Assembly (NCBI GenBank): GCA_035691305.1
Contig: DASSJF010000005.1
Span: 11,380-75,379, forward strand
Direction of reading: 5' to 3'
Source of the DNA: a bacterium
Lineage (GTDB): Bacteria > Sysuimicrobiota > Sysuimicrobiia > Sysuimicrobiales > Segetimicrobiaceae
DNA length: 64,000 nucleotides
The first letter of the stretch is position 1; each line of letters opens with the position of its first letter. Below, one piece after another: positions 1 through 64,000 of this stretch. The position numbers and the translations under genes are program-made. The notes under the pieces were generated by a model. The model did no database searches. It was given only the letters and a program-made list of their open reading frames with translations, and had not been told where the DNA came from.

Positions 1-1
1 G

Positions 2-166
2 AGCAGGGCCGAGATCGGCGTGCAGATGCTGATGCACGAGGTGCATCACCGCGCGCAGGTCATGGCGATGCTGAGGCAGCTCGGCGTCGAGGCGCAGAAC
101 CTCGACTACATCGGTTTCGTCGCGCGGCGCGAAGAGTTTCCACGCGATTCGGCGCCGCGCGCGTAG
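2..166 (+). CDS. DinB/DUF664-family protein, C-terminal fragment (5' end outside window)
   Basis: Frame 2 reads ...QMLMHEVHHRAQVMAMLRQLGVEAQNLDYIGFVARR..., which carries the HxxHHRxQ signature of DinB/YfiT-like metalloproteins. Stop TAG at 164-166. Confidence 0.5.
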   Translation, partial: SRAEIGVQMLMHEVHHRAQVMAMLRQLGVEAQNLDYIGFVARREEFPRDSAPRA

Positions 167-182
167 CGGCGGCGCGACGTCC

Positions 183-2342
183 GTGATGGGGGCTGCGCAC
201 CGCTCTCCGCGCGCGTACCGTGTCGGACTGGACATCGGCGGCACGTTCACCGACCTGGTGCTGCTCGACGAAGCGACCGGCGAGCTGCGCCTCCACAAGA
301 TTCTCACCACGCCGGAGGACCCCGCCCGCGCCGCGCTCGCCGGCCTCGAGGAGATCTGCGCGGCGGTCGGAGCCGGCATCGCCGACGTCACCGTGCTCGT
401 GCACGGCACGACCCTCGTGACCAATGCGATCATCGAACGGCGGGGCGCGCGCACCGCGCTGCTGGCCACACGGGGCTTCCGCGATATTTTAGAGATGGGC
501 AAGGAGCAGCGCTACGACATCTACGACTTGTTCCTGCGCTTCCCCGAACCGCTGGTGTCCCGCCGCCGGCGTTTGGAGATTGACGAGCGGGTCGCCGCCG
601 ACGGCGACGTGCTCGCGCCGCTGGACCGCGAGGCCGTGCGGCTTCTCGCGGAGCGGCTCGCCGCGGACGGCGTCGAGGCGGTCGCGGTCTCGTTTCTGCA
701 CGCGTACCGCAACCCGGCAAACGAGCGCGCCGCGCTGGAAGCAATCCGGGCGGGCGCGCCGCGTCTCGCGGTGTCGCTCTCGAGCGACGTCGTGCCGGAG
801 ATTCGCGAGTACGAGCGCACGTGCGCGACGGTGTGCAACGCGTACGTGCAGCCGCTCCTCGACCGCTACGTGGGGCGCCTCGAGTCGACGCTCGCCGACC
901 GCGGCTTTCAGGGACGCTTCACGCTGATGCAGTCGACGGGCGGCGCCGCCTCCCCGGAGACCGCCCGGCGGTTCCCCATCCGGCTGCTCGAATCGGGCCC
1001 CGCGGGCGGCGCGCTCGTCGCCGCGTTCTTCGGCGGGCCGCTCGGGCTCCGCGACGTCGTCGGATTCGACATGGGCGGCACCACCGCGAAGATCTGCCTC
1101 ATCCGCGACGGGCGCGCGGCGATCGCGCCGGAGATGGAGGTGGCCCGCGTCCACCGCTTCAAGCGCGGCTCCGGCCTGCCGGTGACGGTGCCGACGGTGG
1201 ATATGATGGAGATCGGCGCGGGCGGCGGCTCGATCGCCTGGATCGACTCGCTCGGGCTGCTCAAGGTCGGCCCGCACAGCGCCGGCGCCGAGCCGGGACC
1301 GGCCTGCTACGGCCGCGGCGGGCAGGAGCCGACGGTGACCGACGCCTGCCTCGCGCTGGGGTACTTCGATGAAGCATCGTTTCTCGGCGGCACGATGCCG
1401 CTCGACCGGCCGGCGGCCACGGCCGCGCTCGAACGGCTCGGAGCGCCGCTGCGCCTCGACGCGGTCGCCGCCGCGTGGGGCATCCACCAGATCGTCGTGG
1501 AAAGCATGGCGGCCGCGGCCCGTGTCTACCTGATCGAGCGCGGCCAGGATCCCCGCCGGTTCGCGCTGATCGCGTTCGGGGGCGCCGGCCCGTCGCACGC
1601 CGCGCGCGTGGCGCGCATTCTCGGCATGGCCGAGGTCATCGTGCCGCCGGCCTCGGGCGTCGCCTCCGCGCTCGGTCTCCTAATCGCCCCGGTGAGCGTG
1701 GAACTTGTGCACTCCCTACCCGGACCGCTGGACGCTCTGCCCTGGGACCGCGTGGCGGAGCTCTACGCGGAGATGGAGGCGCAGGGCCTCGCGGCGCTCT
1801 CCGCCGCGGGCGTGGCTCCCGGCGCCGTCCTCCGTGAGCGGCGCGCGGAGATGCGCCTGCTCGGACAGTTCCACGACATCGAGGTATCGGTACCCGACGG
1901 CCCGCTCGGACCGGAGGTGGCGGGCCGTCTCGCCACGGCGTTCGAGGCGGAGTACCGGCGGCGCTACGGCGTCTTTCTCGCCGACCGGCCGATTCAGGCG
2001 CTCAACTGGCGCCTCACCGTCACCGGACCTCGACCCGACGTGCGGCTGCGGACGGGCGAACCCGGAGCGGCCGACGCCGGCACGGCGGTACGGAGCCGGC
2101 GGTCCGCGTATTTTCCCGAGACGGGCGGGTTCGTCGACGTACCGGTCTATGATCGCGGCCGATTGCGGCCGGGCATGCGGGCCGACGGACCGGCGATCAT
2201 CGAGGAACGCGAGGCCACCACGGTCGTCTGCCCGGGGGACGCGTTCGCGGTGGACGAGTCGGGCAATCTCCGCCTGACCGTCGCCCGCCAGACGCGGCAG
2301 CCCGCATCCGTTCGCGGAGGGCGTGTGCATGGTGCGGACTGA
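183..2342 (+). CDS. hyuA: hydantoinase/oxoprolinase family protein, A subunit (N-methylhydantoinase A-like)
   Basis: 719-aa ORF. N-terminal VGLDIGGTFTDLVLLD acetate/sugar-kinase-fold motif and overall HyuA/OplA architecture. GTG/ATG start. Confidence 0.9.
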   Translation: MMGAAHRSPRAYRVGLDIGGTFTDLVLLDEATGELRLHKILTTPEDPARAALAGLEEICAAVGAGIADVTVLVHGTTLVTNAIIERRGARTALLATRGFRDILEMGKEQRYDIYDLFLRFPEPLVSRRRRLEIDERVAADGDVLAPLDREAVRLLAERLAADGVEAVAVSFLHAYRNPANERAALEAIRAGAPRLAVSLSSDVVPEIREYERTCATVCNAYVQPLLDRYVGRLESTLADRGFQGRFTLMQSTGGAASPETARRFPIRLLESGPAGGALVAAFFGGPLGLRDVVGFDMGGTTAKICLIRDGRAAIAPEMEVARVHRFKRGSGLPVTVPTVDMMEIGAGGGSIAWIDSLGLLKVGPHSAGAEPGPACYGRGGQEPTVTDACLALGYFDEASFLGGTMPLDRPAATAALERLGAPLRLDAVAAAWGIHQIVVESMAAAARVYLIERGQDPRRFALIAFGGAGPSHAARVARILGMAEVIVPPASGVASALGLLIAPVSVELVHSLPGPLDALPWDRVAELYAEMEAQGLAALSAAGVAPGAVLRERRAEMRLLGQFHDIEVSVPDGPLGPEVAGRLATAFEAEYRRRYGVFLADRPIQALNWRLTVTGPRPDVRLRTGEPGAADAGTAVRSRRSAYFPETGGFVDVPVYDRGRLRPGMRADGPAIIEEREATTVVCPGDAFAVDESGNLRLTVARQTRQPASVRGGRVHGAD

Positions 2343-4047
2343 CACCACGCGGCCGCCCGCGGCCGGCGATTCGCCGTTCGACCCGATCTCGCTCGAGATC
2401 ATGTGGAGCCGCCTCATCAACATCGCGGAGGAATGCTGGATCACGATCCTCCGCACCGCGTTCAGCACGATCATCGGCGAGGCTCAGGACTTCGGCTGCG
2501 AAGTACTCGACGCGGACGCCGAATCGATCGCCCACTCGCCGCGGTCGATGCCGGTGTTCAACCTGTCGCTGCCGCTCGCGGTCCGCTATATGCTGCGCGC
2601 CTTCCCGAAGGAGACGCTGCGCGAAGGCGACGTGCTTGTAACCAACGACCCGTGGATGTGCGCCGGGCATCTGTACGACCTCGCCGTCGTGACGCCGATC
2701 TTCCGACGGGGGCGCCTGTGCGCGCTGATCGGATCGATCGCCCACGCCTCCGACATCGGCGGCACGCGCGACTCGCTGAACGCCCGTGAAATCTACGACG
2801 AGGGCCTGCAAATCCCGCCGCTCAAGCTGTACCGTGAAGGCGCCCTGAACGACGATCTGATGGCGATGATCGGCGCGAACGTCCGCCGGCCCGAGATGGT
2901 GCTCGGGGACGTACAGGCCCAGGTCTCGAGCAACCGGATCGGGGCGGACCGGCTGCTGGCGTTCATGGACGAGTACGGCCTCGACTCGCTCGCCGCGCTC
3001 GCGCACACCGTGCAGGCCCGCGCCGAGCAGGCGATGCGGGAAGCGATCCGCGCGGTGCCGGACGGCACCTACCGCAGCGAGGTGTGGTACGACGGCCTCG
3101 ACGAGCCCCTCCGCCTGCCCTGCGCCGTCACCGTCGCCGGGGACGAGATCACCGCCGACTTCACCGGCGCGCCGCCGCAGCTGCCGCGGGGCGGGATGAA
3201 CTGCACCTATCACTACACCGCCGCGCACACGACGTACGCGCTCAAATCGATCCTGACGCCCGAGATCCGGTCCAACGCGGGCTGCTACCGACCGTTTCAC
3301 GTCATCGCGCCCGAAGGCTCGGTCCTCAACTGCCGGCATCCCGCTTCGGTCAACGAACGCACGCATACCGGATGGTACCTCGGCCCCGCGGTCTTCCGGG
3401 CGCTCGCCGGTGTGCTCCCGGACCGCGTGCAGGCGTTTACCGGCCTGCCGATCGGAATGGGCAGCTACGGCCGCGACGTGGACGGGCGCGCGTTCAACGA
3501 CCATCTGTTCCAGGGGGGCGGCCAGGGCGCGAGCGCGCACGGGGACGGCAAGTCCGCGCTGCTGTATCCGACGTCGGCGGCCAACGTCTCGGTCGAGATG
3601 TTCGAGAGCCGGACCCCGCTCGTCGTGGAGTGCAAGGAGCTCATTGCTGATTCCGGCGGCCCCGGGCGGCACCGGGGCGGCCTGGGGCAGCGCGTCCGCA
3701 TCCATCTGCGCCGGCCGAGCCCCAGCCCGGTGCTGGTCGACTTCCGTCCGCACGGCATGCTCGTGTCTACCCCGGGTCTGCACGGCGGACAGCCGGGGCG
3801 TCGCGCCCGCGCGTTCGTCGTCGAAGACGGACAGGTGCGAGAGGCGAGCGCCACGGTCGGGGTCGCGGAGCTTCGCGGCACGACCGAGCGCGCGACGATC
3901 GAGATCGCCGGCGGCAGCGGCTTCGGAGATCCGACGGCCCGGCCGGCCGGGGAAATCCAGGCCGACCTGGACGACGGCTACGTCAGCGCGGAGGGTGCCG
4001 CCGCCTACGGCGCCGGCGTCGACCGCGACGGGAGGGTGCGACGGTGA
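2323..4047 (+). CDS. hyuB: hydantoinase B/oxoprolinase family protein (N-methylhydantoinase B-like)
   Basis: 574-aa ORF. DPISLEIMWSRLINIAEE...GEAQDFGCEV is typical of HyuB. Overlaps the hyuA 3' end, as usual for the A/B pair. Confidence 0.9.
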   Translation: MCMVRTDTTRPPAAGDSPFDPISLEIMWSRLINIAEECWITILRTAFSTIIGEAQDFGCEVLDADAESIAHSPRSMPVFNLSLPLAVRYMLRAFPKETLREGDVLVTNDPWMCAGHLYDLAVVTPIFRRGRLCALIGSIAHASDIGGTRDSLNAREIYDEGLQIPPLKLYREGALNDDLMAMIGANVRRPEMVLGDVQAQVSSNRIGADRLLAFMDEYGLDSLAALAHTVQARAEQAMREAIRAVPDGTYRSEVWYDGLDEPLRLPCAVTVAGDEITADFTGAPPQLPRGGMNCTYHYTAAHTTYALKSILTPEIRSNAGCYRPFHVIAPEGSVLNCRHPASVNERTHTGWYLGPAVFRALAGVLPDRVQAFTGLPIGMGSYGRDVDGRAFNDHLFQGGGQGASAHGDGKSALLYPTSAANVSVEMFESRTPLVVECKELIADSGGPGRHRGGLGQRVRIHLRRPSPSPVLVDFRPHGMLVSTPGLHGGQPGRRARAFVVEDGQVREASATVGVAELRGTTERATIEIAGGSGFGDPTARPAGEIQADLDDGYVSAEGAAAYGAGVDRDGRVRR

Positions 4048-4553
4048 GCGACAGCGGCAGGGTTGGGCTCGGCGAAGTCGTCGTGAACCACATCCACACG
4101 ACCCTGGAAGACGAGGAGTGGCAGTGGCAGCCGCCGCTCCGCGGCGCGGTGCGCGGGCTGACCGCCGCCGAGGCCGCGTGGAAACCCTCCCCCGAGCGCC
4201 ATTCGATCTGGCAGATCGTCCGTCACCTCACGCTCTGGAAGCGCGGCGTACTCGCCGCGTGGAACGGCGATCCGCCGGACGGCCGAGAGCTTGCCGCCGC
4301 CGATTGGCGCGACGTGAGCGGCGGGGACGCGGCCTGGGACCGGGACCGCCGCGAGCTGCTCCAGGTCTCGGAAGAGTTCCTCACGCGGGCGCAGACCGCG
4401 GACGACGCGGCGCTCTCGAAGCAGATCACCTGGTACAGGGGCGGACCGGCGCAGCCGCTGGCGATGCGCCTGATCCGGACGACCACCCACGACATCTATC
4501 ACGCGGGTCAGATCATGTACCTGCGCGCCCTCCAGGGCATCGGCAAGCGCTGA
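4044..4553 (+). CDS. DinB_2/DUF664-like damage-inducible family protein
   Basis: 169 aa. C-terminal THDIYHAGQIMYL resembles the DinB-family His motif. GTG start overlaps the hyuB stop (GTGA). Confidence 0.55.
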   Translation: MSDSGRVGLGEVVVNHIHTTLEDEEWQWQPPLRGAVRGLTAAEAAWKPSPERHSIWQIVRHLTLWKRGVLAAWNGDPPDGRELAAADWRDVSGGDAAWDRDRRELLQVSEEFLTRAQTADDAALSKQITWYRGGPAQPLAMRLIRTTTHDIYHAGQIMYLRALQGIGKR

Positions 4554-4593
4554 ACCCCGAGCGCCGAGACCAAGGACGCCAACGCCGAAAGGC

Positions 4594-6576
4594 CTACTCC
4601 CCAACCGGCACGTACCGCCCGAGCCAGTCGACCACGCGTCGCACGACGTCGATGCGGTGGCTCGGACGCCCCTGCTGCCGGAAGCTGTGGCTCTGCCCGG
4701 GATACCGCACGAACTCCGCCGGCGCCCGCCCGGCCGCGACGAGCCCGACGAACAACTCCTCTCCCTGCCCGATCGGACAGCGGTCGTCGGCTTCTCCGTG
4801 CACGATCAGCGTGGGCGTGGTTACCCGCTCCACGTAGTTGATCGGCGAGAGACGGCGGTACGTCTCCCGGTTCGTGACCAAGTCGCCCCGCATCTCCCAT
4901 GCGCCGAACCACAGCCCGATGTCCGAAGTCCCGTGGAAGCTTTCCAGGTTGACGACGGGCGCGCCGACCACGGCGGCCTTGAACCGGTCGGTGTGCGTGA
5001 TCGTCCATGAGGTCATGAACCCGCCGTACGAGTAGCCCGAGACCGCGAGCCGCGCGGCGTCGGCGGTGCCGTCGGCGACCAGCGCATCGACCGCGGCGAG
5101 CTGCTCGGGAAGATCGCGTTCTCCCCATACGCCTCGGATGCCGTGGGCGAACGATTTCGTGTACGAGCCGGACCCTACGGGGTTCAGCTGGAGTACAGCC
5201 CATCCCCGCGACGCGAGGATGTACGTGTGCCACAGCCCCGACGGAAACGACGGTCCCGCATAGCTGGCCGGCCCGCCGTGGATTTCTACGAGCAGCGGCG
5301 CCGGCCGTCGGCCGTCGACCGGGTGCGTCACCCAGCCGTCGAGCTCACCGCCGTTCGGGCTGGAGAAGCGGCGGTGCTCCACTCTCGGCAGCGCGATCTC
5401 GCCGAGCCACGCGTCGTTGACCCGGGTGAGCCGTCGTTCGGCCGAGCCGCCGGCCTCGCAGACAAAGAGGTCGGCCGGGATCGCCGGGGCGGAGGCGGTG
5501 AACGCCAGGCGGCCCGCGGCTTCGGTCACGGTCTGGACCTGCCGGTCGCCGCCCACGACGGTCGTGACCGCGCCGTCCGCCGCCGCAACACGCACGACGT
5601 GAGCGCGGCCCCCGCCGGCCGCCAGAAACGTCACGGCACGCCCGTCCCGCGACCAGATCGGAGGCGGGGAGAGTTCCAGCGGCCGGGCAAGGACCGCGGC
5701 GCGATCATACCCCCCGGTGAGACAGCGCGCCGCGCCGCCCGCCGCGGGCACGAGCCACAGCCGCACCATCGGATCGCCGAACCCCGCCTCTTGCTCGTCG
5801 TGGCCCAAGCACGCGATCCACGCGCCGTCGGGCGACCATGCCGGCGCAACCGCCCGGCCGATCTCACGCGTCAGCTGCCGCGGAGGGCCGCCGCCCGCGT
5901 CCACCGTCCACAGATCGAAGAGGCTGTAGTCACCCGCGCCCGCCCGGGCACGGATGAACGCGAGCCGCCCGCCGTCGGGCGACCACGCGGGGCTTCCATG
6001 CTCGACGTCCTCGTCGGTCAGTTGCGCGACCCGGCCGTCGGCGAGCGCGAGCACAAACAACTGATGGCGGCGCCAAAACGTGTAGCCGGTGCCGTCGGCC
6101 TTGTACTGCGCACGCGTGACCACCCGCGGGCGGGGCGCGACTGCGGCGCCGTCCGCATTGCCCGCGCGGACGGCGGGCGTATCCACCTCTGCGCGGAACG
6201 CGATGCGGCTTCCGTCCGGCGCCCACACCGCGGCCCCGGCGCCGTGCGGAAGCGACGTGACGCGGCGGGGCTCACCGCCGCCGAGCGGCAGGAGGTGCAG
6301 CTGATTCGTGCCGTCGCGATCCGATAAGAAGGCGAGCGTCCGGCCGTCCGGCGACCATCGCGGCGCGCTGTCGCGCCGGCCGCCCCGCGTCAACTGCACC
6401 GGCTCGCCCCCGCCCGATGCGGCGAGCCAGATCGTCGACCGGTACTCGTCCGCGCGGAGGTCGATTTCGGTGCGAACAAACGCGACCGTCTCACCGTCCG
6501 GCGACAGCTGCGCGTCGGACACGGTCACGAGGTGGGCAATGTCCTCCGGACGCGGGGCCCGTTGTTGGACAGACAT
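4594..6576 (-). CDS. S9 family peptidase (prolyl oligopeptidase/acylaminoacyl-peptidase type; N-terminal beta-propeller plus alpha/beta hydrolase)
   Basis: 660 aa. Repeated SPDG/WSPDG propeller motifs. C-terminal GYSYGG nucleophile elbow and HGEADDRCP acid/His region. Confidence 0.85.
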   Translation of the reverse strand: MSVQQRAPRPEDIAHLVTVSDAQLSPDGETVAFVRTEIDLRADEYRSTIWLAASGGGEPVQLTRGGRRDSAPRWSPDGRTLAFLSDRDGTNQLHLLPLGGGEPRRVTSLPHGAGAAVWAPDGSRIAFRAEVDTPAVRAGNADGAAVAPRPRVVTRAQYKADGTGYTFWRRHQLFVLALADGRVAQLTDEDVEHGSPAWSPDGGRLAFIRARAGAGDYSLFDLWTVDAGGGPPRQLTREIGRAVAPAWSPDGAWIACLGHDEQEAGFGDPMVRLWLVPAAGGAARCLTGGYDRAAVLARPLELSPPPIWSRDGRAVTFLAAGGGRAHVVRVAAADGAVTTVVGGDRQVQTVTEAAGRLAFTASAPAIPADLFVCEAGGSAERRLTRVNDAWLGEIALPRVEHRRFSSPNGGELDGWVTHPVDGRRPAPLLVEIHGGPASYAGPSFPSGLWHTYILASRGWAVLQLNPVGSGSYTKSFAHGIRGVWGERDLPEQLAAVDALVADGTADAARLAVSGYSYGGFMTSWTITHTDRFKAAVVGAPVVNLESFHGTSDIGLWFGAWEMRGDLVTNRETYRRLSPINYVERVTTPTLIVHGEADDRCPIGQGEELFVGLVAAGRAPAEFVRYPGQSHSFRQQGRPSHRIDVVRRVVDWLGRYVPVGE

Positions 6577-6619
6577 GCGTGTGCCTCCCGGACTGAGAGC
6601 GATGGCTGAGTAGGGTTAC

Positions 6620-6634
6620 GGTCCGGGCCGGACC
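6620..6634. promoter_or_regulatory. 15-bp palindrome GGTCCGGGCCGGACC in divergent promoter region (S9 peptidase <-> pgi)
   Basis: Perfect inverted repeat GGTCCGG-G-CCGGACC read from the sequence. A second short inverted repeat, GCGAC-GCC-GTCGC, lies at about 6643-6655. Confidence 0.3.
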
Positions 6635-6763
6635 CGATCCTGGCGACGCCGTCGCATACCGACGGCTACTCCCCGTAAGGGGCGGCGTGATAGGACACAC
6701 GGAAACGGGAACGAACACCACCGAGAGTCCCAACCACCGCACGTCACCATCTGAGGACGACTC

Positions 6764-8485
6764 ATGACCGTCCCGCTCGTCGTTTCAGCGTCGCCTGAGT
6801 ACCTCGCCGCCGTCGCGGAACGGCTCGAGGCGCTGGCCCGTGACCGTTTTGTGCCGCGGCTGTGGACGGGAGATCCCGCGCTCTGGACGGCCGATCCCGC
6901 CGGGCAGGCCGCGGTGCGCGCCGGCCTCGGGTGGCTGCGCGCGCCCGAAGCCATGACGCGGGCGGTCGCCGGCTTGGAACGCTTCCGAGCGGATCTGCGC
7001 GGGGCGGGATACGGGCAGGTGCTGCACATGGGGATGGGCGGCAGCAGCCTCGCGCCGCTCGTCTTCGAGCGGACGTTTCCGGAAGGGCAGGAGCTGCGGC
7101 TCTCGGTGCTCGACACCACGGACCCCGCGACGATCCTGGCCGCGGACCGGTGGGCCGCGCGCGGGTCGACGCTGTTCATCGTGGCCAGCAAGTCCGGCAC
7201 GACCGCCGAGCCGCTCGCCTTCGGCGAGTACTTCTACGCGAAGCGGCAGGCGGCGGCGGGCGATGTCGCGGCGCAGGACTTCGCCGTGATCACGGATGCC
7301 GGCACCCCGCTCGCCGCGCTGGCGGACCGGCGCGGATACCGTCGCGTCTTCACCAACGCAACCGACGTCGGCGGACGCTATTCGGCGTTGACGTACTTCG
7401 GGCTGGTGCCGGCGGCCCTGGCCGGGATCGACGTGAAGGACCTGCTCGACCGCGCCGGGCGGATGGCCGGCGCGTGCGGTCCCGAAGTCCCGCCGGCCCA
7501 GAATCCGGGCGTCCACCTCGGAGCGGTCATGGGAGAGCTCGCGCGGCGCGGCCGCGATAAGGTGACGTTCATCGTCTCGAGATCCGTCGCGACCCTCGGC
7601 ACCTGGCTCGAGCAGCTGCTCGCCGAGAGCACCGGCAAGAACGGGACCGGCCTCCTCCCCGTCGCCGACGAGGCGGTCGGCGGCCCCGACGCGTACGGAT
7701 CGGACCGGCTGTTCGTCGAGGTCCGCCGCCGGGGCGAGACCGGCGGCCCGGTCGAGGATCGGATCCGCGCGCTTCGCAGCGCGATGCACCCGATCGTGAC
7801 CGTCGAAATGGACGACACGCTCGACCTCGGGCAGGAATTCTTCCGGTGGGAGGTCGCGACGGCGACCGCGGGCGCGATCCTCGGCATCAATGCCTTCGAC
7901 CAACCGAACGTGCAGGAAGCCAAGGACATCACGAACCGGCTGCTGGATACGGTGCGGCGCGACGGGCGCCTCCCCGAGCCGGCCCCAACGCATACCGACG
8001 GTCCGCTCGCGCTGTACGCGGCCGGCGCCGGCGGCAGCCTCGCCGGTGCTCTCGCGGAGTTCCTTCGCGGGCGCCGGCCGGGCGACTACATCGCGATCCT
8101 GGCCTACCTCACCGAGTCCCCGGAGACCGAGCGCGGGCTCCAGGCGATCCGCCACCGGCTGCGCGACGCCACGCGCCTCGCAACGACGCTCGGGTACGGA
8201 CCGCGCTACCTCCATTCCACCGGCCAATACCATAAGGGCGGCCCGCCGACGGGCCTCTTCCTACTCCTCACGGCCGACGACGCGCACGACGCCCCGGTGC
8301 CGGCGCAGCCGTACACGTTTGGAGTGTTCAAACGCGCGCAGGCGCTGGGGGACCTCGAGGCGCTGCGCGGGCACGGGCGGCGCGTCATACGGATTCATCT
8401 GCGCGGGCCGGTGGACGCGGCGCTCGCCCGCCTGGAGGACGTGACGGCGGCCGCGCTCGCCGCCGGCGGTTCCAAGGTCACGTGA
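6764..8485 (+). CDS. pgi: glucose-6-phosphate isomerase
   Basis: 573 aa. HMGMGGSSLAP and SKSGTTAEP sugar-isomerase motifs. Directly upstream of zwf and coupled to it. Confidence 0.8.
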   Translation: MTVPLVVSASPEYLAAVAERLEALARDRFVPRLWTGDPALWTADPAGQAAVRAGLGWLRAPEAMTRAVAGLERFRADLRGAGYGQVLHMGMGGSSLAPLVFERTFPEGQELRLSVLDTTDPATILAADRWAARGSTLFIVASKSGTTAEPLAFGEYFYAKRQAAAGDVAAQDFAVITDAGTPLAALADRRGYRRVFTNATDVGGRYSALTYFGLVPAALAGIDVKDLLDRAGRMAGACGPEVPPAQNPGVHLGAVMGELARRGRDKVTFIVSRSVATLGTWLEQLLAESTGKNGTGLLPVADEAVGGPDAYGSDRLFVEVRRRGETGGPVEDRIRALRSAMHPIVTVEMDDTLDLGQEFFRWEVATATAGAILGINAFDQPNVQEAKDITNRLLDTVRRDGRLPEPAPTHTDGPLALYAAGAGGSLAGALAEFLRGRRPGDYIAILAYLTESPETERGLQAIRHRLRDATRLATTLGYGPRYLHSTGQYHKGGPPTGLFLLLTADDAHDAPVPAQPYTFGVFKRAQALGDLEALRGHGRRVIRIHLRGPVDAALARLEDVTAAALAAGGSKVT

Positions 8486-10044
8486 GCCCGGATCGCGCGC
8501 GGCCCGGGGACGCCTCGAACGAGCACGGCAGGAGCGCGCGAACGCGACCGGGTCCCACGACTCTCGTCGTCGTCGGCGCGGGCGGCGACCTCGCCGCGCG
8601 CAAACTGCTGCCGGCGGTCTATAACCTGTCGGTCGACGGATGGCTGCCCGACCGCTTCGCGGTGATCGGCGTCGACCGCCACTTGGCAGGCGACGCCGCG
8701 TTCCGGCGCCATGCCCTCGAGGCCGTCGACCGCTTCTCCCGGCGCGGGAAGACCGACCCGGCGCGCTGGGACGCCCTGGCCGCGTCGCTCCGGTGCCTTC
8801 GCGGGGACCTCTCCACGCACGGAACCGCACGCGCGCTCGCCGCGGCCCTCGCCGAGGCGGAGCGGCAGTCGAACGCGCCCGCGGTGCGCGTCTTCTATCT
8901 CGCCACGCCCCCGTCGGCGGTGGAGTCGATCGTGAAGGCGCTCGGCGCGGCCGGCCTCGCCGGCGATCGGGCGCGGCTCGTGGTGGAGAAACCGTTCGGT
9001 CGGGACCTCGCGTCGGCCCGTGCGCTTGCCGCGGCCATCGGCCGCGTATTTGCCGAGCGGCAGATCTTTCGAATCGATCACTATCTCGGCAAGGAGACGG
9101 TGCAGAACATCCTCGCGCTCCGGTTCGGCAACGCGCTCTACGAGCCGGTGTGGAACCGGCGGTACGTCGACCACGTCGAGATCACCGTCGCCGAGACGGG
9201 CGGCGTCGAGCACCGCGGCGCCTACTACGATCGGGCGGGCGCGCTCCGCGACATGGTACAGAACCACCTCATGCAGATCCTGTGCCTCATCGCGATGGAA
9301 CCGCCGGTGTCGTTCGACGCGGACGAGATCCGGAACAAGAAGACGGACGTGTTGCGCGCGGTGCGGCCGCTCACCGGCGAAATCGAGACGACGGCCGTCC
9401 GCGGCCAGTACGGGCCGGGCACCGTCGCCGGCGGGCCGGTGGCGGGGTATCGGGCGGAACCCGGCATCGTGCCCGACTCGATCACCGAGACGTTCGCGGC
9501 GCTGCGCCTCTTCGTGGACAACTGGCGGTGGAACGGCGTCCCCTTTTATCTCCGCACCGGCAAGCGGCTCGCGGTCAAGGCGACCGAGGCGCTGATCCAG
9601 TTCCAACCGGGACCGCACCTGCCGTTTCCGCCGGACGCCGCCGCCCACTGGCGACCGAATCAACTGGTCGTGCGGATCCAGCCCAACGAGGGCATCGCTC
9701 TGCGGTTTCAGGCGAAGCGGCCGGGCCCCGTGATGCACCTCGACGAGGCGAACATGGATTTCGATTACTGCCGGGAGTTCGGCGGCGAGCCGCCGGAGGC
9801 GTACGAGACGCTGCTGCTCGATGTGATGTGGGACGACCCGACGCTGTTCATGCGCGCCGACCAGATCGAGGCGTCGTGGTCGATCGTCCAGCCGCTCCTC
9901 GACGCGTGGCGGTCGGCACCGGCGGACGGCCTGCCGATGTACGCCGCGGGCACGTGGGGGCCGGACGCCGCCGAGGCGCTCCCCCGGCGCGACGGCAGGA
10001 CGTGGCAGGTACCGAGCGTCGCGGAGCCGGCCCGTGGAGCTTGA
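8482..10044 (+). CDS. zwf: glucose-6-phosphate 1-dehydrogenase
   Basis: 520 aa. GAGGDLAARKLLPAVYNL NADP-binding motif, RIDHYLGKE active-site motif and NHLMQIL. GTG start overlaps the pgi stop (GTGA). Confidence 0.9.
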   Translation: MSPDRARPGDASNEHGRSARTRPGPTTLVVVGAGGDLAARKLLPAVYNLSVDGWLPDRFAVIGVDRHLAGDAAFRRHALEAVDRFSRRGKTDPARWDALAASLRCLRGDLSTHGTARALAAALAEAERQSNAPAVRVFYLATPPSAVESIVKALGAAGLAGDRARLVVEKPFGRDLASARALAAAIGRVFAERQIFRIDHYLGKETVQNILALRFGNALYEPVWNRRYVDHVEITVAETGGVEHRGAYYDRAGALRDMVQNHLMQILCLIAMEPPVSFDADEIRNKKTDVLRAVRPLTGEIETTAVRGQYGPGTVAGGPVAGYRAEPGIVPDSITETFAALRLFVDNWRWNGVPFYLRTGKRLAVKATEALIQFQPGPHLPFPPDAAAHWRPNQLVVRIQPNEGIALRFQAKRPGPVMHLDEANMDFDYCREFGGEPPEAYETLLLDVMWDDPTLFMRADQIEASWSIVQPLLDAWRSAPADGLPMYAAGTWGPDAAEALPRRDGRTWQVPSVAEPARGA

Positions 10045-10816
10045 CCTGCGCGGACGGCGCGCGGTCGTCACGGGCGGCAACTCGGGCATCGGGCGCGCGA
10101 TCGCGCTCGGGCTCGGCGCGGAAGGCGCCCGTGTGTGCGTCAACTACGTCGCGCACCCTGAGAGCGCGCAGGACGCCGTCAACGCGATCAGCGCCGGCGG
10201 CGGCGCGGCGATCGCGGTCCCGGCGGACGTGTCGGATCCGGCGCAGGTCGCGCAGCTGTTCGCGGACATCGACGCGGCCTGGGGCGGCATCGACATCCTG
10301 GTCAACAACGCCGGCGTCGACGGGGCCCGCGCCGCCGGCTGGGAGCAGACCATCGACGCGTGGCGGCGCGTGCTCGATATCAACCTCACCGGGGCGTACC
10401 TGTGCGCCCGCGAAGCGCTGCGCCGCATGGTGCCGAACCGACGCGGTGTCATCCTGAACCTTACCTCCGTGCACGAGCGCATTCCGTGGACGGGCTACGG
10501 CGCCTACACCGCGAGCAAAGCGGGGCTCAGCATGTTAACGAAGACGCTGGCGCAAGAAGCCGCGCCGTCCGGCGTGCGCGTCCTCGCCCTCGCGCCGGGC
10601 GCGATCGAGACACCGATCAACCGCGACGTCTGGACCGACCCGGCGCAACTCGCGGACCTGCTCACCAAGATCCCGATGGGACGCGTCGGCACGGTGGACG
10701 ACGTCGCGCGGATGGCGGTCGTGCTGGTGTCGGACGCCGCCCGCTACGTGACGGGTACGACCGTCTTTGTCGACGGCGGGATGACGCTGTATCCGTCGTT
10801 CATGCGGGGGGGATAG
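10034..10816 (+). CDS. SDR family oxidoreductase (glucose 1-dehydrogenase-like)
   Basis: 260 aa. TGGNSGIGRA Rossmann motif, NNAG, catalytic YxxxK (YTASK). GTG start overlaps the zwf stop. Confidence 0.85.
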   Translation: MELDLRGRRAVVTGGNSGIGRAIALGLGAEGARVCVNYVAHPESAQDAVNAISAGGGAAIAVPADVSDPAQVAQLFADIDAAWGGIDILVNNAGVDGARAAGWEQTIDAWRRVLDINLTGAYLCAREALRRMVPNRRGVILNLTSVHERIPWTGYGAYTASKAGLSMLTKTLAQEAAPSGVRVLALAPGAIETPINRDVWTDPAQLADLLTKIPMGRVGTVDDVARMAVVLVSDAARYVTGTTVFVDGGMTLYPSFMRGG

Positions 10817-10934
10817 ACGGTCCGCGCGTTTCGCGGCCGGTCTCCGCCGGGGGGAACGCCTTGTGCGCCAACGAAGTTCACGGCATTCCCGGCCGGTACG
10901 CGACCCGCCCGGCCGGCATGCCCGGAGGTGACCG

Positions 10935-11315
10935 ATGGCCCGCCAGTCCGTGTTTCCGTCAAGCCGCCCCCGCCCCGCCTCGCCGTACTCCCCCGGCATC
11001 ACGTTTGGAAACCTCGTTTTCACGTCGGGGCAGGTCGGAGCCGATCCGGCCGGACAGGTGCCGCCCGGCGTCCGCGAGCAGACCCGGAACTGCCTGGACA
11101 ATATCCAGGCGGTGCTGGAAGCTGCGGGCACGAACATGGGGCACGTGCTCAAAGCGACCGTGTTTCTCACCGACATCAAGGACTTCGCGGCGATGAACGA
11201 GATCTACCGCAAGGCATTCCCCGGCGATCTGCCGGCGCGATCGACGGTCGGCGTCAGCGCGCTCGCGCGGCCGGAACTGAAGGTGGAGATCGAGGTCGTC
11301 GCGGGGATGCCCTAG
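10935..11315 (+). CDS. ridA: RidA/YjgF family reactive-intermediate deaminase
   Basis: 126 aa. Conserved PARSTVGVSALARPELKVEIEVVA C-terminus. SD GGAGGTGA lies 5 nt upstream of the ATG. Confidence 0.85.
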   Translation: MARQSVFPSSRPRPASPYSPGITFGNLVFTSGQVGADPAGQVPPGVREQTRNCLDNIQAVLEAAGTNMGHVLKATVFLTDIKDFAAMNEIYRKAFPGDLPARSTVGVSALARPELKVEIEVVAGMP

Positions 11316-11319
11316 CCCG

Positions 11320-11355
11320 GCGCCGCCGGCGCATACCGCCGGCCTGCGGCCGGCG
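11320..11355. terminator. Two adjacent GC-rich hairpins in the convergent intergenic region (ridA / M20 peptidase); candidate bidirectional terminator
   Basis: GCGCCG-C-CGGCGC (11320-11332) and CGCCGGCC-TGC-GGCCGGCG (11337-11355). There is no U-tract, as is common in high-GC genomes. Confidence 0.3.
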
Positions 11356-11393
11356 ACCGTGAACGTGCGGGCGGCTCGTCCCGCGGGGCGGCG

Positions 11394-12536
11394 CTACAAC
11401 TCCGCCAGCACCCGGGCAAACCAGGCCGTACGCGGTGCCACGGTCTCCCGCCGGACGTGCTCCGTGTCGGCGTGCCCACCGCCGCCGACGGCGCCGAGGC
11501 CGTCGAGCGTCGGCACGCCGAGCGCGGCGGTGAAATTGCCGTCGCTCCCGCCGCCCGTGCCGCCGGCCGGCAGTTCGAAACCCTCGTCCGCCGCGATCGC
11601 GCGGGCCCGCTCGTAGAGCCGGCGGGACGCCGGCGTCTCTTCCATCGGCGGCCGGTTGAGGCCGCCGGTGACCCGCACGGTGGTCCCCGGCACGAACGGC
11701 GGCCGTTTGAGGATCGCGTCCTGGGCGCGCTGCGCCTCCGCCGCGGTTCGCACCCGCAGATCGATCTGCGCGTCGGCCGAGGCGGCGACGACGTTGGACC
11801 GCGTGCCGCCCCGGACGACACCGACGTTCATCGTCGTGCCGGCCGAAGCCAGCGGGACCGCCGAGTAGAGGTCTACGATTTGGCGGGCGAGTTCGAGCAC
11901 CGCGCTGCGGCCTTTCTCCGGATCGGCGCCGGCGTGGCTCGCCTGCCCGGTGACCTCAAGCCGGAACATCCCCACGCCCTTGCGCCACAGCTTGACGGCG
12001 CCTTCGGAGCCGACCGACGGCTCGAGCACCAGCACACATTCCGACTCCCGCGCGAGCGACTCGATGATCGGCCGCGACGTCGGGCTTCCCGCTTCTTCTT
12101 CCGTGTTGGCGAAGAACACGAACGTCTTGTCTTTCGCGGCGCTCTGTTCGCGCACGGCGCGGAGCGCCCACAGCGCCTGGATGTCCCCGGCCTTCATGTC
12201 GAAGGACCCCGGACCGGTGATCCGGTCGCCGTCGATGCGGCAGGGCAGCCGCTCGATCGTCCCGAGCGGCCACACGGTATCGACGTGCCCGAGCAGCAGA
12301 ATGCGGCGGGGACCGCGGCCGATCCGCGCTTCGAAGTGATCGCCCCACTCCCGCTGCGGATGCCAGACGATCTCGGCCGCGGCCGTATCGGCGAACCGGG
12401 CGGCGAGGTGGCGCGAGGCGTTGTCGACCGCCGTCTTCACGGTCGTCGGCGATTCCACTTCCACAAACGCTTTCAGATCGCCGAGGATCTCGTCGAAATG
12501 CCGGTCGACGAACATCCGGTACGGGCTGGGGCTCAT
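11394..12536 (-). CDS. M20 family metallopeptidase (glutamate carboxypeptidase/carboxypeptidase G2-like)
   Basis: 380 aa. HVDTV metal-binding motif, FANTEEEAGS and dimerisation-domain features. Confidence 0.8.
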   Translation of the reverse strand: MSPSPYRMFVDRHFDEILGDLKAFVEVESPTTVKTAVDNASRHLAARFADTAAAEIVWHPQREWGDHFEARIGRGPRRILLLGHVDTVWPLGTIERLPCRIDGDRITGPGSFDMKAGDIQALWALRAVREQSAAKDKTFVFFANTEEEAGSPTSRPIIESLARESECVLVLEPSVGSEGAVKLWRKGVGMFRLEVTGQASHAGADPEKGRSAVLELARQIVDLYSAVPLASAGTTMNVGVVRGGTRSNVVAASADAQIDLRVRTAAEAQRAQDAILKRPPFVPGTTVRVTGGLNRPPMEETPASRRLYERARAIAADEGFELPAGGTGGGSDGNFTAALGVPTLDGLGAVGGGGHADTEHVRRETVAPRTAWFARVLAEL

Positions 12537-13711
12537 CGGCGGGCCCCCGGGTAGACCGTGTCATTGAGCCGGCGCAGCTCCGCGAGGTTGTCCGGGTGCA
12601 TCGTCCGGTTGCCGGATTCGAGGTCGTGGATCATTTCGATCAGCCGGACGTTGAGCGGAAGGTCCATACCGCGGGCCTGCCCGATCTTCACGATCTCGCC
12701 GATCTGTGAATCGACCTCGGTGCGGCGGCGGCGCACCGCGAGGTCACGCCAGATGCCGCTCTTCTGCTTCAGCGAGCCCCGATTGTGCTCCACGAGCGCG
12801 TCAAGACTGCGCCGAACACCCGCCCAGTCGCGCGGCCGGCGGAACCGCACCGCGTCGGGCTCATAACCGTCGAACGCCTCGCAGCGCACGTCTTCCGCCT
12901 CCGCCACGGCGGTGACTTCGGCCGCCAGGTTGGCGAGCAGCGCCTCGTTGGCCGCGTCGCCGAGTACGGCGGCCATCGTCTCGTCGACGACCGCAGTCGC
13001 GAACAGCATCGACGCGTAGCCCATCTTGCCCCACAAGTACCCCCAGATGTTGCGGGTAATCGTGGTGTTGGGCAGAAAGGCGTCGCGCATCATGTCCCCG
13101 AGGGCCTCGACCCGGGGCGTGCTCTCGCCGTTCAGCTCGCCGAGGTACAGCGCGCCGGGGCCGCCGTACATGATCCGCCCCGGGGCGTGGTAGTCCGCGC
13201 CGAAGTTGATGAAAGCGCCCACGGTCCGCGCGGCGCCGAGCCGCGCCGCGATCGCCCGTTCGTTGAGGCCATTCTGCATCGACACGACGTACCCGTCCTC
13301 CGCCAGAATCGGCGCGACCACGTCGAGTCCGGCTGCGGTGTGCTGCGCCTTGACCGCGAGCATCACGGTGCGGGCCGGACGCTCCCCGAGCGCGGCGCGC
13401 AGTCCGTCCGGCGTGACCGCCGGCACGCGCACCGTAAACGTGTCCCGCCCTTCGATGTGGAGACCGTCCCGGCCCACCGCCTCCACGTGGTCGCGCGCGG
13501 CGTCCACGAGCAGGACCGCGCGGCCCTGCCGCGCGAGATGCGCGCCGATCGTCCCCCCGATCGCGCCCGCGCCGACGATGACGATCGGTTCCGGCACCGC
13601 GCCGCGGTTCCGGCCGGCGTCCGTCGAGCGTTCGCGCGCGTCCTGTAACTTGCCGGCAGTGCGCTGCCGCTCACGGTGATACGCGTCCATCGCCCAGTCG
13701 ATCGCCATCAC
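12533..13711 (-). CDS. 2-dehydropantoate 2-reductase family protein (ketopantoate reductase PanE/ApbA-like)
   Basis: 392 aa. IVIVGAGAIGG Rossmann motif and the ApbA C-terminal domain pattern. Confidence 0.75.
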   Translation of the reverse strand: MMAIDWAMDAYHRERQRTAGKLQDARERSTDAGRNRGAVPEPIVIVGAGAIGGTIGAHLARQGRAVLLVDAARDHVEAVGRDGLHIEGRDTFTVRVPAVTPDGLRAALGERPARTVMLAVKAQHTAAGLDVVAPILAEDGYVVSMQNGLNERAIAARLGAARTVGAFINFGADYHAPGRIMYGGPGALYLGELNGESTPRVEALGDMMRDAFLPNTTITRNIWGYLWGKMGYASMLFATAVVDETMAAVLGDAANEALLANLAAEVTAVAEAEDVRCEAFDGYEPDAVRFRRPRDWAGVRRSLDALVEHNRGSLKQKSGIWRDLAVRRRRTEVDSQIGEIVKIGQARGMDLPLNVRLIEMIHDLESGNRTMHPDNLAELRRLNDTVYPGARR

Positions 13712-13715
13712 GCCG

Positions 13716-15434
13716 TCACCACGCGACCGCGTAGCCGTTGCGGCGCGGGTCCGCGGCGCCGGCGAGCCAGCCGGTAGCCGGGTCGCGCTGCACGCCCTGG
13801 ACGCCGCCGACCTTCATCGACCACGGACCCAGCGTGTCCACCGCGTAGCCCCGCCGCGCGAACGCCTCGCGGGTCGCCCGCGGCATCCGCGACTCGACGC
13901 GGAGGCCCTGTGCCGGCAGCGGATCTCCGACGTCGTCGATCCATCGAAACCGAGGCGCCGCGATCGCGTCCTGCAGGTTGAGGCCGAAATCGATCAGGTT
14001 CACGAGTACCTGTACCGTCGTCACGAGAATACCGTAGGATCCCGGCGTGCCGACGGTCGACCAGAACCGGCCGTTGCGGAACAGATGCACCGGCGCGATC
14101 GGCCACTCGTGCCGCTTCCCCGGCGCGACCTGATTCGGGTGGCCCGGCCGGTTGGTGAACCAGTGCATCGCATTGTTGAGGCAGACGCCGGTCCCGGGCA
14201 CGACGACCCCGCAGCCGAAGCCGTGGCCGAGGCTGTGCGTGATGTTGACCGCAAGGCCGCTCGCGTCCGCGGCGGCGAGGTGCGTCGTCGACCGAATCCC
14301 GCCCGCATCCGCCGCGGCGCCGGCCGCACGCGCTCCACCGCCCCGCGCCGCATCCGTCCACGGGTGAAGCTCGCTCCGAAGCGCCGCCAGATGGTCCGCG
14401 GACAGCACCCGCGCCACCGGCACGTCGACCGCGTCGGGGTCGCCGACATAGCGGTCGGTATCGAGGCGGGCGAGACGGGCCGCCTCCGCGACCGCGCCCA
14501 CGTGGGCGGGACTCAAATGCTCCGCTTGTCCCAGATCGATACCGTTCAGGATGCCGAGGGTCCCGAGTACTTGGACGGCGCTCGTCGGGGGTGGCGGCGC
14601 GTACACCGTCACGCCGCGGTAGTCGATCGAGATTGGATCCGTCCAGTGCAGTTCCTCGGGGTAGTCGCGCAGGTCGCGGTCGGTGATGAGGCCGCCGTGA
14701 TCGCGCATCAGACGGGTGATCGCCTGTCCCAGCGGCCCCTGGTACAGATAGCCCGGCCCGTCGGCGGCGATCCGCCGCAACGTGGCGGCGAGATTTGGCT
14801 GAACCAGCAGCGCGCCCGGCGGCGGGACCGCGCCCCCATGGAAGTAGGTGGCCACGCCCTCCTGCGTGAGGCGCCCGCCACTCTCCCTGAACATCATCTC
14901 GTCAAACAGCGTGAACGGCACGCCGCGCTCCGCATACTCGATCGCCGGCTCGAGGACGCGGGCGAGCGGCATCGTGCCGTGCTCGGCGAGCACGCGCGCC
15001 CATCCGGCGAGGTTGCCGGGGACCGCCGGTGCCTCGTAGCCCGTATCGGGGAGTCCCGCCGCGAACCGCTCGGCCGTCGCGGCGGCGGGGGCGCGGCCGA
15101 GGAAGATCAGCGCCTTCGGCGTCTGCTCGGGACGCGTAAGCATCAGTGCGCCGCAACCGGCGAGGCCGGACATGTAGGGCTCCACGACGCCGATCGCCGC
15201 GGCCGCGGCGACCACCGCGTCGACGGCGTTGCCGCCCTGCGCCAGCATGCGCACGCCGGCCATCGTCGCGAGCGGATTGGCCGTCGCGACGACGCCGCGC
15301 TGCCCGTACACCACCGGGCGCAGCCCGAAGCGGCTCGCGAACGTTGTGTGTCCGGACCCTTCCGTGCTCATCGGTGTCCCCCCGGACGGAGCTTCAGAAA
15401 CGCGGGGACGGCCGGCGCCGGCCGTCCCCGTCAT
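13716..15434 (-). CDS. ggt: gamma-glutamyltransferase
   Basis: 572-aa ORF; the true start is probably the internal M (MSTEGSG, about 15371). Autoprocessing-site threonine context TTHLAAAD and a GGG...VVPGTGV small subunit. Confidence 0.9.
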   Translation of the reverse strand: MTGTAGAGRPRVSEAPSGGTPMSTEGSGHTTFASRFGLRPVVYGQRGVVATANPLATMAGVRMLAQGGNAVDAVVAAAAAIGVVEPYMSGLAGCGALMLTRPEQTPKALIFLGRAPAAATAERFAAGLPDTGYEAPAVPGNLAGWARVLAEHGTMPLARVLEPAIEYAERGVPFTLFDEMMFRESGGRLTQEGVATYFHGGAVPPPGALLVQPNLAATLRRIAADGPGYLYQGPLGQAITRLMRDHGGLITDRDLRDYPEELHWTDPISIDYRGVTVYAPPPPTSAVQVLGTLGILNGIDLGQAEHLSPAHVGAVAEAARLARLDTDRYVGDPDAVDVPVARVLSADHLAALRSELHPWTDAARGGGARAAGAAADAGGIRSTTHLAAADASGLAVNITHSLGHGFGCGVVVPGTGVCLNNAMHWFTNRPGHPNQVAPGKRHEWPIAPVHLFRNGRFWSTVGTPGSYGILVTTVQVLVNLIDFGLNLQDAIAAPRFRWIDDVGDPLPAQGLRVESRMPRATREAFARRGYAVDTLGPWSMKVGGVQGVQRDPATGWLAGAADPRRNGYAVAW

Positions 15435-15464
15435 CGCGGTCAGTTGGAGGGCAGCGTCGCCGCC

Positions 15465-15671
15465 TCAGCGGGCAACGCGCACGTTGGACGCCTGCGGTCC
15501 TTTGCGGCCCTGTGTCTCCTCGTACTCGACCTTGTCACCCTCGTTCAGGCTCTTGTAGCCGTCGATCTGAATCGCGCTGTAGTGAACGAACAGGTCTTTT
15601 CCGCCCGTCTCCGGCGTGATGAACCCGTATCCCTTCTCCGCGCTGAACCACTTCACCGTCCCAACCGGCAT
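15465..15671 (-). CDS. cspA: cold-shock protein (CspA family)
   Basis: Internal start [34 protein letters not shown] with RNP1/RNP2 motifs. ATG at 15671 with GAGGTGGGAA SD. The upstream part of the 100-aa track ORF is not coding. Confidence 0.95.
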
Positions 15672-15737
15672 CCCGTTCCCACCTCGGTCCCGTGCCGTGC
15701 TATCAACCGACTTCTTCAGCCTGCCGATGCACGTTTG

Positions 15738-15767
15738 AGTATGCCACAGCAGTTTTTTCGCGCGCAA
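15738..15767 (-). promoter_or_regulatory. putative sigma70-type promoter of cspA (-35 TTGCGC, 18-nt spacer, extended -10 TGgCATACT)
   Basis: Read on the minus strand about 60 nt upstream of the cspA ATG. Cold-shock genes typically have long 5' UTRs. Confidence 0.3.
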
Positions 15768-15768
15768 G

Positions 15769-15793
15769 GCCCGCGCAACTCCGCCGCGCGGGC
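15769..15793 (-). terminator. GC hairpin immediately downstream of the ketopantoate-reductase gene stop
   Basis: GCCCGCGC-AACTCCGCC-GCGCGGGC, an 8-bp perfect stem with no U-tract. Confidence 0.3.
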
Positions 15794-15799
15794 GCGGAT

Positions 15800-16756
15800 T
15801 TAGCCGTCATCATGCGACGGCGCCGGGATCGCCGGCGGCCCGTTCTCAAACGGGCGCAGCGCGGCGTAGATCGTCCAGGTGACCGGCACCGGCACCTCGC
15901 GCGCGCGGCCGAGGCGCACCATGGTGCCGTTGAGCGTCTCGAGCTCGAGGCGGCGTCCTTCGAGCAGGTCCAACGCCATCGAGCCGCGCATCCACGGCTC
16001 GAGCTTCGCCATGAACCCGAGCGTCTGCTCGGTGAAGCGCGCGGCCACGTGGATTCCTTCCGCCTTCGCGACGGCGACGCCCTCGTCGAGCGTCGCGCGC
16101 AGCAGTCCCGTGGTCTCGCGATCCGCGAAGATCGGCCCCGCCGGCAGGCGCGTCAGCGCGGTGACCCCGCTCGCAGAGCAGATGAAGATGAACTTCTCCC
16201 ACAACGCCACTTTGACGTCGGACCGCGCCTCGATCGCGATGCCGGCGGCCTGGAACGCCTTCGCCAGCGACGCGCTGCGCGCGCTTTCGCCGCCCGCCAT
16301 TTCCCCGAAGATCAGCCTGCCCGGGCCGCCCGCCTGTACCACGACGCCGGGCTCTTGAATGAAGGCGGAGACCTGCGCGGCCAGGCCGAGGACGTGCTCC
16401 GGACCGGCGGCCGCGGCGATCCGGTCCTCGTTGTCGATGCCGTTCTGCATCGACATGATCACCGTCTGAGGCCCGACGAGCGACCGCAGCGCCGGCAGCA
16501 CCGCGTCCATGCTATAGGTCTTGACGCACACCAGGACGAGGTCCACCGGGCCGATCGACCGGATGTCGTCGGTGGCGGCGGCCCGGACGGTGAAGTTGCC
16601 GGCGAGGCGCGAGTTGACCGTCAGGCCGTTCGCGCGAATCGCGTCGAGGTGCGGGCCTCGTGCGACGAAGATGACCTCGTGTCCCGCGCGCGCGAGGAGC
16701 CCGCCGAAGTAGCCGCCGGTGCCGCCGGTGCCGAGGACCGCGACCCGCATGCTCAA
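15800..16756 (-). CDS. panE: 2-dehydropantoate 2-reductase (ketopantoate reductase family)
   Basis: 318 aa. [15 protein letters not shown] Rossmann motif and the ApbA_C domain pattern. Second family member in this window. Confidence 0.8.
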
Positions 16757-17691
16757 CGCACCCGCACGCCGGACGGCGTCAGAAGATACGTATCACCGGG
16801 CCTGGGGTCGAACGCCCGCACCCGTCCCCGCAGAGCCGGCCGCGCGTTGACCGCGTCGACGAAAGCGCGCCCGCGGCGGTCCGCGGGCATGAACGACGCG
16901 TGGTGCTGCGGGAAGACCGCGACGAGGTCCGGGTTGTCGGCGCGCAGGAGTTCGGCGGCGATCGCCGCCTCGTCCGGCAGCATCCCGGAGGCGATCGGCA
17001 GCAGCGCGACTTGCGGCCGGTAGAGCCGGCCGTACAGCTGCAGGTCCATCGTGAGGGCGGTGCTGCCGGCGTGGTAAATGCGCACGCCGTTCTCCAGCGT
17101 GACGATGAAGCCGAGCGCGGGACCGCCATACACGGCGGCTGGAACGCCGGGCAGCGCCGGTGCGCCGGACCCGTGGATCGAGTTGACGACCTGGATCTTG
17201 ATGCCGTCGATGTCCCAGCGCGAGCCTGGTCCGCTCCGCAAGATCTTCGCCGTGTCGACGCCGCGGCCCACCATCCACTGCGCGAGCTCGAACGTCGTCA
17301 CGACGCTCGCGCCGGTCTTGCGCGCGATTTCCACAGTCATGCCCTGGTCGTCGGCGTGGCCGTCCGCGGCGAGGATAAGGTCGGCCTTGTCGATGTCTTC
17401 GAGGCTGACCGGGGACTCCTGATTTCGGAACGCCGCCCGCGGGTCGTTGAGCGCGGGGTTGAAGAGGAGCACCCGGCCGCGCGGGGTCGTGACCCGGAAG
17501 AACTGCCACCCGAGCCACTCCAGCTTGGCGGGCGGCGCGGCGGACTGCGCCTCCGCCGCTTTCGGCCGCGCGTAGTCCGCGACCGCGGTCGCGGCGCTTC
17601 GGAGCGCGTCCGGCCACGCGAGCGAGGTCACGAGCAGGGCCGTCGCCGTCACGGCCCAGAGCATCATCGGCAGGAACAGGTATCGGCGCAT
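16753..17691 (-). CDS. MBL-fold metallo-hydrolase, secreted (UPF0173-like)
   Basis: The real start is the internal M (MRRYLFLPMMLWAVTATALL signal peptide) with a perfect AAGGAGG SD 5 nt upstream. HAGSTAL/ADGHADD metal-binding motifs. The 5' part of the 378-aa track ORF is unlikely to be coding. Confidence 0.75.
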   Translation of the reverse strand: MRRYLFLPMMLWAVTATALLVTSLAWPDALRSAATAVADYARPKAAEAQSAAPPAKLEWLGWQFFRVTTPRGRVLLFNPALNDPRAAFRNQESPVSLEDIDKADLILAADGHADDQGMTVEIARKTGASVVTTFELAQWMVGRGVDTAKILRSGPGSRWDIDGIKIQVVNSIHGSGAPALPGVPAAVYGGPALGFIVTLENGVRIYHAGSTALTMDLQLYGRLYRPQVALLPIASGMLPDEAAIAAELLRADNPDLVAVFPQHHASFMPADRRGRAFVDAVNARPALRGRVRAFDPRPGDTYLLTPSGVRVR

Positions 17692-17825
17692 CAATTTCCT
17701 CCTTGGCGACATTGCGGCATGGCGCCGCGGCATATTATCGTGAGGGTTGTTTGTAACGATTCTTCGCCGGCGCGCGATCCCCGCTCTCCAGACCGTCTGA
17801 ACGGAACGCGCGCCCCGGAATCGCC

Positions 17826-17831
17826 TATAAT
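17826..17831 (+). promoter_or_regulatory. consensus -10 hexamer TATAAT about 30 nt upstream of the ycnI-like start; weak -35
   Basis: CGCCTATAATGAACC, followed by AAGGGGGA SD and ATG at 17862. Lies in a locally AT-richer 170-bp divergent region. Confidence 0.4.
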
Positions 17832-17861
17832 GAACCGGGCGACCGGAGACCAAGGGGGACC

Positions 17862-18497
17862 ATGCGGCAGCACGCACCGGGTTGGGCAATCACGACGGCG
17901 GCCGTCCTTGGGTTGTTGAGCTGGGTAACGATGCCCGCTTTGGCCCACGAGCATCGCACAGCGGGAACCGTCGCCATGACGGTAGGATGGGGCGACGAGC
18001 CCGCGTACACCGGTATGAAGAACACGGTGCAGGTTATCCTCGCCGATAAAGCCGGCAAACCGATCGAGGACGTTACCGACACCCTCAAGGTGGAGGTTCG
18101 CTTCGGATCCCAGCTCAGCGGGCCGCTCGACATCGAGCGCGCCTTCGGGCGGACCTTCGGGCGGCCGGGCGACTACCGGGCGCAGATCGTGCCCACCCGG
18201 CCGGGCACCTATTCGTTCCACTTCACCGGTACGGTGGACAACCAGAAGATCGACGAGACGTTTACATCGTCAGACAAGACGTTCGACGATGTCCGGGAGG
18301 CGACCGCGATCGAGTTCCCCGCCAAAGATCCGTCCACGGCGGACCTCAACGGCTTGGTCCAGCGGCTCGGTCCCCGCGTCGGCGAGGCCGCATCGGCTGC
18401 GGGCCGTGCCGTCACCGTCGGGACAATCGGGCTGATCGCCGGCCTTGTGGGCATCGCCGTCGGCCTGGGCGCGATGCGGCGGAAGCGGCCCGGATAA
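17862..18497 (+). CDS. YcnI-like (DUF1775-like) secreted, C-terminally membrane-anchored putative copper-binding protein
   Basis: 211 aa. Signal peptide ending ALA|HEH gives a mature N-terminal His. A C-terminal TM helix is followed by RRKRPG. First gene of an operon with a CopC-CopD fusion. The fold assignment is inferred from architecture and context, not from strong motif identity. Confidence 0.45.
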   Translation: MRQHAPGWAITTAAVLGLLSWVTMPALAHEHRTAGTVAMTVGWGDEPAYTGMKNTVQVILADKAGKPIEDVTDTLKVEVRFGSQLSGPLDIERAFGRTFGRPGDYRAQIVPTRPGTYSFHFTGTVDNQKIDETFTSSDKTFDDVREATAIEFPAKDPSTADLNGLVQRLGPRVGEAASAAGRAVTVGTIGLIAGLVGIAVGLGAMRRKRPG

Positions 18498-18523
18498 CGG
18501 CGAAGTCGTCGGGCATCGAAACG

Positions 18524-20491
18524 TTGCGGCCCGCGCCATCCGCACTGCACCGCCTGATCGGCGCGCTCCTCAGCCTGCTCGCGGTGACGTTTCTGTCGCA
18601 CCCCGCGTGGGCCCACGCGCTGCTGCGCCAGTCGGACCCCGTGTCCGGGGCAGTGCTGCGGCGGGCCCCCGGCTTTACGACGCTTACGTTCACCGAGGAG
18701 CCTGAACCGGCGCTTTCGACGATCCAGGTCGTCGACGCGAACGGCCGGACGGTCAGCGGCGCACCGGCGACGCCGGTCTCGGGCAACCCTCTGGTCCTCC
18801 GTGTCCCGGTCCACGCGTCGGGCAACGGCGTCTACACGGTGTCGTGGCGGACGGTCTCCAGGGTCGACGGGCACACCACAGGCGGTACCTTTGCGTTCGG
18901 GGTCGGCGTTTCCGCGGCCGCCGCGGTGCTGCCCGCGTCGGCCGGATCCCCGCCCTCCGCCGCCTCGATTGTGTCGCGCTGGGCCTTCTACCTCGGTCTT
19001 TCCGGCATCATGGGTGCGGCGTGGGTCTGGACGATCGCTGCGCCGGCCGCGGCCACGGGCTCCCTGCGATATGTTTGGCTTTCATGCGCGACGGCGCTTC
19101 TCGCGGTCGCCGGGATCGGTCTCGCGCAGGCGCAGGCCGCCGGCACGGGCATCGGCCGGCTGCTCGCCACGTCGCTCGGCACGTCTCTCGCGCTTCGCGC
19201 CGGGCCCATCCTCCTCGCGGGGCTCGCCCTGGCCGCGGCGGCGCCGCGCCCCTCCGCACGACGGTGGGGGCTGGCGGCCGCGGGCGTGTGCGCCGCGGCC
19301 GCCATGCTGGTTCACGTCACCGCGGGACACGCGGGAGCCACCCTCGGTCCGCTCCGGCCCGTGAACATCGCCGTACAGTGGCTGCACTTCGTCGGCATCA
19401 CCGTTTGGCTGGGGGGACTCGCGGCCCTGCTGGCAATAGGGACCCGTGTGCCGGCCGGTCAGGTCGCGGCGGCGGCGCGGCGATTCTCGACGGTCGCGGG
19501 GATCGCCATTCTCTCGGTGGCCGTCACCGGCGCGCTGCGGGCAATCGACAACGTCGGCGCGTGGGACGCCCTCCTCTCGACGGACTACGGACGCCTCATC
19601 GTCGTCAAGGCGGCGCTTCTGCTCAGTCTGGCCGGCCTCGGCTGGGTGAACCGGTACCGCGCGATCCCGCGCCTGCCGGACACGGCCGGTCTGCTCCGAA
19701 AAGTGGCCGCGATGGAACTCGCGGTCGGCGCGGTCGTGCTGTTGCTGACCGGACTGCTCACGGGCCTCGCGCCGGCACGCCAGGCCGCCGAGGCCGCGGC
19801 CGCCGCCCGACCGCTCACGATCACCGGAAACGACTTCGCCACGTCCGTGCGCGTCCGGCTCGAGATCGCGCCCGGTTTTCCGGGCGCCAACCATTTCACC
19901 CTGCGCGCGGCGGACTACGACACCGGGCGGCCCGTCGCGGCGGACCGCGTCAGCCTGAGCTTCCGAAGTGTCGCGCGCCCCGATCTCGGCGTTTCCACCC
20001 TCGACCTGCGCACCGCGGGCGCCGGGGTGTACACTGGCGACGGCGCGAACCTGTCGCTCGGCGGCCCGTGGACCGTCGCCGCACTCCTGCAGCGCGCCGC
20101 GACCGCGGTGGAAGTGCCGCTCGCTGTCACGCCGAAGGCACGGCCCCAGACTATTCGCGAAATTCGTGCGCCGGGCCAGCCGACGCTGTACACCATCGAC
20201 CTCGGGGGAGGCATCGTGCTCAACTCGTACCTCGATCCCGGCCGGCCGGGATTCAACGAAGTGCACGCGACGTTCATCGCGCCGAACGGCGGGGAACTGC
20301 CCGTACCGCAGTCCATTACCATTCTGGCCGCACGCGCGGGCGGCGCGCGGCAGAGCGTGCCGGTGCGGCGGTTCAGCGCCGGACACTTCATTGGAGATGC
20401 GCAGCTCGGCGCGGGCGGGTGGCGGTTCGAGTTCTACGGCACCGCCCAAGACGGAACGGTGCTCGACGCGCAACTCGACGTCACGCTATGA
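18524..20491 (+). CDS. CopC-CopD fusion copper transport protein with C-terminal YtkA-like domain (YcnJ-like)
   Basis: 655 aa. Signal peptide, then HALLRQSDPVSGAVL...VSWRTVSRVDGHTTGGTFAFGVG, a classic CopC cupredoxin domain with N-terminal His. This is followed by about 8 TM helices of CopD type and a soluble C-terminal domain of about 230 aa. Confidence 0.85.
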   Translation: MRPAPSALHRLIGALLSLLAVTFLSHPAWAHALLRQSDPVSGAVLRRAPGFTTLTFTEEPEPALSTIQVVDANGRTVSGAPATPVSGNPLVLRVPVHASGNGVYTVSWRTVSRVDGHTTGGTFAFGVGVSAAAAVLPASAGSPPSAASIVSRWAFYLGLSGIMGAAWVWTIAAPAAATGSLRYVWLSCATALLAVAGIGLAQAQAAGTGIGRLLATSLGTSLALRAGPILLAGLALAAAAPRPSARRWGLAAAGVCAAAAMLVHVTAGHAGATLGPLRPVNIAVQWLHFVGITVWLGGLAALLAIGTRVPAGQVAAAARRFSTVAGIAILSVAVTGALRAIDNVGAWDALLSTDYGRLIVVKAALLLSLAGLGWVNRYRAIPRLPDTAGLLRKVAAMELAVGAVVLLLTGLLTGLAPARQAAEAAAAARPLTITGNDFATSVRVRLEIAPGFPGANHFTLRAADYDTGRPVAADRVSLSFRSVARPDLGVSTLDLRTAGAGVYTGDGANLSLGGPWTVAALLQRAATAVEVPLAVTPKARPQTIREIRAPGQPTLYTIDLGGGIVLNSYLDPGRPGFNEVHATFIAPNGGELPVPQSITILAARAGGARQSVPVRRFSAGHFIGDAQLGAGGWRFEFYGTAQDGTVLDAQLDVTL

Positions 20492-20892
20492 CGCGGGCGA
20501 TACTCGTCCTGGTCGCAATGTTCGTACTGGCGGCCTGCGGGCCGCGCGCGCAGAACGCCCCGTCCGGCCCGTCCTCGCGGCGCCCGCGCTCCACCGCCAC
20601 GCTGTCCATTCTGAAACCGGCGCCGGGCACGACGGTGTCGAGCAGAAAGCTTGAAGTACAACTGCGGCTGACGGGCGCGACCATCACACCGGAAACCTCG
20701 ACCAATCTGAAGCCCGACCGAGGACATATACACCTGATCCTCGACGGCCGCGTCGTGTCGATGACCTACGGCCTCGATCAGGTCGTCCCGGTGACGGCGG
20801 GCGATCATCTGCTGCAGGCCGAGTTCGTAGCGACGGACCACTTTCCGTTCAATCCGCGCGTCGTGACGAGTGCGACGTTCACCGTCAAGTGA
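20488..20892 (+). CDS. lipoprotein of unknown function with GHIHL motif
   Basis: ATG overlaps the copCD stop (ATGA). MTRAILVLVAMFVLAACG lipobox. 134 aa and beta-rich. The track merges it into an alternate-frame 682-aa artefact. Confidence 0.5.
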   Translation: MTRAILVLVAMFVLAACGPRAQNAPSGPSSRRPRSTATLSILKPAPGTTVSSRKLEVQLRLTGATITPETSTNLKPDRGHIHLILDGRVVSMTYGLDQVVPVTAGDHLLQAEFVATDHFPFNPRVVTSATFTVK

Positions 20893-21661
20893 CCCAGTAA
20901 CAGAGAAACGCCGCGGTGCCGCCGTGCGCGCGGCCGCGGGAGCCGCCGCCGCCGGAATCCTCGGCGCCGGGCTGCTGGTCGCCGCCGCGCTGGGCCGGAC
21001 GGGCCCGACCTGGCTGGCACGAGGTCTTTACGATGGCGTCGTGCCGCTCCCGCCGTACCAGTGGGTGCACCCGCCACGCGAACTGGCGCAGGACAATCGC
21101 CCGCCCCAGCCGAGCCGGGCCACCCGCGACCTGGACGCCTCCGGAAAGTCTCCGGGCGCCGTCGCCACCGGCGACGCCCAGTGCACGGTCATCCTTAACG
21201 ACGGGGCACTCGCCGCGGGGCCCTTCGGCCGGACCGTCACCGTGACGATCACCCCGCTCGATCCCGCCTCGATCGGCCCGCCGCCGCCGGGCATGCGGTT
21301 CGACGGGAACGCCTGCCGGTTCGGGGCCGTCTTGGGACAGAGCGGCGCCGTCCCGCAGTTCAAGCGTCCGGTAACGATCGTGCTGCGATACGCCACCGGC
21401 GGCAGCGGGATCGTTCGGGCGTTGCCCGGCGCGGCGCCGGTCTGGCAGCTCACCCGGTCCGTGCAGTACGCGGGCCACCTGCACCTGCTGGTCGGGGACG
21501 TCACGGCGTTGGGAACGTTCGCACCTGTGGCGCCCGCCGGAACTCCCTACGCGCAGAGGACGCCGTGGCTCGCGTACGTGGCCGTCGCGGGGGCGGTTGC
21601 GGTTTTCGTCGGGCTACTCTGGCTGAGGCGAAAACCGCCGCGCCCGGCAGGCGCCGCCTGA
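20870..21661 (+). CDS. uncharacterised Pro-rich two-TM membrane protein (paralog 1)
   Basis: 263 aa. N-terminal TM helix, a Pro-rich extracytoplasmic domain of about 200 aa (PPYQWVHPPRELAQDNRPPQP ... ITPLDPASIGPPPPGMRFDGNACRF ... RPVTIVLRY), then a C-terminal TM helix and a basic tail. The start may instead be GTG at 20924. Confidence 0.5.
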   Translation: MRRSPSSDPVTEKRRGAAVRAAAGAAAAGILGAGLLVAAALGRTGPTWLARGLYDGVVPLPPYQWVHPPRELAQDNRPPQPSRATRDLDASGKSPGAVATGDAQCTVILNDGALAAGPFGRTVTVTITPLDPASIGPPPPGMRFDGNACRFGAVLGQSGAVPQFKRPVTIVLRYATGGSGIVRALPGAAPVWQLTRSVQYAGHLHLLVGDVTALGTFAPVAPAGTPYAQRTPWLAYVAVAGAVAVFVGLLWLRRKPPRPAGAA

Positions 21662-22654
21662 CAGCAGCTGGTCCGCGGTTCCGCCCAGCACCCGCCGTTC
21701 GTCGTCGGGGCTGATGTGCGCCGCCCGCACCTGGTCGGCCGGGCGCTCCACCCCCATGTCAAACGGATAGTCGGAACCCATCACGACGTGATCGGCGCCG
21801 GCGTACTCGACGAGCTGCCGCAAGAGGGTGACGTCGTGCACGATCGTGTCGTAGTAGAACCGTCGCAGCGATTCGTCCGGCGGCATCTCGAGGCGCGCCC
21901 GCGCGGCCGGAACTTCCTCGTATGCGTGGCGGAGACGGCCCCGCAGCGCGAGCACCGCGCCGCCGCCGTGCGCGAGCACGATGCGGAGGCTGGGGAACGA
22001 CTCCAGCAGTCCGCCCATGACGAGGTCGGCCGCCGTGATCGTGGTCTCGAGCGGGTTGCCGACCGCGTTGCCGAGGTGATGGCGGCTGAACGCCGGATTG
22101 TCGAAGCCCCGCGTCGTCGGATGGATGAACACGACCGATCCGAGCGCGGCCGCGGCCTCCCAGAACGGCCGGAAGCGATCGTCGCCGAGGTAAGCGCCGC
22201 GGACGCTCGCGGCGATCTCGACGCCGGCGAGGCCGAGGTTCGCGACGGCTTCCAGCTCGCGGGCGGCCAGCTCGGGGTCCTGCAGCGGCACCGTCCCGAG
22301 CGCCGCGACGCGCCCCGAATGCGCGCGCACGAGCGAGGCGAGCGCGGCGTTCTGGATGCCGCCCGACTCCAACGCGTCGTGCGGGTCTGCGTCGTAGCGC
22401 AGAAGCCCCACGAACGGACAGAGCACCACCCGATCGCTGCCGGCCGCGGCGGTTTCGGCGAGCAGACCCTCCGGGTTCACGAACTCATGGCGGACCGAAC
22501 GGACCTCCACGCCGCCGATCTCGATGCGCTGCCGGTCGCCGTCTCGCGCAACTGTGGGCCGCCACGGCTCCGGGCCGCGGTCGCGCGTGATCTGCGGGAC
22601 GATGATGTGGACGTGCGCGTCGACGACGGGCGCGTCAGTCCGCCGCGCGGTCAT
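21614..22654 (-). CDS. amidohydrolase-2 family protein (ACMSD-like metal-dependent decarboxylase/hydrolase)
   Basis: 346 aa. VDAHVHI, HPTT, LAHGGG and DYPFD metal-ligand motifs of the TIM-barrel amidohydrolase_2 family. Confidence 0.8.
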   Translation of the reverse strand: MTARRTDAPVVDAHVHIIVPQITRDRGPEPWRPTVARDGDRQRIEIGGVEVRSVRHEFVNPEGLLAETAAAGSDRVVLCPFVGLLRYDADPHDALESGGIQNAALASLVRAHSGRVAALGTVPLQDPELAARELEAVANLGLAGVEIAASVRGAYLGDDRFRPFWEAAAALGSVVFIHPTTRGFDNPAFSRHHLGNAVGNPLETTITAADLVMGGLLESFPSLRIVLAHGGGAVLALRGRLRHAYEEVPAARARLEMPPDESLRRFYYDTIVHDVTLLRQLVEYAGADHVVMGSDYPFDMGVERPADQVRAAHISPDDERRVLGGTADQLLSGGACRARRFSPQPE

Positions 22655-24009
22655 CGGCGGCCGGGCGCGCCTCCGCCCTCGGAGCGCGCGCCGGCGACGA
22701 CCCGCTCGGCCGGAGACGGCGCCGCGGCGCCGCGGTTCATGTTAGACTGCGCCTCGCGCGTCGACTCGAGCGGCCCCGTCGCGGTCCAGTAGCGCGTGCC
22801 GGCGACGAGGAGCTTCTCCGCCGGGAAGCGGGTGATGACCTCGCAGCCGTCCTTGGTCACGACCAACTGCTCCTCGATCCGGGCCGCCGACCAGCCGTCG
22901 GCGGCCGGCCAGAAGGTCTCGAGCGCGAACACCATCCCCTCTTCGATCACCTCGGGGTGGTCCAACGAGACGAGCCGGCTGAAGATCGGCTTCTCCCAGA
23001 TCGAGAGCCCGACGCCGTGGCCGTATTGGAGCGCGAACGCCGCCTCTTCGTCGGCAAACCCGAACTCCTCCGCCTTCGGCCACACGCGAACGACGTCGGC
23101 GGTCGTCACGCCCGGGCGGATCAAGGCGAGCGCCGCGTCGAGGTAGTCGCGGCAGCGGCGGTAGGCGTCGACCATCGCGGGCGAAGCGCTGCCGACGCAG
23201 AACGTCCGGTAGTAGCAGGTCCGGTAGCCGTTGTAGGCGTGGAGGATGTCGAAGTACGCCGGGTCGCCCGGGCGCAGCACGCGGTCGGTGTAGACGTGCG
23301 GATGCGGGCTGCACCGCTCGCCGGAGATCGCGTTCACGCCCTCGACGTGCTCGGAGCCGAGGTCGTAGAGCACCTTCGCGACGAGCCCCACGCATTCGTT
23401 CTCCCGCATTCCGGGCCGGAGCGCCCCGTACAGCTGCTCGTATGCCGCGTCGACCATCATCACCGCGGTCGCGATCAACGTGATCTCGTCGACGGTCTTG
23501 ATCTTGCGGACGTCCTGCATCAGCGTCTGCCCGTCGACGATGCGCAGCCCCTCCGCCTGCAGCGCAAACAGCACCTGGGGTTCGATGATGTCCACGGCCA
23601 GCGGCTGCCGGTGCAGGCCCCTCGCCTCCAACTCGGTGCGGATCTTCTTCGCGACGTCGCGCGCGCTCTCAGGATACGCGCCGCGGAGCGTCGAGATGCC
23701 GGCGCGCGACCGCTCGCCGAGCCACGGGCAGTACAGCCGGTGGTGCCGCGCCGCGGAGCCGAAGTCCCAGAGGATCGGCTCGTCCCCGCGGGGGAGCAGT
23801 GCGAAGCGCACGAGCTTGTCGATCGCCCACGTGCCGATGTGCGTCGCTGTGATGTATCGGATGTTGTTCATATCGAAGCAGAGCAGCGCCCCGCAGTCGG
23901 ACGCGTCGAGGCGGCGCTTGACCCGCGCGAGCCGCTCGGTGCGCAGTCGTTCGTAGTTGACGCGCTCCTCCCAGTCGACCGTCTGCAGGCCGAACGTCTT
24001 AATCCCCAT
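22651..24009 (-). CDS. M24 family metallopeptidase (creatinase/Xaa-Pro aminopeptidase-like)
   Basis: Real start is the internal MGIKTFGLQTVDWEE, ATG at 24009. Creatinase-N domain plus pita-bread fold (HGVGLSIWE, EEGMVFALE). Its stop overlaps the downstream amidohydrolase ATG (ATGA). Confidence 0.8.
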   Translation of the reverse strand: MGIKTFGLQTVDWEERVNYERLRTERLARVKRRLDASDCGALLCFDMNNIRYITATHIGTWAIDKLVRFALLPRGDEPILWDFGSAARHHRLYCPWLGERSRAGISTLRGAYPESARDVAKKIRTELEARGLHRQPLAVDIIEPQVLFALQAEGLRIVDGQTLMQDVRKIKTVDEITLIATAVMMVDAAYEQLYGALRPGMRENECVGLVAKVLYDLGSEHVEGVNAISGERCSPHPHVYTDRVLRPGDPAYFDILHAYNGYRTCYYRTFCVGSASPAMVDAYRRCRDYLDAALALIRPGVTTADVVRVWPKAEEFGFADEEAAFALQYGHGVGLSIWEKPIFSRLVSLDHPEVIEEGMVFALETFWPAADGWSAARIEEQLVVTKDGCEVITRFPAEKLLVAGTRYWTATGPLESTREAQSNMNRGAAAPSPAERVVAGARSEGGGAPGRR

Positions 24010-24946
24010 CGCCGCCCTCCCCGCCGCCCTCCGCCGCCCGCCGGTCTGCGCCGCGCGCCGGCGGGCGCGCCTCCACCCCGGCCATCTCCGCCAGGACGTC
24101 AAACATCGCCGCGAAGTCCTGCTCCGCGAGGCCCATGGCACGCGCCGCGGTCAGCCATTCGTTGGCCACCGCCGTCGTAGGCAGCGGCACGCCGAGCACA
24201 CGGCCCATCTCCGCCGCGAGCACCAAGTCCTTCTGCATCATCGTACAGTCGAACCACGCCTCCGCCGGCATCTCGAGGACGAAGGGCCCGCGGTACTTGA
24301 GCATCGGCGAGGCGATCGCGCTGTTGAGCAGCACGTGGACCGCGGTCTTCCGGGCGATGCCGCCCTTCTCCGCGAGCAGCACCGCTTCGCAGAAGGCCAG
24401 CACCTGCGCGCCGAGATTGAGGTTGGTGGCGACCTTCATCAGCGCCGCTTGGCCGTTCTCGCCGACGTGCGTCACAACCGGGCCGATCGCGAGCAGGACC
24501 GGACGCACCCGCTCGACGACCTCCCGATCGCCGCCGACCATGATCGAGAGTCGGCCTTCCTCCAATGTCACGAGGCTGCCCGAGACCGGCGCGTCGAGCA
24601 TCGCCGCGCCCCGCTCCCGCACCCTCGCGGCGAGCTCGCGGCTGATGCGCGGGCTCACGGTGCTCATGTCGACGTAGACCTTGCCGGGACCCAGGCCGGC
24701 GAGAATGCCGTCGGGTCCCTCGGTGACCGCGCGAAGCGCGCCGGTATCCGTGACCATCGAAAACGTGATCTCCGCCGTGGCGGCGACGGCTCGCGGAGCC
24801 GGCGCGAGCGTGAGACCGGCCTGCTCGAGCCACCGGGCCTTGGCGGCCGTGCGGTTGAAGCCCGTGACCGTGTGGCCCGCGTCCAACAGGCGCTTCGCGA
24901 TGCGGCCGCCCATGGCGCCGAGGCCCACGAATCCGAGGTATGCCAC
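23999..24946 (-). CDS. NAD(P)-dependent 3-hydroxyacid dehydrogenase (3-hydroxyisobutyrate dehydrogenase/MmsB family)
   Basis: 315 aa. GFVGLGAMGG Rossmann motif and catalytic ...SGS...K pattern. Overlaps the M24 start by 11 nt. Confidence 0.8.
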   Translation of the reverse strand: MAYLGFVGLGAMGGRIAKRLLDAGHTVTGFNRTAAKARWLEQAGLTLAPAPRAVAATAEITFSMVTDTGALRAVTEGPDGILAGLGPGKVYVDMSTVSPRISRELAARVRERGAAMLDAPVSGSLVTLEEGRLSIMVGGDREVVERVRPVLLAIGPVVTHVGENGQAALMKVATNLNLGAQVLAFCEAVLLAEKGGIARKTAVHVLLNSAIASPMLKYRGPFVLEMPAEAWFDCTMMQKDLVLAAEMGRVLGVPLPTTAVANEWLTAARAMGLAEQDFAAMFDVLAEMAGVEARPPARGADRRAAEGGGEGGDGD

Positions 24947-24995
24947 TCCCGCCTCCCATTTCGCGAACGCGACAAGCGGAGTCCGGCGCCGCGGC

Positions 24996-25538
24996 GTGGT
25001 ATTCCCTTACTCGTTGGACGTCCTCCTACCTCTCGTCGCGGGATTTCTCGGCAGCGCGGCGCTCGCGCTGCGTCCGCCGGCCACCGTCGCCTCGCTTGCG
25101 ATTACCCTCGCGACCGGCGTAATCGGCGGCGCCACACCGGTGCCGCGGGCGCCACGCGGGGACGGCGCGCGGCTGTCGTGGCTCGCCGTGGCGGCAGTCG
25201 GGATCGCGGCCTTCGCCGCGGCCCGCGCGCTGCAGCATCCCCTGGCGCCGAAGATGACGCCGCTCCTCGTCGCCGCGACCGCGGCCGCCGGCGTCGCCGA
25301 AGAATTGCTGTTCCGCCGGCTGCTCTATGGCGCGCTCGCGGTGTACGGCGCCGCGCTCGCCGTCGGCGGATCCGCGGCGGTCTTCGCCGCGGTTCACGTG
25401 CCGGCGTACGGCGTCGCCGCGTTCCCGGTGGATCTCGCGGCCGGCCTCGTCTTCGGATGGCAGCGCTGGGCGTCCGGCACCTGGACGGCCTCGGCCGCCA
25501 CTCATGCCGCCGCAAATCTGATCCAGGCCGCGTGGTGA
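24996..25538 (+). CDS. CPBP family intramembrane metalloprotease (CAAX protease/PrsW-like)
   Basis: About 180 aa. Four TM segments with the EELLFR motif-1 glutamates and the FAAVH motif. GTG 24996 or TTG 25014 start. The upstream part of the 285-aa track ORF is antisense to the dehydrogenase gene. Confidence 0.7.
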   Translation: MVFPYSLDVLLPLVAGFLGSAALALRPPATVASLAITLATGVIGGATPVPRAPRGDGARLSWLAVAAVGIAAFAAARALQHPLAPKMTPLLVAATAAAGVAEELLFRRLLYGALAVYGAALAVGGSAAVFAAVHVPAYGVAAFPVDLAAGLVFGWQRWASGTWTASAATHAAANLIQAAW

Positions 25539-25545
25539 GCGCCCC

Positions 25546-26286
25546 GTGGTAATCATCGGGCGCGCGCGCTTGACGGCCGCGGCGTGGGGAATCGCCGCGG
25601 CCGCCGTGTACCTGGTGGCCGCCCCGCTCGCGTGGCACCACGTCCCGGCGCGGCTGCTCTACGAAGGCGAAGCTCCGCCGGCTCCGTATCACTGGATCGC
25701 CCCGCCGCCCGACCTCGCGCGGGACAACCAGCCGCCGACGGGTGGAACGGGACAGATCGGCCTCAACCCCACCGGCTCCGGATCCGCCTCGATCCTGACC
25801 GACGACGCGCAGGCCGGCATCATCTTCCCGCACGATTCGGTGGCGCCGAGGCCCGGTGTCACCGCCGCAATCGTGCGGATCACGGCGGTCGACCCGGCGA
25901 AGGTCGCGCCGCCGCCCCCCGGCCTCGTCTTCGACGGCAACGCCTACCGCGTGGACGCGGCCTATCAGAATGACGGCGCGATCGTGCTGCGGCGCCCCGT
26001 CACGCCTGTGCTGCGCTATCCCCGGCACGCCACCGTGCTGCTGCGGTGGAGCGACGGGGCGTGGACGGCGCTCGACAGCAAGCGCGTCCCGGCGGCGTTG
26101 CAGATCTTCGCGGCCTCAGACCGCTTGGGGGTGTTCGTGGCGGCCGGCCCGGGGGGCGGCGGGTCATCCCGGGCGGTCTACGCGATCGGGGCGGCGGCCG
26201 CGCTGCTCGCCGCGGCGGCGGTCATCTGGATGATCAGACCGAACCGGCGTAAGGGTACGCGGCGCGGCGACGGTCCGACCGCCTGA
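25546..26286 (+). CDS. uncharacterised Pro-rich two-TM membrane protein (paralog 2)
   Basis: 246 aa. Same architecture and collinear motifs as 20870..21661 (APYHWIAPPPDLARDNQPPTG, ITAVDPAKVAPPPPGLVFDGNAYRV, RPVTPVLRY). Begins 8 nt after the CPBP stop. Confidence 0.5.
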   Translation: MVIIGRARLTAAAWGIAAAAVYLVAAPLAWHHVPARLLYEGEAPPAPYHWIAPPPDLARDNQPPTGGTGQIGLNPTGSGSASILTDDAQAGIIFPHDSVAPRPGVTAAIVRITAVDPAKVAPPPPGLVFDGNAYRVDAAYQNDGAIVLRRPVTPVLRYPRHATVLLRWSDGAWTALDSKRVPAALQIFAASDRLGVFVAAGPGGGGSSRAVYAIGAAAALLAAAAVIWMIRPNRRKGTRRGDGPTA

Positions 26287-26290
26287 ACCG

Positions 26291-27571
26291 TCAGCTCCCG
26301 GCGACGAGGAGATCCTCGGGGAGCCCGGCGGTCACGTGTTCGCGCCCGGTCTCGGTCAAGAGGAATGTGTGGCCGTAGAAGAGCCCGAGCAGTCCGTCCG
26401 GCGTGATGGGGTTCGGCTCGAGCATCAGCTCCATGCCCGGCCGCATCACCCGATCGGCCGGCTCGGCGTGCACGCCGTCGACGCGCACGTCCGGATGGTG
26501 GCTCGTGAGATCGATCCCGTGCATCACGATCGGCCGCGACTGGTAGCCGCGCTCGCGGAAGACCGCCGTCTTCCGCTGCATCGCCTCGAAGGTGTTGCCC
26601 GGCCGCAGCTCCTCTGCGAGCAGATCGAACCCCGGGCGCACCACCTCGTCCCACATCGCCCGCACGCGGTCGGTCGGCCGGCCGACGCAGATCGGGATCC
26701 CGATCTGCGCGGTGTAGCCCTCGTAGCCTGCGGCGAGCTCGTTCAGGATAAGATCGCCCGGACGGAGCCGCCGCCCCGACGGCCGCGGATTGCCGAAGAC
26801 CATGCTCGGCGCGTCCATCGGCGTGCTGCCGATGATGAGGAAATCGAGTTCGCCGCCGCCGGCGAGGATCGCCGACGCGGCGGCCGCTTTCAGTTCGTAC
26901 TCGGCGACGCCTGGCCGCGCCGCGGCGCGGACGGCGCGCAGCGCCGCGACGCAGAGCGCGCCGGCCCGGCGGACGCGCGTCTGTTCTTCCGTGCTCTTCA
27001 CGACGAGCAACTCGTGAAAGAAGTCGCCTACCAGCTCGAGCCGGGCGTCCGGCAGCTCCGCGGCCAGACGCCGGTATTGGTTGTACGGCAGGTAATCGCC
27101 GTATCGCGGATCGATCACCGCGATGCCGATCCGGCCACCGGCGTGTCCCCGCTCCTTCGCCACGGCCGCCAGCGCCTCGCCGAACTGGCCGCCCGGCGCC
27201 GGACGCACGTCGCGCACGGCGACCGCGCGGCGCGTCGCTTCGATGTGCGTGCCGCCCATCCCGTACACGAGCGCCGGCTCGCCCTCGCGCGGCACGTAGA
27301 GATAGACCGAGAGCGCGTGCCATTCGCGGTGATTGCTGAGCCAGAAGACCCCGGCGCCGTAGCTCCAGTGGTTGGGCCCGCCGCAGGCGATGAGCCCGTC
27401 GAGAGCGAGGCGAGCCATCTTGTCGCGGGTCGCGGCGAGGCGGCGCGCGTGCTCCGCGTCGGAGAACCGCTCGTACACCGCGTCGGCGTAGTACGGCGTG
27501 CCCGTGAGGCGGCCGAAGTTCGCGCCGCTGTCGAGGGCGCCGCGCGCCGATTCGAAGTCGCGGGATGACAC
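26291..27571 (-). CDS. M24 family metallopeptidase (creatinase/prolidase-like), second copy
   Basis: 426 aa. Creatinase-N-like N-terminus and M24 core (DFLIIGSTP, GYEGYTAQIGIP, HGIDL). Confidence 0.8.
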   Translation of the reverse strand: MSSRDFESARGALDSGANFGRLTGTPYYADAVYERFSDAEHARRLAATRDKMARLALDGLIACGGPNHWSYGAGVFWLSNHREWHALSVYLYVPREGEPALVYGMGGTHIEATRRAVAVRDVRPAPGGQFGEALAAVAKERGHAGGRIGIAVIDPRYGDYLPYNQYRRLAAELPDARLELVGDFFHELLVVKSTEEQTRVRRAGALCVAALRAVRAAARPGVAEYELKAAAASAILAGGGELDFLIIGSTPMDAPSMVFGNPRPSGRRLRPGDLILNELAAGYEGYTAQIGIPICVGRPTDRVRAMWDEVVRPGFDLLAEELRPGNTFEAMQRKTAVFRERGYQSRPIVMHGIDLTSHHPDVRVDGVHAEPADRVMRPGMELMLEPNPITPDGLLGLFYGHTFLLTETGREHVTAGLPEDLLVAGS

Positions 27572-27620
27572 CGCAGTCGACCTCCTCTCTGCTCCGGGCG
27601 GCCGGGACGTCCTGCCGCGG

Positions 27621-28454
27621 TCAGTCGTCCCGCCCGGCGAACTGCCAGGGCGCGATCCGCACCTCGACCCAGCGCAGCGCCTGAACCAACGTCACCCCGG
27701 TGATCGAAAGGATCACCACCGGCACCAGCAGGCGGTCGATCTGGAGGTTCTGGGCATAGCGGACGATGAGGTAGCCGACGCCCGAGACGGAGGTGTACAG
27801 GTCGGCAATCACCATCCCGATGAGCGCGCGGCCGAGGGCGAGCCGCACGCCCGCCACGATGAACGGCAGCGCCGACGGCAGGATCACGTCACCCCACAGC
27901 GCCCGCTCCGAGGTGCGAAACGAGCGCGCGACCTCCAGGAGGCGCGCGTCCACCCCCCGGACGCCCTGGTAGGTATTCAGCAGCACCGGAAAGACCGCGA
28001 ACAAGAAGATCACGACGGTCTTGCCGGCGTCGCCGAAGCCGGCCCAGATCACGACGAGTGGAATCAGCGCGACCATCGGCGTCGAGTACAGCGCGATCAC
28101 GAACGGCTCGAGCGAGAGGTCGAGCAGGCGCACGCGCGCGATCAACACCCCGGCCGCGATGCCGACGACGGTGCCGAGGAGCATGCCGGCCCCCGCGACG
28201 CGGAAGCTCAGGCTGAGGTACGGCCACAGCTCGCCGGAGACGACCATCTGCGCGCCGGCCGCGATAATCCGCGACGGCGGCGCGAAGAGCAGCGGGCTCA
28301 TCTCGCGGGCGCCTACCTCCCAGATCGCGAGCACGGCACAGACCGACGCCACGCGGACGATCGCGTCCTGCAGCCGCCGGCGCCGCCGGAGGCGCGACGC
28401 CGCGGCCTGTACCGCCCGTTGCTGCGACGACAGCACCGCCGCCTGGCCGTTCAC
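27621..28454 (-). CDS. ABC transporter permease (NitT/TauT family, SsuC/TauC-like)
   Basis: Six TM helices with the EAA-like loop (LEVARSFRTSERALWGDVILPSALP). Likely GTG start at 28454 overlapping the ATPase stop (GTGA). Confidence 0.8.
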   Translation of the reverse strand: MNGQAAVLSSQQRAVQAAASRLRRRRRLQDAIVRVASVCAVLAIWEVGAREMSPLLFAPPSRIIAAGAQMVVSGELWPYLSLSFRVAGAGMLLGTVVGIAAGVLIARVRLLDLSLEPFVIALYSTPMVALIPLVVIWAGFGDAGKTVVIFLFAVFPVLLNTYQGVRGVDARLLEVARSFRTSERALWGDVILPSALPFIVAGVRLALGRALIGMVIADLYTSVSGVGYLIVRYAQNLQIDRLLVPVVILSITGVTLVQALRWVEVRIAPWQFAGRDD

Positions 28455-29212
28455 TGGATCTCCTGCCGCAGCAGGTCCCACACCCGTGACCGCAGGGCGC
28501 CGAACGCGGGGTCGGCGCGGACCGCGGCCAGGGCACGGGGCCGTGGAAACGGGACCGGCAGCACATCGCGCACCCGCGCCGGACGGGATGTCAGTACGAT
28601 GACGCGGTCGCCGAGCAGCAGGGCCTCGTCAATGCTGTGCGTCACGAACACGATCGTCTTGCGCTCCTGGTCGAGGATGCGCAGCATCTCTTCCTGCAGG
28701 ATCTCGCGGGTCTGTGCGTCGAGGGCCGCGAACGGCTCGTCCATCAGCAGCACCTCTGGTTCGATCGCGAGCGCCCGCGCGAGCCCGACGCGCTGCTGCA
28801 TGCCGCCGGAGAGTTGATACGGGTAGTACGGCGCGAACGTCTGGAGCCCGACCAGCGTGAGCGCACGCCGTACGCGGCCGTCGGCTTCCGTTCGGGAGAC
28901 GCGGGCCAAGCGGAGCCCGTAGGCCACGTTGGCCTCGACCGTCTTCCAGGGGAAGAGGCCGAAGTGCTGAAAGACCATCGCCATGCGCGACGGCGGCGCC
29001 GTGACCGGCGTCCCGTCGAAGAGGATGCGGCCCGCCGACAGCGGCACCAGGCCGTCGATGCACCGCAAGAGGGTCGTCTTTCCGCAGCCGCTCGGTCCGA
29101 CGATGCAGAGAATCTCGTTGTCGTAGACGTCGAACGAGAGGTCCTCGAACGCGCTGACGGTGCCGCCCGCGAACATCCGGCACGCCCTCTCGATCCGAAT
29201 CTTGGGCGTCAC
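28451..29212 (-). CDS. ABC transporter ATP-binding protein (NitT/TauT family)
   Basis: Walker A GPSGCGKTT, signature LSGGMQQRV, Walker B LLMDEPF. GTG start at 29212 overlaps the upstream hydrolase stop (GTGA). Confidence 0.85.
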   Translation of the reverse strand: MTPKIRIERACRMFAGGTVSAFEDLSFDVYDNEILCIVGPSGCGKTTLLRCIDGLVPLSAGRILFDGTPVTAPPSRMAMVFQHFGLFPWKTVEANVAYGLRLARVSRTEADGRVRRALTLVGLQTFAPYYPYQLSGGMQQRVGLARALAIEPEVLLMDEPFAALDAQTREILQEEMLRILDQERKTIVFVTHSIDEALLLGDRVIVLTSRPARVRDVLPVPFPRPRALAAVRADPAFGALRSRVWDLLRQEIQ

Positions 29213-30291
29213 CGCAGCTGTTCCGCCATGAAATCCGCGACGAGCGGCCGGTATTTGTAGGTGATGTTGTTGCAGACGTGGTTGCCGTCGGGGTACAGCA
29301 CCCACCGCTTGGGCCCCGCCGCGCGCTCGTACGTGCGGTACGCGTCTTCGGGCGGGATCAAGGTGTCTTGCGCGCCGTGTACGACGAGGAGCGGCGCCGT
29401 GATGCGCGCCGCGCAGTCGGCGAGCGTGGCGCCCCGGCTGCGGGCCTCCAGTTCCGCGTGATCACGCGCCCCCCAGACGTGCAGCCACCGCGCGAGATGC
29501 GGCCCGCGGTGCAGGCGGCCTTCCTCCAGGCTGTGCAGGCCGCCGCACGACGCCACGGCGCGGAGGCGCGGCTCGAACGCGGCGCACCGAGGCGCAAGGT
29601 AGCCGCCGAGGCTGACGCCGCAGACGCCGACCCGCGTGCCGTCGACGTCGCCGCGCCCGAGCAGGTAGTCGATCGCCGCCGTCGCCGTGACCTCCCAATC
29701 GGCGCGCATCTTCATGCGGTACCACGTCTCGCCCTGGCCCGGCCCGTCGAGGGTGAGCGTCGCGAGGCCCCGCCGCAGGAAAAACCGCTCGAAGGTGGCG
29801 TGCTCTTCTTTGATCGAGTCGAGCCCGGAGAGAAACAAGACGACGGGCGGCCTGGAGTCCCCTCCGGGGGCCGCGCCGGCGGGGTCCACGCGCGGGCGAC
29901 GCAGATAGCCCGGAATCCGGACCGTCTCGAGGGGAAACTCGACGCGCTCGGCCGGCGGATCGAGCCAGGGCAGCGCGCGCCGGTAGCAGTCCACGCAGCG
30001 CTCGTGGCCGTGAGTGTACTCATCCAGGTTCTCCGTCCAGCTGAAAACGGCGAAATGGTAGGCGATCGCGGCCCGGTAGTACGCCTCCCCCGCGGTGAGA
30101 CCGAATCCGCCGATCTCGGCGTCGCGGGCCAGCCGCTCGTGGCCGCCGGCCAGATCCATCCACGCTCCGTACCACTGGTCCCAGGTCTCGAGCCCGCCGA
30201 CGACGCGACGGTAGTCGCTCGGATCCACGCCGTTGGCGACGAGCCGCGGCTCCCAGACGCGGCCGACGTAGCGGACCCGCTCGTCAGGCAT
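29209..30291 (-). CDS. alpha/beta hydrolase (FrsA/DUF1100-like)
   Basis: 360 aa. GVSLGG nucleophile elbow and a C-terminal HG..D acid/His region. Confidence 0.7.
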   Translation of the reverse strand: MPDERVRYVGRVWEPRLVANGVDPSDYRRVVGGLETWDQWYGAWMDLAGGHERLARDAEIGGFGLTAGEAYYRAAIAYHFAVFSWTENLDEYTHGHERCVDCYRRALPWLDPPAERVEFPLETVRIPGYLRRPRVDPAGAAPGGDSRPPVVLFLSGLDSIKEEHATFERFFLRRGLATLTLDGPGQGETWYRMKMRADWEVTATAAIDYLLGRGDVDGTRVGVCGVSLGGYLAPRCAAFEPRLRAVASCGGLHSLEEGRLHRGPHLARWLHVWGARDHAELEARSRGATLADCAARITAPLLVVHGAQDTLIPPEDAYRTYERAAGPKRWVLYPDGNHVCNNITYKYRPLVADFMAEQLR

Positions 30292-30309
30292 GGCGGGTGG
30301 CGGCGGCGG

Positions 30310-31353
30310 CTACTCGCAGCCCTCGGGAACCGGGACCGCGCCGCCGGCCTTGGCGAGCGCCTCGTTGGCGAGACCCGCGTCGACGATCTGACTCGCCGGG
30401 TAGACGTTCCGGAGGTTGCCGCCGGCGTGCTCGAACTGCGTGGTCCAGTCGATGCGCCTCGAGTCGAGCCCGAGGTTGCGCGCCCAGATGCAGCCGGTGA
30501 CGACTTTCCCGTACGCGTACGCGACGTCCTCGGCGTCTTCGTGCGTGATGTCGGTCAGCGCCTTGATCGTCTCCGCGCGGTGCGCGTAGGCATACCGCAC
30601 GGCGAGAATCGTCGCCGCGGCCAGGTTGACGACCGCCTGCCGGTGAGCCTGCACCCACGGGCGAAGCCCGCAGTAGGCGTTGTACTCGTAATCGGGCAGC
30701 GCCTTGTAGAGATCGTACAGAACGTGGAAACCCCGCTGGGTGCGCAGCACCTTGCTCGCCTGCTCCAGATGGAAGAGCGCGGTGTCGTTCTGGCCGGTCA
30801 CGAGCGCCGGCACGCGCCCGGCGGTGGTCGTCGGGACCATCGTCACGTCTTCGGCCCGCAGGCCCGCCTTCGCGAGGATCGCGCGGTTCATGCGATCGAT
30901 GATGCCCCCGGGCGCGCCCGAGAGCCCCATCTTCCGCCCCTTGAGGTCTCCCAGCGTCTTGATGCTGTCGCGCGCCACGAGCACGAAGTCGGTCCGGGGA
31001 GCCGGCGCATAGAACATCGAGATCTGGACCCCGTTGCCGTTCGCGACCTGGCAATCGATGAGACCGACGTTGATGCCGCCGGCGATCGCCGCGGTGAGCG
31101 CGCGCGTCGAGCCGTCGAAGTCGAGCACCGACAGGTCCACGCTGAATTTGTCCATGAACCCGAACGCCTTCGCCAGCTCGACCGGCGCGTGGACCACGTT
31201 CGGCGGCGCCGTCGGCTGGCCGAAGACGATCTTGTCGTGCGGCCCGGCGGGCGGGAACTGGGGTGCCGCCGGAGCGGCAAGACCCGAGGGCGCCGCGCCG
31301 GCCACGGCGAGCGCGGCGACGGCGAGCGCCGCGGAGAGCAGTCGGGGTCTCAT
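30310..31353 (-). CDS. ABC transporter substrate-binding protein (NMT1/THI5-like, SsuA/TauA family)
   Basis: 347 aa with signal peptide MRPRLLSAALAVAALAVAGA. ATG overlaps the upstream Mo-subunit stop (ATGA). Confidence 0.8.
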   Translation of the reverse strand: MRPRLLSAALAVAALAVAGAAPSGLAAPAAPQFPPAGPHDKIVFGQPTAPPNVVHAPVELAKAFGFMDKFSVDLSVLDFDGSTRALTAAIAGGINVGLIDCQVANGNGVQISMFYAPAPRTDFVLVARDSIKTLGDLKGRKMGLSGAPGGIIDRMNRAILAKAGLRAEDVTMVPTTTAGRVPALVTGQNDTALFHLEQASKVLRTQRGFHVLYDLYKALPDYEYNAYCGLRPWVQAHRQAVVNLAAATILAVRYAYAHRAETIKALTDITHEDAEDVAYAYGKVVTGCIWARNLGLDSRRIDWTTQFEHAGGNLRNVYPASQIVDAGLANEALAKAGGAVPVPEGCE

Positions 31354-33719
31354 CGCTCACCGCCTTTCGCATCACGAATCGCCCGCCACAGCCGCTCCGG
31401 CCGCAGCGGCAGGTCGAGGTGCGTGATCCCGAGCGGCGCGAGCGCGTCCATGACGGCGTTGGCCACCGCGGGCGGGGCCGCGATCGAGCCCGCCTCCCCG
31501 ACGCCCTTCGCGCCGAGCGGGTTCCAGGGCGAGGGCGTTTCGACGAAGACGCCGTGCACGGACGGCGTGTTTGCCGCCCGCGGCATCGCGTACTCGCCGA
31601 ACGTCGTCGTCAGCGGCTGACCCGCCTCGTCGTAGACCGCTTCCTCGAGGAAGACTTCGCCGACGCCCTGCGCGACGGCGCCGACGACCTGCGCCTCGGC
31701 GAGAAACGGATTGACGATGCGGCCGCCGTCGTCGACCGCGACCAGCGACAGGATTCGCGCGGCCCCCGTCTCCGCCTCGACCTCGACCACGGCGACGTAG
31801 GCGCCAGACGGAAAGACCGGACTCGGCAGGGCGAACGTCGCCGATGCGTCGAGCCCCAGCTCCATGTCGCGCGGCAGGCGTCCCGGCTGGTACGCGGCCG
31901 CCGCCACCTCCGCGAACGAGACGCCGCGCGCGGCCGCGCCGCGAACCGCATACCGGTCGCCGTCGCGAACGAGGTCGGTCGGCGCGGCCTCAAGCAGGTG
32001 CGCCGCGATCCGCGCGGCCTTCTCCTGGATCTTCTGCGCGGCGACCCACAGCGCCGACCCGCCGCAGGTGATCGACCGGCTGCCGAACGTGCCCACGCCG
32101 CGGGGCACGACCGCGGAATCCCCGTGCTCGACCGTGATCCGGTCCGGCGGCACGCCGAGCGCGTCCGCGGCGATCTGGGCGAACGTCGTCTCGTGCCCCT
32201 GGCCGTGCGGGGTCGAGCCCATGCGCGCGACGACACGGCCGTCAGGCGAGACGGTGATCGCCGCGGCCTCCCACAGGCCCGTACCGGCGCGTTCGACGTA
32301 CGCCGCGATGCCGATGCCGAGAAGGCGTCCCTCGGCGCGCGCGCGCTCCTGCTCCTTCCGCCAGCGCCCGTAGCCGATCGCCTCGAGCCCGCGCTCGAGG
32401 CAGAGCTCGAACCGTCCGGAATCGTACACCCACCCGAGCGGCGTGCGGTACGGGAACCGATCGGCGGCGATGAAGTTGCGCCGGCGAATCTCGGCAGGAT
32501 CCAGTCCCGTCGCATGCGCCGCGAGATCTACCAGCCGCTCCATCATATACACGGCTTCCGGGCGGCCCGCGCCCCGATACGGCCCCGTCGGGGGTTTCGT
32601 CGTGGCGACGCCGATCAGCTCGACGTCCGCAGCCGGCGTGGTGTACGTGTTGATGATGAGGATCGCCGCGGTGAGCGGGACCGTCGTCGTCGCGGGATAC
32701 ATGTACGCGCCGAGGTCGGCGAGGATGCGCGCGCGCAATCCGAGAAACCGGCCGTCCTTGTCCACGGCCAGCTCCGCGTCCGCGTCGATGCCGCGCGCCT
32801 GATAATTCGAGAGGAAGTTCTCGCGCCTGGTCTCCATCCACTTGACCGGCCGGCCGAGGTCCATCGCCAGCAGCGCCGCGACCGCCACCTCCGGCGCCGG
32901 ACTGCCCTTGACGCCGAAGCCGCCGCCGACCTCCGGCACGATGACGCGCAGCCGGTCCTCCGGACGGCGCAGTACCCGGCTCAGCTGGGCGAGCGGGCGG
33001 TGCGGATCCTGCGTCGAGCACCACACGGTCAGCACGTCGGTGCCGGGATCGTAGGCCGCGGCCCCTCCCCGCGGCTCCATCGGCGCCCCGACCATCCGGG
33101 GAATCTCGAAGCGCGCGCGCACCACGTACGCGGCCGACGCGATCGCTTCGTCCACGTCGCCGTGGCTCCGCCGCCAGCGGAGCAGCGCGTTGTCCGGCGC
33201 GGCCGCGTGGACCGCGACGGCGCCGCCGAGGGCGGCCCGCACGTCGGTCACCGCGGGCAGCTCATCGTACTCCACCTCGACGAGCGCGGCCGCGTCAAGC
33301 GCCGCCGCCGGCGTCTCTGCGGCGACCGCCGCGACGGGCTCCCCGGCGTACCGGACCACGCCGTCGGCCAGAATCCGCAGCGGCGCAGGCGTGACCTTCG
33401 CGCCCTCGGCGACGTTGATGGGGAACGCCTCCGTCCGGCCGACGACGTCGGCGCCCGTGACCGCGGCGACGACTCCGGGCGCGCGCCGCGCCGCGTCGGT
33501 CGAGATGCGGCGGATGCGAGCGTGCGCGACGGGGCTGCGCACGACGGCAAGGTATACGACGCCCGGCAGCGCGAGGTCGTCGACGTAGCGGGCGACGCCG
33601 CGGATCGGCCGCAGCGTCTCGTGCGGACGCACGCTCTTCCCGATCCACGGCGCGGACAGCGCCTGCGGTGCGGCCGGAGCGTGCGGTGTGGCCGTACCGG
33701 CCGAGTGATCGTCGGTCAC
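31350..33719 (-). CDS. xanthine dehydrogenase/aldehyde oxidase family molybdopterin-binding large subunit (CoxL-like)
   Basis: 789 aa. N-terminal a/b-hammerhead (IGKSVRPHE...GVARYVDD), GGGFG Mo-cofactor motif and a long MPT-binding C-terminal part. No small FeS or medium FAD subunit genes lie adjacent. Confidence 0.85.
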   Translation of the reverse strand: MTDDHSAGTATPHAPAAPQALSAPWIGKSVRPHETLRPIRGVARYVDDLALPGVVYLAVVRSPVAHARIRRISTDAARRAPGVVAAVTGADVVGRTEAFPINVAEGAKVTPAPLRILADGVVRYAGEPVAAVAAETPAAALDAAALVEVEYDELPAVTDVRAALGGAVAVHAAAPDNALLRWRRSHGDVDEAIASAAYVVRARFEIPRMVGAPMEPRGGAAAYDPGTDVLTVWCSTQDPHRPLAQLSRVLRRPEDRLRVIVPEVGGGFGVKGSPAPEVAVAALLAMDLGRPVKWMETRRENFLSNYQARGIDADAELAVDKDGRFLGLRARILADLGAYMYPATTTVPLTAAILIINTYTTPAADVELIGVATTKPPTGPYRGAGRPEAVYMMERLVDLAAHATGLDPAEIRRRNFIAADRFPYRTPLGWVYDSGRFELCLERGLEAIGYGRWRKEQERARAEGRLLGIGIAAYVERAGTGLWEAAAITVSPDGRVVARMGSTPHGQGHETTFAQIAADALGVPPDRITVEHGDSAVVPRGVGTFGSRSITCGGSALWVAAQKIQEKAARIAAHLLEAAPTDLVRDGDRYAVRGAAARGVSFAEVAAAAYQPGRLPRDMELGLDASATFALPSPVFPSGAYVAVVEVEAETGAARILSLVAVDDGGRIVNPFLAEAQVVGAVAQGVGEVFLEEAVYDEAGQPLTTTFGEYAMPRAANTPSVHGVFVETPSPWNPLGAKGVGEAGSIAAPPAVANAVMDALAPLGITHLDLPLRPERLWRAIRDAKGGER

Positions 33720-33786
33720 CGCAGACCCCCTTTTGTCGCGCAGATCGATACAGGCTTAGGCTACGGAACGGCGGCGGGCGAGTCCT

Positions 33787-34512
33787 TTACAGCGCGGGTC
33801 GGACCGGAAACACCTGAAGAATCCAGGCGTTGAGACGGTAGATCCAGTCGAAGAGAAGCGCCGCGCCCATCACGACCAGGAACGCGCCACCCGTGACCTC
33901 GATCGCGTGTGCGTAGCGCCTGATCGCACGGAGCGCGCCGAAAGCTCTCGTGAGCAGCGCGGCGGTGACGAGAAACGGCAGGCCGAGGCCGAGCGAGTAC
34001 GCGAACAGCAGCAGGGCACCGTCGGCCGCGCGCGCCGTCGTCGCCGCGAGCGTCAGGATCGCGCCGAGGACCGGTCCGACGCACGGCGTCCACGCAAACC
34101 CGAACGCCATGCCCACGAGCACGATCCCGGCCAGCCCGGCCGGCCGGGCCGAGAACGCGAAGCGCCGTTCGCGGGAGAGCCCGGGGATCCGCAGCACCCC
34201 CAGCATGACGAGACCGAACAGAATGACGATCGCGCCGCCGATCCGGCCGAGCAGCTCCCGGTTGCCGAGAATGAACCCGCCGGCGAGAGACGCGGACGCC
34301 CCGAGTCCGGTAAACACGAGGGAGAAGCCAAACACGAAGAGCAGCGTCGCCCCGACGACGCGCCAGACGTGCCGTCGCCGTTCGGCCGCCTCGACCTCGA
34401 GCAGCGAGACGCCCGACACGAACGATAGGTAGCCCGGGATGAGCGGCACGATGCACGGCGAGAAGAAGCCGAGCACGCCGGCGGCGAACGCGATCACGAG
34501 CGAGAGATGCAC
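33787..34512 (-). CDS. ccdA: cytochrome c biogenesis thiol-disulfide transporter CcdA (DsbD-beta family)
   Basis: 241 aa. Six TM helices with the two conserved Cys (FFSPCIVPL and WTPCVGPVL). Confidence 0.85.
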   Translation of the reverse strand: MHLSLVIAFAAGVLGFFSPCIVPLIPGYLSFVSGVSLLEVEAAERRRHVWRVVGATLLFVFGFSLVFTGLGASASLAGGFILGNRELLGRIGGAIVILFGLVMLGVLRIPGLSRERRFAFSARPAGLAGIVLVGMAFGFAWTPCVGPVLGAILTLAATTARAADGALLLFAYSLGLGLPFLVTAALLTRAFGALRAIRRYAHAIEVTGGAFLVVMGAALLFDWIYRLNAWILQVFPVRPAL

Positions 34513-34524
34513 CGGGTCTCCGCG

Positions 34525-35040
34525 CTACCGATTCGCCAGCGCGTCGATGGCCGTTCGCAGTTCCGCCTCGCCCGCCGGCCCGTACCCCGCGCGAACGACC
34601 GTCCCGGCCCGCGAGATCACGGCCCAGTACGGCTGGTAGGTGAAGCCGTACGACTTGGCGACGCGCTCGTCCCCGTCGTACGCGTTCGGAAACGACAGGT
34701 GATACCGCTTCACGAACGCCTCGCAGGACGCGCGCCCGGCGAGCAGTCCGATGCCCAAGAGCGCCACGCCCTTCGCCCTGGCCTCACCGTCCGCGCGCTC
34801 CCACCCGGGGGCGTCTCCGTTGCAGGTGGGTCACCACGGCGCCCAAAACAGCAGGATGACGGGCTTTCCTTTAAATGACGCGAGGCTGACGGACCCGCCG
34901 CCGAGCAGGGGCAACTGAAAGTCGGGCGCCCGAACCGGAGCCGCCTGGGCGATTTCGGGGGCGGACGGCGCGCCCGGAGCGACGCCAATCAGGATGCTCG
35001 CCGCCAGCGCGATCGCAAGTGGAGCAAGCCGGGACGGCAC
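34525..35040 (-). CDS. TlpA/ResA/DsbE-family thioredoxin-like protein with a single in-frame TGA at the first Cys of WCxxC (candidate selenoprotein W-U-P-T-C; alternatively a pseudogene)
   Basis: Track ORFs 34831..35040 and 34525..34767 are in the same frame, separated only by TGA (plus-strand tca 34831-34833). Read through, they give a 171-aa protein ...GKPVILLFWAPW[TGA]PTCNGDAPGW...HLSFPNAYDGDERVAKSYGF.... GTG start with AGGAG SD. A hairpin begins immediately 3' of the TGA. The gene lies directly upstream of ccdA. Confidence 0.55.
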
Positions 35041-35048
35041 GACGGCTC

Positions 35049-35843
35049 CTAGTGACGCCAGCGGGGCGGGCGTTTTTCGAGGAAGGCCCGCATCCCCTCT
35101 TGCGCGTCCGGCGCCAGCGCGTTCTCCACCATCACCTTTTGGGCGACGGCGTAGGCCTCTGGCCGGTCCTTGGAGAGCTGCTGGTAGAAGCCGCGCTTGC
35201 CGATCGCGAGCGTATACGAGCTGGCGGCGATCACCTGGGCAGCGAGGGCCATCGTCTCTGCCTCAAGCCGGTCGGTCGGGACGATGCGGTTGACGAGGTC
35301 CGCGCGCCGGGCGTCCTCGGCGCTGATGGGCGTCCCCGTCAGCAGCATCTCCATCGCCTTCCGCGGACCAACCGCCCGTGCGACGGCCACGCCGGGCGTG
35401 GTGCAGAACAGACCGTTCTTGACTCCCGGCGTGGCGAACGTAGCGTCCTCGGAGGCGACGACGAGATCGCAGGTCGCGACGAGTTGGCAGCCGGCGGCGG
35501 TGGCGAGGGCGTGCACCTGGGCGATCACCGGCTTGGGCAACGTCCGGATCGTCTCCATGACGCCGGTGCAGACGTCGAACAGCGAGGCGACGTCGGCCTC
35601 GGGCTGGCCCACGAGTTCGCGCAGGTCGTGGCCGGAGCTGAACACCGGGCCCACCGCGCGAATGACGACGGCGCGCACCCGGTCGTCGTCGGCGGCCCGG
35701 TCGAGGGACCGCTGCAACTCCTGAAGCATCGCGCGCGACAGGGCGTTGCGGCGCTCCGGATGGTTGAGGGTAAGCACGGCGACGTTCTCTTTGACCTCAT
35801 ACAGGAGAAGCGGTTTCTGCTGCTGCTCTACCGGCGCGCTCAT
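35049..35843 (-). CDS. enoyl-CoA hydratase/isomerase family protein
   Basis: Crotonase fold with an oxyanion-hole region (AVIRAVGPVFSSGHDL, GLFCTTPG). Start M at 35843 (GGAGGGG SD); a second ATG at 35849 is possible. Confidence 0.85.
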   Translation of the reverse strand: MSAPVEQQQKPLLLYEVKENVAVLTLNHPERRNALSRAMLQELQRSLDRAADDDRVRAVVIRAVGPVFSSGHDLRELVGQPEADVASLFDVCTGVMETIRTLPKPVIAQVHALATAAGCQLVATCDLVVASEDATFATPGVKNGLFCTTPGVAVARAVGPRKAMEMLLTGTPISAEDARRADLVNRIVPTDRLEAETMALAAQVIAASSYTLAIGKRGFYQQLSKDRPEAYAVAQKVMVENALAPDAQEGMRAFLEKRPPRWRH

Positions 35844-36358
35844 CCTCATCACCCCTCCGAAGACTACACTCCGGAGACTACAACGGATGCGCAAGGCCAT
35901 TCCTTCCTGTTGAGAGTGCCCAAAAACGTGGCCGGCGGGCGCTCCGGGAGCGCCCGCCGTTAGACCGCCGGGCCTCGTTTCCCCCCGTTACGAGGCCCGG
36001 CCGAACAACGGTCTGCGTCGAGGCAGGTAGCGAAAACTGTTGCTGCGGACGGCGATTCGAAGAAACCCTATGAGCCCGACCGACAGCAGGGCCAACGGGA
36101 CTCCATATGCGATCGTCAACATCAGCCGGTCCGTGCTCCTTAACATCCCAGAGTTGAGTTTACTTGGCCCGGGCGGGAGCAGTAATCGGGCGATGGCCCT
36201 ATTGGGATCCAAAATCGGGTCTCCACCCGATGCCGGCGGGGGCCGGCGGCGGAGGGTCTCCACTTGCTCGCCGGCGTGGGCGATTATTCGGGGATTTGGG
36301 TGGGAATGAAGCGGTTAGAGGGTCACTGAGGCGCGACGGGGGTGGTGGCGAACTGGGC

Positions 36359-38173
36359 ATGCCGGTCCTTATGCTGGATTTCGCCGTAGGCATCCACGTC
36401 GCGATCGTGCTGCTGCTCCTCAGCAAGTACGTCGAGACGAGGTTGCCGTACGTGGTGTGGTGGACCGCCGGGATGGCCGCCCTGGCGGCCCGGTCGGCCA
36501 CCGAACTCACCCTGCTGTCCAACGGAGCGCCCGCGCCCTTCGCCCTCGTCCCGAGCATCCTCATCCTGGCCGGAGCCGGCTGCTTCCTCACCGGCTCCGT
36601 CGCACGGGACCCCAACACGCCCGGCAACATCCTCTTCGGAGCCGTCGGCTACGGCGGACTGCTCACCGCCGTCGCCGCGTTCTTCGTCCTCGGGCGGGGC
36701 CACGCCGACGTCGCGCGCGCGGTCGCCGGCATGGCCGCGGCGCTCGCGTTCGTCCTTGCGGGACGCAGCTATTACCAGGCGGAAGGCGCCGCCGATGACA
36801 CCGCGATTCGGACCATCTTCATCGCGCTCGTCGCGATCGGGGTCAATTTCGCCGGCTGGTCGTTCCTCCCGCGCACGACTTTCGACGCCGGGATCTCGGA
36901 GCTGCTCGGCGCACTGTGCGCGGCGACGTTCGGCGCAGGCGTGCAGCTCCGGTCGCTCGAGCGGCAGCGCGCGCTCGAAGTGATGAGCGCGATCAGCGCC
37001 GCGCTGCACCAGGCGAGCCACGTCGGCGAGATGCTCACAGACGTACTGCGCGCGACCGGCAAGATGGTGCAGGCGCACTCGGGCTGGGTGTTTCTCGAAC
37101 GCGGTGGGCGGTACGAGACCGCCGCGGCGTTTGGGCTGTCGGGACCGCTGGCGGACGGCGGCGGCGCCCTCCGCGACCTGGTCCCCGGCGGAGAACACGG
37201 CCGGTCCGCGCCCGCCGGATCCTGCCGCTGCCTCGAGATGCTGCGCGCCGGCCGGTTGCCGGCGCAGGGCGGCGTCGTGGACTGCGACCGGTTCGCCGAC
37301 GTCGGGGTGGCCCTCCGGCACGCGAGCGTGCCCCTGCGCACCGTGCGGACGCGGGGGGTGCTGAACCTCGTGCTCGTGCCCGGTCGGTTGTTTATGCGGC
37401 GGGAACTGGCGCTCGTGTCCGCGATCGCCACGCAGGTCAGTTTTGCGATCGACAAGGCCGAGCTGCTCGACGAGTTGCGCGACAAGGAGGCGGATCGGAC
37501 GGGGTTGATCCGGCGCCTCCTGAGCGCCCAGGAAGACGAACGCAAGCGCATCGCCCGGGAACTGCACGACGAAGCCGGCCAGTCGCTCGCCGGCCTGATG
37601 CTCGAACTGGAAGCGGCGCGCCTCGAGGACGCCCGCGGCACGGCCGTGACCCAGGAGACGCTCGCGCGCCTCAGGCGCCTCGCGGCGCGCACGGTGGAGT
37701 CCGTGCGGGCGCTGATCTACGACCTCCGGCCGGCCGTCCTCGACGACCTGGGGCTCGTGCCGGCGCTGCGGTGGTACACGCAGAGCCAGATCGCCGCCCG
37801 CGGCCTGGACGTGCGCCTGAGCGAGCGGCTCGGCAGCGAGCGGCTCGACGCGACGCTGGAGACGACGATCTTCCGCATCGCGCAGGAGGCGCTTTGGAAC
37901 GCCGTCAAACACGCCGCCGCGTCCCGCATCGACGTGGACCTCTTGCGAAAGGACGACCGTATCGTGCTTCGCGTGCGCGACGACGGGCGCGGAATCACCG
38001 CGGCGGCCGGCGCCCCGGCGCACCGGGGGCGGGTCGGCGTCGGACTCGGCGGCATGGTGGAGCGGGCCGCGGCCCTCGGCGGCACGGTCCAGGTGGCCGC
38101 GCGGCCGGAGGGCGGCACCGAGGTGCTCGCCGAATTTCCCGCCGCCGCGGTCCGCCGGGGACAAACCGCGTGA
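36359..38173 (+). CDS. sensor histidine kinase (membrane domain - GAF - HisKA_3 - HATPase_c; NarL/LuxR-partner type)
   Basis: Start at the internal MPVLMLD. About 6 TM helices, a GAF-like middle, RIARELHDEAGQSLAGL H-box and a GLGGMVERAAALGG G-box. Confidence 0.85.
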   Translation: MPVLMLDFAVGIHVAIVLLLLSKYVETRLPYVVWWTAGMAALAARSATELTLLSNGAPAPFALVPSILILAGAGCFLTGSVARDPNTPGNILFGAVGYGGLLTAVAAFFVLGRGHADVARAVAGMAAALAFVLAGRSYYQAEGAADDTAIRTIFIALVAIGVNFAGWSFLPRTTFDAGISELLGALCAATFGAGVQLRSLERQRALEVMSAISAALHQASHVGEMLTDVLRATGKMVQAHSGWVFLERGGRYETAAAFGLSGPLADGGGALRDLVPGGEHGRSAPAGSCRCLEMLRAGRLPAQGGVVDCDRFADVGVALRHASVPLRTVRTRGVLNLVLVPGRLFMRRELALVSAIATQVSFAIDKAELLDELRDKEADRTGLIRRLLSAQEDERKRIARELHDEAGQSLAGLMLELEAARLEDARGTAVTQETLARLRRLAARTVESVRALIYDLRPAVLDDLGLVPALRWYTQSQIAARGLDVRLSERLGSERLDATLETTIFRIAQEALWNAVKHAAASRIDVDLLRKDDRIVLRVRDDGRGITAAAGAPAHRGRVGVGLGGMVERAAALGGTVQVAARPEGGTEVLAEFPAAAVRRGQTA

Positions 38174-38856
38174 CGGACGCGGGCGCCGTGACCGGCGAGA
38201 GCCCCGGCAAGATAACGGTCATCCTCGCCGACGATCACGCCATCGTGCGGGAGGGCGTGAAGCGCATCCTGGCCGGCGAGCCGGACATCCAGGTGGTGGG
38301 CGAAGCGTCGGACGGGGCCGAGGCGGTCGCCCTCGCCAAGCAAGTACACCCAACGGTCGCGGTGCTCGACATCAGCATGCCTCGGCTCGACGGCATCGAG
38401 GCGACGCGGCAGATCCGCGACGCGGTGCCGGACACGCACACCATCGCGCTCACGATGCACGCCGACGACACCTACGTCTTCCAGCTCATCAAGGCCGGCT
38501 CGGCCGGCTGCGTGCTCAAGCACGATGCGGCGCCGAACTTGATCGAGGCGATCCGATCGGCCGCGCGCGGAGAGGCGTTCCTCTATCCGCAGGCGGCGAC
38601 CGCGGTCGCCGAGGACTACCTCAAGCGCGTCGAGCACGGCGAAAACCGCGAGACCTACGACGGCCTCACCGCCCGCGAAAAGGAGATTTTGACCCTGATC
38701 GCCCACGGCGCGACCAACCAGGAGATCGCAAAGCAGCTGTTCATCAGCGTCAAGACCGTGCAGACGCACCGCGCCCACATCTTGGAGAAGCTCGAGCTCC
38801 ACGACCGCACGCAGCTCGTGCGGTACGCGATCCGCAAGGGGCTCATCGAAGCGTAG
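38170..38856 (+). CDS. response regulator, LuxR/NarL family
   Basis: GTG overlaps the kinase stop (GTGA). Receiver domain (ILADDH...VLDISMP) plus a LuxR helix-turn-helix. The upstream part of the 646-aa track ORF is an antisense artefact. Confidence 0.9.
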   Translation: MTDAGAVTGESPGKITVILADDHAIVREGVKRILAGEPDIQVVGEASDGAEAVALAKQVHPTVAVLDISMPRLDGIEATRQIRDAVPDTHTIALTMHADDTYVFQLIKAGSAGCVLKHDAAPNLIEAIRSAARGEAFLYPQAATAVAEDYLKRVEHGENRETYDGLTAREKEILTLIAHGATNQEIAKQLFISVKTVQTHRAHILEKLELHDRTQLVRYAIRKGLIEA

Positions 38857-38917
38857 TCGAACCCGCTGCACGCGATGTCCCGCCCCGCCGCCGCGGGCCG
38901 CCCCGCGGCCGCCCACG

Positions 38918-40918
38918 ATGAAACCTAACACCGTCGCCGAAGGCACCGTGCTGTGGGAACCGCCGGCCGAGGTACGCGGGCGCGCGGCGATCACCCGCTA
39001 CCTCGGTTGGCTGCGCCGGACGCGCGGCCTCACCTTCGACTCCTACCAGGCGCTCTGGGACTGGAGCGTCCGGGATCTCGCGGCCTTCTGGGAATCGATC
39101 TGGGAGTTCTTCGAGATCCGCGGCACGCGCGTGCCGGGCGCCGTGCTCGAGCGCGGCCGGGGTGTGGAAGGTGCCAGGTGGTTTCCCGGCGCCGCGCTCA
39201 ACTTCGCCGAGCCAGCCCTCCGCCGGAACGACGACGCACCGGCGCTCCTCGCCCGTTCCGAGACCCGGCCGCCCCGCACCCTGAGCTGGGCCGATCTGCG
39301 GCGCGAGGTGGCCGGAGTGGCGGCGGGCCTCCGGCGGTTCGGGGTGCGGCGCGGCGACCGGGTCGCGGCGTATCTGCCGAACGTCCCGGAGGCCGCCGCG
39401 GCGCTCCTCGCTTCGGCCGGTCTCGGCGCCGTCTGGTCGAGCTGCCCGCCGGAGTTCGGCACGCGCAGCGTCGTCGACCGCTTCCGGCAGATCGAACCGC
39501 GCGTGCTGCTCGCCGTGGACGGATACCGCTACAACGGTCGCGGACACAACCGTATGGACGCCGTGCGCGAGATCGCCGCCGCGCTGCCCACCGTCGACGC
39601 CGTCATCGTCCTGCCGTATCTCACCGAGCGTCCCGATCTCGCCGGCCTCCGCGGCGCGCGCCTGTGGGCGGATGCGCTGCCTCCCGGGCCGGACGGCTTC
39701 GTGCCGGAGCCGGTCCCGTTCGATCATCCGCTGTGGATCCTCTACTCGTCCGGGACGACGGGGCTGCCGAAGGGCATCATGCACGGCCATGGTGGAGTTC
39801 TCCTCGAGCAGTTGAAGTGGATCACGCTGCACGCGGACGTCCAGCCCGGCGACCGCTTCTTTTGGTACTCGACCACCGGCTGGATGATGTGGAACGTAGT
39901 CGTCTCGAGCCTGCTCGCCGGGGCGACGGCGATTCTGTACGACGGCAGCCCCGCCTACCCGGATCTCGACGCGCTGTGGCGGCTCGCCGCGGAGACCGGG
40001 ATGACCTACTTTGGGACCAGCGCGCCGTTTCTGCTCGCGTGTATGAAGGCGGGGATCGAGCCGGGAAAGACGTTTGACCTATCGCGTCTCCGCGGCATCG
40101 GCTCGACCGGGGCGCCGCTCACGCCCGAAGGCTTCGCCTGGGTGTACGACCACGTCAGCCCGTCGTTGCTGCTCGGCTCGGCGAGCGGCGGCACCGACAT
40201 CGCGACGGCGTTCGTTCTGTCATGCCCCCTGCTTCCGGTGCGCGCCGGCGAGATCCAGTGCCGCGGCCTCGGCGCGAAGGTCGAGGCCTGGAACGAGGAC
40301 GGGCGGCCCGTCGTCGATGAAGTCGGCGAACTCGTCGTTACCGAGCCGATGCCGTCCATGCCGGTGGCCTTCTGGAACGATACGGGCGGCCGGCGCTACC
40401 ACGATGCCTACTTCGCGCACTACCCCGGGGTCTGGCGGCACGGCGACTGGATCAAGATCACGCCGCGGGGCAGCTGCGTGATCTACGGACGCTCCGATTC
40501 GACGCTCAACCGCGCCGGCGTCCGCATGGGCACGAGCGAGTTCTACCGGGTCGTAGAAGAACTCCCGGATGTGCTCGACAGCCTCGTCATCGACACCGGA
40601 GAGCTGGGGCGCGAAGGACGCCTCGTGTTATTTGTCGTCCTGCGCGAGGGCGCCGAGCTCGACGATCGTCGCCAGACGACGATCCGCGAGCGCCTGCGGA
40701 CGCAGCTGTCGCCGCGGCACGTGCCCGACGAAATCTACCAGGTCGCCGAGGTGCCGCGTACCCTCAACGGCAAGAAGCTGGAGGTCCCCGTCAAGCGCAT
40801 TCTCGCGGGCGCCCCGCCCGACCGCGCCGCGAGCCGGGACGCGCTCGCGAATCCCGGAGCGTTCGACGCGTTCGTCCGCCTCGCCGCCGGACGAAGTTCG
40901 GGACCCGCCGCCACCTAA
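38918..40918 (+). CDS. acetoacetate--CoA ligase (acetoacetyl-CoA synthetase)
   Basis: 666 aa. N-terminal LWEPP...FDSYQALWDWSV, YSSGTTGLPKG AMP-binding motif and a C-terminal NGKKLE lysine. Confidence 0.85.
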   Translation: MKPNTVAEGTVLWEPPAEVRGRAAITRYLGWLRRTRGLTFDSYQALWDWSVRDLAAFWESIWEFFEIRGTRVPGAVLERGRGVEGARWFPGAALNFAEPALRRNDDAPALLARSETRPPRTLSWADLRREVAGVAAGLRRFGVRRGDRVAAYLPNVPEAAAALLASAGLGAVWSSCPPEFGTRSVVDRFRQIEPRVLLAVDGYRYNGRGHNRMDAVREIAAALPTVDAVIVLPYLTERPDLAGLRGARLWADALPPGPDGFVPEPVPFDHPLWILYSSGTTGLPKGIMHGHGGVLLEQLKWITLHADVQPGDRFFWYSTTGWMMWNVVVSSLLAGATAILYDGSPAYPDLDALWRLAAETGMTYFGTSAPFLLACMKAGIEPGKTFDLSRLRGIGSTGAPLTPEGFAWVYDHVSPSLLLGSASGGTDIATAFVLSCPLLPVRAGEIQCRGLGAKVEAWNEDGRPVVDEVGELVVTEPMPSMPVAFWNDTGGRRYHDAYFAHYPGVWRHGDWIKITPRGSCVIYGRSDSTLNRAGVRMGTSEFYRVVEELPDVLDSLVIDTGELGREGRLVLFVVLREGAELDDRRQTTIRERLRTQLSPRHVPDEIYQVAEVPRTLNGKKLEVPVKRILAGAPPDRAASRDALANPGAFDAFVRLAAGRSSGPAAT

Positions 40919-40979
40919 CCGAGCGACCGCCACCCGCTTTTCGCCCACCGTACGTTGCCGATCGCGGAGGGTGCGGCCG

Positions 40980-41669
40980 TCACTTCGGCAGGGTCTTCGC
41001 GACGTCGGAGTTTTGCGTGTAGAGACCGACCACTTCCCCCCACGCCAGGACGTGCGACTGCCCGGCCCGTGGGACATCGGCGGCAGTAAAATTCGCCGGC
41101 ACCGGCAGACGCGCGACGTTAAGCGCGTAGACCCGGAAGTGGTAGTGGTGCACGGCGGCGTCGTTCCACGGAGGGCACGGTCCGTCGTAGCCGGCACGGC
41201 CGTTGCCGTAGTCGTTGAGACCGCGCACGCCGTTGGGGGTCGGTCCGGCAGACTTGGCCGTGCCGTCCTTGGAATCCGCCCCCTCGGGCAGCGACGTGAC
41301 CGACGCCGGGATATCGACCAGCAGCCAATGATACCACGGCCGCCGCTTCATGGTGGCCGGGATGACTTTGCCTTCCTTGTCGGCGTCGGTAAGAACCGCG
41401 GGGACATCCGTATCGACGACCACGATGGCGTACGACGCGGTCCCGGACGGGCCGCGCGACCAAGAGATTGCCGGGCTCACGTTCTGTCCCGGCGCGGTGT
41501 GGCCCGTCGCGGCCGGGACGCAGAAGGCGTACCTCTGCGGGATGACGCCGCCCGCCCGGAAACTGTCCACCGTCACTGTGAGGGTCGCCTGAGCCTGCGC
41601 GGCCGGCGCCGAGGGCGCGGCGGCCAGCAAGACCGCGGTCGAGACCAACCACAGGATCGATCGCCTCAT
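40980..41669 (-). CDS. YbhB/YbcL-family phosphatidylethanolamine-binding protein (PEBP/Raf-kinase-inhibitor-like), secreted
   Basis: Start at the internal MRRSILWLVSTAVLLAAAPS (signal peptide), ATG 41669 with GGAGAGGTG SD. DGPCPPW...HHYHFRVYAL PEBP core. The upstream 188 codons of the track ORF are non-coding. Confidence 0.8.
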   Translation of the reverse strand: MRRSILWLVSTAVLLAAAPSAPAAQAQATLTVTVDSFRAGGVIPQRYAFCVPAATGHTAPGQNVSPAISWSRGPSGTASYAIVVVDTDVPAVLTDADKEGKVIPATMKRRPWYHWLLVDIPASVTSLPEGADSKDGTAKSAGPTPNGVRGLNDYGNGRAGYDGPCPPWNDAAVHHYHFRVYALNVARLPVPANFTAADVPRAGQSHVLAWGEVVGLYTQNSDVAKTLPK

Positions 41670-41771
41670 AAGCACCTCTCCAGGGGGCTCTGGGACTCGG
41701 GTTCGGTCCCCCGCGACCGGGATTCCTCCGTTCGTCCCCGCCGCTCCCGCGAATGGAACACCCGCGCCGCC

Positions 41772-41798
41772 GTTTACGCTTCTTAAGGCGGAGGGTAA
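41772..41798 (+). promoter_or_regulatory. sigma-B/sigma-F (general stress sigma) type promoter: GTTTAC - 15 nt - GGGTAA
   Basis: GTTTAC at 41772-41777 and GGGTAA at 41793-41798. This matches the GTTT-N15-GGGTAT consensus of SigB/SigF promoters. It lies 80-115 nt upstream of the STAS-domain gene. Confidence 0.45.
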
Positions 41799-41876
41799 AT
41801 ATCGGGAGGCTAAACAGCGGGTCTGGAGGTCCGTGCGGCGGGGGAAGGTCGGCGCGGATCGCTTTTCGGTCCGGCA

Positions 41877-42317
41877 GTGCTTTTCAACGACGCGGACGTC
41901 GAGAACAGCCTTATGAGAGCACAGGCTCGGGTCACGGTGCACCAACCGCCACGCGCCACCGTGGCGTGTGTGGAAGGCGATCTCGACCTCGTCAGTCTGC
42001 CGCAGGTCGAGCGTGAGCTGCGGGCAGCCGCGTCCGATGCGAAGGCGAACTCCCTCGTCGCCGTCGACGTCACGGGCGTGACGTACCTCAACAGCGCGGC
42101 GATCCGCCTGCTGTACGATCTCGCCGAGGACCTCCGCACGAGGCGGCGCCAGCTCCGAGTTGTGATGTCGTCGGACGCGCCGCTGCGCGCGCTGTTCCGG
42201 CGCCTTCGATTCGACACCGTCATACCCGTGCACGACACCGTCGACGAGGCGATCGCCGAAGCCGTCTCCGATTCGTCGGACACGGATGGGAGCGATCGTT
42301 CGCGCGCACCCGGCTAG
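41877..42317 (+). CDS. STAS-domain protein (anti-sigma factor antagonist, SpoIIAA/RsbV-like)
   Basis: GTG 41877 or ATG 41913 start. Conserved DLSGVTYLNSAAIRLL-type region (VDVTGVTYLNSAAIRLLYDL). The conserved Ser/Thr phosphorylation position lies in that region. Confidence 0.7.
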   Translation: MLFNDADVENSLMRAQARVTVHQPPRATVACVEGDLDLVSLPQVERELRAAASDAKANSLVAVDVTGVTYLNSAAIRLLYDLAEDLRTRRRQLRVVMSSDAPLRALFRRLRFDTVIPVHDTVDEAIAEAVSDSSDTDGSDRSRAPG

Positions 42318-42339
42318 ACACGAAGGAGGGCATGCGGAG

Positions 42340-42576
42340 ATGAGCGTTTCGATGAATGTTATCCCGTCGCTGATGCGGATTCACCGGCAGCTGCGGCTGC
42401 TCGACCGGGCCTACACCGACTCGGAGAGTAAGCAGCAAGTCCAGAACGCGGTAGAGGCGAAGCTCGATGAGCTTCACGCGATCCACGACCTTCTACCGAC
42501 GGACCTGCGGGACAAGAGCTGGATCTTTCTGATGCAGGGCTACAACAACTGGGGGAAGCTCTCCAAGTCGGCCTGA
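42340..42576 (+). CDS. small hypothetical protein (78 aa), locally low GC
   Basis: ATG with AAGGAGG SD 10 nt upstream. MSVSMNVIPSLMRIHRQLRLLDRAYTDSESKQQVQNAVEAKLDELHAI..., predicted helical. GC is visibly lower than its surroundings. Confidence 0.4.
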   Translation: MSVSMNVIPSLMRIHRQLRLLDRAYTDSESKQQVQNAVEAKLDELHAIHDLLPTDLRDKSWIFLMQGYNNWGKLSKSA

Positions 42577-42627
42577 GCCCGGGCGCGCGTTTGACCACGC
42601 CCCGCGCACGGGAAAACTTGTGGTGTC

Positions 42628-43005
42628 ATGCGGCGCTCGCACGCTACGCTCAGATGGAGCCTCGGGCCCGCGGCGGCGGTCGTGATGGCCTGGGCGGCTG
42701 CAGCCGGCGCGGCGCCGCTTTCCGTCAGGGTCGTCTCGGTGACCACGCCGGTGATGCGCGGCACGGAGGGCCGGCTCGTCGTGCGCACGGCACCCCACGC
42801 GCGGTGCGGCGCGTCTGTGCAGGCGCTGTCTGATCCCCACCGTACGATCGCGTCGTTGCCGCCGCACGCCGCGGGGTCGGACGGGCTCGTGAAGTTCAGC
42901 GTCCGCGTTCCCGATATCGCCAAGGCGGGTCCCTATCCCGTAACCGTCTCGTGCCGGCGCGGCGAGAAGGCCGCCGTCACGCACCTCCGCGTCACCGTCC
43001 AGTAA
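42628..43005 (+). CDS. hypothetical secreted protein
   Basis: 125 aa with signal peptide (LGPAAAVVMAWAAAAGAAP). No recognised motifs. Confidence 0.35.
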   Translation: MRRSHATLRWSLGPAAAVVMAWAAAAGAAPLSVRVVSVTTPVMRGTEGRLVVRTAPHARCGASVQALSDPHRTIASLPPHAAGSDGLVKFSVRVPDIAKAGPYPVTVSCRRGEKAAVTHLRVTVQ

Positions 43006-43046
43006 CCCGCAGGCGGTCCGGCGCCGCGAGTCGAAGGTCCGTCACC

Positions 43047-44585
43047 ATGCGGAGGCTCGGCGCGCTCGGGGCCGCGGCCGTGCTGCTGGCCGCTCTGGCG
43101 GCAGGCGTGCAGGCGGAGAGCGTCCACCGCGGCGGGACGCTGCGCGTGGGCCTCGACGCGGATCCGCCCAATCTCGATCCTCACCGGTCGACCGCCGCGG
43201 TCGATCGCCAAGTGTTCCAGGGTCTGTTCGCCAAGCTCGTCGACACCGACGAGTCGCTGCGGATCGTGCCGGATCTCGCCACGTCGTGGGCGGTGAGCGC
43301 CGACGGCCGCACGGTGACGCTGCACCTGCGCCAGGGCGTGGTGTTTCAGGACGGGACGCCGTTCAACGCGGAGGCGGTCCGCTACAACCTCGAGCGAATG
43401 CGCGATTCGAGGTTCCCGTCGGCGCGCCGCCTCGAGATCAGCCCGATTCAGAAGATTACGGTTCAGGACGCCGCCACCGTCGCCCTGACCCTCGAGCGGC
43501 CGTACAGTCCCCTGCTCTACGTGCTGACCGACCGCGCGGGGATGATGGTGTCGCCGGCGGCGGCGCAGCGGGAGGGGCTCAATTTCGCGCTCCACCCGGT
43601 CGGCGCCGGGGCCTTCACGTTCGTAGAGAAGGCGCCGCAAGACCACGTCACACTGCAGCGGAACTCGTCCTACTGGGCGAAGGGCCTCCCCTACCTCGAC
43701 CGCATCGTGTTTCGTCCGGTGATCGACGACAATGCCCGGGTGGCAAATTTGAAATCGGGCGACCTCGACATCATCAACACGGTGCCCCTGCCGCAGATCA
43801 AGGAACTGGCGCAGGCGTCGGCGCGCCCCGGGGCGGCCTACCGGCTCCTGCAGCGCGGGGCGTTTTCATGGGTCGCGATCCGGCTCAACATCACGAAGCC
43901 GCCCTTCGACAACAAGCTGCTGCGCCAGGCGCTCGACAACACGATCGACCGGGAGGCGCTCGCCGGCGTCGTCCTTCAAGGTGCGGCGTATCCGGCGTAC
44001 TCGTTCTTTCCGAACGGCACCCCGGGATACGACCCGTCCTGGCCGATTCCCGGCCGGAGCGTGGCGCGGGCCAAGGAGAAAGAACAGGCGGCCGGGCGTC
44101 CGGACGGATTCGAGTTCACGCTGCTCACGACCCCGGGCCAGCAGCAGCTATCCGTGGCCCAGGCCGTGCAGTCGATGGCCGCGGACGCGGGCATCCGGAT
44201 CAAGATCCAGGCGATCGAGTTCGGCACGCTGCTCGACACGCTCGGGCACCTGCGGCATCAGGCGGGACTCCTCGGATGGAGCGGCCGGCCCGACCCCGAC
44301 GGGGACATCTATTCCTTCCTGACGCAGGCCGGGCCCGACCAGCCGAACGACACCGGCTACACGAACCCGCGCGTAACCAGCCTCCTCGACGCCTCACGCC
44401 TCCTCGGCGACATGGCGCAGCGCCGGCGGGCGTACCGTGAAGTCCTCCAGATCGTAGCGGACGACATGCCCTACGTGTGGCTCTACTTCCCGAAGGAGTA
44501 CAAGCTGGTTTCGGCGCGCGTGCACGGCTTCGTCCACGTCCCGGACGGGATGATGCGGCTCGCACGCGCGTGGCTGTCACCCTAG
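43047..44585 (+). CDS. ABC transporter substrate-binding protein, family 5 (peptide/nickel, DppA/OppA-like), solitary
   Basis: Start at the internal MRRLGALGAAAVLLAALAAG signal peptide. SBP_bac_5 core (LDPH..., PVGAGAF, PYVWLYFPKEY). No adjacent permease or ATPase genes. Confidence 0.8.
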   Translation: MRRLGALGAAAVLLAALAAGVQAESVHRGGTLRVGLDADPPNLDPHRSTAAVDRQVFQGLFAKLVDTDESLRIVPDLATSWAVSADGRTVTLHLRQGVVFQDGTPFNAEAVRYNLERMRDSRFPSARRLEISPIQKITVQDAATVALTLERPYSPLLYVLTDRAGMMVSPAAAQREGLNFALHPVGAGAFTFVEKAPQDHVTLQRNSSYWAKGLPYLDRIVFRPVIDDNARVANLKSGDLDIINTVPLPQIKELAQASARPGAAYRLLQRGAFSWVAIRLNITKPPFDNKLLRQALDNTIDREALAGVVLQGAAYPAYSFFPNGTPGYDPSWPIPGRSVARAKEKEQAAGRPDGFEFTLLTTPGQQQLSVAQAVQSMAADAGIRIKIQAIEFGTLLDTLGHLRHQAGLLGWSGRPDPDGDIYSFLTQAGPDQPNDTGYTNPRVTSLLDASRLLGDMAQRRRAYREVLQIVADDMPYVWLYFPKEYKLVSARVHGFVHVPDGMMRLARAWLSP

Positions 44586-44591
44586 GCGCCG

Positions 44592-45698
44592 CTAGGCGCG
44601 CGCGAACCGGTCCGGACGAAACGGCGCGAGGCGCGGGTCGGGACGGCCGCCGAGGATCTCGGCGGCCGCCGCGGTGGCCAGAAACGGCGCGAGCGTCACG
44701 CCGCTGTGGGTGACGATCGCGTAATATCCGGAGAGCCCGCCCTGCGGGCCGATGACGGTCCGGCCGTCCGCCGGCATCGACCGAACGCCGAGGCGCGCAG
44801 ACTCCACACCCGTCCCGGCGAGCCCCGGTAGCAGTTCGGCCGCACGCCGCACCAGTTCGGCCGCCAGGTCAGGCGGCGCTTCGGACGCGCGCGACGCCGT
44901 GACCGCATCGTCGACTTCGTCCGCCTGGATCAGCACCCGTCCCCCGCCGTCGGGACGAAACTGGCACCTCGGCGCGTGGACGACGCGCTCGAGCCGCGTA
45001 AGCGCCGGCGGCGTGATCGCGAGTACGCTGCGGTTCGGCGCCATCGGAAGACCGGCGCCGGCCGAGGCGCCGAGGTCGCCGGCCCAGCGGCCCGCGCAGT
45101 TCACGACGACGTCCGCCTCGTGGAACTCGCCGGAGTCGGTGCGCGCGCCGGTGACGCGGTTGCCCTCCCGCCAAATCTCGCGGACCCCCGTCCCGGCCTC
45201 GACGCGCGCGCCGGCAGCCGCGGCCGCCCGCGTCATCGCGTAGACGTAGACCGTGGTCTCGATCCACGCTTCGTCCGGATAGAACGCGATCGCCGTGTCG
45301 CGGAGCGCGCCTGGGGGAAGATCCGGCTCGAGCGCGAGGGCCCGGGCCGCGTCGATCTCCTCCGCGGCATAGTCCCAAGCGCGCAGCCGCTCGACGCGCG
45401 CGCGGAGCGCGACGCGCGCGGCATCGCCGGCCGCGATGTGGATGTTACCACCTCCGTGCCACCACGGCGCGGCGCCGAATTCGGCCCGCAGCGCGGCGTG
45501 GGCGCGCATGCCTTCCACGTTCAGGTCGTGGTACTCGCGCGGCGTCTTCTGGTTCGAGTTGGTCCAGGCGAAACTGGCGGCGGAGGTCCCGCCGCAGAGC
45601 CGGCCGCGGTCGAGAAGCGTCACAGCGGCGCCTCCCCGCGCAAGACGATAAGCCGCCGACGCACCGATCACGCCGCCGCCGACAACAATCGCACGCAT
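44592..45698 (-). CDS. FAD-dependent oxidoreductase (DAO family; glycine/D-amino-acid oxidase-like)
   Basis: 368 aa. N-terminal AIVVGGGVIGASAAYRLA dinucleotide-binding motif. Confidence 0.8.
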   Translation of the reverse strand: MRAIVVGGGVIGASAAYRLARGGAAVTLLDRGRLCGGTSAASFAWTNSNQKTPREYHDLNVEGMRAHAALRAEFGAAPWWHGGGNIHIAAGDAARVALRARVERLRAWDYAAEEIDAARALALEPDLPPGALRDTAIAFYPDEAWIETTVYVYAMTRAAAAAGARVEAGTGVREIWREGNRVTGARTDSGEFHEADVVVNCAGRWAGDLGASAGAGLPMAPNRSVLAITPPALTRLERVVHAPRCQFRPDGGGRVLIQADEVDDAVTASRASEAPPDLAAELVRRAAELLPGLAGTGVESARLGVRSMPADGRTVIGPQGGLSGYYAIVTHSGVTLAPFLATAAAAEILGGRPDPRLAPFRPDRFARA

Positions 45699-45756
45699 AT
45701 CGGGTGGGATATTTCGGCGGGCCGCGGGCGCGCCCCTCGGCGGCGCGTCGTTCGGA

Positions 45757-47694
45757 TTACGGGATCACGGGCGGGGGCGAACCTTGATCCGGCGGACCGG
45801 TCTGATTGGACGGCGGCGTCTGCGGCGCCGGTCCGGCGGGCGGCGCGGGCCCCTGGCTGACGACCAAGTCGACCGCCTCGTTCGGGGAGGCCTCGGCGCC
45901 GGCCGCCCGGCCCTGACCGATTACGACGCCCGCGGGAGTCCGATCGTCGTACGTGTAGCTGATGCGTCCCGTCCGGAAGCCGGCGGAGCGCAGCGCGGAC
46001 TCCGCCTGCGCGAGCGATGCGCCGGTTACGTTCGGGACGACCGTGGTGTCCGGAGACGGCGCCGGCGCGCCCAGCGGCGTGCCGGAGGGACTCGACGGCT
46101 GATCGGCGCCTCGGCTCACCACGATGTTGATCAATGACTTGGCCCCCAGATGGTCGCCTGGATTCGCGGACTGCGACTGGACCATGCCGGACGGCACGTG
46201 GTCGTCGTGTACGTAGCTCGTGCTGCCGAGCCGCAGTCCGGCGGCCCGCAACTTCCGCGCGGCCGCGTCGGCTGAGACGCCGCGGACATCGGGCACGACC
46301 CCCGACCCCTGGCTGACCACCACGTTGAGCGCCGCGCCCTGCGCGAGCGCGGTTCCCGGGGGCGGATCCTGCGCCAGGATCACGTCCGGGGCCACGGTCC
46401 CGTTCTGTCTGCCCGTGACGGCAAGCCTGATCTTGTTGGACGCCGCGACGTCCTGCGCGGCCGCCAGCGTCCGGCCCACGAGAGCCGGCGCCCGGATGGC
46501 GGCCGCGGTTTGCGCCGCCGGACCGCGACGGTTCGCGGACTGGTAGCCCTGGTAAGCCGCGAAGGCGAAGAACCATAAGCCGACCAACCCGACGAGGACG
46601 ATCGTAAGCTGCGGCGCGATCGCCTGGCGACGGTGCCGCGACGACAAGATCGGCGTTCGTGCGGTGTCCGACAACACGCGCCCGCGACCGAGCGTCGCGA
46701 GACGGGCCGTCGCGTCGCGGGCGATCGCGCCGTCCCGCTCGGCCCCCGCCGCGCGCGGCTGCCCGCCGGCCCGAATCGGCAGCGGGACGGTCTTCGACGC
46801 GTCACGGCCGAGCCGCGCGTAGATCCGCCGGAGGTTCGACGCGAGCTCGGCCGCGCACACCTGGCGCTCCTCCGGCGATTTGACCAGCAGGCGGCGCACC
46901 AGCGCCACGGTGGCTTCGGATAGACCCGGACGGATCCAGTGCAGGTCGTATGGCGGCTCGTGTATGTGCCGCAGCGCCATAGCGACCGGGGTCTCGGCTT
47001 CCTCGAACGGCAGACGTCCGGCCAGCATCTCGTACAGGACGACGCCGAGCGAGTACTGGTCCGACGCCGGGCCCGCCTGCTGCCCGGCCGCCTGCTCGGG
47101 CGAGATGTACTGCGTGGACCCGGGCACGATCCCGGCGCGTGTGTGTGACGTCGAATCGAGCGAACGGGCGATGCCGAAGTCCGCGACCTTGACGTGCTCG
47201 TCCGCCGTCAGGAGGATGTTGTGCGGCTTGATGTCGCGGTGGACGACGCGGCGGGAGTGGGCGTACGCAAGCGCGTCGGCCACTTCTGCCGCGATGCGGA
47301 CCGCGGTTCCCTCCGGAAGCTGCTCCCGCCGGCTCACCAACTCGCGAAGCGTCCCGCCGTCCAAGAACTCCATCGCGATGTAGGGCGTCGAGTCGGCCTC
47401 GCCGTGCCCGTACACTCGCACGATGCGTGGGTGCACGAGCGCGCTCGCCGCCTCCGCCTCCCGGCGAAACCGTTGCCGGAATTCCTCGTCGCGCGCGAGG
47501 TGCTCGGCCGGCACTTTTACGGCGCAGGGACGGTTGTGGGCGCGGTCCCAGGCCCGGTAGACCGTGGCCATGCCGCCGGTGCCGATGACCTCGCGCAACT
47601 CGAACCGTCGGTCGAGCACGCGCGGCTCCCGGCCGCAGGCGCCCGCCCCGGGGAGCGGCCCATCGAACGCCGGCTCGTTGTTGTGGATCGCCAT
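45757..47694 (-). CDS. Ser/Thr protein kinase with three extracellular PASTA domains (PknB-like)
   Basis: 645 aa. Kinase subdomains (GTGGMATVYRA, HRDIKPHNILL, DFGIA), a TM helix, then three PASTA repeats (VVPDVRG..., VVPNVTG...). Confidence 0.9.
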   Translation of the reverse strand: MAIHNNEPAFDGPLPGAGACGREPRVLDRRFELREVIGTGGMATVYRAWDRAHNRPCAVKVPAEHLARDEEFRQRFRREAEAASALVHPRIVRVYGHGEADSTPYIAMEFLDGGTLRELVSRREQLPEGTAVRIAAEVADALAYAHSRRVVHRDIKPHNILLTADEHVKVADFGIARSLDSTSHTRAGIVPGSTQYISPEQAAGQQAGPASDQYSLGVVLYEMLAGRLPFEEAETPVAMALRHIHEPPYDLHWIRPGLSEATVALVRRLLVKSPEERQVCAAELASNLRRIYARLGRDASKTVPLPIRAGGQPRAAGAERDGAIARDATARLATLGRGRVLSDTARTPILSSRHRRQAIAPQLTIVLVGLVGLWFFAFAAYQGYQSANRRGPAAQTAAAIRAPALVGRTLAAAQDVAASNKIRLAVTGRQNGTVAPDVILAQDPPPGTALAQGAALNVVVSQGSGVVPDVRGVSADAAARKLRAAGLRLGSTSYVHDDHVPSGMVQSQSANPGDHLGAKSLINIVVSRGADQPSSPSGTPLGAPAPSPDTTVVPNVTGASLAQAESALRSAGFRTGRISYTYDDRTPAGVVIGQGRAAGAEASPNEAVDLVVSQGPAPPAGPAPQTPPSNQTGPPDQGSPPPVIP

Positions 47695-47726
47695 AGGTTA
47701 CGCCGTCGCTGCGTCGCACATGGCAG

Positions 47727-47750
47727 GCGCAGTGTCTCCTGCGCTTTTTT
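47727..47750 (+). terminator. intrinsic-terminator-like hairpin with T6 tract (GCGCAG-TGTCTC-CTGCGC-TTTTTT), orphan on plus strand
   Basis: Seen at 47727-47750 in the divergent region between the PASTA kinase start and a small plus-strand ORF. No plus-strand gene lies upstream for about 3 kb. Confidence 0.35.
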
Positions 47751-47824
47751 CCCGTTTTGAGGGGTGGCCGTTTGGGCGCGGCGCCCGTCATACGGGGCCG
47801 AGTCCGGGGCAAAATAACCGTGCC

Positions 47825-47995
47825 ATGCGGCTGCCGAACGGAGTGTTGGGTATCGCCGTCGCCGGCGTGCTGATCGTGGGGCTGGCGGCCGATCTGGTCT
47901 TACCCGAGTCGGGCGTCTCGGCGGCGCTCGCGCGGGTGCTGGGGGCCTCGTCGATCGGGTTGGCCGTCTGGACGCTCGCGAAGATCGCGCGCTAG
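47825..47995 (+). CDS. small hydrophobic hypothetical protein (56 aa)
   Basis: MRLPNGVLGIAVAGVLIVGLAADLVLPESGVSAALARVLGASSIGLAVWTLAKIAR, two predicted TM segments. Weak evidence only. Confidence 0.25.
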   Translation: MRLPNGVLGIAVAGVLIVGLAADLVLPESGVSAALARVLGASSIGLAVWTLAKIAR

Positions 47996-48053
47996 TCCGG
48001 CCGCCGTCGCTTCGAGCATTCCCCCCGAAGCACGACGCTCGGTTTGTGAGGCC

Positions 48054-48725
48054 TTACGCTTCCGTGACGATGCCGCGCCGGATCGCGTAGCGGACGAGAT
48101 CGGTCTGGTTGTGCAAGTCCAGTTTGCGCATGAGGTTGGCGCGGTGCACTTCGGCGGTGCGGGGGCTGATGCCGAGGCGCTGGCCGATCGCGCGGTGGCC
48201 GTGTCCTTCCGCGGCGAGGTGAAGTACCTCGCGCTCCCGATTCGTGAGCGTAGCGTACCCATCCGACGGCCCGGGATCGGCAGGGGCGGAGTCGGCGTAC
48301 ACCGCGATCGCACGGCTGGACAGCGAAGGGCTGAGATAACGATGGCCGGCCGCCGCCGCACGCACGGCCTCGACGAGGTGCGCCGACTGCGACGCCTTGA
48401 GCACGTACGCCGCGGCACCGTTGCGAAGCGCTTCCAGCACGTACGGCTCACTCGCGTGCATCGAGAGGATGACCACCTGCGTGTCGGGGTACTCTTTGCG
48501 GACACGGCGTGTGACCTCGAGCCCGGTGATGCCGGGCATCATGAGGTCCGCGATCAGCACGCGGGGCCTCGACTGCGCGACGAGGTCAACGGCTTCGAGG
48601 CCGTCTCCGGCCTCGCCGAGGATTGAAAAATCCGGTTCGGCCTCCAAGACGGCCCGGAGGCCCTGACGGACGACGTGGTGGTCATCCGCGAGGACGATCG
48701 TGACAGGCGTCAGTGCGCTTGTCAC
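48054..48725 (-). CDS. response regulator, LuxR/NarL family
   Basis: 223 aa. Receiver domain (VLADDH...LIADLMMP) plus LuxR helix-turn-helix. Start overlaps the upstream kinase stop. Confidence 0.9.
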   Translation of the reverse strand: MTSALTPVTIVLADDHHVVRQGLRAVLEAEPDFSILGEAGDGLEAVDLVAQSRPRVLIADLMMPGITGLEVTRRVRKEYPDTQVVILSMHASEPYVLEALRNGAAAYVLKASQSAHLVEAVRAAAAGHRYLSPSLSSRAIAVYADSAPADPGPSDGYATLTNREREVLHLAAEGHGHRAIGQRLGISPRTAEVHRANLMRKLDLHNQTDLVRYAIRRGIVTEA

Positions 48726-50929
48726 GGCACCTCGGCGGTCGTGGTAGGCAGCGTGGCGGTGATCCGTGTCCCGGCACCCCGGCCGGTTTCAACGGTCAGG
48801 CGCCCGCCCACGAGCAACGCCCGTTCCTTCATGCCGACAAGACCGTTCGATTCCACGCGACCGGGGTCGAAGCCGCGGCCGCCGTCCTCGACCTCAACCG
48901 ACACCGCACCCCCCACCGCCCAGACGCGCAGCGTCACCTCGGAGACGCCGGCGTGCCGCGCGACGTTGGTCAAAGCTTCCTGTGCGATGCGGTAGGCCGC
49001 CGTCTCGACGCCGGCGCCGAACCGCCGGTTCAGCCCAGATTGAGTGAAGGCGACGCCGACGCCGGTCTGTGCCTGGTACCGCTCGACATGCCACTGTAGC
49101 GCGGGCAGCAGCCCGAGATCGTCGAGCACCGCCGGACGCAGCTGCAGCGAGATGTCGTGCACGCGCATCATCAGGTCCGACACGACGTCGCGTGCGTTCT
49201 GCAAGCTCTCCTCCACGCGCCTCTCGGCCTGCACCGGCAGCGCGTCGAGGGTCAGCTTCAGTCCGGTCAGCGCCTGGCCGATCTCATCGTGTAGCTCGCG
49301 CCCGATCCGCCGGCGCTCCGTTTCCTGAATCGCCACAAGGTACGGGATCGCCTCGGAGACCGACGGCGTCGCCTGCGCCGGCGCGTCCACAGACCGCGTC
49401 TCCTCATCGTCCGAGAGAGGCGCCGACGTCCCGCCGCCCACCGGGAGCCGCGATTTCCACGCCTCCCACGCCGGGTTGCCGGCGGGAGCCGCCGCGAGGG
49501 CGGGCTGCGGCCGCATCGACGCGCCGAAGAGTTTGACGAACAACGGCACGGCGTCCGTGGTGGCGATGATCTGCCCGAGCGCCTGCACGATCTTCGGGTC
49601 GTAGTCCCGACCGGCCCGCGCCTGTATCCGCGTGAGCGCGCCTTCGGGCGTGAACGCCGGCCGGTGTGGCCGCGCCGAGCAGAGGTCGTCGTAGGAGTCG
49701 ACGACACGAATGATCCGTGCGCCGACCGGGATCCGATCGTCTTTCAGGCCGTCGGGATACCCGCGTCCGTCGTAGTCTTCGTGGTGGGAGCGTACGCACT
49801 GCGCGACGCGGCCCATGCCGGGCAGCCGCTCGATCACCGCGGCGCCGAGCGCGGGATGCCGTTTTATCAACGCTTCCTGCGCGTCGGACAGCACGTCCGG
49901 CGTCGCTTCGAGGTCGCGCCGCAGCAGCATCATGCCGAGATCGTGCAACTTCGCCGCGAGCCAGACGAGTTCGATTTCAGACTCGGACAGGCCCATCCGC
50001 CGCGCGAGGCGCTCCGCCCACCAGGCGACACGTTCCGACTGCTCGTGCATGAACGGAGACAGCCCCTCGTTCGTCTCGACGAGGGACGAGAGTATCGTCG
50101 TGATCTGCCGCCGTTGCCTGCCGAGCATCCGCGTCTGACCCCAGAAGATCACCAAGACGGAGATCAGCAGCGGGATGACCCAGAACGGGTGGATGGTCGC
50201 GAGCAGCCCGGCCACCGCGCCGAGCAGCAGCGTGACGGCGTACCCGGCGGAGCTCTCTCGCAAAATCTGCAGCCAAAGCTCGAAGGCACCCGTCCGCCTG
50301 CGCAGCGCCGACCACGTCGACACGAGCCAGGTATTGACCAGCATATGGACGAGGCCCGCACCTATCGCGGCGAGCGACAACCTGGCCTGAGCGGGCAGCG
50401 ATCCCAAGTCCGCCCACAGACGGTGGAATAGGATGATGACGAGACTCCACGTCACCACGTACTGCGCCACGTTGAAGATAATCGCGGGAGCGCTGAGCTG
50501 ACGGCGACGCCGGCTGACGAATTGCGCGACGACGGTGCCGGCCGTCGTGGGAATGAGCGCGAGATGCACCGGGAAGCTCAGCAGGATGGCGAACGATGCG
50601 CCGCTGCCGAGTGCGAGGAAGACCTTCCGACCGAGCGGAAGGTGATAGATGCCGCCGAGCGCGACGGCAATCGTGGCGGCGATCAGCAGGGCCGCCACGC
50701 CGGCCGGTGCGCCGGCGGCAACGGTCGGGAGCGCGCCGCGCGCCACCAACGGCGGCGTGAGGTATAGGCCCGCGGCGGCCGCGACCGCCGCGAGGACCAC
50801 GAAGCCTTCGAAGGAACGGCTGGGCGCGGAAGCTCCGGTGAAGAAGCCCCTCGCGCTCTGCGCGTTGGCGGCACCGACCGCCGGTTCGTTACGTGAAGAC
50901 CGGCGACGTAGGTTGCGGATCCGGCTCAT
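48722..50929 (-). CDS. multidomain sensor: 7TM membrane domain - HD-GYP phosphodiesterase domain - HisKA_3/HATPase histidine kinase
   Basis: 735 aa. About 7 N-terminal TM helices. HD-GYP signature (KLHDLGM ... HHEDYDGRGYPDGL). Then RIGRELHDEIGQALTGL H-box and IAQEALTNVARHAG...VEDGGRGFDP ATPase motifs. Confidence 0.8.
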   Translation of the reverse strand: MSRIRNLRRRSSRNEPAVGAANAQSARGFFTGASAPSRSFEGFVVLAAVAAAAGLYLTPPLVARGALPTVAAGAPAGVAALLIAATIAVALGGIYHLPLGRKVFLALGSGASFAILLSFPVHLALIPTTAGTVVAQFVSRRRRQLSAPAIIFNVAQYVVTWSLVIILFHRLWADLGSLPAQARLSLAAIGAGLVHMLVNTWLVSTWSALRRRTGAFELWLQILRESSAGYAVTLLLGAVAGLLATIHPFWVIPLLISVLVIFWGQTRMLGRQRRQITTILSSLVETNEGLSPFMHEQSERVAWWAERLARRMGLSESEIELVWLAAKLHDLGMMLLRRDLEATPDVLSDAQEALIKRHPALGAAVIERLPGMGRVAQCVRSHHEDYDGRGYPDGLKDDRIPVGARIIRVVDSYDDLCSARPHRPAFTPEGALTRIQARAGRDYDPKIVQALGQIIATTDAVPLFVKLFGASMRPQPALAAAPAGNPAWEAWKSRLPVGGGTSAPLSDDEETRSVDAPAQATPSVSEAIPYLVAIQETERRRIGRELHDEIGQALTGLKLTLDALPVQAERRVEESLQNARDVVSDLMMRVHDISLQLRPAVLDDLGLLPALQWHVERYQAQTGVGVAFTQSGLNRRFGAGVETAAYRIAQEALTNVARHAGVSEVTLRVWAVGGAVSVEVEDGGRGFDPGRVESNGLVGMKERALLVGGRLTVETGRGAGTRITATLPTTTAEVP

Positions 50930-51157
50930 CGACTACGCAGCCCCCCCACTTGGGGGTTCTGCCCGCCGCGGAGGCCCCGTAGACTGCCGCGGCACCGCTG
51001 TGGCGCGGCTCCCGCCCAAACTCACGGTACCGGCCCTCGTGCCGGTGTTGCTGGCGGGTCAATCGGGCGCGAATCTGAGGGGCGTCAGGGTACGCACCCC
51101 GATGGGGGTGGGTGCCGGCCGCGGCGCACTACAGAATCGATGTCAAGCGCGCAGCGA

Positions 51158-51180
51158 AACCGGCCGTGTCTCAGGGCCGG
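51158..51180 (-). terminator. 7-bp GC hairpin (ACCGGCC...GGCCGGT) spanning the kce stop codon, followed by UUUCG on the minus strand
   Basis: Inverted repeat read from the sequence. The stop codon lies in the loop. Confidence 0.3.
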
Positions 51181-51959
51181 TCGCTTAGCGCGACGACCTG
51201 CCTGTGGCCGTGACGGCGAACCATCTCCACGGCCGATGCGACCAACTGAGCGTTGTCTCGAGCGCGGCCGCCGCCCACCAGCTGCAGGGTATCCTCCAGG
51301 CCGACCCGGATGTCCCGGTCCACGTTGAGCGCCGCGTCGAGCACCGCCCACGTCGCGACGCCCTCGCCGTGATGCAGCCTGGGGAGCCAAATCTCGGCGC
51401 GATCGAGTTCCGCATCGATGGCCGCCGCATCGTCCAGCGCCCGCGCCGGCTCGAGCGGCCGGGCTTCAACGAGGATGCGCAGCGACCAGGCCGCGAGCCC
51501 GCTCGCGCCGAACGTCCGGGCGTCCTCGACGGACCACAGCCCGGCTTCGATGCCGATCCCGCGGCGAATCAGCGCCGCGCACACGTCGGCGGCGCCGGCT
51601 TCGGAGAAGTTGACCGACGCGAAATCGGGGAGCACCGTCCACGATTCGACGAGCGCAACGCGGGCCCGGGGATCGGGCGCCATCCATGCGCCGGTGCTGA
51701 CCCCCACCGGGACGCCGGGACACGCCGCCCGGATCGCGGCGAGCGCGGCGGCGTGCGCTCCGGCGTCGAGGGTCTCCGCGCCGGCACGATCGCGGGGGTG
51801 GACGTGGAGGGCCGCGGCGCCGGCGGCGACGGCCGCACGCGCATCGCGCGCCGTCTCCTCCGGTGTGAGCGGCACGCCGTCGTGATCGGCGCGCCGCCGG
51901 CCGCCGTTGAGGCAGGCTTTGATGAGAATTGGACGGCCGACGGACTTCGTAGCCGTCAC
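51171..51959 (-). CDS. 3-keto-5-aminohexanoate cleavage enzyme family protein (BKACE/DUF849)
   Basis: 262 aa. GTG start. TIM-barrel BKACE pattern (ILIKACLNG, HVHPRD, VSTGAW). Confidence 0.7.
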   Translation of the reverse strand: MTATKSVGRPILIKACLNGGRRRADHDGVPLTPEETARDARAAVAAGAAALHVHPRDRAGAETLDAGAHAAALAAIRAACPGVPVGVSTGAWMAPDPRARVALVESWTVLPDFASVNFSEAGAADVCAALIRRGIGIEAGLWSVEDARTFGASGLAAWSLRILVEARPLEPARALDDAAAIDAELDRAEIWLPRLHHGEGVATWAVLDAALNVDRDIRVGLEDTLQLVGGGRARDNAQLVASAVEMVRRHGHRQVVALSDRP

Positions 51960-51990
51960 CCCTTTTTCGACGGCCGGTCGATCCGGCTGC

Positions 51991-52275
51991 TTACCCCGCC
52001 CGCTCGACGGCCAAGATCAGGTGGGCTTTTGCCCGCGCGGCATCGGGCAGCAATTCCCACGCGGCCCGCATCCGGGCAAACTGCACCGACGCGGCCGGCG
52101 CCGCCCGGCGCGACAGCCAGACGTCGGATCCGAGCGGCTTTCTCAGATCCCGTCGCGGCAGCACGGGCGCGTAGGGCAGCGATACGTGCGCGTCATCGCA
52201 CTCAGCGCGGCGGAGCGCCGCGTAGGCCGCCTGAAACTCCCGCACCACGCGATCATTCTGAGGTTTCATACACAT
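51991..52275 (-). CDS. hypothetical protein (94 aa)
   Basis: ORF 30 nt upstream of kce on the same strand. No recognisable motifs. Confidence 0.3.
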   Translation of the reverse strand: MCMKPQNDRVVREFQAAYAALRRAECDDAHVSLPYAPVLPRRDLRKPLGSDVWLSRRAAPAASVQFARMRAAWELLPDAARAKAHLILAVERAG

Positions 52276-52432
52276 CGCCTCCGTTGCCTTCCGAAGTCGG
52301 CGCTGCGCCCGCTTCCCGCCTATCGCCGCGCAGCGACGTTCCGATCACGCCAGGATAATTGGGAACACGCCCGTCCCCGGCCTGCGTTCGTCCGCGCCGC
52401 CCCGCGACCATTTCGGACCGGCCCGGCCGCCT

Positions 52433-52467
52433 CGTTTGAGCGATCCGCCCCGCCCGTTTGAGTAATC
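52433..52467 (+). promoter_or_regulatory. tandem direct repeat CCGCC(T)CGTTTGAG(C/T)(G/A)ATC x2 (22-bp spacing) upstream of the orphan response regulator gene; candidate regulator binding sites
   Basis: cgtttgagcgatc (52433-52445) and cgtttgagtaatc (52455-52467). Downstream lie a perfect 10-bp palindrome CACGTACGTG (52507-52516) and a hairpin CGCCGCG-N9-CGCGGCG (52521-52543). Confidence 0.35.
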
Positions 52468-52562
52468 GGCGGGAGATTTGGCGCAAGTGCGACGGCGGTC
52501 TGTCCGCACGTACGTGTGTACGCCGCGTCTGCGAAACGCGGCGCGTGGGCACACCTCACCTG

Positions 52563-53276
52563 ATGGACCATGCCAAGTTCGGCCTGCATGCGCTAAAGCC
52601 GCGCCTTCGGGCCGTGCCGCGCCCGGATCCGATCCGGGTGTTTCTGATCGATCCGCAAGTGCTGCTCCGCCACGGCCTCCGGCTGCTGTTCGGTTCGGAG
52701 GGCGACATCGACATCGTCGGCGAGGCCGGGGCGGCGGCGGGGGCGATCGACGATGTCGCGGCCGCAAAGCCCGACGTCGTCCTGATGGACATTCCGGCGC
52801 CGGCCGCGGACGGGATCGGCGCCATTCGCGCGATCAAAGCCCGCTGCCCGAACGCGCAGGTGCTGGTGCTGACCGCGCAGTCGGACCAGGAAGTGTTTCG
52901 CGAGGCCGCGGCCGCGGGCGCCGTCGGCTACGTGTTGAAAGACATCTCCGCCACGAACCTGTCCAACGCGATTCGCGCCGTGCAGTCGGGCGCCACGATG
53001 ATCAACCCGGTGTTGGCCCGGCAGATGGTCGAGGGTCTCGCCCGGGACGAGGCCGCCGCGGCAGTCGGCGCGCCGCGGCGGCCGCACCGGCTCACCCCGC
53101 GCGAAATCAACATCCTCGTCGAAGTCGCCCTCGGCATGAGCGACAAGGAGATCGCGGTCAAACTGGCCGTGTCCGAGTCGCGCGTCAAGAACTGCCTGCG
53201 CGCGCTGTACAGCCGCCTCGACCTCCGCAACCGCGCGCACGCCGCGGCCTTCGCCGTTCGGAGGGGCCTGGTCTAA
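52563..53276 (+). CDS. response regulator, LuxR/NarL family (orphan; no kinase adjacent)
   Basis: Start at the internal MDHAKF. Receiver (VFLIDPQ...VLMDIPAP) plus LuxR helix-turn-helix (LTPREINILVEVALGMSDKEIA). Confidence 0.85.
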   Translation: MDHAKFGLHALKPRLRAVPRPDPIRVFLIDPQVLLRHGLRLLFGSEGDIDIVGEAGAAAGAIDDVAAAKPDVVLMDIPAPAADGIGAIRAIKARCPNAQVLVLTAQSDQEVFREAAAAGAVGYVLKDISATNLSNAIRAVQSGATMINPVLARQMVEGLARDEAAAAVGAPRRPHRLTPREINILVEVALGMSDKEIAVKLAVSESRVKNCLRALYSRLDLRNRAHAAAFAVRRGLV

Positions 53277-53297
53277 CCGCACCAAAGACTTGGTCCC

Positions 53298-54572
53298 GTG
53301 AACGCGCTGCGCGCGGCCGCGTGGCGATCGATCCCGCGGCCGGACCGGTCCAATGCCGGGATGTGGGCGATCGGGGCCGGCCACGGCATGACGCACGCCT
53401 ACTCCGCGGCGTTCTACGTGCTGCTGCCGTTCCTGGCCAAAGATCTCGGGCTGTCCTACAGCCAGGTCGGCCTGATCATTTCGCTGCGGCAGCTGATGAG
53501 CACCCTCATCAACCTCCCCGCGGGCGCCGTCGTCGACACGATCGGCCGGCGCAGCCTCTTCATGAGCGCGGCGCTCGCGTGGGCGTCCCTACCGTACCTC
53601 GTCGTCGGGCTCACCAAGAGTTACACCGCGATCCTGCTCGCGGTCGGCGTCGTCGGCGCCGGAAGCTTCCTCTGGCATCCCGCGGCAATCACCGCGCTGT
53701 CGGAGATGTATCCGCTCCGCCGGGGCTACGGCCTCGCCCTGCACGAGCTGGGCGCCAACCTCGGCGACACCCTGACTCCGCTGGCCGCGGGACTGCTGTT
53801 GGCCGCGTTCAACTGGCGGCAGGTCATGCTGATCGTGGTCGCCGCGGGCCTGCTGCTGACGCTCGTGATCACGCGCGTCATGAGCCACGCGCACCGCCGG
53901 CACGGCGGCGCCCCGGCCCGCGCGCTGCCGATCCGGGACTACGTGGCCGGCCTCGCGCTGCTCGCCCGCAACGCCAGGCTGCTCGCGCTCGCCATGATCT
54001 CGGGCGTCCGGTCCATGACGCAGCTCGGCCTCAGCACCTTTCTCCCCCTCTACCTGCTGAACGTGCAGCACCTGCCGGCGGCGCTGATCGGCCTCTACCT
54101 CGCCGTCGTCCAAGGGTCGGGCATGATCGCCACGCCGATCGCCGGAACGTTGTCCGATCGCCTCGGGCCGAAGCGGGTCGCGACGATCGGCATGTTCAGC
54201 ACGAGCGTCGCGCTGCTCGGATTCGCGGCCCTCAACCTCGGCCCGGCTTTCGTCGCCGCCCTCGCGGTGCTGGGGTTCTTCACGTACTCGATGCGGCCGG
54301 CGATCTTCCGCTGGGCGATCGCGGTCGTCCCGCGCGAGTACGAGGGCACGGCGGTGGGGATCTTGTTCACGACCCAGGCGTTGCTCCCCACGGCCATACC
54401 GATCATCGGCGGGTATCTGGGCGACCGCTACGGGCTGCTGTCCATCTTCTACGTCATCGCCGCGACAGTGCTTGTGGCCAACGCGGCGCTGCTTTTCGTG
54501 CCGGACGCGAAACGCCCGGCCGCGCAGGCGGCGCCGGGCGTGAAGGCGCTTGACCGCGAGGCCGGTCCGTGA
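53298..54572 (+). CDS. MFS transporter
   Basis: 424 aa, 12 predicted TM helices. MFS loop motif DTIGRR between TM2 and TM3. Confidence 0.85.
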
Positions 54573-54587
54573 GATGGTAAGGCGATC

Positions 54588-56423
54588 GTGGCACAGGCCA
54601 TCCGAAACATCGCGATCATTGCGCACGTCGACCACGGCAAGACGACGCTCGTGGATGCGATGCTGCGGCAGAGCGGCACGTTCCGCGCCAACGAGACCGT
54701 GGTGGACCGCGTGCTCGACTCCAACGAATTGGAGCGCGAACGCGGTATCACCATCCTCGCGAAGAATACCGCCGTGTTCTATCAGGGCGTCAAGATCAAC
54801 ATCGTCGACACCCCGGGGCACAGCGACTTCGGGGGCGAGGTCGAGCGCGCGCTCAAGATGGTTGACGGGGTGATGCTGCTCGTCGACGCGAGCGAGGGGC
54901 CGCTGCCCCAGACGCGGTACGTGCTCGGCAAAGCGCTCGAGGCAGGGCTCCCGCCGGTCGTCGTCATCAACAAGATGGACCGGCCCGACGCGCGGGCGCC
55001 GCAGGTGCTGAACGAAATCTACGATCTGTTCATCGACCTCGACGCGGTAGAGGCTCAGCTCGACTTCCCCGTCCTGTACGCGAACGCCCGCGCCGGCACC
55101 GCCTCGCGCGCTCCGGCGGACCCGGGGATCGATCTGCGGCCCCTCTTCGACGCGATCGTTTCGACCGTGCCGGCGCCGGCCGGCGACGCCGCGGGGCCGC
55201 TGCAGGTGCTGGTGGCCAACCTCGATTACAGCGACTACCTCGGCCGCATTGCGATCGCGCGCGTCTTCAACGGCACCCTGCGGACCGGCGCCGACGCGGG
55301 CATCGCGAAGGTGGACGGCCGCGTCATCCGCACCCGCATCACGAAGCTGTTCTCGTTCAGCGGGCTGGATCGCATCGACATCGAGACGACCGACCTCGGC
55401 GACATCGTCGCGGTCGCCGGCGTCGAGGGGATCGCGATCGGCGACACGATCACCGACCCGGACACGCCGGCCCCGCTGGCGCGCGTCGCGATCGACGAAC
55501 CCACGATCGCGATCCAGTTCTGCGTCAACACGTCGCCGTTCGCGGGGCGCGAGGGGGCGTACGTGACGTCGCGCAACCTGCGCGAGCGGCTGGACAAGGA
55601 GCTCCTCACCAACGTCGCGCTGCGGGTCGCGGAAGGCGGGTCGCCGGACACCTTCGCCGTGATGGGGCGCGGCGAGCTGCAGCTTTCGATCCTGATCGAG
55701 ACGATGCGCCGCGAGGGCTACGAACTGATGGCGGGACGGCCGGAGATCGTGACGAAGGTGGTGGACGGCCGGGTGATGGAGCCGGTGGAACTGCTCTTCC
55801 TCGACGTGCCGGAGCAGTTCGTCGGCGCCGTGGTCGAGAAGCTCGGCCCGCGGAAGGCGGTCATGGTCAACATGCGCAACCACGGATCCGGGCGCGCGCG
55901 GCTGGAGTTCCGGATTCCGAGCCGCGGCCTGATCGGCCTGCGCGGCGAGCTGCTGACCGAGACCCGCGGCACGATCGTCATGAACTCACTCTTCGACGGG
56001 TACGTCCCCTGGAGCGGCGACATTCCCCGCCGCCCCACGGGCGCGCTCGTCGCCGACCGCCCGGGCGTCACCACCGCCTACGCGCTCTACAACCTGCAGG
56101 AGCGCGGCGACCTGTTCGTCGGCCCCGGCACCGAGGTATACGAGGGCATGGTCGTCGGCGAGCACGCGCGCGACAACGATCTCGACGTCAACGCGGTGCG
56201 CGAGAAAAAGCTCACTAACATCCGGTCGTCCACCGCCGACATCGCGGTCCGCCTTGTCCCGCCGCGCGCGCTGAACCTCGAGCAGGCGCTCGAGTTCATC
56301 GCGGACGACGAATTCGTCGAGATCACGCCGGCGGCGTTGCGCCTGAGAAAACGGGTCCTGCGGGCCAACCGGCGGCCGAAGCGGGACGAGGTGCCCGCCG
56401 GCACTCCCGCCGGACGGTCCTAA
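54588..56423 (+). CDS. typA: translational GTPase TypA/BipA
   Basis: 611 aa. [18 protein letters not shown]1 and DTPGHSDF G3 motifs. EF-G-like domains. Confidence 0.95.
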
Positions 56424-56473
56424 GCGGTCGCGCTCCGGAGATGGAACCGGCGGGGTAAGTTTGTAGCGACCCC

Positions 56474-57748
56474 ATGTCCACCGCCCCGGAACGGGAAACG
56501 ATCGCCGCCGGCGGCCGTACGGTCGCGATTTCCAACCCGCGGAAAATCCTTTTTCCCGGTAGAGGGTACACCAAGCTGGACTTGGTGCGGTACTTCCTGG
56601 CCGTCGCCGGCGGCGCGCTGCGCGCGGCCGGCGGCCGGCCGAACATGCTGGTGCGCTACCCGAACGGCGTCGGCGGCGAGTTCTTCTTCCAGAAGCGCGC
56701 CCCCCGGTCGCGGCCGGATTGGATCGAGGTCGTCTCTCTCCGCTTTCCCTCCGGCCGTTCCGCCGACGAGGTGGTGCCGCGCGACGCCGCGGCGCTCGCG
56801 TGGATGGCCAACCTCGCCTGTCTCGAGCTCCACCCGCATCCGGTGCGGGCCGAGGACCTCGAGCACCCCGACGAGCTGCGTATCGATCTCGACCCGATGC
56901 CGGGCGTCGGCTGGCCGCAGGTCCGCGACGTGGCCCGGGTGGTGCGCGGCGCGCTGGAGGACTTCGGCATGACCGGCTGGCCGAAGACGTCCGGCGGCCG
57001 CGGGATGCACGTGCTCGTGCGGCTCGAGCCCCGCTGGACCTTCGACGAGGTCCGCCGCGCCGCCCTGGCCCTGGCCCGCGACGTCGAGCGCCGCGCGCCC
57101 TCGCTCGCGACCAGCAAGTGGTGGAAGGAAGAGCGCCACGGCGTCTTCATCGACTACAACCAGAACGCCAAAGACCGCACGGTCGCCGCGGCGTACTCCG
57201 TGCGGCCCACCGCCGATGCCCGCGTCTCCGCGCCGTTGTCGTGGGCCGATGTCGACGGCTGCGATCCGGGCGAGTTCACGCTGGCCACGATGCCGCGGCG
57301 CTTCGCCGCAGTCGGCGACCCGCACGCCGGCATCGACGAGTCGCCATGCCCGCTCTCCGCCCTCCTTGAGCTGTCCGCCCGCCACGAGCGCGACGGGCTC
57401 GGCGACGCGCCGTGGCCCCCGCACTATCGCAAGCAGGCCGGGGAGCCCGTCCGCGCGCAGCCATCCCGCCGCCGCGCGCCGGTGTTCCCGCTCATCGAGA
57501 TCGCGCGAGCGTATCGCAAGGACGACGCCGCCGCGGGGCTCGACCGCTGGCGGGCGCGCCATCCCGGCGCCGCGGCGTATCTTGCGCCCGACGACATTCT
57601 CGTCGACGCGATGCGGGGCCGCTCGACCACGTGGACGCGCATCCGGCTGAATTTGAGACACGTGCCGGAAACACTGCGCCCGGAGCACGAGCCCCCTGAT
57701 CCCGACGAAGTCCCGGCGTGGCCGGGGCGCCCGCCGGCGCCGCGCTAG
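56474..57748 (+). CDS. non-homologous end-joining DNA polymerase (LigD polymerase/primase domain protein) with C-terminal extension
   Basis: 424 aa. LigD-Pol/PrimPol-type core ([15 protein letters not shown]..., GRGMHV) of about 300 aa, plus an extra tail of about 120 aa. Confidence 0.75.
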
Positions 57749-57764
57749 ACACCCGCGGCCCCGC

Positions 57765-58862
57765 CTAACGTCCGCGGGCGCCGAACACCTTCTCCAGCTC
57801 GAACGGCGGCGCGACCTCGAGCTGATCGTACCGGCACTCCGCCGGCCGCTTGTCGGACCGCCAGCGCAGAAACAGGGCCGCGTGCCGGAACCGTCGGCCC
57901 TGCAGGTGATCGTACTTGACCTCGCACACGCGCTCGACGCGCACCGGCTCCCAGGACAGATCCTTGCCGGCGCTCCACCGGCTCTGCCCGCCGGGCATGC
58001 GCACGAACTCTGCCGGGTCCGGGTTCGCCCACTCGCGCCACGGATGCTGCGCGAGGGCCTCCCGGCGCAGCGGCGCGAGCTCCTCGGCAAGCCGCCGGCG
58101 CGTCGCCATCGGAAACGCGGACGTGACGCCGACGTGGTGCAGCGCTCCGCTGTCGTCGTAGAGGCCCAGCAGCAGCGAGCCGACCGCGCCGACGCCGCTC
58201 TTGTGCCAGCGGAAGCCCGCCACGACGCAGTCCGCGGTCCGGGCGTGCTTGACCTTGACCATCGCCCGCTTGCCCGGCTGATAGGTCCCCCGCTCCGGCT
58301 TGGCGACGACGCCGTCGAGACCCGCCCCCTCGAACTCGCGCAGCCACACGGCCGCCGTCTCGCGATCGCGTGTGACCGGCGTGAGGTAGATCGGCCGCGC
58401 CGCGGCGCGGAGGAGCCGCTCGAGCTGCGCGCGGCGATCCGCCTGCGGCGCCGTTCGGATGTCGCGGCCGCCGGCCGCGAGCGCGTCAAACGCCACGAAC
58501 GCCGCGGGCGTGACCGTCGCCAGCATGGCGACGCGGGATGCAGCCGGATGCAGCCGCAGCTGCAGCGCCTCGAAATCCAGTCCGCGGACCGTCACGATGA
58601 CGATTTCGCCGTCGAGCACGCACCCCGGGCCCAGTTGGGCGAGAAATGCCTCGCGCAGCTCCGGAAAGTACCGGTCGAGGGGCCGCAGATCGCGGCTCTG
58701 GATGAAGACCTCGTCGGCACCGCGGAAGACGAGGGCGCGAAAGCCGTCCCACTTGGGCTCGTACAGCCATCCGGACCCATCGGGCAGCGTCCCGGCGGAC
58801 GCGGCCAGCATCGGCTCGACCGGCGGCGCGATCGGAAACGCGGAAGGGTTGGGGACATTCAC
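57765..58862 (-). CDS. ATP-dependent DNA ligase (LigD ligase domain protein)
   Basis: 365 aa. EPKWDGFR adenylation motif I (KxDG) and an OB-fold C-terminus. Convergent with the Pol gene, ends 17 nt apart. Confidence 0.85.
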
Positions 58863-58928
58863 AGCACGATGATACCCGCCCGCACGGCGGCCCGCCCGCG
58901 TGGGTTCTCCAGCCTGCGCCGCGGCGGG

Positions 58929-59639
58929 TTAGGCGGCGGCGATCCGCCGCACGAACGCGGCGGCGACATGTCCCAGGTCCCGGCCGATCTCAAGGTCGGA
59001 GCGGCGGGTACCGCGCACGTGAAAGGAATGGTCGGCGTCCGGGACCGCGTGCAGCCGGGCGAGCGGCCCCAGCCGCCGGACCACGTCCTCGATGAGCGCG
59101 AATTCGGCCAGTGCGTCCCTCGTCCCCTGAATGAAGAGCACCGGCACCCGGATCTGCGGGAGGTGTGCGTCCCGGAGCCGCTCCGGTTTCCCCGGGGGGT
59201 GCAGCGGATAGCCGAAAAAGACGAGCGCCTTGCCGGAAAACGCCGGCCCGTCCTCGGCCGCGAGCATAGAGGCCATCCGCGCGCCCATCGACTTGCCCGC
59301 CGTGATCATCGGCAGACCGGCGCCGCGGCGCGAGAGCTCATCGATCGCCGCGCGCCATGCGCCGAGCAGGACCGGCGTCCGGTCCGGCACACGCCGGCGG
59401 GCCTCCATGTACGGGAAGTTGAACCGCAGGACAGAGACACCGTCGTCCGCCATCGCCGCCGCCGTACCGGCCAGGAACGGATGCGTGAGGCCGGCTCCGG
59501 CGCCGTGGGCGACCGCCGCCGCGGCGACCGGCTGTGCCGCGGGCGTCCACACGGCGGAGACCCTACCGTCGGGAACCGAAAACTGCAGCCGCTCCCCCTC
59601 GCCCGTCACGTCGCGCCTCCAGGCCCGGCCGCGCGCCAC
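58929..59639 (-). CDS. alpha/beta hydrolase (dienelactone-hydrolase/TEX30-like)
   Basis: 236 aa. GKSMGARMA nucleophile elbow and a C-terminal DxxH. Confidence 0.65.
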
Positions 59640-59717
59640 ACTTCATCCGGCGGTGTACCGTCGCTCCGGTACAATGCGGCGCGGAGACGGAACGGGTCAC
59701 CCCGTGGGGAGGCGCGC

Positions 59718-60035
59718 ATGACAATTACCGTGTTCATCCGCTACCGACTCGATCCATTCAAGCGGGAGGCGTTCGAGGCATACGCGCGGCGCTGGCTCTC
59801 GCTCATCCCGAAATGCGGCGGCGACCTCGTCGGCTACTGGATGCCGCACGAGGGGACCAACGACGTCGCCTACGGCCTGATCTCGTTCGAGAGCCTGGCG
59901 GCGTACGAGGCGTACCGGGCGCGCCTCCGCGCCGACGGCGACGCCGCGGCGAACCTCCGGTTCGCCGAGGAGCAGCGCTTCGTCCTACGGGAGGAGCGCA
60001 CATTCCTGAGGCTCGTGGCTCCGCAGGGAGAGTAA
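59718..60035 (+). CDS. NIPSNAP/Dabb-type small alpha+beta barrel protein
   Basis: 105 aa. ATG with GGGGAGG SD. Lies inside a 717-aa alternate-frame artefact ORF. Confidence 0.55.
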
Positions 60036-60084
60036 CCATCGACTTCGAAACATCGGTTACTCGGTCACGACGCGGGGGCGTAGC

Positions 60085-60900
60085 ATGGGATTCCGCCGGC
60101 ACCGTTGGAAGATGCTCTTGGCCGCCGCGGCTCTCGCGGCGGCGGCGGCGGGACCGCCGGCGTCCGCCCAGCCGGGCCCGGACCTCTATCAGGCGACGGT
60201 CATCGTCACGGGCAAGGACGCGCGCAGCCGGCCGATCGGCTTCGCGGAAGCGCTGCGCAAGGTACTCGTCAATCTCACCGGCGAGCCGCGCCTGCACGAC
60301 GACGCGAGGGTCTCGGCGATGGCCGCGCGCGCCGGCGCGGCCGTGGCCTCATTCTCCTACATCGACCGGATGGCGGGCCGGCCGGTTCACGACGAACAGG
60401 GCACCCGCGACCGGCCCTTCAACCTCACCGTGAAGTTTGTCCCGGCGCGGGTCGACAAGATGCTCGGGGACCTCGGACAGCATGCCTGGACCGGGGCACG
60501 GCCGGTGGTCGTGCCCGTCCTCGCCGTCGCGATCGGGCCCACGTCGTATCGGCTGAGCGCTGAGACTCAGCACGGGACCGAGCAGCGGGCGTCCTTTGCC
60601 GACATGGCACGCGACTTCGACTTGACGGTGCGGTTCCCGAGCGAGGCCGATTTCGCCGCCTGGGGCGTCGGGACCACCGGCTTCCCCGCGCCCCCGGCGG
60701 CCACCGCCCCAAACGAAGCGCGCGTCGCGGGCACCCTCCGCTTCGACGAGTCGCTGCCGGGGTGGGTCGGATCCTGGCGCTGGCGGTGGCACGGCTCGGA
60801 CTATGCGTGGAGAACGAAGGGCGTCAGCTTCGACGAGGCGTTCCGCGACATCTGCCGGGGCGTCCTCCGCGTGGCGTCGGGGCACGGCGCCCCGGATTGA
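60085..60900 (+). CDS. hypothetical secreted protein
   Basis: 271 aa with signal peptide MLLAAAALAAAAAGPPASA. No recognised motifs. Confidence 0.4.
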   Translation: MGFRRHRWKMLLAAAALAAAAAGPPASAQPGPDLYQATVIVTGKDARSRPIGFAEALRKVLVNLTGEPRLHDDARVSAMAARAGAAVASFSYIDRMAGRPVHDEQGTRDRPFNLTVKFVPARVDKMLGDLGQHAWTGARPVVVPVLAVAIGPTSYRLSAETQHGTEQRASFADMARDFDLTVRFPSEADFAAWGVGTTGFPAPPAATAPNEARVAGTLRFDESLPGWVGSWRWRWHGSDYAWRTKGVSFDEAFRDICRGVLRVASGHGAPD

Positions 60901-60950
60901 CGGCGCCGCGCACGGAAGGCGGTCGGCGTCCGCGCGGCTAAGAGGCACCC

Positions 60951-61766
60951 ATGATCATCGCGCTCGCGTCGCCGCGTCCCGCGTCGACGCTCGAGGACGG
61001 GCTGGAGAGGGTCCGGCGCCTGATGTCGGACGCGTCATCGAAGGGCGCCCGCGTCGTCTGCTTCCCCGAGGCGTATCTTCCGGGGCTCCGCGGTCAGGAC
61101 TTCGAGGTGGCGCCGTTCGATGCGGCAGCCGAGGCACGGATGCTGAGCGCGGTCGCCGGCTGGGCCAAGACGTTTGCCCTGACCACGATCCTCGGCATGG
61201 AACACGTGAGCGCCGCGGGCCGGCAGATCGCCGCCCGGGTCATCGGCGCGGACGGCCGCCTTCAAGGATGTCAGACGAAGACCCAGCTCGACCCGAGCGA
61301 GGACCGTTTCTACGTGCCGGGTGCCGGGCGGCAGCTGTTCGAGGCCGACGGGACGGCGTTCGGCGTGGCCATCTGTCACGAGGCGTGGCGTTACCCCGAG
61401 ACGGTCCGGTGGGCCGCGGTCCGCGGCGCCAAGATCGTCTTTCACCCGCAACACACCGGCACCGAGCGCGCCGGCGTCCGTCTGACGCGCTGGGGCGATC
61501 CGGGCGCCCCCTACTACGAGAAGGCGATGATGCTGCGCGCGCTCGAGAACACAATCTACTTCGCCAGCGTCAACTACGCGGTGCGATTCCAGGAGTCGGC
61601 GACCAGCCTCATCGGACCCGACGGCGAGTGCGAGGGCCATCTGCCGTACGGCGACGAAGGCGTGCTGGTCCGGCGGATCGATCTGAACCGGGCGACGGGC
61701 CTGCTGGCCCGCCGGTTCGCCCCGGAACGCTACGAAGACGTCACGGCGGCGGCGCGTCCCCGCTAG
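60951..61766 (+). CDS. carbon-nitrogen hydrolase family protein (nitrilase/amidase superfamily)
   Basis: 271 aa. Catalytic E (CFPEAYLPG), K (QTKTQLD) and C (AICHE) triad pattern. Confidence 0.8.
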   Translation: MIIALASPRPASTLEDGLERVRRLMSDASSKGARVVCFPEAYLPGLRGQDFEVAPFDAAAEARMLSAVAGWAKTFALTTILGMEHVSAAGRQIAARVIGADGRLQGCQTKTQLDPSEDRFYVPGAGRQLFEADGTAFGVAICHEAWRYPETVRWAAVRGAKIVFHPQHTGTERAGVRLTRWGDPGAPYYEKAMMLRALENTIYFASVNYAVRFQESATSLIGPDGECEGHLPYGDEGVLVRRIDLNRATGLLARRFAPERYEDVTAAARPR

Positions 61767-62209
61767 CGCCCACGGGCGCCGCCGGCGCGCGCTGCGATGA
61801 TTTCGTCGCACCGGCGGCTCGACATCGCGAAGTACTCCTTCCACGCGACCCCGATCGCGCGGCACAGCAGTTTCTCAACCGCGTCCGCGACCTGGTGCTG
61901 CTCGTAGTACGGACAATCGAGCTCGTCGCCGTACTCGTCGCTGTCCGGATGGGCGGCGTGAAACTCGTCCGCCGCCCGCTGGGTCACGCCTTGCCGAACG
62001 CACAAGAACAGCTCGACGAGCTCGTGAATGGCGATGAGCCACGCCGCGTAGTTGGCTTCCCCGCCGAATTTCGGTACGCTGATGCGGACGGCCACGCCGT
62101 CCGGACGCTCCTCGTACTCCCAATCGCCCAACGTGTCGTACCGGAACTGCGCGTCGTCCACCTGGGCGATTGCAATCGTGAACGGGCGTCCATCGAGGCG
62201 CTCGCTCAT
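61763..62209 (-). CDS. hypothetical protein (148 aa)
   Basis: Acidic and Cys-containing (DCPYYEQH, HELVELFLC). Convergent 4-nt overlap with the CN-hydrolase stop. No family recognised. Confidence 0.35.
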   Translation of the reverse strand: MSERLDGRPFTIAIAQVDDAQFRYDTLGDWEYEERPDGVAVRISVPKFGGEANYAAWLIAIHELVELFLCVRQGVTQRAADEFHAAHPDSDEYGDELDCPYYEQHQVADAVEKLLCRAIGVAWKEYFAMSSRRCDEIIAARAGGARGR

Positions 62210-62384
62210 CTGATTTGGACCCGGCCGATGCGGTTCATGCCGCTGCCCGCAATCTCCAACGCGCTGCCGTCCGGTGTGTGCACCATGTTCCGCACCACCC
62301 TTCCTCCCGACGGAATGACCACGTCACGGCGCTCCCTCAGTCCGCGGCCGGGCTCGGCATAGCTCGGATCGTCCGGCGGGCTCT

Positions 62385-63296
62385 TTACTCTTTCTTTGCC
62401 GCGTGATACTCGCGGCGTATGTGTTCGATATCGACGGCCGGTTTAGGGTAGCCCATCCGAAGGTCCTCCAGATGCTCCACCACAATCCGGGCGACCGCGA
62501 GATTCCGAAACCACTTGTGGCCGGCGGGAACCAGGAACCACGGCGCGTACTCGGTGCTGCAGCGGGACAAGGCATCCTCATACGCCGCCATGTAGTCGTC
62601 CCAGAATTTGCGCTCCGCATAGTCCGCCTCGCTGATCTTCCACCGCTTGGCCGGATCGTCCAGGCGGTCCTGGAATCGCGCCAATTGCTCTTCCTTCGAG
62701 ATGTGCAGGTAGAACTTGAGAATGTGGGTGTCCTGGTCGGCGAGGCCGCGTTCGAACGCGTTGATCCGGTCATAACGAACGGACCAGACGTCCTTCGGCA
62801 CCAAGTTGTGGACCCGCACCACCAGCACATCCTCGTAGTGGGAGCGGTTGAAGACGACGACCTCCCCCCGGGCGGGGACCGCGCGGTGGATCCGCCAGAG
62901 AAAATCGTGCGCCAGTTCTTCGGAGGTGGGCGCGTGAAAGACCGCTACCCGGCAGCCCTGCGGGTTCATCGCGCTCAGCACGTGATTGATCGTTCCATCC
63001 TTGCCTCCGGTATCCATCCCCTGGAGACAAATCAGGAGCGAGCGGCGGCGTTCCGCGTACAGCAGGTCCTGAAGTTCGCGCAACCGTTTCCGATAGTGTT
63101 CGAGTTCGTCGGCGGCGTCCCGACGGTGCGCGTAGCGGTCCTTGAACGCGGGGTCGATCTCGTTCAGCTTCACCCGGGTTCCCGGCGCCACTCGGAATCG
63201 CTCGCGGTAGTTCAGCTGGCTCCTCCATATTCTCGAGGGTCGGCAGTGATCGAAGGAGTGCGCAGCGCAGGACTGAAATTCAGCCTCATTCGCCAC
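62385..63296 (-). CDS. ppk2: polyphosphate kinase 2 family protein (polyphosphate:nucleotide phosphotransferase)
   Basis: 303 aa. LLICLQGMDTGGKDGTI Walker A of the PPK2 family. Lid region ...FNRSHYEDV. Confidence 0.85.
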   Translation of the reverse strand: MANEAEFQSCAAHSFDHCRPSRIWRSQLNYRERFRVAPGTRVKLNEIDPAFKDRYAHRRDAADELEHYRKRLRELQDLLYAERRRSLLICLQGMDTGGKDGTINHVLSAMNPQGCRVAVFHAPTSEELAHDFLWRIHRAVPARGEVVVFNRSHYEDVLVVRVHNLVPKDVWSVRYDRINAFERGLADQDTHILKFYLHISKEEQLARFQDRLDDPAKRWKISEADYAERKFWDDYMAAYEDALSRCSTEYAPWFLVPAGHKWFRNLAVARIVVEHLEDLRMGYPKPAVDIEHIRREYHAAKKE

Positions 63297-63315
63297 TCAT
63301 CGCTCGGAGGTCGGC

Positions 63316-64000
63316 ATGGCCCCCAAGACGCGCTTCGGCATCTGCACAGACCAGAACCTGCCGTGGCCTACGCTCGTCGAACGCTGGCAGCACTTCGAGC
63401 GCCTCGGCTTCGACAGTGTCTGGGATTGCGACCACCTGAACCAGCCGAGCAACCCTACCGGCCCCTACTACGAGGGATGGACGCTGCTCGCCGCCCTGGC
63501 GGCGCGCACGGAACGGATCCGCGTCGGCGTCCTCGTGAGCTGCAACACCTTCCGCCACCCCGGCCTGCTGGCCCAAGAGGCGATCACGGTCGACCACATT
63601 TCGAACGGCCGGCTCGAGCTGGGCTTCGGGGCCGGATGGTTCGTCCCCGAGCATGAGCGGTTCGGCATCCCCTTTCCGCCGAGCGCCGCGATGGTCGTCC
63701 GTTTCCGCGAGGCGGTGCAGGTGCTCGACAGCCTCCTGCGCAACGAGACGACGACCTTCGCCGGCAAACACTACCGGCTTCAGGAGGCCCATGTGCGGCC
63801 GCGGCCGGTGCAGCGGCCGCGGCCGCCGCTCACGCTCGGGGCCCACGGGCCGCGAATGCTTCGGATCTGCGCCGAGTACGCGGACGCTTGGAACTCGTTC
63901 GGCACGGTGGAGGAGATTCGCGAGCGCAACCGGATTCTGGATGAGCACTGCGCGGCGATCGGGCGGGATCCCAAGGACATCCGGCGGTCGTTTTACGGAT
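63316..64000 (+). CDS. LLM-class (luciferase-like) F420/flavin-dependent oxidoreductase, 5' part (3' end outside window)
   Basis: ATG 63316 with GGAGG SD. MAPKTRFGICTDQNLPWPTLVERWQHFERLGFDSVWDCDHL... is typical of the LLM TIM barrel. Not in the ORF track because no stop lies within the window. Confidence 0.8.
   Translation, partial: MAPKTRFGICTDQNLPWPTLVERWQHFERLGFDSVWDCDHLNQPSNPTGPYYEGWTLLAALAARTERIRVGVLVSCNTFRHPGLLAQEAITVDHISNGRLELGFGAGWFVPEHERFGIPFPPSAAMVVRFREAVQVLDSLLRNETTTFAGKHYRLQEAHVRPRPVQRPRPPLTLGAHGPRMLRICAEYADAWNSFGTVEEIRERNRILDEHCAAIGRDPKDIRRSFYG

Follow-up and report, generated by a model that had tools for sequence, protein, structure and literature searches.

The window, a 64,000-nucleotide stretch of DNA, includes a cluster of four genes on the plus strand between positions 17862 and 21661 (Table 1). 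The open reading frame (ORF) calls and the G+C content of third codon positions (GC3) indicate that all four are real and coding. GC3 is 0.81-0.87 within the genes as opposed to 0.52-0.65 or 0.61-0.75, depending on the gene, for the third positions of shifted frames, a signature that matches that of the 70% GC genome. An earlier, sequence-only reading had described four packed genes, and all four ORFs, of 211, 655, 134 and 263 amino acids, were found, as were the 26-nt gap between genes 1 and 2 and the ATGA overlap that joins genes 2 and 3. The 23-nt overlap that it placed between genes 3 and 4, on the other hand, depends on using the longest ORF. The 54-nt 5' extension of this ORF has a GC3 of 0.44 compared to 0.87 for the remainder, for a homologue with 98% identity (P0121) the start is called at the GTG at 20924, and the gene 4 homologues share no conserved N-terminal extension. 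Gene 4 probably starts at this GTG and, as a consequence, the junction is likely a 31-nt gap, so the translational coupling proposed for genes 3 and 4 does not hold.

Table 1. Features of the four-gene cluster and its surroundings in the window.
Feature	Coordinates	Strand	Description
TATAAT hexamer	17826..17831	+	Upstream of gene 1; read from the sequence
Shine-Dalgarno-like AAGGGGGA	17852..17859	+	Ends 2 nt upstream of the gene 1 start codon, ATG
Gene 1	17862..18497	+	211 aa; signal peptide, beta-sandwich, linker, C-terminal transmembrane (TM) anchor
Gene 2	18524..20491	+	655 aa, TTG start; YcnJ-type CopC-CopD fusion
Gene 3	20488..20892	+	134-aa lipoprotein; lipobox LAAC, C17; divergent DUF4399 branch
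Gene 4	20924..21661	+	245 aa from a probable GTG start; longest ORF from 20870, 263 aa
CPBP (Rce1-like) intramembrane protease gene	24996..25538	+	Pfam Rce1-like, 1.5e-13
g4b	25546..26286	+	Gene 4 paralogue; same TM-domain-TM layout, without the Cys pair

The region upstream of gene 1, which had been described as AT-rich and carrying a consensus TATAAT, is only mildly so (GC 0.65 against about 0.71). The hexamer is present but its promoter role was not borne out: a consensus scan upstream of gene 1 detected no -35/-10 pair, the TATAAT being without a matching -35, and an alignment of relatives showed that it is not kept, only the Shine-Dalgarno sequence and the ATG being conserved. The sequence (A/G)GGGGGA precedes this ATG in the relatives L004, L011, L071 and L087. 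A HisKA_3/LuxR two-component system precedes the cluster in close relatives, together with a second set of CopC and CopD; the flanks examined revealed neither a copper enzyme nor Sco, PCuAC or a copper regulator. The relatives are all metagenome-assembled genomes.

The CopC-CopD fusion and its His-first partner

The identification of gene 2 as a CopC-CopD fusion of the YcnJ architecture was confirmed by Pfam, with scores of 67.7 bits for CopC (cutoff 23.3) and 69.5 bits for CopD (cutoff 32.1). The CopC domain encompasses residues 31-127, following signal peptide cleavage between AWA and H31. This histidine aligns with residue 1 of three solved CopC chains, 5icu, 6tpb and 9c14, the last being the CopC domain of YcnJ. 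The WRTVSRVDGH motif (residues 108-117) includes D115-G-H117, which aligns with the D-x-H of the same three chains and of 6nfq. H31, D115 and H117 are retained in 50-51 of the 52 orthologues; as judged by these alignments, the Cu(II) histidine-brace ligands of gene 2 are intact. The CopD membrane domain spans approximately residues 146-417, and H269, H288, W295 and E398 are present in all 52 orthologues. The C-terminal extracytoplasmic region (residues 431-655) consists of two beta-sandwich-like halves. The YtkA domain previously assigned to it stands for the family and not for the window copy, which has no Pfam YtkA match of its own and is below every YtkA threshold. Among the orthologous C-terminal domains 18 of 25 match the Pfam families YtkA (best 1e-10) and FixH (5e-8), and their profile matches the copper protein CrdA (E 0.0015), so that, by way of the orthologues alone, the region can be considered YtkA/FixH/CrdA-like at the family level.

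Gene 1 has the YcnI architecture that had been attributed to it: a signal peptide cleaved between ALA and H29 to leave a mature N-terminus HEH, a predicted extracytoplasmic beta-sandwich (approximately residues 29-140) followed by a linker, and a C-terminal TM anchor (residues 184-202) followed by RRKRPG. The further suggestion of a DUF1775-like protein failed, as none of 41 family members matches DUF1775 even at E<=10 and the structural hits listed for the gene 1 model do not include YcnI. Those nearest to the predicted fold are DUF4426, CrdA, P19 and CopC. The model is of moderate confidence (overall pLDDT 71), and residues 46-51, beside the proposed metal site, are below 50. The family includes at least 816 homologues, uncurated and all from metagenomes. 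A signal-peptidase site of the form AxA followed by His is found in 117 of the 120 homologues listed; of the remaining three, one is truncated and two still carry His behind an AxA-type site. His1 is also retained in the full-length distant loci displayed. A GW..EP motif is conserved, with W43, E46 and P47 invariant (gene 1 numbering), and Glu30 is lost in distant members.

In 55 of 59 species-representative loci the gene immediately after gene 1 encodes CopC, and in 47 of 51 it encodes the full CopC-CopD-C-terminal protein, a linkage that spans Actinomycetota, Chloroflexota, Bacillota, Armatimonadota, Dormiibacterota and the unclassified ANGP1 lineage. This coupling is far tighter than that of the DUF1775 proteins of the YcnI cluster, for which roughly 40% is reported (PMC8424229). 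On the basis of this position directly upstream of CopC, gene 1 is an analogue of YcnI, although by sequence it is not a DUF1775 protein.

The pair has the general organization of the Bacillus subtilis ycnKJI products. YcnJ shares the three-part architecture, the Cu(II) histidine-brace ligands and the conserved CopD histidines of gene 2, and YcnI shares the layout of gene 1 from signal peptide and mature N-terminal His through beta-sandwich to C-terminal TM anchor (PMC8424229, PMC12362106, PMC13344008) and is likewise encoded beside the CopCD gene. There are also differences. The gene order is partner-then-transporter instead of ycnK-J-I; the cluster has no YcnK-type repressor, relatives having the two-component system instead; and the C-terminal region of gene 2, of about 225 amino acids and apparently two domains, is unlike that of YcnJ. 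The conserved Trp and Glu of gene 1 are located 14 and 17 residues past His1, whereas YcnI binds Cu(II) through His27, Glu50 and Trp137 (PMC8424229). Gene 1 is also distinct from the CrdA (Helicobacter pylori)/YtkA/FixH/CtaK proteins: only 2 of 41 members marginally match YtkA (E 0.11), and it is TM-anchored at the C-terminus instead of being secreted or lipid-anchored. The Escherichia coli yobA-yebZ-yebY (AZY) and Pseudomonas CopC/CopD systems are likewise copper-uptake units of CopC and CopD with a small periplasmic accessory (PMC11923076; as cited in PMC13344008). In contrast to gene 2, their CopC and CopD are separate polypeptides of the Gram-negative periplasm without a fused YtkA-like domain, and no counterpart of genes 1, 3 and 4 is described for them.

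Gene 3, gene 4 and the CPBP neighbour

Gene 3 had been described as a lipoprotein with a GHIHL motif; both a lipobox and this motif were confirmed. The protein belongs to a divergent lipoprotein branch of DUF4399 (PF14347): gene 3 and all 32 aligned relatives match this profile (best 4.4e-7), the window copy at 23.7 bits, under the 28-bit gathering threshold, and many homologues already carry a precomputed DUF4399 assignment. Residues H80, H107, H118, D86, D117, E112, M92 and Y94 are invariant, and H82 is nearly so. A full-text literature search found no functional study of DUF4399.

Gene 4 has the two terminal hydrophobic helices and the richness in proline noted before (11% overall, with 9 Pro in the 45 residues past the first helix). 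The N-terminal TM helix is followed by a conserved Pro-rich segment, LYDGxxPLPPYQWVHPP...DNRPP, a beta-sandwich predicted to be ZU5/GAIN-B-like, and the C-terminal TM helix. A Cys pair, C105/C149 (263-aa numbering), is clade-specific. The paralogue g4b (38% identity over 168 amino acids, E 2e-29) represents the widespread branch of a family of approximately 1,166 clusters, of which gene 4 is a clade-specific member; distant relatives found in copper loci score higher against g4b than against gene 4. Compared to ZU5 domains, the GAIN-B subdomain of adhesion GPCRs and microbial MAIN domains, the family has an extra N-terminal TM helix and, in place of the catalytic motif HX(S/T) at the last beta-turn, the consensus (R/E/A)-L-G-(T/V/Y); it has neither a large passenger domain nor a GAIN-A helical subdomain. 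The family has neither an autoproteolysis motif nor conserved metal ligands, and no His, Cys or Met is conserved across it, which makes it unlikely that gene 4 handles metal directly.

The tightest partners of the gene 4/g4b family are the CPBP protease and DUF4399, and the CPBP gene (its start taken from a comparison with L004) recurs beside DUF4399 and the g4b family; in the window three minus-strand genes separate it from gene 4. It is possible, although we favour it less, that the locus combines two independent modules, a copper importer (genes 1 and 2) and a non-copper envelope module (genes 3 and 4, CPBP and g4b) that is often adjacent to it. Anchoring on the gene 4 family repeatedly finds the order DUF4399, CPBP, g4b, and in L088, L095, L098 and L100 this trio has an upstream flank of 4-5 kb without CopC or CopD. 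The lack of conserved His, Cys and Met, the finding of true gene 4 only in the window's own clade, and the roughly 600 nt that separate the gene 3 homologue from the gene 4 homologue in L001 point in the same direction. The observations on gene 3 count against this division. Of 50 loci with the gene 1/gene 2 pair, 22 also have DUF4399, which in 18 of them, from several phyla, directly follows the CopCD fusion, with junctions that are often short or overlapping, like the ATGA in the window. It does so also where no CPBP gene was detected (e.g., L014, L018, L042 and L061), and its conserved His cluster is typical of a metal site.

Copper acquisition as the proposed function

We favour, with a probability of about 0.65, the reading in which genes 1 and 2 are a YcnI/YcnJ-type high-affinity copper-acquisition pair and genes 3 and 4 have the roles proposed below. 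Copper acquisition is supported for genes 1 and 2. The sequence-only reading had made both remaining genes copper accessories, which is plausible for gene 3, with its conserved histidines and recurrence beside the pair, and weak for gene 4. Both co-occur with copCD across phyla, so this check does not refute their membership. The importer type of gene 2 is known; the gene 1 family is uncatalogued, and genes 3 and 4 are further uncharacterised membrane-surface proteins.

The host would be an uncultured, high-GC soil bacterium. Gene 1 would be exported and processed so that His29 becomes residue 1, its C-terminal helix tethering it outside the membrane, where its N-terminal amine and imidazole may hold one Cu(II), probably together with Glu46 and close to Trp43. 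The metal is putative, since there are iron/copper proteins (P19, Tp34 and HftA) among the structural neighbours. The CopC domain of gene 2 would bind Cu(II) through H31, D115 and H117 and exchange it with gene 1, as occurs between YcnI and the YcnJ CopC domain (PMC12362106); the conservation of the ligands is observed, and the chemistry is proposed from solved CopC proteins and YcnJ, whose CopC, CopD and YtkA domains each have a demonstrated role (PMC13344008). CopD would move copper through the membrane by means of H269 and H288, which are invariant, and the YtkA/FixH-like part may hand it to membrane cuproenzymes, as has been proposed for the YtkA domains of CtaK and YcnJ in Bacillus. Gene 3, with four His plus Asp, Glu and Met, is most likely an extracytoplasmic metal-binding accessory. 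Gene 4 can be considered the lineage's own copy of a ZU5/GAIN-B-like surface protein with two TM helices, one that would naturally partner the CPBP protease and DUF4399; it is probably not a metal binder and more likely part of an envelope module often found beside the copper importer.

The cluster could also be read as one of copper tolerance, in which Cu(II) would be trapped outside the cytoplasm by gene 1, by gene 3 and by the CopC domain. CopC and CopD were originally described in a resistance operon. Among structural matches of known role the closest, CrdA, is a copper-resistance determinant, and in Bacillus YcnI has been proposed to sequester Cu(II) from YcnJ, limiting entry (PMC12362106). 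We consider tolerance improbable, as neither the cluster nor the flanks examined contain a multicopper oxidase, a P-type ATPase or a CopB-type gene, the CopC domain retains its Cu(II) site ligands, a type of CopC in which the Met-rich Cu(I) site known from resistance CopC proteins is missing, and the CopD transmembrane histidines required for uptake in YcnJ and YebZ (PMC13344008) are invariant in the gene 2 orthologues.

That gene 1 is instead a P19/FtrA-like or other non-copper metal protein, e.g., for iron, its link to CopCD reflecting mixed-metal uptake, is very improbable even though the L006 homologue has a Fur-family regulator and a ZnuABC-type transporter as neighbours: gene 1 shares 9-12% sequence identity with P19-type proteins, no Pfam P19 match was found in 41 family members, the mature N-terminal His, a hallmark of Cu(II) histidine-brace sites, is invariant, and the steady neighbour of gene 1 is a CopC with Cu(II) ligands.

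Gene 1 and its CopC-CopD partner

The best-supported reading of the putative operon is that its first two genes encode a copper-acquisition pair like YcnI (DUF1775) and YcnJ (CopC-CopD-YtkA), the Bacillus subtilis copper proteins used here as the reference system. While this type of operon is already known, what is new is an uncatalogued partner family in the place of DUF1775, with a near-obligate linkage to CopCD. The location of the genes and of the neighboring features is shown in the table.

Features of the copper cluster and its surroundings in the window
Feature	Position	Strand	Remarks
Inverted repeat	17769-17780/17803-17814		12-nt arms
TATAAT	17826-17831		
Gene 1	17862-18497	+	211 aa; signal peptide, C-terminal TM anchor
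Gene 2	18524-20491	+	655 aa, TTG start; CopC-CopD fusion
Gene 3	20488-20892	+	134 aa; DUF4399-like lipoprotein
Gene 4	20870-21661	+	longest ORF, 263 aa; likely start GTG 20924, 245 aa
Amidohydro_2 ORF	21614-22654	-	convergent to gene 4
CPBP gene	24996-25538	+	CPBP/Rce1-like intramembrane protease
g4b	25546-26286	+	paralogue of gene 4, 8 nt past the CPBP gene
DsbD_TM/CcdA-type gene	33787-34512	-	thiol-disulfide membrane protein
HisKA_3 histidine kinase gene	36164-38173	+	669 aa

Gene 1 has the architecture of YcnI, from which, together with its context, the sequence-only reading had called it YcnI-like, yet it falls outside the DUF1775 family. Pfam and NCBIfam gave no family match for the window protein, and no match to DUF1775 (PF07987) was found in it or in 41 aligned relatives, even at E≤10; the DUF1775 assignment was consequently rejected, and no fold like that of the solved YcnI was found. 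Searches of the PDB by sequence, using genes 1, 3, and 4 singly and genes 1 and 3 as profiles, returned nothing meaningful. Profile-profile comparison revealed no relationship between the gene 1 and gene 3 families, and the similarity of gene 1 to the C-terminal region of gene 2 is at most a weak hint. If anything, gene 1 is nearer to the YtkA/CrdA type of small copper-associated β-sandwich.

The family defined by gene 1 includes at least 816 proteins at E≤1e-3, and the members listed are unnamed or called "hypothetical protein", have no Pfam domain, and are all derived from metagenomes or MAGs. Of the 120 homologues listed, 117 have an AxA|H signal-peptidase site; among the other three, two retain a His next to an AxA-type site and one is truncated at the N-terminus. 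The full-length distant loci shown retain His1 as well, their N-termini being H-V-T, H-L-H, or H-I-T. Cleavage of the signal peptide would expose this residue as the mature N-terminus. The family shares the motif G-W-x-x-E-P, in which W43 and E46 are invariant and P47 is conserved, and Glu30 is kept in the closer relatives only. Residues 46-51 of the gene 1 model have a pLDDT below 50. The mono-histidine-brace site of YcnI includes Glu50 and Trp137 (PMC8424229), which occupy sequence positions different from those of W43 and E46. The C-terminal anchor consists of a hydrophobic segment (residues 184-202) followed by RRKRPG, and a hydrophobic helix with basic residues is conserved across the family.

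A profile scan for gene 1 that considered one genome per species identified 61 loci, all in MAGs, from Actinomycetota (including Acidimicrobiia and Solirubrobacterales), Chloroflexota, Bacillota, Armatimonadota, Dormiibacterota, Vicinamibacteria, the ANGP1 lineage, and unclassified bacteria. Of the 59 loci with room for it, 55 (93%) encode CopC directly 3' of gene 1 and in the same orientation; for comparison, a CopCD gene neighbors about 40% of DUF1775 proteins from the YcnI cluster (PMC8424229). A full CopC-CopD-C-terminal protein follows directly in 47 of 51 loci, and look-ups of single homologues, which are independent of the profile scan, gave the same gene 1-CopC arrangement.

Close relatives have a HisKA_3 histidine kinase gene and a LuxR/GerE response regulator gene ahead of gene 1. 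Beyond these two-component genes, five loci (L001, coordinates 2046-7963, as well as L011, L071, L075, and L087) include a second copper set, composed of a CopC (159 aa), a 476-aa protein without a Pfam domain, a CopD-YtkA (461 aa), and another CopC (256 aa). Neither the two-component system nor the second copper set is found upstream of gene 1 in the window, and therefore the regulation of this cluster must differ from that of its relatives. In one locus (L006, coordinates 5287-8520) the gene 1 homologue adjoins a Fur-family regulator and a divergent ZnuA/ABC-3 metal importer and is followed by a stand-alone 258-aa CopC, without CopD; here the gene 1 family is found in another metal-uptake setting.

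Gene 2 had been described from its sequence as a CopC-CopD fusion with a C-terminal YtkA domain. The fusion was confirmed by Pfam, with 67.7 bits for CopC (PF04234, residues 31-127; curated cutoff 23.3) and 69.5 bits for CopD (PF05425; cutoff 32.1), while the NCBIfam matches to CopC and CopD were both under the equivalog thresholds. The mature N-terminal H31 aligns with residue 1 of the CopC chains 5icu, 9c14 (the solved CopC domain of YcnJ), and 6tpb, and D115-G-H117 aligns with the D-x-H of these three chains and of 6nfq. Of 52 gene 2 orthologues from genome loci, 50-51 retain these Cu(II) histidine-brace ligand residues (H31, D115, and H117), and H269, H288, W295, and E398 of the membrane domain are invariant in all 52. 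H269 and H288 are candidate counterparts of YcnJ H295, a transmembrane His on which uptake depends. As for YtkA (PF13115), the window copy showed no match at E≤0.1 in its C-terminal 225 aa, and this part of the description was recovered through the orthologues: 18 of 25 C-terminal domains match YtkA (best E value, 1.1e-10) and FixH (best, 4.8e-8), and a profile of these regions matches the Helicobacter pylori copper protein CrdA (E value, 0.0015). The YcnJ architecture of gene 2 is therefore supported, its YtkA portion at the family level only.

The DUF4399-like lipoprotein and the gene 4 family

Gene 3 encodes a lipoprotein with the lipobox LAAC that scores 23.7 bits against PF14347 (DUF4399), under the gathering score of 28. 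All 32 aligned relatives match DUF4399 at E≤0.01, and many homologues carry a precomputed assignment to it. Residues C17, H80, H107, H118, D86, D117, E112, M92, and Y94 are invariant and H82 is nearly so. No solved relative was found by PDB sequence and profile searches, and no functional study of DUF4399 by a literature search. The gene is present in 22 of 50 gene 1-anchored loci; 18 of these have it directly after the CopCD gene, and most of the remaining ones have it divergently upstream on the opposite strand. It is plausible that gene 3 is an extra metal-binding accessory, and its location is the first hint from genomic context at what DUF4399 does.

A word-indexed search identified 40 close relatives of gene 4. 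The window includes a paralogue, g4b, that is 38% identical over 168 aa (E value, 2e-29), and an exhaustive profile search extended the family to 1,166 clusters at 50% identity, 300 of them at E≤1e-30. Nearly all members listed are 200-320 aa long with a TM-domain-TM layout, and the family has no Pfam model. The related genes of distant loci score higher to g4b than to gene 4. Considering the paralogy within the window, the breadth of the family, and these scores, gene 4 is a clade-specific duplicate of g4b. The residues invariant across the family are Y63, W65, P68, P69, N76, T100, D102, Q104, G146, N147, W192, and G215; there is no conserved His, Cys, or Met among them. The Cys pair C105/C149 is limited to the gene 4 clade, and position 149 is Tyr in most of the family.

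The model of gene 4 predicts a GAIN-B-type β-sandwich. Autoproteolysis was considered on account of this GAIN/ZU5 fold and of the strand LGTFAPV, which resembles the GAIN sequence "HL|TxFAV". Microbial GAIN-like "MAIN" domains self-cleave at an HX(S/T) motif (bioRxiv 10.64898/2026.05.12.724683). The corresponding turn before the last strand reads A-L-G-T in gene 4 and R-L-G-V in g4b, and none of the 141 family members compared has a His at -2, while the +1 position is occupied by T, V, or Y. The family is therefore outside the autoproteolytic class, and self-cleavage of gene 4 was rejected since neither the His nor the nucleophile is conserved. The members, at 230-290 aa, consist only of TM, domain, and TM, and have no large adhesion or enzymatic passenger domain on the N-terminal side.

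Metagenome contigs anchored on the gene 4 family, together with the gene 1-anchored loci, revealed a recurrent trio in the order DUF4399, CPBP protease, g4b, at times with a Peripla_BP_6 gene inserted. The CPBP-g4b pair, usually with DUF4399 ahead, recurs across many phyla. Six of the contigs have the trio adjoining a CopCD fusion (L071, L073, L075, L086, L087, and L094), four of which also have gene 1 ahead of both (L071, L073, L075, and L087), and CopCD and the trio occur together in eight gene 1-anchored loci (L016, L028, L029, L037, L040, L048, L049, and L052). In four others (L088, L095, L098, and L100) no CopC or CopD was found within the 4-5 kb flanks of the trio. A rival reading of these arrangements is that the copper pair and the trio are two independent modules. 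As the trio is seen both with and without CopCD, DUF4399 forms a bridge from the tightly linked gene 1 and CopCD to the pair of CPBP and g4b. Gene 4 itself lies directly after the DUF4399 gene in the window, and the CPBP-g4b pair is found 3.3 kb downstream, past three minus-strand genes. For gene 4, a role in a protease-associated envelope module is more likely than one in copper handling. The large family of ZU5/GAIN-B-like membrane proteins that pair with CPBP proteases is new and had no annotation.

In three Actinomycetota loci (L040, 5726-6982; L052, 3898-5226; L007, 7669-8306) a Peripla_BP_6 periplasmic binding protein gene follows CPBP, and in the first two it lies between CPBP and g4b. 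Other loci (L100, 6303-7540; L088; L095) have two g4b-family genes, arranged in tandem or on either side of DUF4399-CPBP, which indicates that duplication of this gene is recurrent, as in the window.

Proposed roles of the cluster

Far less is understood about how bacteria import copper than about how they export it. To our knowledge, the Cu(II) hand-off between YcnI and YcnJ was described only in 2021-2026 and in one organism. The conservation of the ligand residues in genes 1 and 2 and the linkage of the two genes are direct observations. By analogy with the Bacillus work (PMC8424229, PMC12362106, PMC13344008), which suggests the copper chemistry and the direction of transport, gene 1 would be a tethered protein holding Cu(II) at its N-terminal His and exchanging it with the histidine-brace CopC domain of gene 2, whose CopD domain would then move copper through the membrane. 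An alternative use of the same proteins would be copper buffering instead of import, and in a further rival reading gene 1 would bind a metal other than copper.

A more comprehensive reading, to which we assign a probability of about 0.3, is that gene 1 founds a Cu(II) protein family and that a DUF4399/CPBP/ZU5-GAIN-B-like two-TM envelope module is functionally coupled to copper acquisition. The gene 1 product would be a membrane-tethered, YtkA/CrdA-like β-sandwich with a His1-Trp15-Glu18 site (mature numbering), which would have arisen independently of DUF1775 and taken the role of YcnI as the near-obligate partner of CopCD in uncultured Terrabacteria. If this tentative reading is true, it would give first functions to DUF4399 and to the unannotated family of about 1,166 clusters. 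A second CopCD partner family, unrelated in sequence, would make the tethered N-terminal-His protein plus CopC a general design, one that may have been reached twice, and His1, Trp, and Glu are a concrete and testable set of candidate ligands for gene 1. DUF4399 would become tied to a metal pathway, and the association of a ZU5/GAIN-B-like family with CPBP proteases bears on the recent finds of GAIN-like domains in microbes.

Gene starts, upstream region and flanks

Genes 1 to 4 have a third-position GC excess (GC3 0.81-0.87) like that of real genes of a 70% GC genome; the shifted frames give 0.52-0.65 or 0.61-0.75, depending on the gene. Three junctions had been proposed. Two of them are present in the sequence, namely a 26-nt gap separating gene 1 from gene 2 and an ATGA in which genes 2 and 3 overlap, while the 23-nt overlap between genes 3 and 4 probably results only from the choice of the longest ORF, because the 54 nt ahead of the likely start have a GC3 of 0.44 (0.87 in the remainder), a 98%-identical homologue (P0121) was called from the matching GTG, and the N-terminal extensions of gene 4 homologues lack conservation. 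With the start of gene 4 so corrected, which is new, the junction is likely a 31-nt gap.

The TATAAT reported upstream of gene 1 does exist, although as a promoter it fared less well: it has no -35 partner, a sigma-70 promoter scan of the region upstream of gene 1 found none, and in the upstream alignment of relatives it is not conserved, only an (A/G)GGGGGA ribosome-binding site and the ATG being aligned. Shortly before it there is an inverted repeat (GGCGCGCGATCC / GGAACGCGCGCC), 92% complementary with a 22-nt spacer, which could be an operator or a product of chance.

The flanks consist of ordinary metabolism genes, among them an MBL-fold hydrolase, Amidohydro_2, an M24 peptidase, and several dehydrogenases, and no further copper genes were found among those genes between positions 183 and 44585 retained by a GC3/GC2 coding filter. 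The 3' ends of gene 4 and of the Amidohydro_2 ORF overlap by 48 nt (21614-21661); the equivalent convergent overlap in L001 is 4 nt. The DsbD_TM/CcdA-type and HisKA_3 kinase genes are located 12-17 kb downstream of the copper cluster.

Follow-up and report, generated by a model that had tools for sequence, protein, structure and literature searches.

We identified a conserved gene module of uncultured soil bacteria whose core is a small CPBP intramembrane protease, catalytically intact as judged by its motifs, and a protein of an unannotated family, here labelled FAM, which from gene order appears to be the conserved last gene of the module. Between the two core genes there is often one for a type-I periplasmic-binding-protein lipoprotein, and a DUF4399-like lipoprotein gene often precedes them. 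In the 64,000-nucleotide stretch of DNA that was analysed (the window), the module is present in a split, duplicated form, with a CopC-CopD fusion gene (CopCD), a DUF4399-like gene and FAM paralogue A in one half, and the CPBP gene and FAM paralogue B in the other. The partnership of FAM with the CPBP protease is well supported, and the adjacency of their genes constitutes a functional link, without showing its direction. Most often the module is joined to an operon for a copper importer of the YcnJ type (CopC-CopD); in some cases its neighbours are Nramp or multicopper oxidase genes. With moderate confidence, we favour a reading in which FAM is a dedicated partner in this CPBP-core module, duplicated and split in the window, that would act through an adaptor-type mechanism.

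A CPBP protease gene is linked to FAM across genomes

The protease gene of the window (24996..25538, plus strand) encodes a CPBP (Rce1-like) glutamic intramembrane protease of 180 amino acids, which matches Pfam PF02517 (E=1.7e-13) with 51.1 bits, above the cut-off of 22.4 bits, and carries the subfamily motif GWQRWASG.W. Its catalytic motifs EELLFR, FAAVH and HAAAN are intact, and EExxxR, FxxxH and HxxxN/D are kept in 45/45 full-length FAM-linked CPBP proteins. The TGA stop of the gene ends at 25538 and the GTG start of B lies at 25546, leaving a 7-nt spacer, as expected from the tight placement of B behind a CPBP gene in the initial annotation; B is probably translationally coupled to the protease gene.

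Homologous loci were retrieved with a B-type alignment, the broad alignment having no sufficiently conserved stretch. Among 68 informative non-redundant FAM genes, the gene just upstream encodes a CPBP protein, within 250 nt, in 27 and a Peripla_BP_6 lipoprotein (PBP) in 27, with CPBP normally lying just upstream of PBP, while a DUF4399-like gene is found upstream in 5/68, FAM genes stand in tandem in 2/68 and FAM is an orphan with no CPBP nearby in 7/68; these counts do not represent independent events, since the FAM loci are interrelated and were retrieved through conserved-peptide patterns. Family members elsewhere could have shown no association with CPBP or copper genes, as the initial annotation allowed, but among the 33 FAM genes with 5 kb or more of upstream sequence, 24 had CPBP no more than 3 kb away and 20 had CopCD no more than 8 kb away, with the same dependence among loci. 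In a further set of contexts, sampled from proteins and not through DNA patterns, CPBP lies within two genes of FAM in 8/8, often with 4-nt start/stop overlaps, and CopCD is present in 4/8. The FAM-CPBP linkage is conserved across at least three phyla.

The module attaches to copper and other metal genes

The copper half of the module in the window begins, at the YcnI position, with a gene (17862..18497, plus strand) for a secreted protein of 211 amino acids with a C-terminal membrane anchor. Its predicted mature N-terminus is His (..ALA↓HEH), its C-terminal transmembrane (TM) segment is followed by RRKRPG, and homologues occur upstream of CopCD at nine loci (L002, L005, L009, L017, L021-L023, L026 and L045). 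The protein gave no DUF1775 match at E<=10 and no other Pfam, NCBIfam or PDB sequence match, so the YcnI label refers to position and architecture only. The CopCD gene follows (18524..20491, plus strand), and its 655-amino-acid product joins CopC (PF04234, E=1.9e-18) and CopD (PF05425, E=3.6e-19) in one polypeptide, the architecture of a YcnJ-like copper importer. Next lies the gene (20488..20892, plus strand) of a DUF4399-like lipoprotein of 134 amino acids with the lipobox LAAC and a GHIHL motif, whose match to PF14347 (E=6.2e-5, 23.7 bits) falls below the cut-off of 28 bits and for which a PDB sequence search gave no useful match; in most loci its homologue has CopCD on one side and CPBP, PBP or FAM on the other. 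A promoter scan returned 0 promoter-like sites, and terminator-like sites occurred at chance level.

This arrangement resembles Bacillus subtilis ycnKJI, where YcnJ is a CopC-CopD protein and YcnI a DUF1775 Cu(II) protein. Common to both is a CopC-CopD fusion preceded by a secreted, C-terminally anchored protein with His at its mature N-terminus, as predicted for the window protein; for YcnI, the N-terminal His after the signal peptide and the C-terminal TM anchor are described in PMC8424229. Unlike ycnKJI, the window has no YcnK repressor and its 211-amino-acid protein has no match to DUF1775, and window-type operons are extended by DUF4399-like, CPBP, (PBP) and FAM genes, which go without mention as neighbours in the YcnI/YcnJ papers retrieved.

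How closely the module is tied to copper bears on an alternative that we regard as rather unlikely, namely that CPBP-(PBP)-FAM serves the cell envelope or the handling of lipoproteins in general, is not mechanistically tied to copper and merely shares its location with CopCD in some lineages. CopCD is missing from many CPBP-FAM loci (L010, L069-L071; Acidimicrobiia loci L010-L015), CPBP-FAM follows DtxR-Nramp in L061 and L073, and in L069 and L070 it has no metal gene nearby; two lipoprotein genes flank CPBP in the full operon, and FAM has no conserved metal ligands. One possibility under this alternative, drawn by analogy, is that the module acts on the lipoproteins of neighbouring genes as LnsB does in lipoprotein N-acylation; LnsB is a CPBP-like protein that acts in lipoprotein modification, but it is without the catalytic motifs found in FAM-linked CPBP proteins (PMC7387801). 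The alternative is also at odds with the frequency of CopCD in both the well-flanked and the protein-sampled contexts, and with the other metal genes carried by CopCD-less loci: Nramp with DtxR, a giant protein with a multicopper oxidase domain (upstream of CPBP-FAM in L059), or a lipoprotein weakly similar to cupredoxin-type proteins (CoxB/NosZ). The copper link proposed in the initial annotation is therefore a frequent one, but it does not extend to copper alone, as some loci have Nramp, a multicopper oxidase or no metal gene in its place.

Most FAM proteins share a membrane topology but no conserved sorting motif

FAM comprises 1,415 clusters at 50% identity, and all homologues found are labelled hypothetical and come only from uncultured Actinomycetota, Dormibacterota, ANGP1 and related MAGs. 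The family is uncharacterised, as first described: A, B and one distant member gave no Pfam match at E<=0.01 or at E<=10 and no NCBIfam match, PDB sequence searches with a single FAM protein and with a profile gave no match (the profile search returned noise only), and a literature search found no paper on the family or on a CopCD-CPBP link. The collinear motifs that had been cited for A and B turn out to be family-wide invariants, which are PPxPYxW..PP, T.D.Q, DP, DGNAYR, LRY, W and LG.F. Apart from a Cys pair particular to the lineage of A, FAM proteins show no conserved His, Cys or Met. This speaks for a role in binding proteins rather than metal directly, and direct metal binding was set aside. 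An anti-sigma factor function was likewise set aside, since the cytoplasmic parts amount to short basic stubs and sigma-factor genes are not consistently adjacent.

Hydropathy and, for B, an AlphaFold2 (AF2) model agree with the N- and C-terminal TM helices and basic tail initially reported for both paralogues. In B, residues 7-30 (25564..25635, plus strand) form a hydrophobic segment, modelled as a helix over residues 3-30, which contains the family-invariant Tyr22, in keeping with the conservation of this region. Residues 36-202 (25651..26151, plus strand) hold the conserved extended motif LY.G..PP.PY.W..PP...N..P and then the ectodomain, and residues 208-246 (26167..26283, plus strand) hold the C-terminal TM helix (hydrophobic segment 208-232, modelled helix 208-230) and a basic cytoplasmic tail. 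The hydrophobic segments of A, at residues 18-44 and 231-254, are likewise N- and C-terminal and followed by a basic tail. Both TM segments were detected in 174 of 232 motif-carrying FAM proteins, and the C-terminal segment in 30 more; the tail behind it has a median of 11 residues, with ~4-5 basic and 0 acidic. The C-terminal TM helix and tail are found in most members and missing from some clades, whose proteins end right after the last beta-strand and which keep the full CopCD-CPBP-PBP-FAM operon (P0097-P0107, L066/L067).

These features can be set against a second alternative, which we consider unlikely: that FAM is a substrate of the CPBP protease, its C-terminal TM helix and basic tail being a sorting signal whose removal would release or re-anchor the ectodomain. 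Its models are CAAX processing by Rce1 and the myxosortase/MYXO-CTERM, MrtJ/JDVT-CTERM and MrtS/Synerg-CTERM systems, where, as here, a dedicated small CPBP protease with intact EExxxR, FxxxH and HxxxN adjoins its target, a membrane-anchored exported protein usually ending, as FAM does, in a TM helix and a basic cluster. For myxosortase, CPBP sorting of C-terminal signals is reported to have been demonstrated experimentally (PMC11980579). The one-to-one adjacency of CPBP and FAM genes and the Arg/Lys-rich tail of most FAM members fit such a scheme, and the best, if weak, NCBIfam matches of the window CPBP are to the sorting proteases MrtJ and MrtS. However, the window CPBP has only sub-threshold matches to the MrtJ, MrtS and myxosortase models (30 bits for MrtJ, cut-off 75; 22 bits for MrtS, cut-off 130), the CPBP of L010 reaches 41 bits against MrtS, also below cut-off, and even the better of these scores (~30-41 bits) lie far under every Mrt cut-off (75-435). 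FAM also departs from the tripartite C-terminal signal of signature motif, TM helix and basic cluster, as the region before its C-terminal helix lacks both a conserved signature motif and an invariant Cys and shows only a loose P-x-G. That helix is less conserved than the N-terminal one, which Mrt sorting-signal substrates do not need, and it is dispensable in some clades; since the CPBP-PBP-FAM operon persists in clades without it, the case for the simplest version, in which the C-terminal anchor is cleaved, becomes weaker.

The FAM ectodomain is predicted to adopt a ZU5/GAIN-like fold

In the confident AF2 model, with pLDDT >90 over the domain, the FAM ectodomain is a beta-sandwich whose predicted three-dimensional fold is shared with ZU5 and GAIN domains and also matches FIIND. 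The original description of a two-TM Pro-rich protein was thus right about topology but too modest: as modelled, FAM would have a ZU5/GAIN-like beta-sandwich outside the cytoplasm, tethered to the membrane through an N-terminal helix and, in most members, a C-terminal one as well. The resemblance to ZU5 and GAIN is structural only, at 10-15% identity, with no ZU5, GPS or GAIN sequence match even at E<=10. In contrast to the ZU5 domains of ankyrin and UNC5, GAIN subdomain B of adhesion GPCRs and the FIIND of NLRP1 and CARD8, with which it has no detectable sequence similarity, FAM is bacterial and extracytoplasmic, has an extra conserved N-terminal extension (PPxPYxW..PP) and does not conserve the autoproteolytic triad.

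It seems quite improbable, on present evidence, that FAM is a prokaryotic extracytoplasmic ZU5/GAIN counterpart cleaved or gated in trans by CPBP under PBP docking, the whole serving soil Terrabacteria as a device for surface signalling or maturation that is linked to metal uptake; if true, such a trans-cleaved FAM-CPBP-PBP device would be previously unknown. We give still less credence to FAM being itself a self-cleaving ZU5/GAIN-type domain, in which, as happens in adhesion GPCRs and in the FIIND of NLRP1/CARD8, autoproteolysis close to the membrane would leave one fragment tethered. Self-cleaving members have the site HFS in ZU5-UPA and HL↓T/S in GAIN. Beyond the matching fold, the modelled TM helix begins within ~6 residues of the last beta-strand, much as TM1 follows GAIN, and the turn before this strand reads x-L-G-x-F, which would line up with H-L↓T-x-F, the pattern at the GAIN cleavage site. 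At this turn, however, FAM conserves neither a nucleophile (Ser, Thr or Cys) nor a His, the position being an invariant Gly, and the H-A-T of a 'RHAT' motif is missing from A and from many distant members; the lack of any ZU5 or GPS model match also speaks against self-cleavage.

Paralogues A and B probably derive from a split operon

Both paralogues were located on the plus strand where the initial annotation had placed them, A at 20870..21661 (263 amino acids) and B at 25546..26286 (246 amino acids). The true start of A may be GTG 20924, which yields 245 amino acids, as in its 98%-identical sibling P0121. The reported paralogy was confirmed by BLASTP with compositional adjustment (38% identity, 51% positives over 168 amino acids, E=3e-29). 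The alignment spans the whole ectodomain, beyond the Pro-rich stretch, and proline makes up ~11% of both A and B, so low complexity is not the cause of the match. Although the genome has 71% GC and many spurious long ORFs, a merely compositional (Pro/Ala-rich, high-GC) similarity between ORFs that are not genuine genes or paralogues is next to impossible given that E-value, the conserved columns shared by hundreds of homologues, the pLDDT of the B model and the conserved synteny, and it was ruled out.

Genomes with a single FAM copy carry CopCD-DUF4399-like-CPBP-PBP-FAM on one strand (L005, L007-L009, L017, L065, L066, L074, L075), which indicates that the window holds two halves of one ancestral operon, now separated by three minus-strand genes. 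The ancestral order was likely (YcnI-position gene)-CopCD-DUF4399-like-CPBP-PBP-FAM. The initial annotation saw the family as wired once to copper uptake and once to a protease; both links stand, but they are not independent wirings. After the split, each half retained its own FAM copy, in the window lineage as well as in the ANGP1 lineage, and in the tree the A and B clades are both older than the divergence of these two lineages, so the duplication, correctly recognised as such, is not a recent local one. Judged by retained residues, B appears to be the ancestral-like copy and A the derived one. A has lost both the TM Tyr, which is invariant in all groups but window-lineage A, and the RHAT motif, and its lineage-specific Cys pair (C105/C149) corresponds to A90/Y134 in B.

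Discussion

We infer that FAM may serve as an adaptor or as a substrate, and that it may have a copper-specific role, which would not be general since CopCD is missing from many CPBP-FAM loci. In the adaptor reading that we favour, the CPBP enzyme would have FAM as its dedicated partner in the membrane: the conserved N-terminal TM helix of FAM, which contains the invariant Tyr, would dock on the protease, while the ZU5-like ectodomain, a protein-binding fold, would engage the lipoprotein partners or another exported client. FAM could thereby hand substrates to the protease, or control their access to it, so that they are cut on the outer side of the membrane, possibly during the assembly or turnover of metal-acquisition proteins. 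Such a scheme would make the regulated-proteolysis or maturation role first suggested for the pair plausible. It is reminiscent of BofA/SpoIVFA with SpoIVFB, and of APH-1 in gamma-secretase, in that a small membrane protein, encoded or acting together with the protease, may use a TM segment to offer it substrates or to regulate their entry, although the protease families and partner folds are unrelated.

Bacterial CPBP proteases are abundant, yet to our knowledge a substrate or partner has been assigned to very few of them. A large unannotated family almost always encoded with one specific, motif-intact CPBP subfamily therefore offers a concrete, testable pair, and the prediction of a ZU5/GAIN-like fold on the outside of a bacterial membrane is interesting for structural biology and for evolution. 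Many YcnJ/CopCD operons of uncultured Actinomycetota, Dormibacterota and ANGP1-like bacteria include three or four additional conserved genes for envelope proteins (DUF4399-like, CPBP, PBP and FAM). These genes go unmentioned in the YcnI/YcnJ papers retrieved, a hint that metal acquisition or the maturation of cuproproteins involves steps not yet described.

Two FAM paralogues and a tightly linked CPBP protease gene

Long spurious ORFs are frequent in the window because of its GC content of ~71%; the two forward-strand ORFs of the unannotated two-TM family (FAM), paralogue A (20870-21661) and paralogue B (25546-26286), are nevertheless genuine. They share 38% identity over an alignment of 168 residues (composition-based statistics, E=3e-29), which bears out the paralogy proposed in the initial annotation, and the shared motifs it singled out are invariant columns in a family alignment of 25 diverse members (B numbering: G41, P44, Y48, P53, P54, P64, T85, D87, Q89, D116, P117, G131, N132, R135, L156, W173 and G195). 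Both proteins also have the N-terminal and C-terminal hydrophobic helices and basic tail described there. Translation of A probably starts either at 20870 (GTG), giving a 23-nt overlap with the preceding DUF4399-like lipoprotein gene, or at GTG 20924, which would make A 245 aa long, as in the gene call for P0121, a sibling with 98% identity.

Upstream of B, the forward-strand ORF 24996-25538 encodes a CPBP/Rce1-like protein (PF02517, E=1.7e-13) with intact EELLFR, FAAVH and HAAAN motifs, and its stop codon is separated from the GTG of B by 7 nt, in agreement with the tight coupling noted initially. Judged by sequence, this protease is a CPBP family member outside all curated Mrt subfamilies. 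All three catalytic motifs are kept in 45 of 45 full-length FAM-linked CPBPs, which have a GWQRW-type motif in common; the divergent CPBPs of two comparison loci, L059 and L061, were missed by phmmer and recovered by eye and with HMMs.

FAM probably adopts a ZU5/GAIN-B-like fold

Neither A nor B matched any Pfam or NCBIfam model, neither they nor a distant member had a Pfam match even at E<=10, and nothing was found when the family profile was searched against PDB sequences. When the profile was searched against 1.84 billion cluster representatives, 1,415 clusters passed E<=1e-3 and 1,011 of them also E<=1e-10. Every named match to the family was a 'hypothetical protein' from an uncultured MAG, with hosts in Actinomycetota (including Acidimicrobiia), Dormibacterota, 'Bacillati bacterium ANGP1' (ANGP1) and unclassified 'bacterium'. 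These searches place FAM outside every described sequence family.

An AlphaFold2 model of B, predicted using the family alignment (mean pLDDT 88.7; 92-98 over residues 51-200), has TM helices near its N-terminus (residues 3-30) and C-terminus (residues 208-230); between them come a conserved stretch in extended conformation (LY.G..PP.PY.W..PP...N..P), then a beta-sandwich (residues 67-202) and a short linker. In this predicted structure FAM probably folds like the ZU5/GAIN-B sandwich, and would work most like it, although it fails sequence membership of that group and lacks its cleavage motif. Both TM helices are present in 174 of the 232 FAM proteins with the core motif; several clades genuinely stop directly after the last strand, without the C-terminal helix. 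One protein, P0161, carries two tandem FAM domains between a single N-terminal and a single C-terminal TM helix, and two adjacent FAM genes follow one CPBP gene at L018 (3324-4842) and L070 (8001-9505; hhalign probability for the second gene, 99.1%).

FAM and CPBP form a conserved gene pair across phyla

Peptide patterns were scanned against species-representative genomes and JGI metagenomes to collect 65 loci; we called genes as stop-to-stop ORFs refined by HMM envelopes and assigned neighbours using phmmer and iterated HMMs seeded with window proteins. The upstream gene was defined as the nearest on the same strand within 250 nt, the usual gap being -15 to +33 nt. Among 68 informative, non-redundant FAM genes, it was a CPBP in 27, a Peripla_BP_6 lipoprotein (PBP; PF13458) in 27, a DUF4399-like lipoprotein in five (a sixth lies 544 nt away), a further FAM copy in two and none of these in seven, counts that overstate the number of independent events because the loci are interrelated and were partly retrieved via conserved peptides. 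Wherever PBP directly precedes FAM, it is normally itself preceded by CPBP. Thirty-three FAM genes had 5 kb or more of sequence upstream; 24 of these have a CPBP gene within 3 kb, and 20 have a CopC-CopD fusion gene (CopCD) within 8 kb.

Eight further contexts, obtained by exact-protein lookup independently of DNA patterns, showed CopC-CopCD-153 aa-CPBP-PBP-FAM (L066/L067), CopCD-~135 aa-CPBP-PBP-FAM with 4-nt overlaps (L074, L075), DUF4399-CPBP-PBP-FAM (L071), CPBP-FAM (L069), CPBP-FAM-FAM (L070), DtxR-Nramp-CPBP-FAM (L073) and CopCD-...-DUF4399-like-FAM-362 aa-CPBP-PBP-FAM (L072). Other metal genes can take the place of CopCD: in Dormibacterota-like L073 (4423-7720) and L061 (4365-8631), CPBP-FAM lies directly behind a DtxR-family repressor and an Nramp transporter. 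In Acidimicrobiia (L010-L015), CPBP-PBP-FAM is found downstream of two genes that replace CopCD and DUF4399 (L010 6196-8003; also L012, L013 and L015); one encodes a lipoprotein of 146 aa that weakly resembles CoxB/NosZ (cupredoxin-type), the other a 456-aa polytopic membrane protein without a family match. At L059 (3715-10642), a ~1,740-aa secreted or membrane protein with a multicopper-oxidase domain (PF07732, 29 bits) is encoded by the gene directly in front of a CPBP-FAM pair that is itself divergent. Across phyla, FAM is paired with the gene of a catalytically competent CPBP, and this pairing is conserved down to ~26-35% FAM identity to B; two lipoprotein genes frequently extend the pair, which is also frequently located inside clusters for CopCD or other metal uptake.

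Separately, a ~362-aa protein without a Pfam match is encoded directly downstream of FAM in several Actinomycetota-type loci (L072 7720-8808; also L048, L047, L050, L054, L057 and L005) and might likewise belong to the module. Orphan FAM copies without a nearby CPBP (L035 8903-12250; L041 1394-2560) are followed by the gene of a secreted LVIVD-repeat beta-propeller protein, and the L035 copy also has a VapBC-like toxin-antitoxin pair close upstream, on the opposite strand.

The window carries a split module with a diverged copy

Single-copy genomes hold, on one strand, (YcnI-position gene)-CopCD-DUF4399-like-CPBP-PBP-FAM. The initial annotation had read the family as wired once to copper uptake and once to a protease; both contexts stand, but they are two halves of this single module rather than separate wirings. 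In a neighbour-joining tree of all FAM copies, A and B fall in two sister clades, each with ANGP1 members, and in ANGP1 the gene ahead of the A-type copy is the PBP of the CopCD operon and that ahead of the B-type copy is CPBP, indicating that duplication and operon split took place before these lineages diverged. Most other lineages have PBP between CPBP and FAM; in the window lineage it has been lost from the cluster, with no homologue anywhere in the 64 kb. Three minus-strand genes (amidohydrolase_2, M24 peptidase and HIBADH-like dehydrogenase) separate the halves; the separating and flanking genes, including two M24/creatinase-like peptidases, occupy 21614-24946 and 26291-27571 (-). In ANGP1 loci the HIBADH-M24 pair instead follows the B-type FAM, showing that the region was rearranged around a conserved neighbour set.

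Compared column by column, B keeps all family-wide invariants. Midway along the N-terminal TM helix (A 20924-21000; B 25564-25635), all six window-lineage A sequences have Leu in place of a Tyr that is invariant in B-type, ANGP1 A-type, orphan, Actinomycetota and Dormibacterota groups. All six have also lost or changed the second Pro of APP.PY and the P-R-H-A-T segment, and carry Cys at both near-invariant Ala90 and Tyr134 (of DGNAYR; B numbering). These are the only cysteines of A, C105 (21182-21184) and C149 (21314-21316) in A numbering; B has none. Such concerted replacement at two conserved positions suggests that C105 and C149 are close in space, and a disulfide or a thiol-based (metal) site could result in the CopCD-associated copy. 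Having lost invariants that B retains, A is the derived one of the two and may have taken on a new function; the 'second copy' of the initial annotation, B, is the ancestral-like one.

A putative partner of the intramembrane protease

We infer that FAM is a dedicated partner of the CPBP protease. By the positive-inside rule its topology would be N-in, ectodomain out and C-in. It may act as an adaptor or gate, docking on the protease within the membrane and holding a client outside; candidate clients are PBP, the DUF4399-like protein and other exported proteins. Both the TM Tyr, with its invariance, and the protein-binding character of a ZU5-like fold would suit this role, and the retention of a FAM copy by each half after the split argues that FAM works with components of both. 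The family has no conserved His, Cys or Met, which argues against FAM itself binding metal.

The chief competing reading makes FAM the substrate of CPBP, its C-terminal helix and basic tail serving as a sorting signal like those of the myxosortase and MrtJ systems (PMC11980579); this is weakened by the lack of a signature motif or invariant Cys, by NCBIfam scores far under threshold and by the clades that retain the same operon without the C-terminal helix. Alternatively, CPBP-(PBP)-FAM could be a general envelope or lipoprotein-handling module only loosely linked to copper, as loci without CopCD and the precedent of LnsB (PMC7387801) would suggest, but LnsB lacks the catalytic motifs that FAM-linked CPBPs keep. 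Also against this reading, metal genes recur in different forms, as CopCD, Nramp with DtxR, multicopper oxidase and the lipoprotein of weak cupredoxin-type similarity. Self-cleavage in the GAIN or FIIND manner, as some eukaryotic ZU5/GAIN-type domains cut themselves, is unlikely, as FAM has no nucleophile and no conserved self-cleavage motif, with an invariant Gly at the turn before the last strand and the H-A-T of B's 'RHAT' missing in A and many distant members.

Among known copper operons, the window CopC-CopD protein is YcnJ-like, whereas the 211-aa protein encoded upstream of it (17862-18497) resembles YcnI only in position and architecture (PMC8424229), with a signal peptide, His predicted as the first residue of the mature protein (HEH) and, at the C-terminus, a TM helix with basic tail, but no detectable DUF1775 similarity. 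Our literature search found no paper linking CPBP with YcnI or CopD, and none of the papers found mentioning DUF4399 concerns copper. FAM and CPBP would represent a dedicated intramembrane-protease/partner module, accessory to a known metal-uptake operon and containing a genuinely unannotated, widespread protein family.

Follow-up and report, generated by a model that had tools for sequence, protein, structure and literature searches.

The region analysed here carries a real catabolic cluster, made up of two units, conserved in relatives and probably serving to take up and degrade a small nitrogen compound, in an uncultured soil bacterium of high GC content. It lies within a stretch of 64,000 nucleotides (the window) and encodes the molybdopterin-binding large (L) subunit of a xanthine dehydrogenase (XDH)-family enzyme together with an ABC importer, an alpha/beta hydrolase and a set of further enzymes. 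The function proposed for it, a hydroxylation at a molybdenum centre followed by C-C hydrolysis, in the manner of the nicotine enzymes Kdh and DHPONH and with the small (S, 2Fe-2S) and medium (M, FAD) subunits supplied in trans, is one that we hold to be about evenly balanced between right and wrong. The genes concerned are listed below from the upstream end of the minus-strand run.

35049..35900, minus: enoyl-CoA hydratase/isomerase, first co-directional gene of the run (Pfam ECH_1, 7.6e-56)
34525..35040, minus: TlpA/ResA-like redoxin, with a TGA in frame where WCxxC has its first Cys (translation ...FWAPW[TGA]PTC...)
33787..34512, minus: DsbD_TM/CcdA-like membrane thiol-disulfide transporter (Pfam DsbD_TM), 67 nt upstream of the L gene
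31350..33719, minus: XDH/CoxL-family molybdopterin (L) subunit, 789 aa (Ald_Xan_dh_C, MoCoBD_1 and MoCoBD_2)
30310..31353, minus: NMT1/SsuA-like periplasmic substrate-binding protein (Pfam NMT1, 1e-15; NCBIfam SsuA_fam below cutoff)
29209..30291, minus: FrsA-like alpha/beta hydrolase of the DHPONH/Ayg1/AntI C-C hydrolase group (PDB 2JBW, 1.6e-43)
28451..29212, minus: NitT/TauT-type ABC ATPase (Pfam ABC_tran; taurine/nitrate ATPases best in NCBIfam, below cutoff)
27621..28454, minus: ABC permease, SsuC/TauC-like (Pfam BPD_transp_1; NCBIfam SaoP/SsuC/TauC below cutoff)
26291..27571, minus: Creatinase_N plus M24-fold enzyme, M24a (Pfam)
25546-26286, plus: membrane-anchored 246-aa protein (no Pfam match)
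25014-25535, plus: Rce1-like CPBP protease (tblastn with the Rce1-like protein of related locus L001, 76% identity)
23999..24946, minus: beta-hydroxyacid dehydrogenase, 3-hydroxyisobutyrate/tartronate-semialdehyde reductase family (Pfam NAD_binding_2 and NAD_binding_11; NCBIfam matches below cutoff)
22651..24009, minus: DddP-like M24 enzyme, M24b (Pfam M24; DddP structures 4S00 and 4B28 top in PDB)
21614..22654, minus: ACMSD-family (Amidohydro_2) non-oxidative decarboxylase or hydratase (Pfam; human ACMSD, 1e-41)

Layout and conservation of the two units

Pfam matches bear out the minus-strand order given by an earlier sequence-only reading, namely L subunit, NMT1 protein, alpha/beta hydrolase, ATPase, permease and a Creatinase_N plus M24 enzyme. 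All the genes it flagged are present, but the functional unit is larger than it had drawn, reaching 21614: a second coupled unit (21614-24946), encoding the beta-hydroxyacid dehydrogenase, the DddP-like M24 enzyme and the ACMSD-like decarboxylase, travels with the first in relatives. The first unit, in mid-window, extends over about 26291-33719, its start possibly lying further upstream and its 3′ end meeting a convergent gene (26286/26291). That every junction between Mo subunit and permease overlaps, as had been claimed, holds for three of the four, which are 4-nt start/stop overlaps read from the sequence (ATGA at 31350-31353, where the binding-protein start overlaps the L-gene stop, and GTGA at 29209-29212 and 28451-28454), but not for the junction of binding protein and hydrolase, where a TAG is followed by 18 nt and then an ATG. 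Orthologue N-termini in loci L001 and L013 support GTG as the start codon of both ATPase and permease; the GTGA overlap and GTG start of the ATPase are conserved in both, and at the GTGA start of the permease L013 has an ATG in the homologous position. Taken by itself the motif counts for little, because an ATGA or GTGA ends 12 of the window's 40 coding-like ORFs and overlaps of 4 nt are therefore common in this genome. Nor is the Mo subunit established as the operon head it was thought to be, because three co-directional genes lie just upstream, with gaps of 8 nt (enoyl-CoA hydratase to redoxin start), 12 nt (redoxin to DsbD_TM gene) and 67 nt, and the Mo gene may therefore not head the operon. 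The transcription units are inferred from gene spacing only, a promoter and terminator scan having been uninformative.

At the downstream end of the first unit, M24a begins with a GTG after a 49-nt gap in which GAGAGGAGG precedes the start. The two opposite-strand genes (25014..26286), both conserved in L001, split the cluster and end convergent with the end of M24a. Within the second unit the M24b start and the dehydrogenase stop overlap by 11 nt, and the ACMSD-like gene overlaps M24b as ATGA at 22651-22654.

The cluster genes recur in relatives, in shuffled order, at 46-86% L identity (loci L001, L002, L007, L098, L068/L087, L111, L115, L129, L132 and L178), and in more than 12 independent loci the L and hydrolase genes point the same way, separated by no more than 4 kb. 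M24b is the cluster's most conserved protein (72-86% identity across phyla) and co-occurs with the beta-hydroxyacid dehydrogenase in many loci. The core of hydrolase, M24b and dehydrogenase is far commoner without any Mo enzyme, and the L gene is present in 8 of the 43 hydrolase loci of at least 8 kb, which makes the Mo step accessory rather than defining.

The molybdenum subunit and its partners

The L subunit has the architecture of the XDH family, with its three Pfam domains matched at full length (E from 1e-28 to 1e-78), and its PDB matches are CoxL (8UEM, 2e-158), QorL (1T3Q, 8e-153) and KdhL (7DQX, 4e-146), the latter two scoring nearly as well as CoxL. Aligned with these three, it keeps GGGFG, the Gln of STQ, the Arg of the YRG loop and the catalytic Glu of the C-terminal GVGE, and its active-site loop is PYRGAGR, of the Qor/Kdh type, as opposed to the AYRCSFR of CO dehydrogenase (CODH). 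A dN/dS of 0.15 against the L001 protein indicates purifying selection, and the subunit is, as judged from its motifs, catalytically intact. No NCBIfam model reaches its equivalog cutoff for this subunit, nor for any other cluster protein.

The L subunit is indeed solitary, and this is, as the sequence-only reading had thought, atypical of the family: of 75 homologues at no more than 50% identity, 72 are adjoined by S and/or M genes. S/M genes of the same operon just outside the window, which would have refuted that reading, are excluded by the operon's mid-window position and its end at a convergent gene. No ORF in the 64-kb window gives a Pfam match to Fer2_2 or FAD_binding_5, and a six-frame tblastn of the same window with three S and three M queries returned noise only (best E = 0.06); the partners of an XDH holoenzyme, an S subunit with two [2Fe-2S] clusters and an FAD-binding M subunit, are thus not encoded in cis within it. 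The same holds throughout the subunit's own clade (56-100% identity, about 17 loci), no member of which has S/M genes in cis. The sister clade has the same partner enzymes with coxM-coxS downstream, in the order Amido2-Hyd-(M24a)-MoL, then coxM-coxS, at L068, L087, L111 and L178, so that a complete LMS enzyme is what these partner enzymes ordinarily work with. One orphan L of 59% identity adjoins a divergent M-S-L-L operon, an arrangement in which one M-S pair serves several L genes. Of 111 alignment columns with at least 95% conservation among L subunits linked to S/M, 87% are retained by the orphan clade and 78% by the S/M-linked sister clade. Most likely the L subunit assembles with S and M subunits whose genes lie at another place in the genome, the M-S pair presumably having been lost from the cluster in the ancestor of the orphan clade.

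Hydrolase, importer and a proposed pathway

The closest solved relative of the hydrolase is 2,6-dihydroxypseudooxynicotine hydrolase (DHPONH, 2JBW) of the nicotine pathway, followed by AntI and Ayg1, and its identity to plasmid-encoded DHPONH is 33% over 355 aa, full length. It is placed in the FrsA-like group by this similarity over its whole length and by its Ser-Asp-His triad, set in a GxSxG context (Ser227, Asp309 and His338, invariant in a 10-sequence alignment), and the activity we would propose for it is retro-Claisen C-C cleavage of an aryl or heteroaryl ketone. A single operon encodes an NMT1/SsuA-type binding protein with an N-terminal hydrophobic signal sequence, a TauB/SsuB-like ATPase and a TauC/SsuC-like permease, which together make up a NitT/TauT importer; its parts find their best NCBIfam matches among taurine, nitrate and sulfonate components, none of which reaches its equivalog cutoff. 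The ACMSD-like enzyme belongs to its family by full-length similarity and by DAHVHI, FIHP, LAHGGG and GSDYP, visible in the sequence and lying, as far as can be judged, at the HxH, His, His and Asp positions of ACMSD. Resemblance of M24a to prolidases, creatinase and DoeA is weak (1.5e-7 against creatinase 1CHM, prolidases scoring higher; no NCBIfam equivalog), and the Asp positions that bind metal in the canonical motifs could not be made out in its sequence; it is probably not a metallopeptidase. Identification of M24b as the DMSP lyase DddP was rejected, its resemblance being distant (best NCBIfam match NF043017, at 123 bits, cutoff 600).

The earlier suggestion that such a cluster serves the catabolism of N-heterocycles draws support from DHPONH as best solved relative of the hydrolase, from the Qor/Kdh-type loop of the L subunit and from kdhL as precedent, but has to be tempered in that the Mo step is accessory. 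Under the proposed pathway, for which we infer the reaction order, the substrate class and the trans supply of S and M, the ABC importer would bring in an acyl-substituted N-heteroaromatic or similar activated ketone, the Mo centre would hydroxylate it from water, as KdhLMS does 6-hydroxypseudooxynicotine, the Ser-Asp-His hydrolase would split the resulting vinylogous beta-diketone by retro-Claisen cleavage, and the remaining enzymes would decarboxylate, hydrolyse and reduce the fragments.

Other roles for the L subunit have to be weighed against this pathway. It may oxidise aldehydes, as an oxidoreductase comparable to archaeal glyceraldehyde dehydrogenase or PaoABC, acting on an aldehyde made by the pathway and not on a heterocycle ahead of C-C cleavage. 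Among NCBIfam models it does score highest, at 663 bits, with glyceraldehyde dehydrogenase subunit alpha (CoxL reaches 578), its PDB matches include a strong one to 4ZOH, the enzyme of Sulfolobus, and in relatives the L gene adjoins amine oxidases or DAO, which make aldehydes and imines, as well as Aldedh and SDR genes; yet 663 bits falls short of the model's cutoff of 790, QorL and KdhL outrank 4ZOH in phmmer, and a DHPONH-type hydrolase gene is closely and repeatedly linked to L, just as Kdh and DHPONH are paired, so that we regard this role as rather unlikely, if worth keeping in view. Identity as the large subunit of an aerobic carbon-monoxide dehydrogenase, which several source annotations of homologues (JGI names) imply and with which the Mycobacterium CoxL as top PDB match would agree, is scarcely credible: PYRGAGR lacks the Cu-binding Cys of the form I loop (AYXCSFR), TIGR02416 gives 578 bits where its cutoff demands 991, and coxM, coxS and cox accessory genes were not found in the window.

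The neighbourhood itself could mislead, if the L gene belonged with its DsbD/redoxin neighbours, or stood alone, beside an importer, hydrolase and M24 enzyme of an unrelated pathway. Adjacency of DsbD_TM and L genes does persist in the subclade of at least 64% identity even where hydrolase and M24 genes are missing, L orthologues of 64-66% identity occupy a different setting (DsbD-DAO-MoL with peptide-type ABC genes), and most hydrolase loci have no Mo enzyme. The L and binding-protein genes are nonetheless directly coupled by their ATGA overlap, and the linkage of hydrolase and L survives rearrangements and transporter swaps in two sister clades, which makes chance adjacency improbable. A bolder departure would have the orphan clade function without the canonical S and M subunits, either as Mo hydroxylases that pass electrons from the Mo centre to a different acceptor by a new route or in a non-redox role, an architecture that would be undescribed for the xanthine dehydrogenase family; to our knowledge, no XDH-family enzyme without a 2Fe-2S module is known. 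Consistent with it are the absence of cis S/M genes through so deep a clade, the lack of S/M-like sequence over the 64 kb that surround the L gene, and the purifying selection on its product, but the orphan clade retains the family-conserved residues at least as well as its S/M-linked sister, an M-S-L-L operon stands beside one member, kdhL forms LMS although unlinked, and the clusters hold no recurring candidate for a replacement partner. We consider it very unlikely.

Relation to known systems and flanking genes

The nearest likeness is to the pAO1-type plasmids of Paenarthrobacter nicotinovorans, with KdhLMS and DHPONH, which share with the cluster an XDH-family L subunit having a non-CODH loop and the catalytic Glu. 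There kdhL stands without kdhM and kdhS, which form a unit of their own at a distance of 4.3 kb, and has the DHPONH gene as its neighbour, so that in both systems an L gene unlinked from M and S adjoins the gene of a Ser-Asp-His hydrolase of the DHPONH family. The differences are considerable: the L subunits are only 37% identical and the hydrolases 33%, M and S are absent here for at least 30 kb on either side of the L gene, and the nic cluster has no counterparts of the window's ABC importer, two M24 enzymes, ACMSD-like and HIBDH-like enzymes. The substrate-binding residues E345 and W551 of KdhL (PMC8305194) are replaced by Thr and Phe in the window's L subunit. The nic cluster shares amine-oxidase, cupin and CN-hydrolase families with related clusters, several of which include genes for a cupin and a flavin amine oxidase that are absent from the window's version; orthology of these amine oxidases to 6HLNO was rejected on comparison.

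QorLMS of Pseudomonas putida 86 (1T3Q) aligns in its L subunit over the full length and has a loop of the same type (AYRGVG, against PYRGAGR), and its L gene is encoded together with those of its M and S subunits. The window's motif also falls in the class of the CoxL-like proteins called form II, which are marked by AYRGAGR; form II genes typically lie in coxS-L-M-type operons, unlike the L gene of the window, which has no S or M and sits among transporter and hydrolase genes. In pyridine-carboxylate catabolism, PicA and PicC of picolinate degradation, for example, pair a Mo-hydroxylase of the XDH family with an ACMSD-family (Amidohydro_2) decarboxylase, a combination of families also found in the window; the Pic clusters are without a DHPONH-type hydrolase and M24 enzymes.

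Were the proposed reading true, the cluster would stand for a catabolic route, so far undescribed, of uncultured bacteria from soil and thermal soil, re-using the logic of the nicotine pathway (Mo hydroxylation, then C-C hydrolysis) for another nitrogenous compound, and the deep clade of L subunits would be plug-in modules sharing electron-transfer subunits from elsewhere. Many such genes are labelled "CO dehydrogenase large subunit", a name that the active-site loop contradicts, and the clade is useful for picking targets for substrate discovery. Nothing known is overturned, as kdhL is a precedent for unlinked L genes and 4-nt overlaps are ordinary.

The genes upstream stand somewhat apart. 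The DsbD_TM gene lies directly, or one gene, upstream of L in all relatives of at least 64% identity with flanking sequence, and its membership of the pathway is doubtful. The enoyl-CoA hydratase gene is conserved in the closest relatives only. The redoxin is probably unrelated to the catabolic genes and is, from its reading frame, a candidate selenoprotein: its in-frame TGA is kept in L001/L012 and corresponds to a Cys codon in L013.

Gene order and extent of the locus

The window, part of a soil metagenome-assembled genome, has about 71% G+C, and coding frames were chosen by third-position GC. The cluster occupies two minus-strand units separated by a pair of plus-strand genes.

Genes of the locus, from upstream to downstream on the minus strand
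35049-35900, minus: enoyl-CoA hydratase, upstream of the molybdopterin (Mo) subunit gene and co-directional with it
34525-35040, minus: TlpA/ResA-like redoxin, likewise upstream and co-directional
33787-34512, minus: DsbD_TM protein, likewise upstream and co-directional
31350-33719, minus: XDH-family Mo subunit, L or MoL (Pfam Ald_Xan_dh_C, MoCoBD_1, MoCoBD_2)
30310-31353, minus: NMT1 binding protein (Pfam)
29209-30291, minus: FrsA-like alpha/beta hydrolase, Hyd (Pfam)
28451-29212, minus: ABC ATPase (Pfam)
27621-28454, minus: permease (Pfam)
26291-27571, minus: Creatinase_N plus M24 protein, M24a (Pfam)
25546-26286, plus: uncharacterised 246-aa protein, between the two units
25014-25535, plus: Rce1-like protease, between the two units
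23999-24946, minus: beta-hydroxyacid dehydrogenase, HIBDH, second unit
22651-24009, minus: DddP-like M24 enzyme, M24b, second unit
21614-22654, minus: ACMSD-like Amidohydro_2 enzyme, Amido2, second unit

Pfam agrees with the order from Mo subunit through binding protein, hydrolase, ATPase and permease to M24 protein proposed in the sequence-only reading. Overlap, claimed for every junction from the Mo gene to the permease, holds at three of the four, as ATGA at Mo/binding protein and GTGA at both hydrolase/ATPase and ATPase/permease, but not between binding protein and hydrolase (TAG, 18 nt, ATG). Such a 4-mer overlap alone is weak evidence, because ATGA or GTGA ends 12 of the 40 coding-like ORFs in the window; the GTG starts of ATPase and permease are nonetheless supported, since similarity to their orthologues in the related loci L001 and L013 begins exactly there, the L013 permease starting with ATG. 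Permease and M24a are 49 nt apart, a space containing the ribosome-binding site GAGAGGAGG, and 4 nt separate the end of M24a from that of the convergent plus-strand gene. The second unit is also coupled, through an 11-nt overlap (HIBDH/M24b) and an ATGA overlap (M24b/Amido2).

The Mo subunit may not head the operon, since three closely spaced co-directional genes lie upstream of it: the enoyl-CoA hydratase, redoxin, DsbD_TM and Mo genes follow one another at gaps of 8, 12 and 67 nt. A promoter scan of 21000-36500 returned no promoter-like sites, and terminator-like sites only at background level; transcription-unit limits are set by gene spacing only. Rfam gave no match, either in the whole window at the gathering threshold or, with E allowed up to 1, in the locus, so there is no TPP or Moco riboswitch to point to a substrate. 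The feature is real and conserved, and its original description was mostly correct, though it is larger than flagged and its overlaps are incomplete.

A molybdenum subunit without S and M genes in cis

Genes for the 2Fe-2S (S) and FAD (M) subunits are, as had been noted, absent beside the Mo subunit, and no ORF anywhere in the 64 kb matches the S (Fer2_2) or M (FAD_binding_5) families; six-frame tblastn of the window with three S and three M queries from related loci yielded only noise (best E = 0.06). The arrangement is indeed atypical for the family, given that S and/or M adjoin L in 72 of 75 genome loci whose L is at most 50% identical to the window's, and both do so in 64. It is also a stable trait of a clade: within the sequence available, no S or M genes occur in the orphan-clade loci L001-L005, L007, L098, L099, L115, L128, L129 and L132. 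A neighbour-joining tree of L, which carries no bootstrap or other support values, sets this single orphan clade, the window's L included, beside a sister clade (L068 and L087 from Solirubrobacteraceae; L111; L178) in which coxM-coxS come directly after Amido2-Hyd-(M24a)-MoL and the genes for M24b and HIBDH lie close by. The simplest history is that the M-S pair was lost or relocated from the cluster once.

Purifying selection acts on the orphan L gene (dN/dS 0.15 against L001). Among S/M-linked L subunits, 111 alignment columns reach at least 95% conservation, and the orphan protein retains 87% of these, as against 78% in the sister clade with S/M in cis; there is therefore no hint of a relaxed subunit interface. 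S and M subunits encoded elsewhere most likely explain the solitary L. At the related locus L009/L010 (12410-18444), M, S and a pair of distinct L subunits (43-45% identical to the window's) share one operon, and a divergent orphan-clade L (59%) adjoins it, giving a local L:S:M ratio of 3:1:1; one M-S pair can therefore serve several L genes. A documented precedent comes from a nicotine plasmid, where kdhC (L) is likewise a lone gene, divergent from that for 2,6-dihydroxypseudooxynicotine hydrolase (DHPONH), with kdhA/kdhB (M, S) in a separate unit 4.3 kb off, and the ketone dehydrogenase (Kdh) holoenzyme is still LMS despite the unlinked L gene (PMC8305194). Literature searches on this enzyme combination and on orphan or form-II coxL genes turned up nothing relevant.

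Relatives of the cluster and its possible chemistry

Across related loci the cluster reappears with its genes rearranged and its transporters exchanged.

Related clusters, with the identity of their L to the window's L
L001, 84%: gene order as in the window
L002-L005, 68%: DsbD, MoL, M24a, Hyd, HIBDH, M24b, NMT1, ABC, permease
L007, 63%: M24b within an E1-E2 2-oxoacid dehydrogenase operon, then Hyd, TAXI-TRAP transporter, cupin, MoL
L098, 62%: M24b, E2, ABC, NMT1, Amido2, amine oxidase, Hyd, M24a, MoL
L099, 60%: orthologous cluster
L115, L128, L129, L132, 54-58%: orthologous clusters

Metagenomes scanned with the hydrolase alignment gave 43 loci 8 kb or more in length, with M24b in 18, HIBDH in 14, Amido2 in 9 and MoL in 8; the module seen more often is thus hydrolase, M24b and dehydrogenase, to which a subset adds the Mo enzyme. 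Some L orthologues (64-66% identity) lie in loci that lack the hydrolase, arranged as DsbD-DAO-MoL with peptide-type ABC genes. In several related clusters Hyd and MoL have a flavin amine oxidase and a cupin as neighbours; the nic cluster has both families too, but the proteins of the two sets are not orthologous, and the window has no orthologue of either.

The L subunit aligns full-length with Mycobacterium CoxL (2e-158), quinoline oxidoreductase QorL (8e-153) and nicotine-pathway KdhL (4e-146), keeping the catalytic Glu (GAKGVGE), the GGGFG motif and the STQ Gln. Its active-site loop, PYRGAGR, resembles those of QorL (AYRGVG) and KdhL (AYRAPGR), unlike the AYRCSFR at this position in CODH; on the loop and the NCBIfam cutoffs, a reading as CO dehydrogenase was rejected. 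The hydrolase has DHPONH as its best solved relative (2JBW, 1.6e-43); next come AntI and Ayg1, C-C hydrolases of polyketides. An alignment including DHPONH shows no variation at its Ser227, Asp309 or His338. We infer, from the Kdh/DHPONH analogy and the conserved linkage, that the Mo centre would hydroxylate an imported compound, which the DHPONH-type hydrolase would cleave, the remaining cluster enzymes processing the products. The main rival takes L for an aldehyde-oxidising enzyme. No NCBIfam equivalog reaches its cutoff; the best model is archaeal glyceraldehyde dehydrogenase alpha (663 bits against a cutoff of 790). Within the familiar class of Mo-hydroxylase-containing catabolic clusters, this one is an uncharacterised example.

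Amido2 resembles ACMSD (1e-41), the likeness of M24b to DddP is distant only, and the importer components resemble taurine, sulfonate and nitrate systems at scores below cutoffs. Judged by eye against the family motifs rather than by profile alignment, M24b seems to have Cys for the second canonical metal-binding Asp (GYRTCYYRT), and M24a probably lacks both Asp ligands, like creatinase. In Armatimonadota-like relatives (L007 760-4300, L099 3148-7707, L098 1-2257) the highly conserved M24b sits inside a 2-oxoacid (acetoin-type) dehydrogenase operon, E1alpha-E1beta-M24b-E2. On Paenarthrobacter plasmids (L096, from Paenarthrobacter sp. R1, 7196-12228; L094), 65%-identical M24b homologues, with RidA and an NAD(P) oxidoreductase, adjoin the sulfonamide-degradation flavin reductase sulR/sadC; a substrate inference from these plasmids was dropped, since the study of these degraders leaves the genes unmentioned and describes the heterocycle as a dead-end product.

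Upstream redox genes and wider neighbourhood

A DsbD_TM/CcdA-like gene lies directly upstream of the orphan L, or one DAO gene off, in all relatives of at least 64% identity with flanks (adjacency in the window, 33787-34512, minus strand, and in L001, L002, L006, L011, L013, L014 and L097), even where hydrolase and M24 genes are missing. It was not seen beside L in more distant orphan-clade loci, and with adjacency so confined to the subclade of at least 64%, a role as redox partner of L was not adopted; the adjacency may be plain synteny. In the redoxin, an in-frame TGA (34831-34833) stands exactly where the thioredoxin-fold motif has its first Cys (FWAPW-TGA-PTC); it is kept in the 84%-identical relative (L001/L012) and replaced by a Cys codon in L013, an alternation that fits the classic Sec/Cys pattern and makes it a candidate selenoprotein; sequence directly 3' of the UGA, searched for a SECIS-like hairpin, folds no more stably than shuffled sequence.

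Overall, the region is rich in nitrogen-compound catabolism genes. At the start of the window is a hydantoinase A/B pair of oxoprolinase or N-methylhydantoinase type (75-4047, plus), and other genes in the 21 kb ahead of the cluster encode a gamma-glutamyltranspeptidase, an M20 peptidase, RidA and two ketopantoate-reductase-like proteins. A CopC-CopD fusion protein (18524-20491, plus) is encoded near the cluster, and in L007 and L098 the orphan L has similar CopC/CopD genes in its vicinity, together with genes for AhpC-TSA and multicopper oxidase. Farther off, at 56459-58928, a LigD primase-polymerase gene (plus) converges with an ATP-dependent DNA ligase gene (minus), an NHEJ-type pair.
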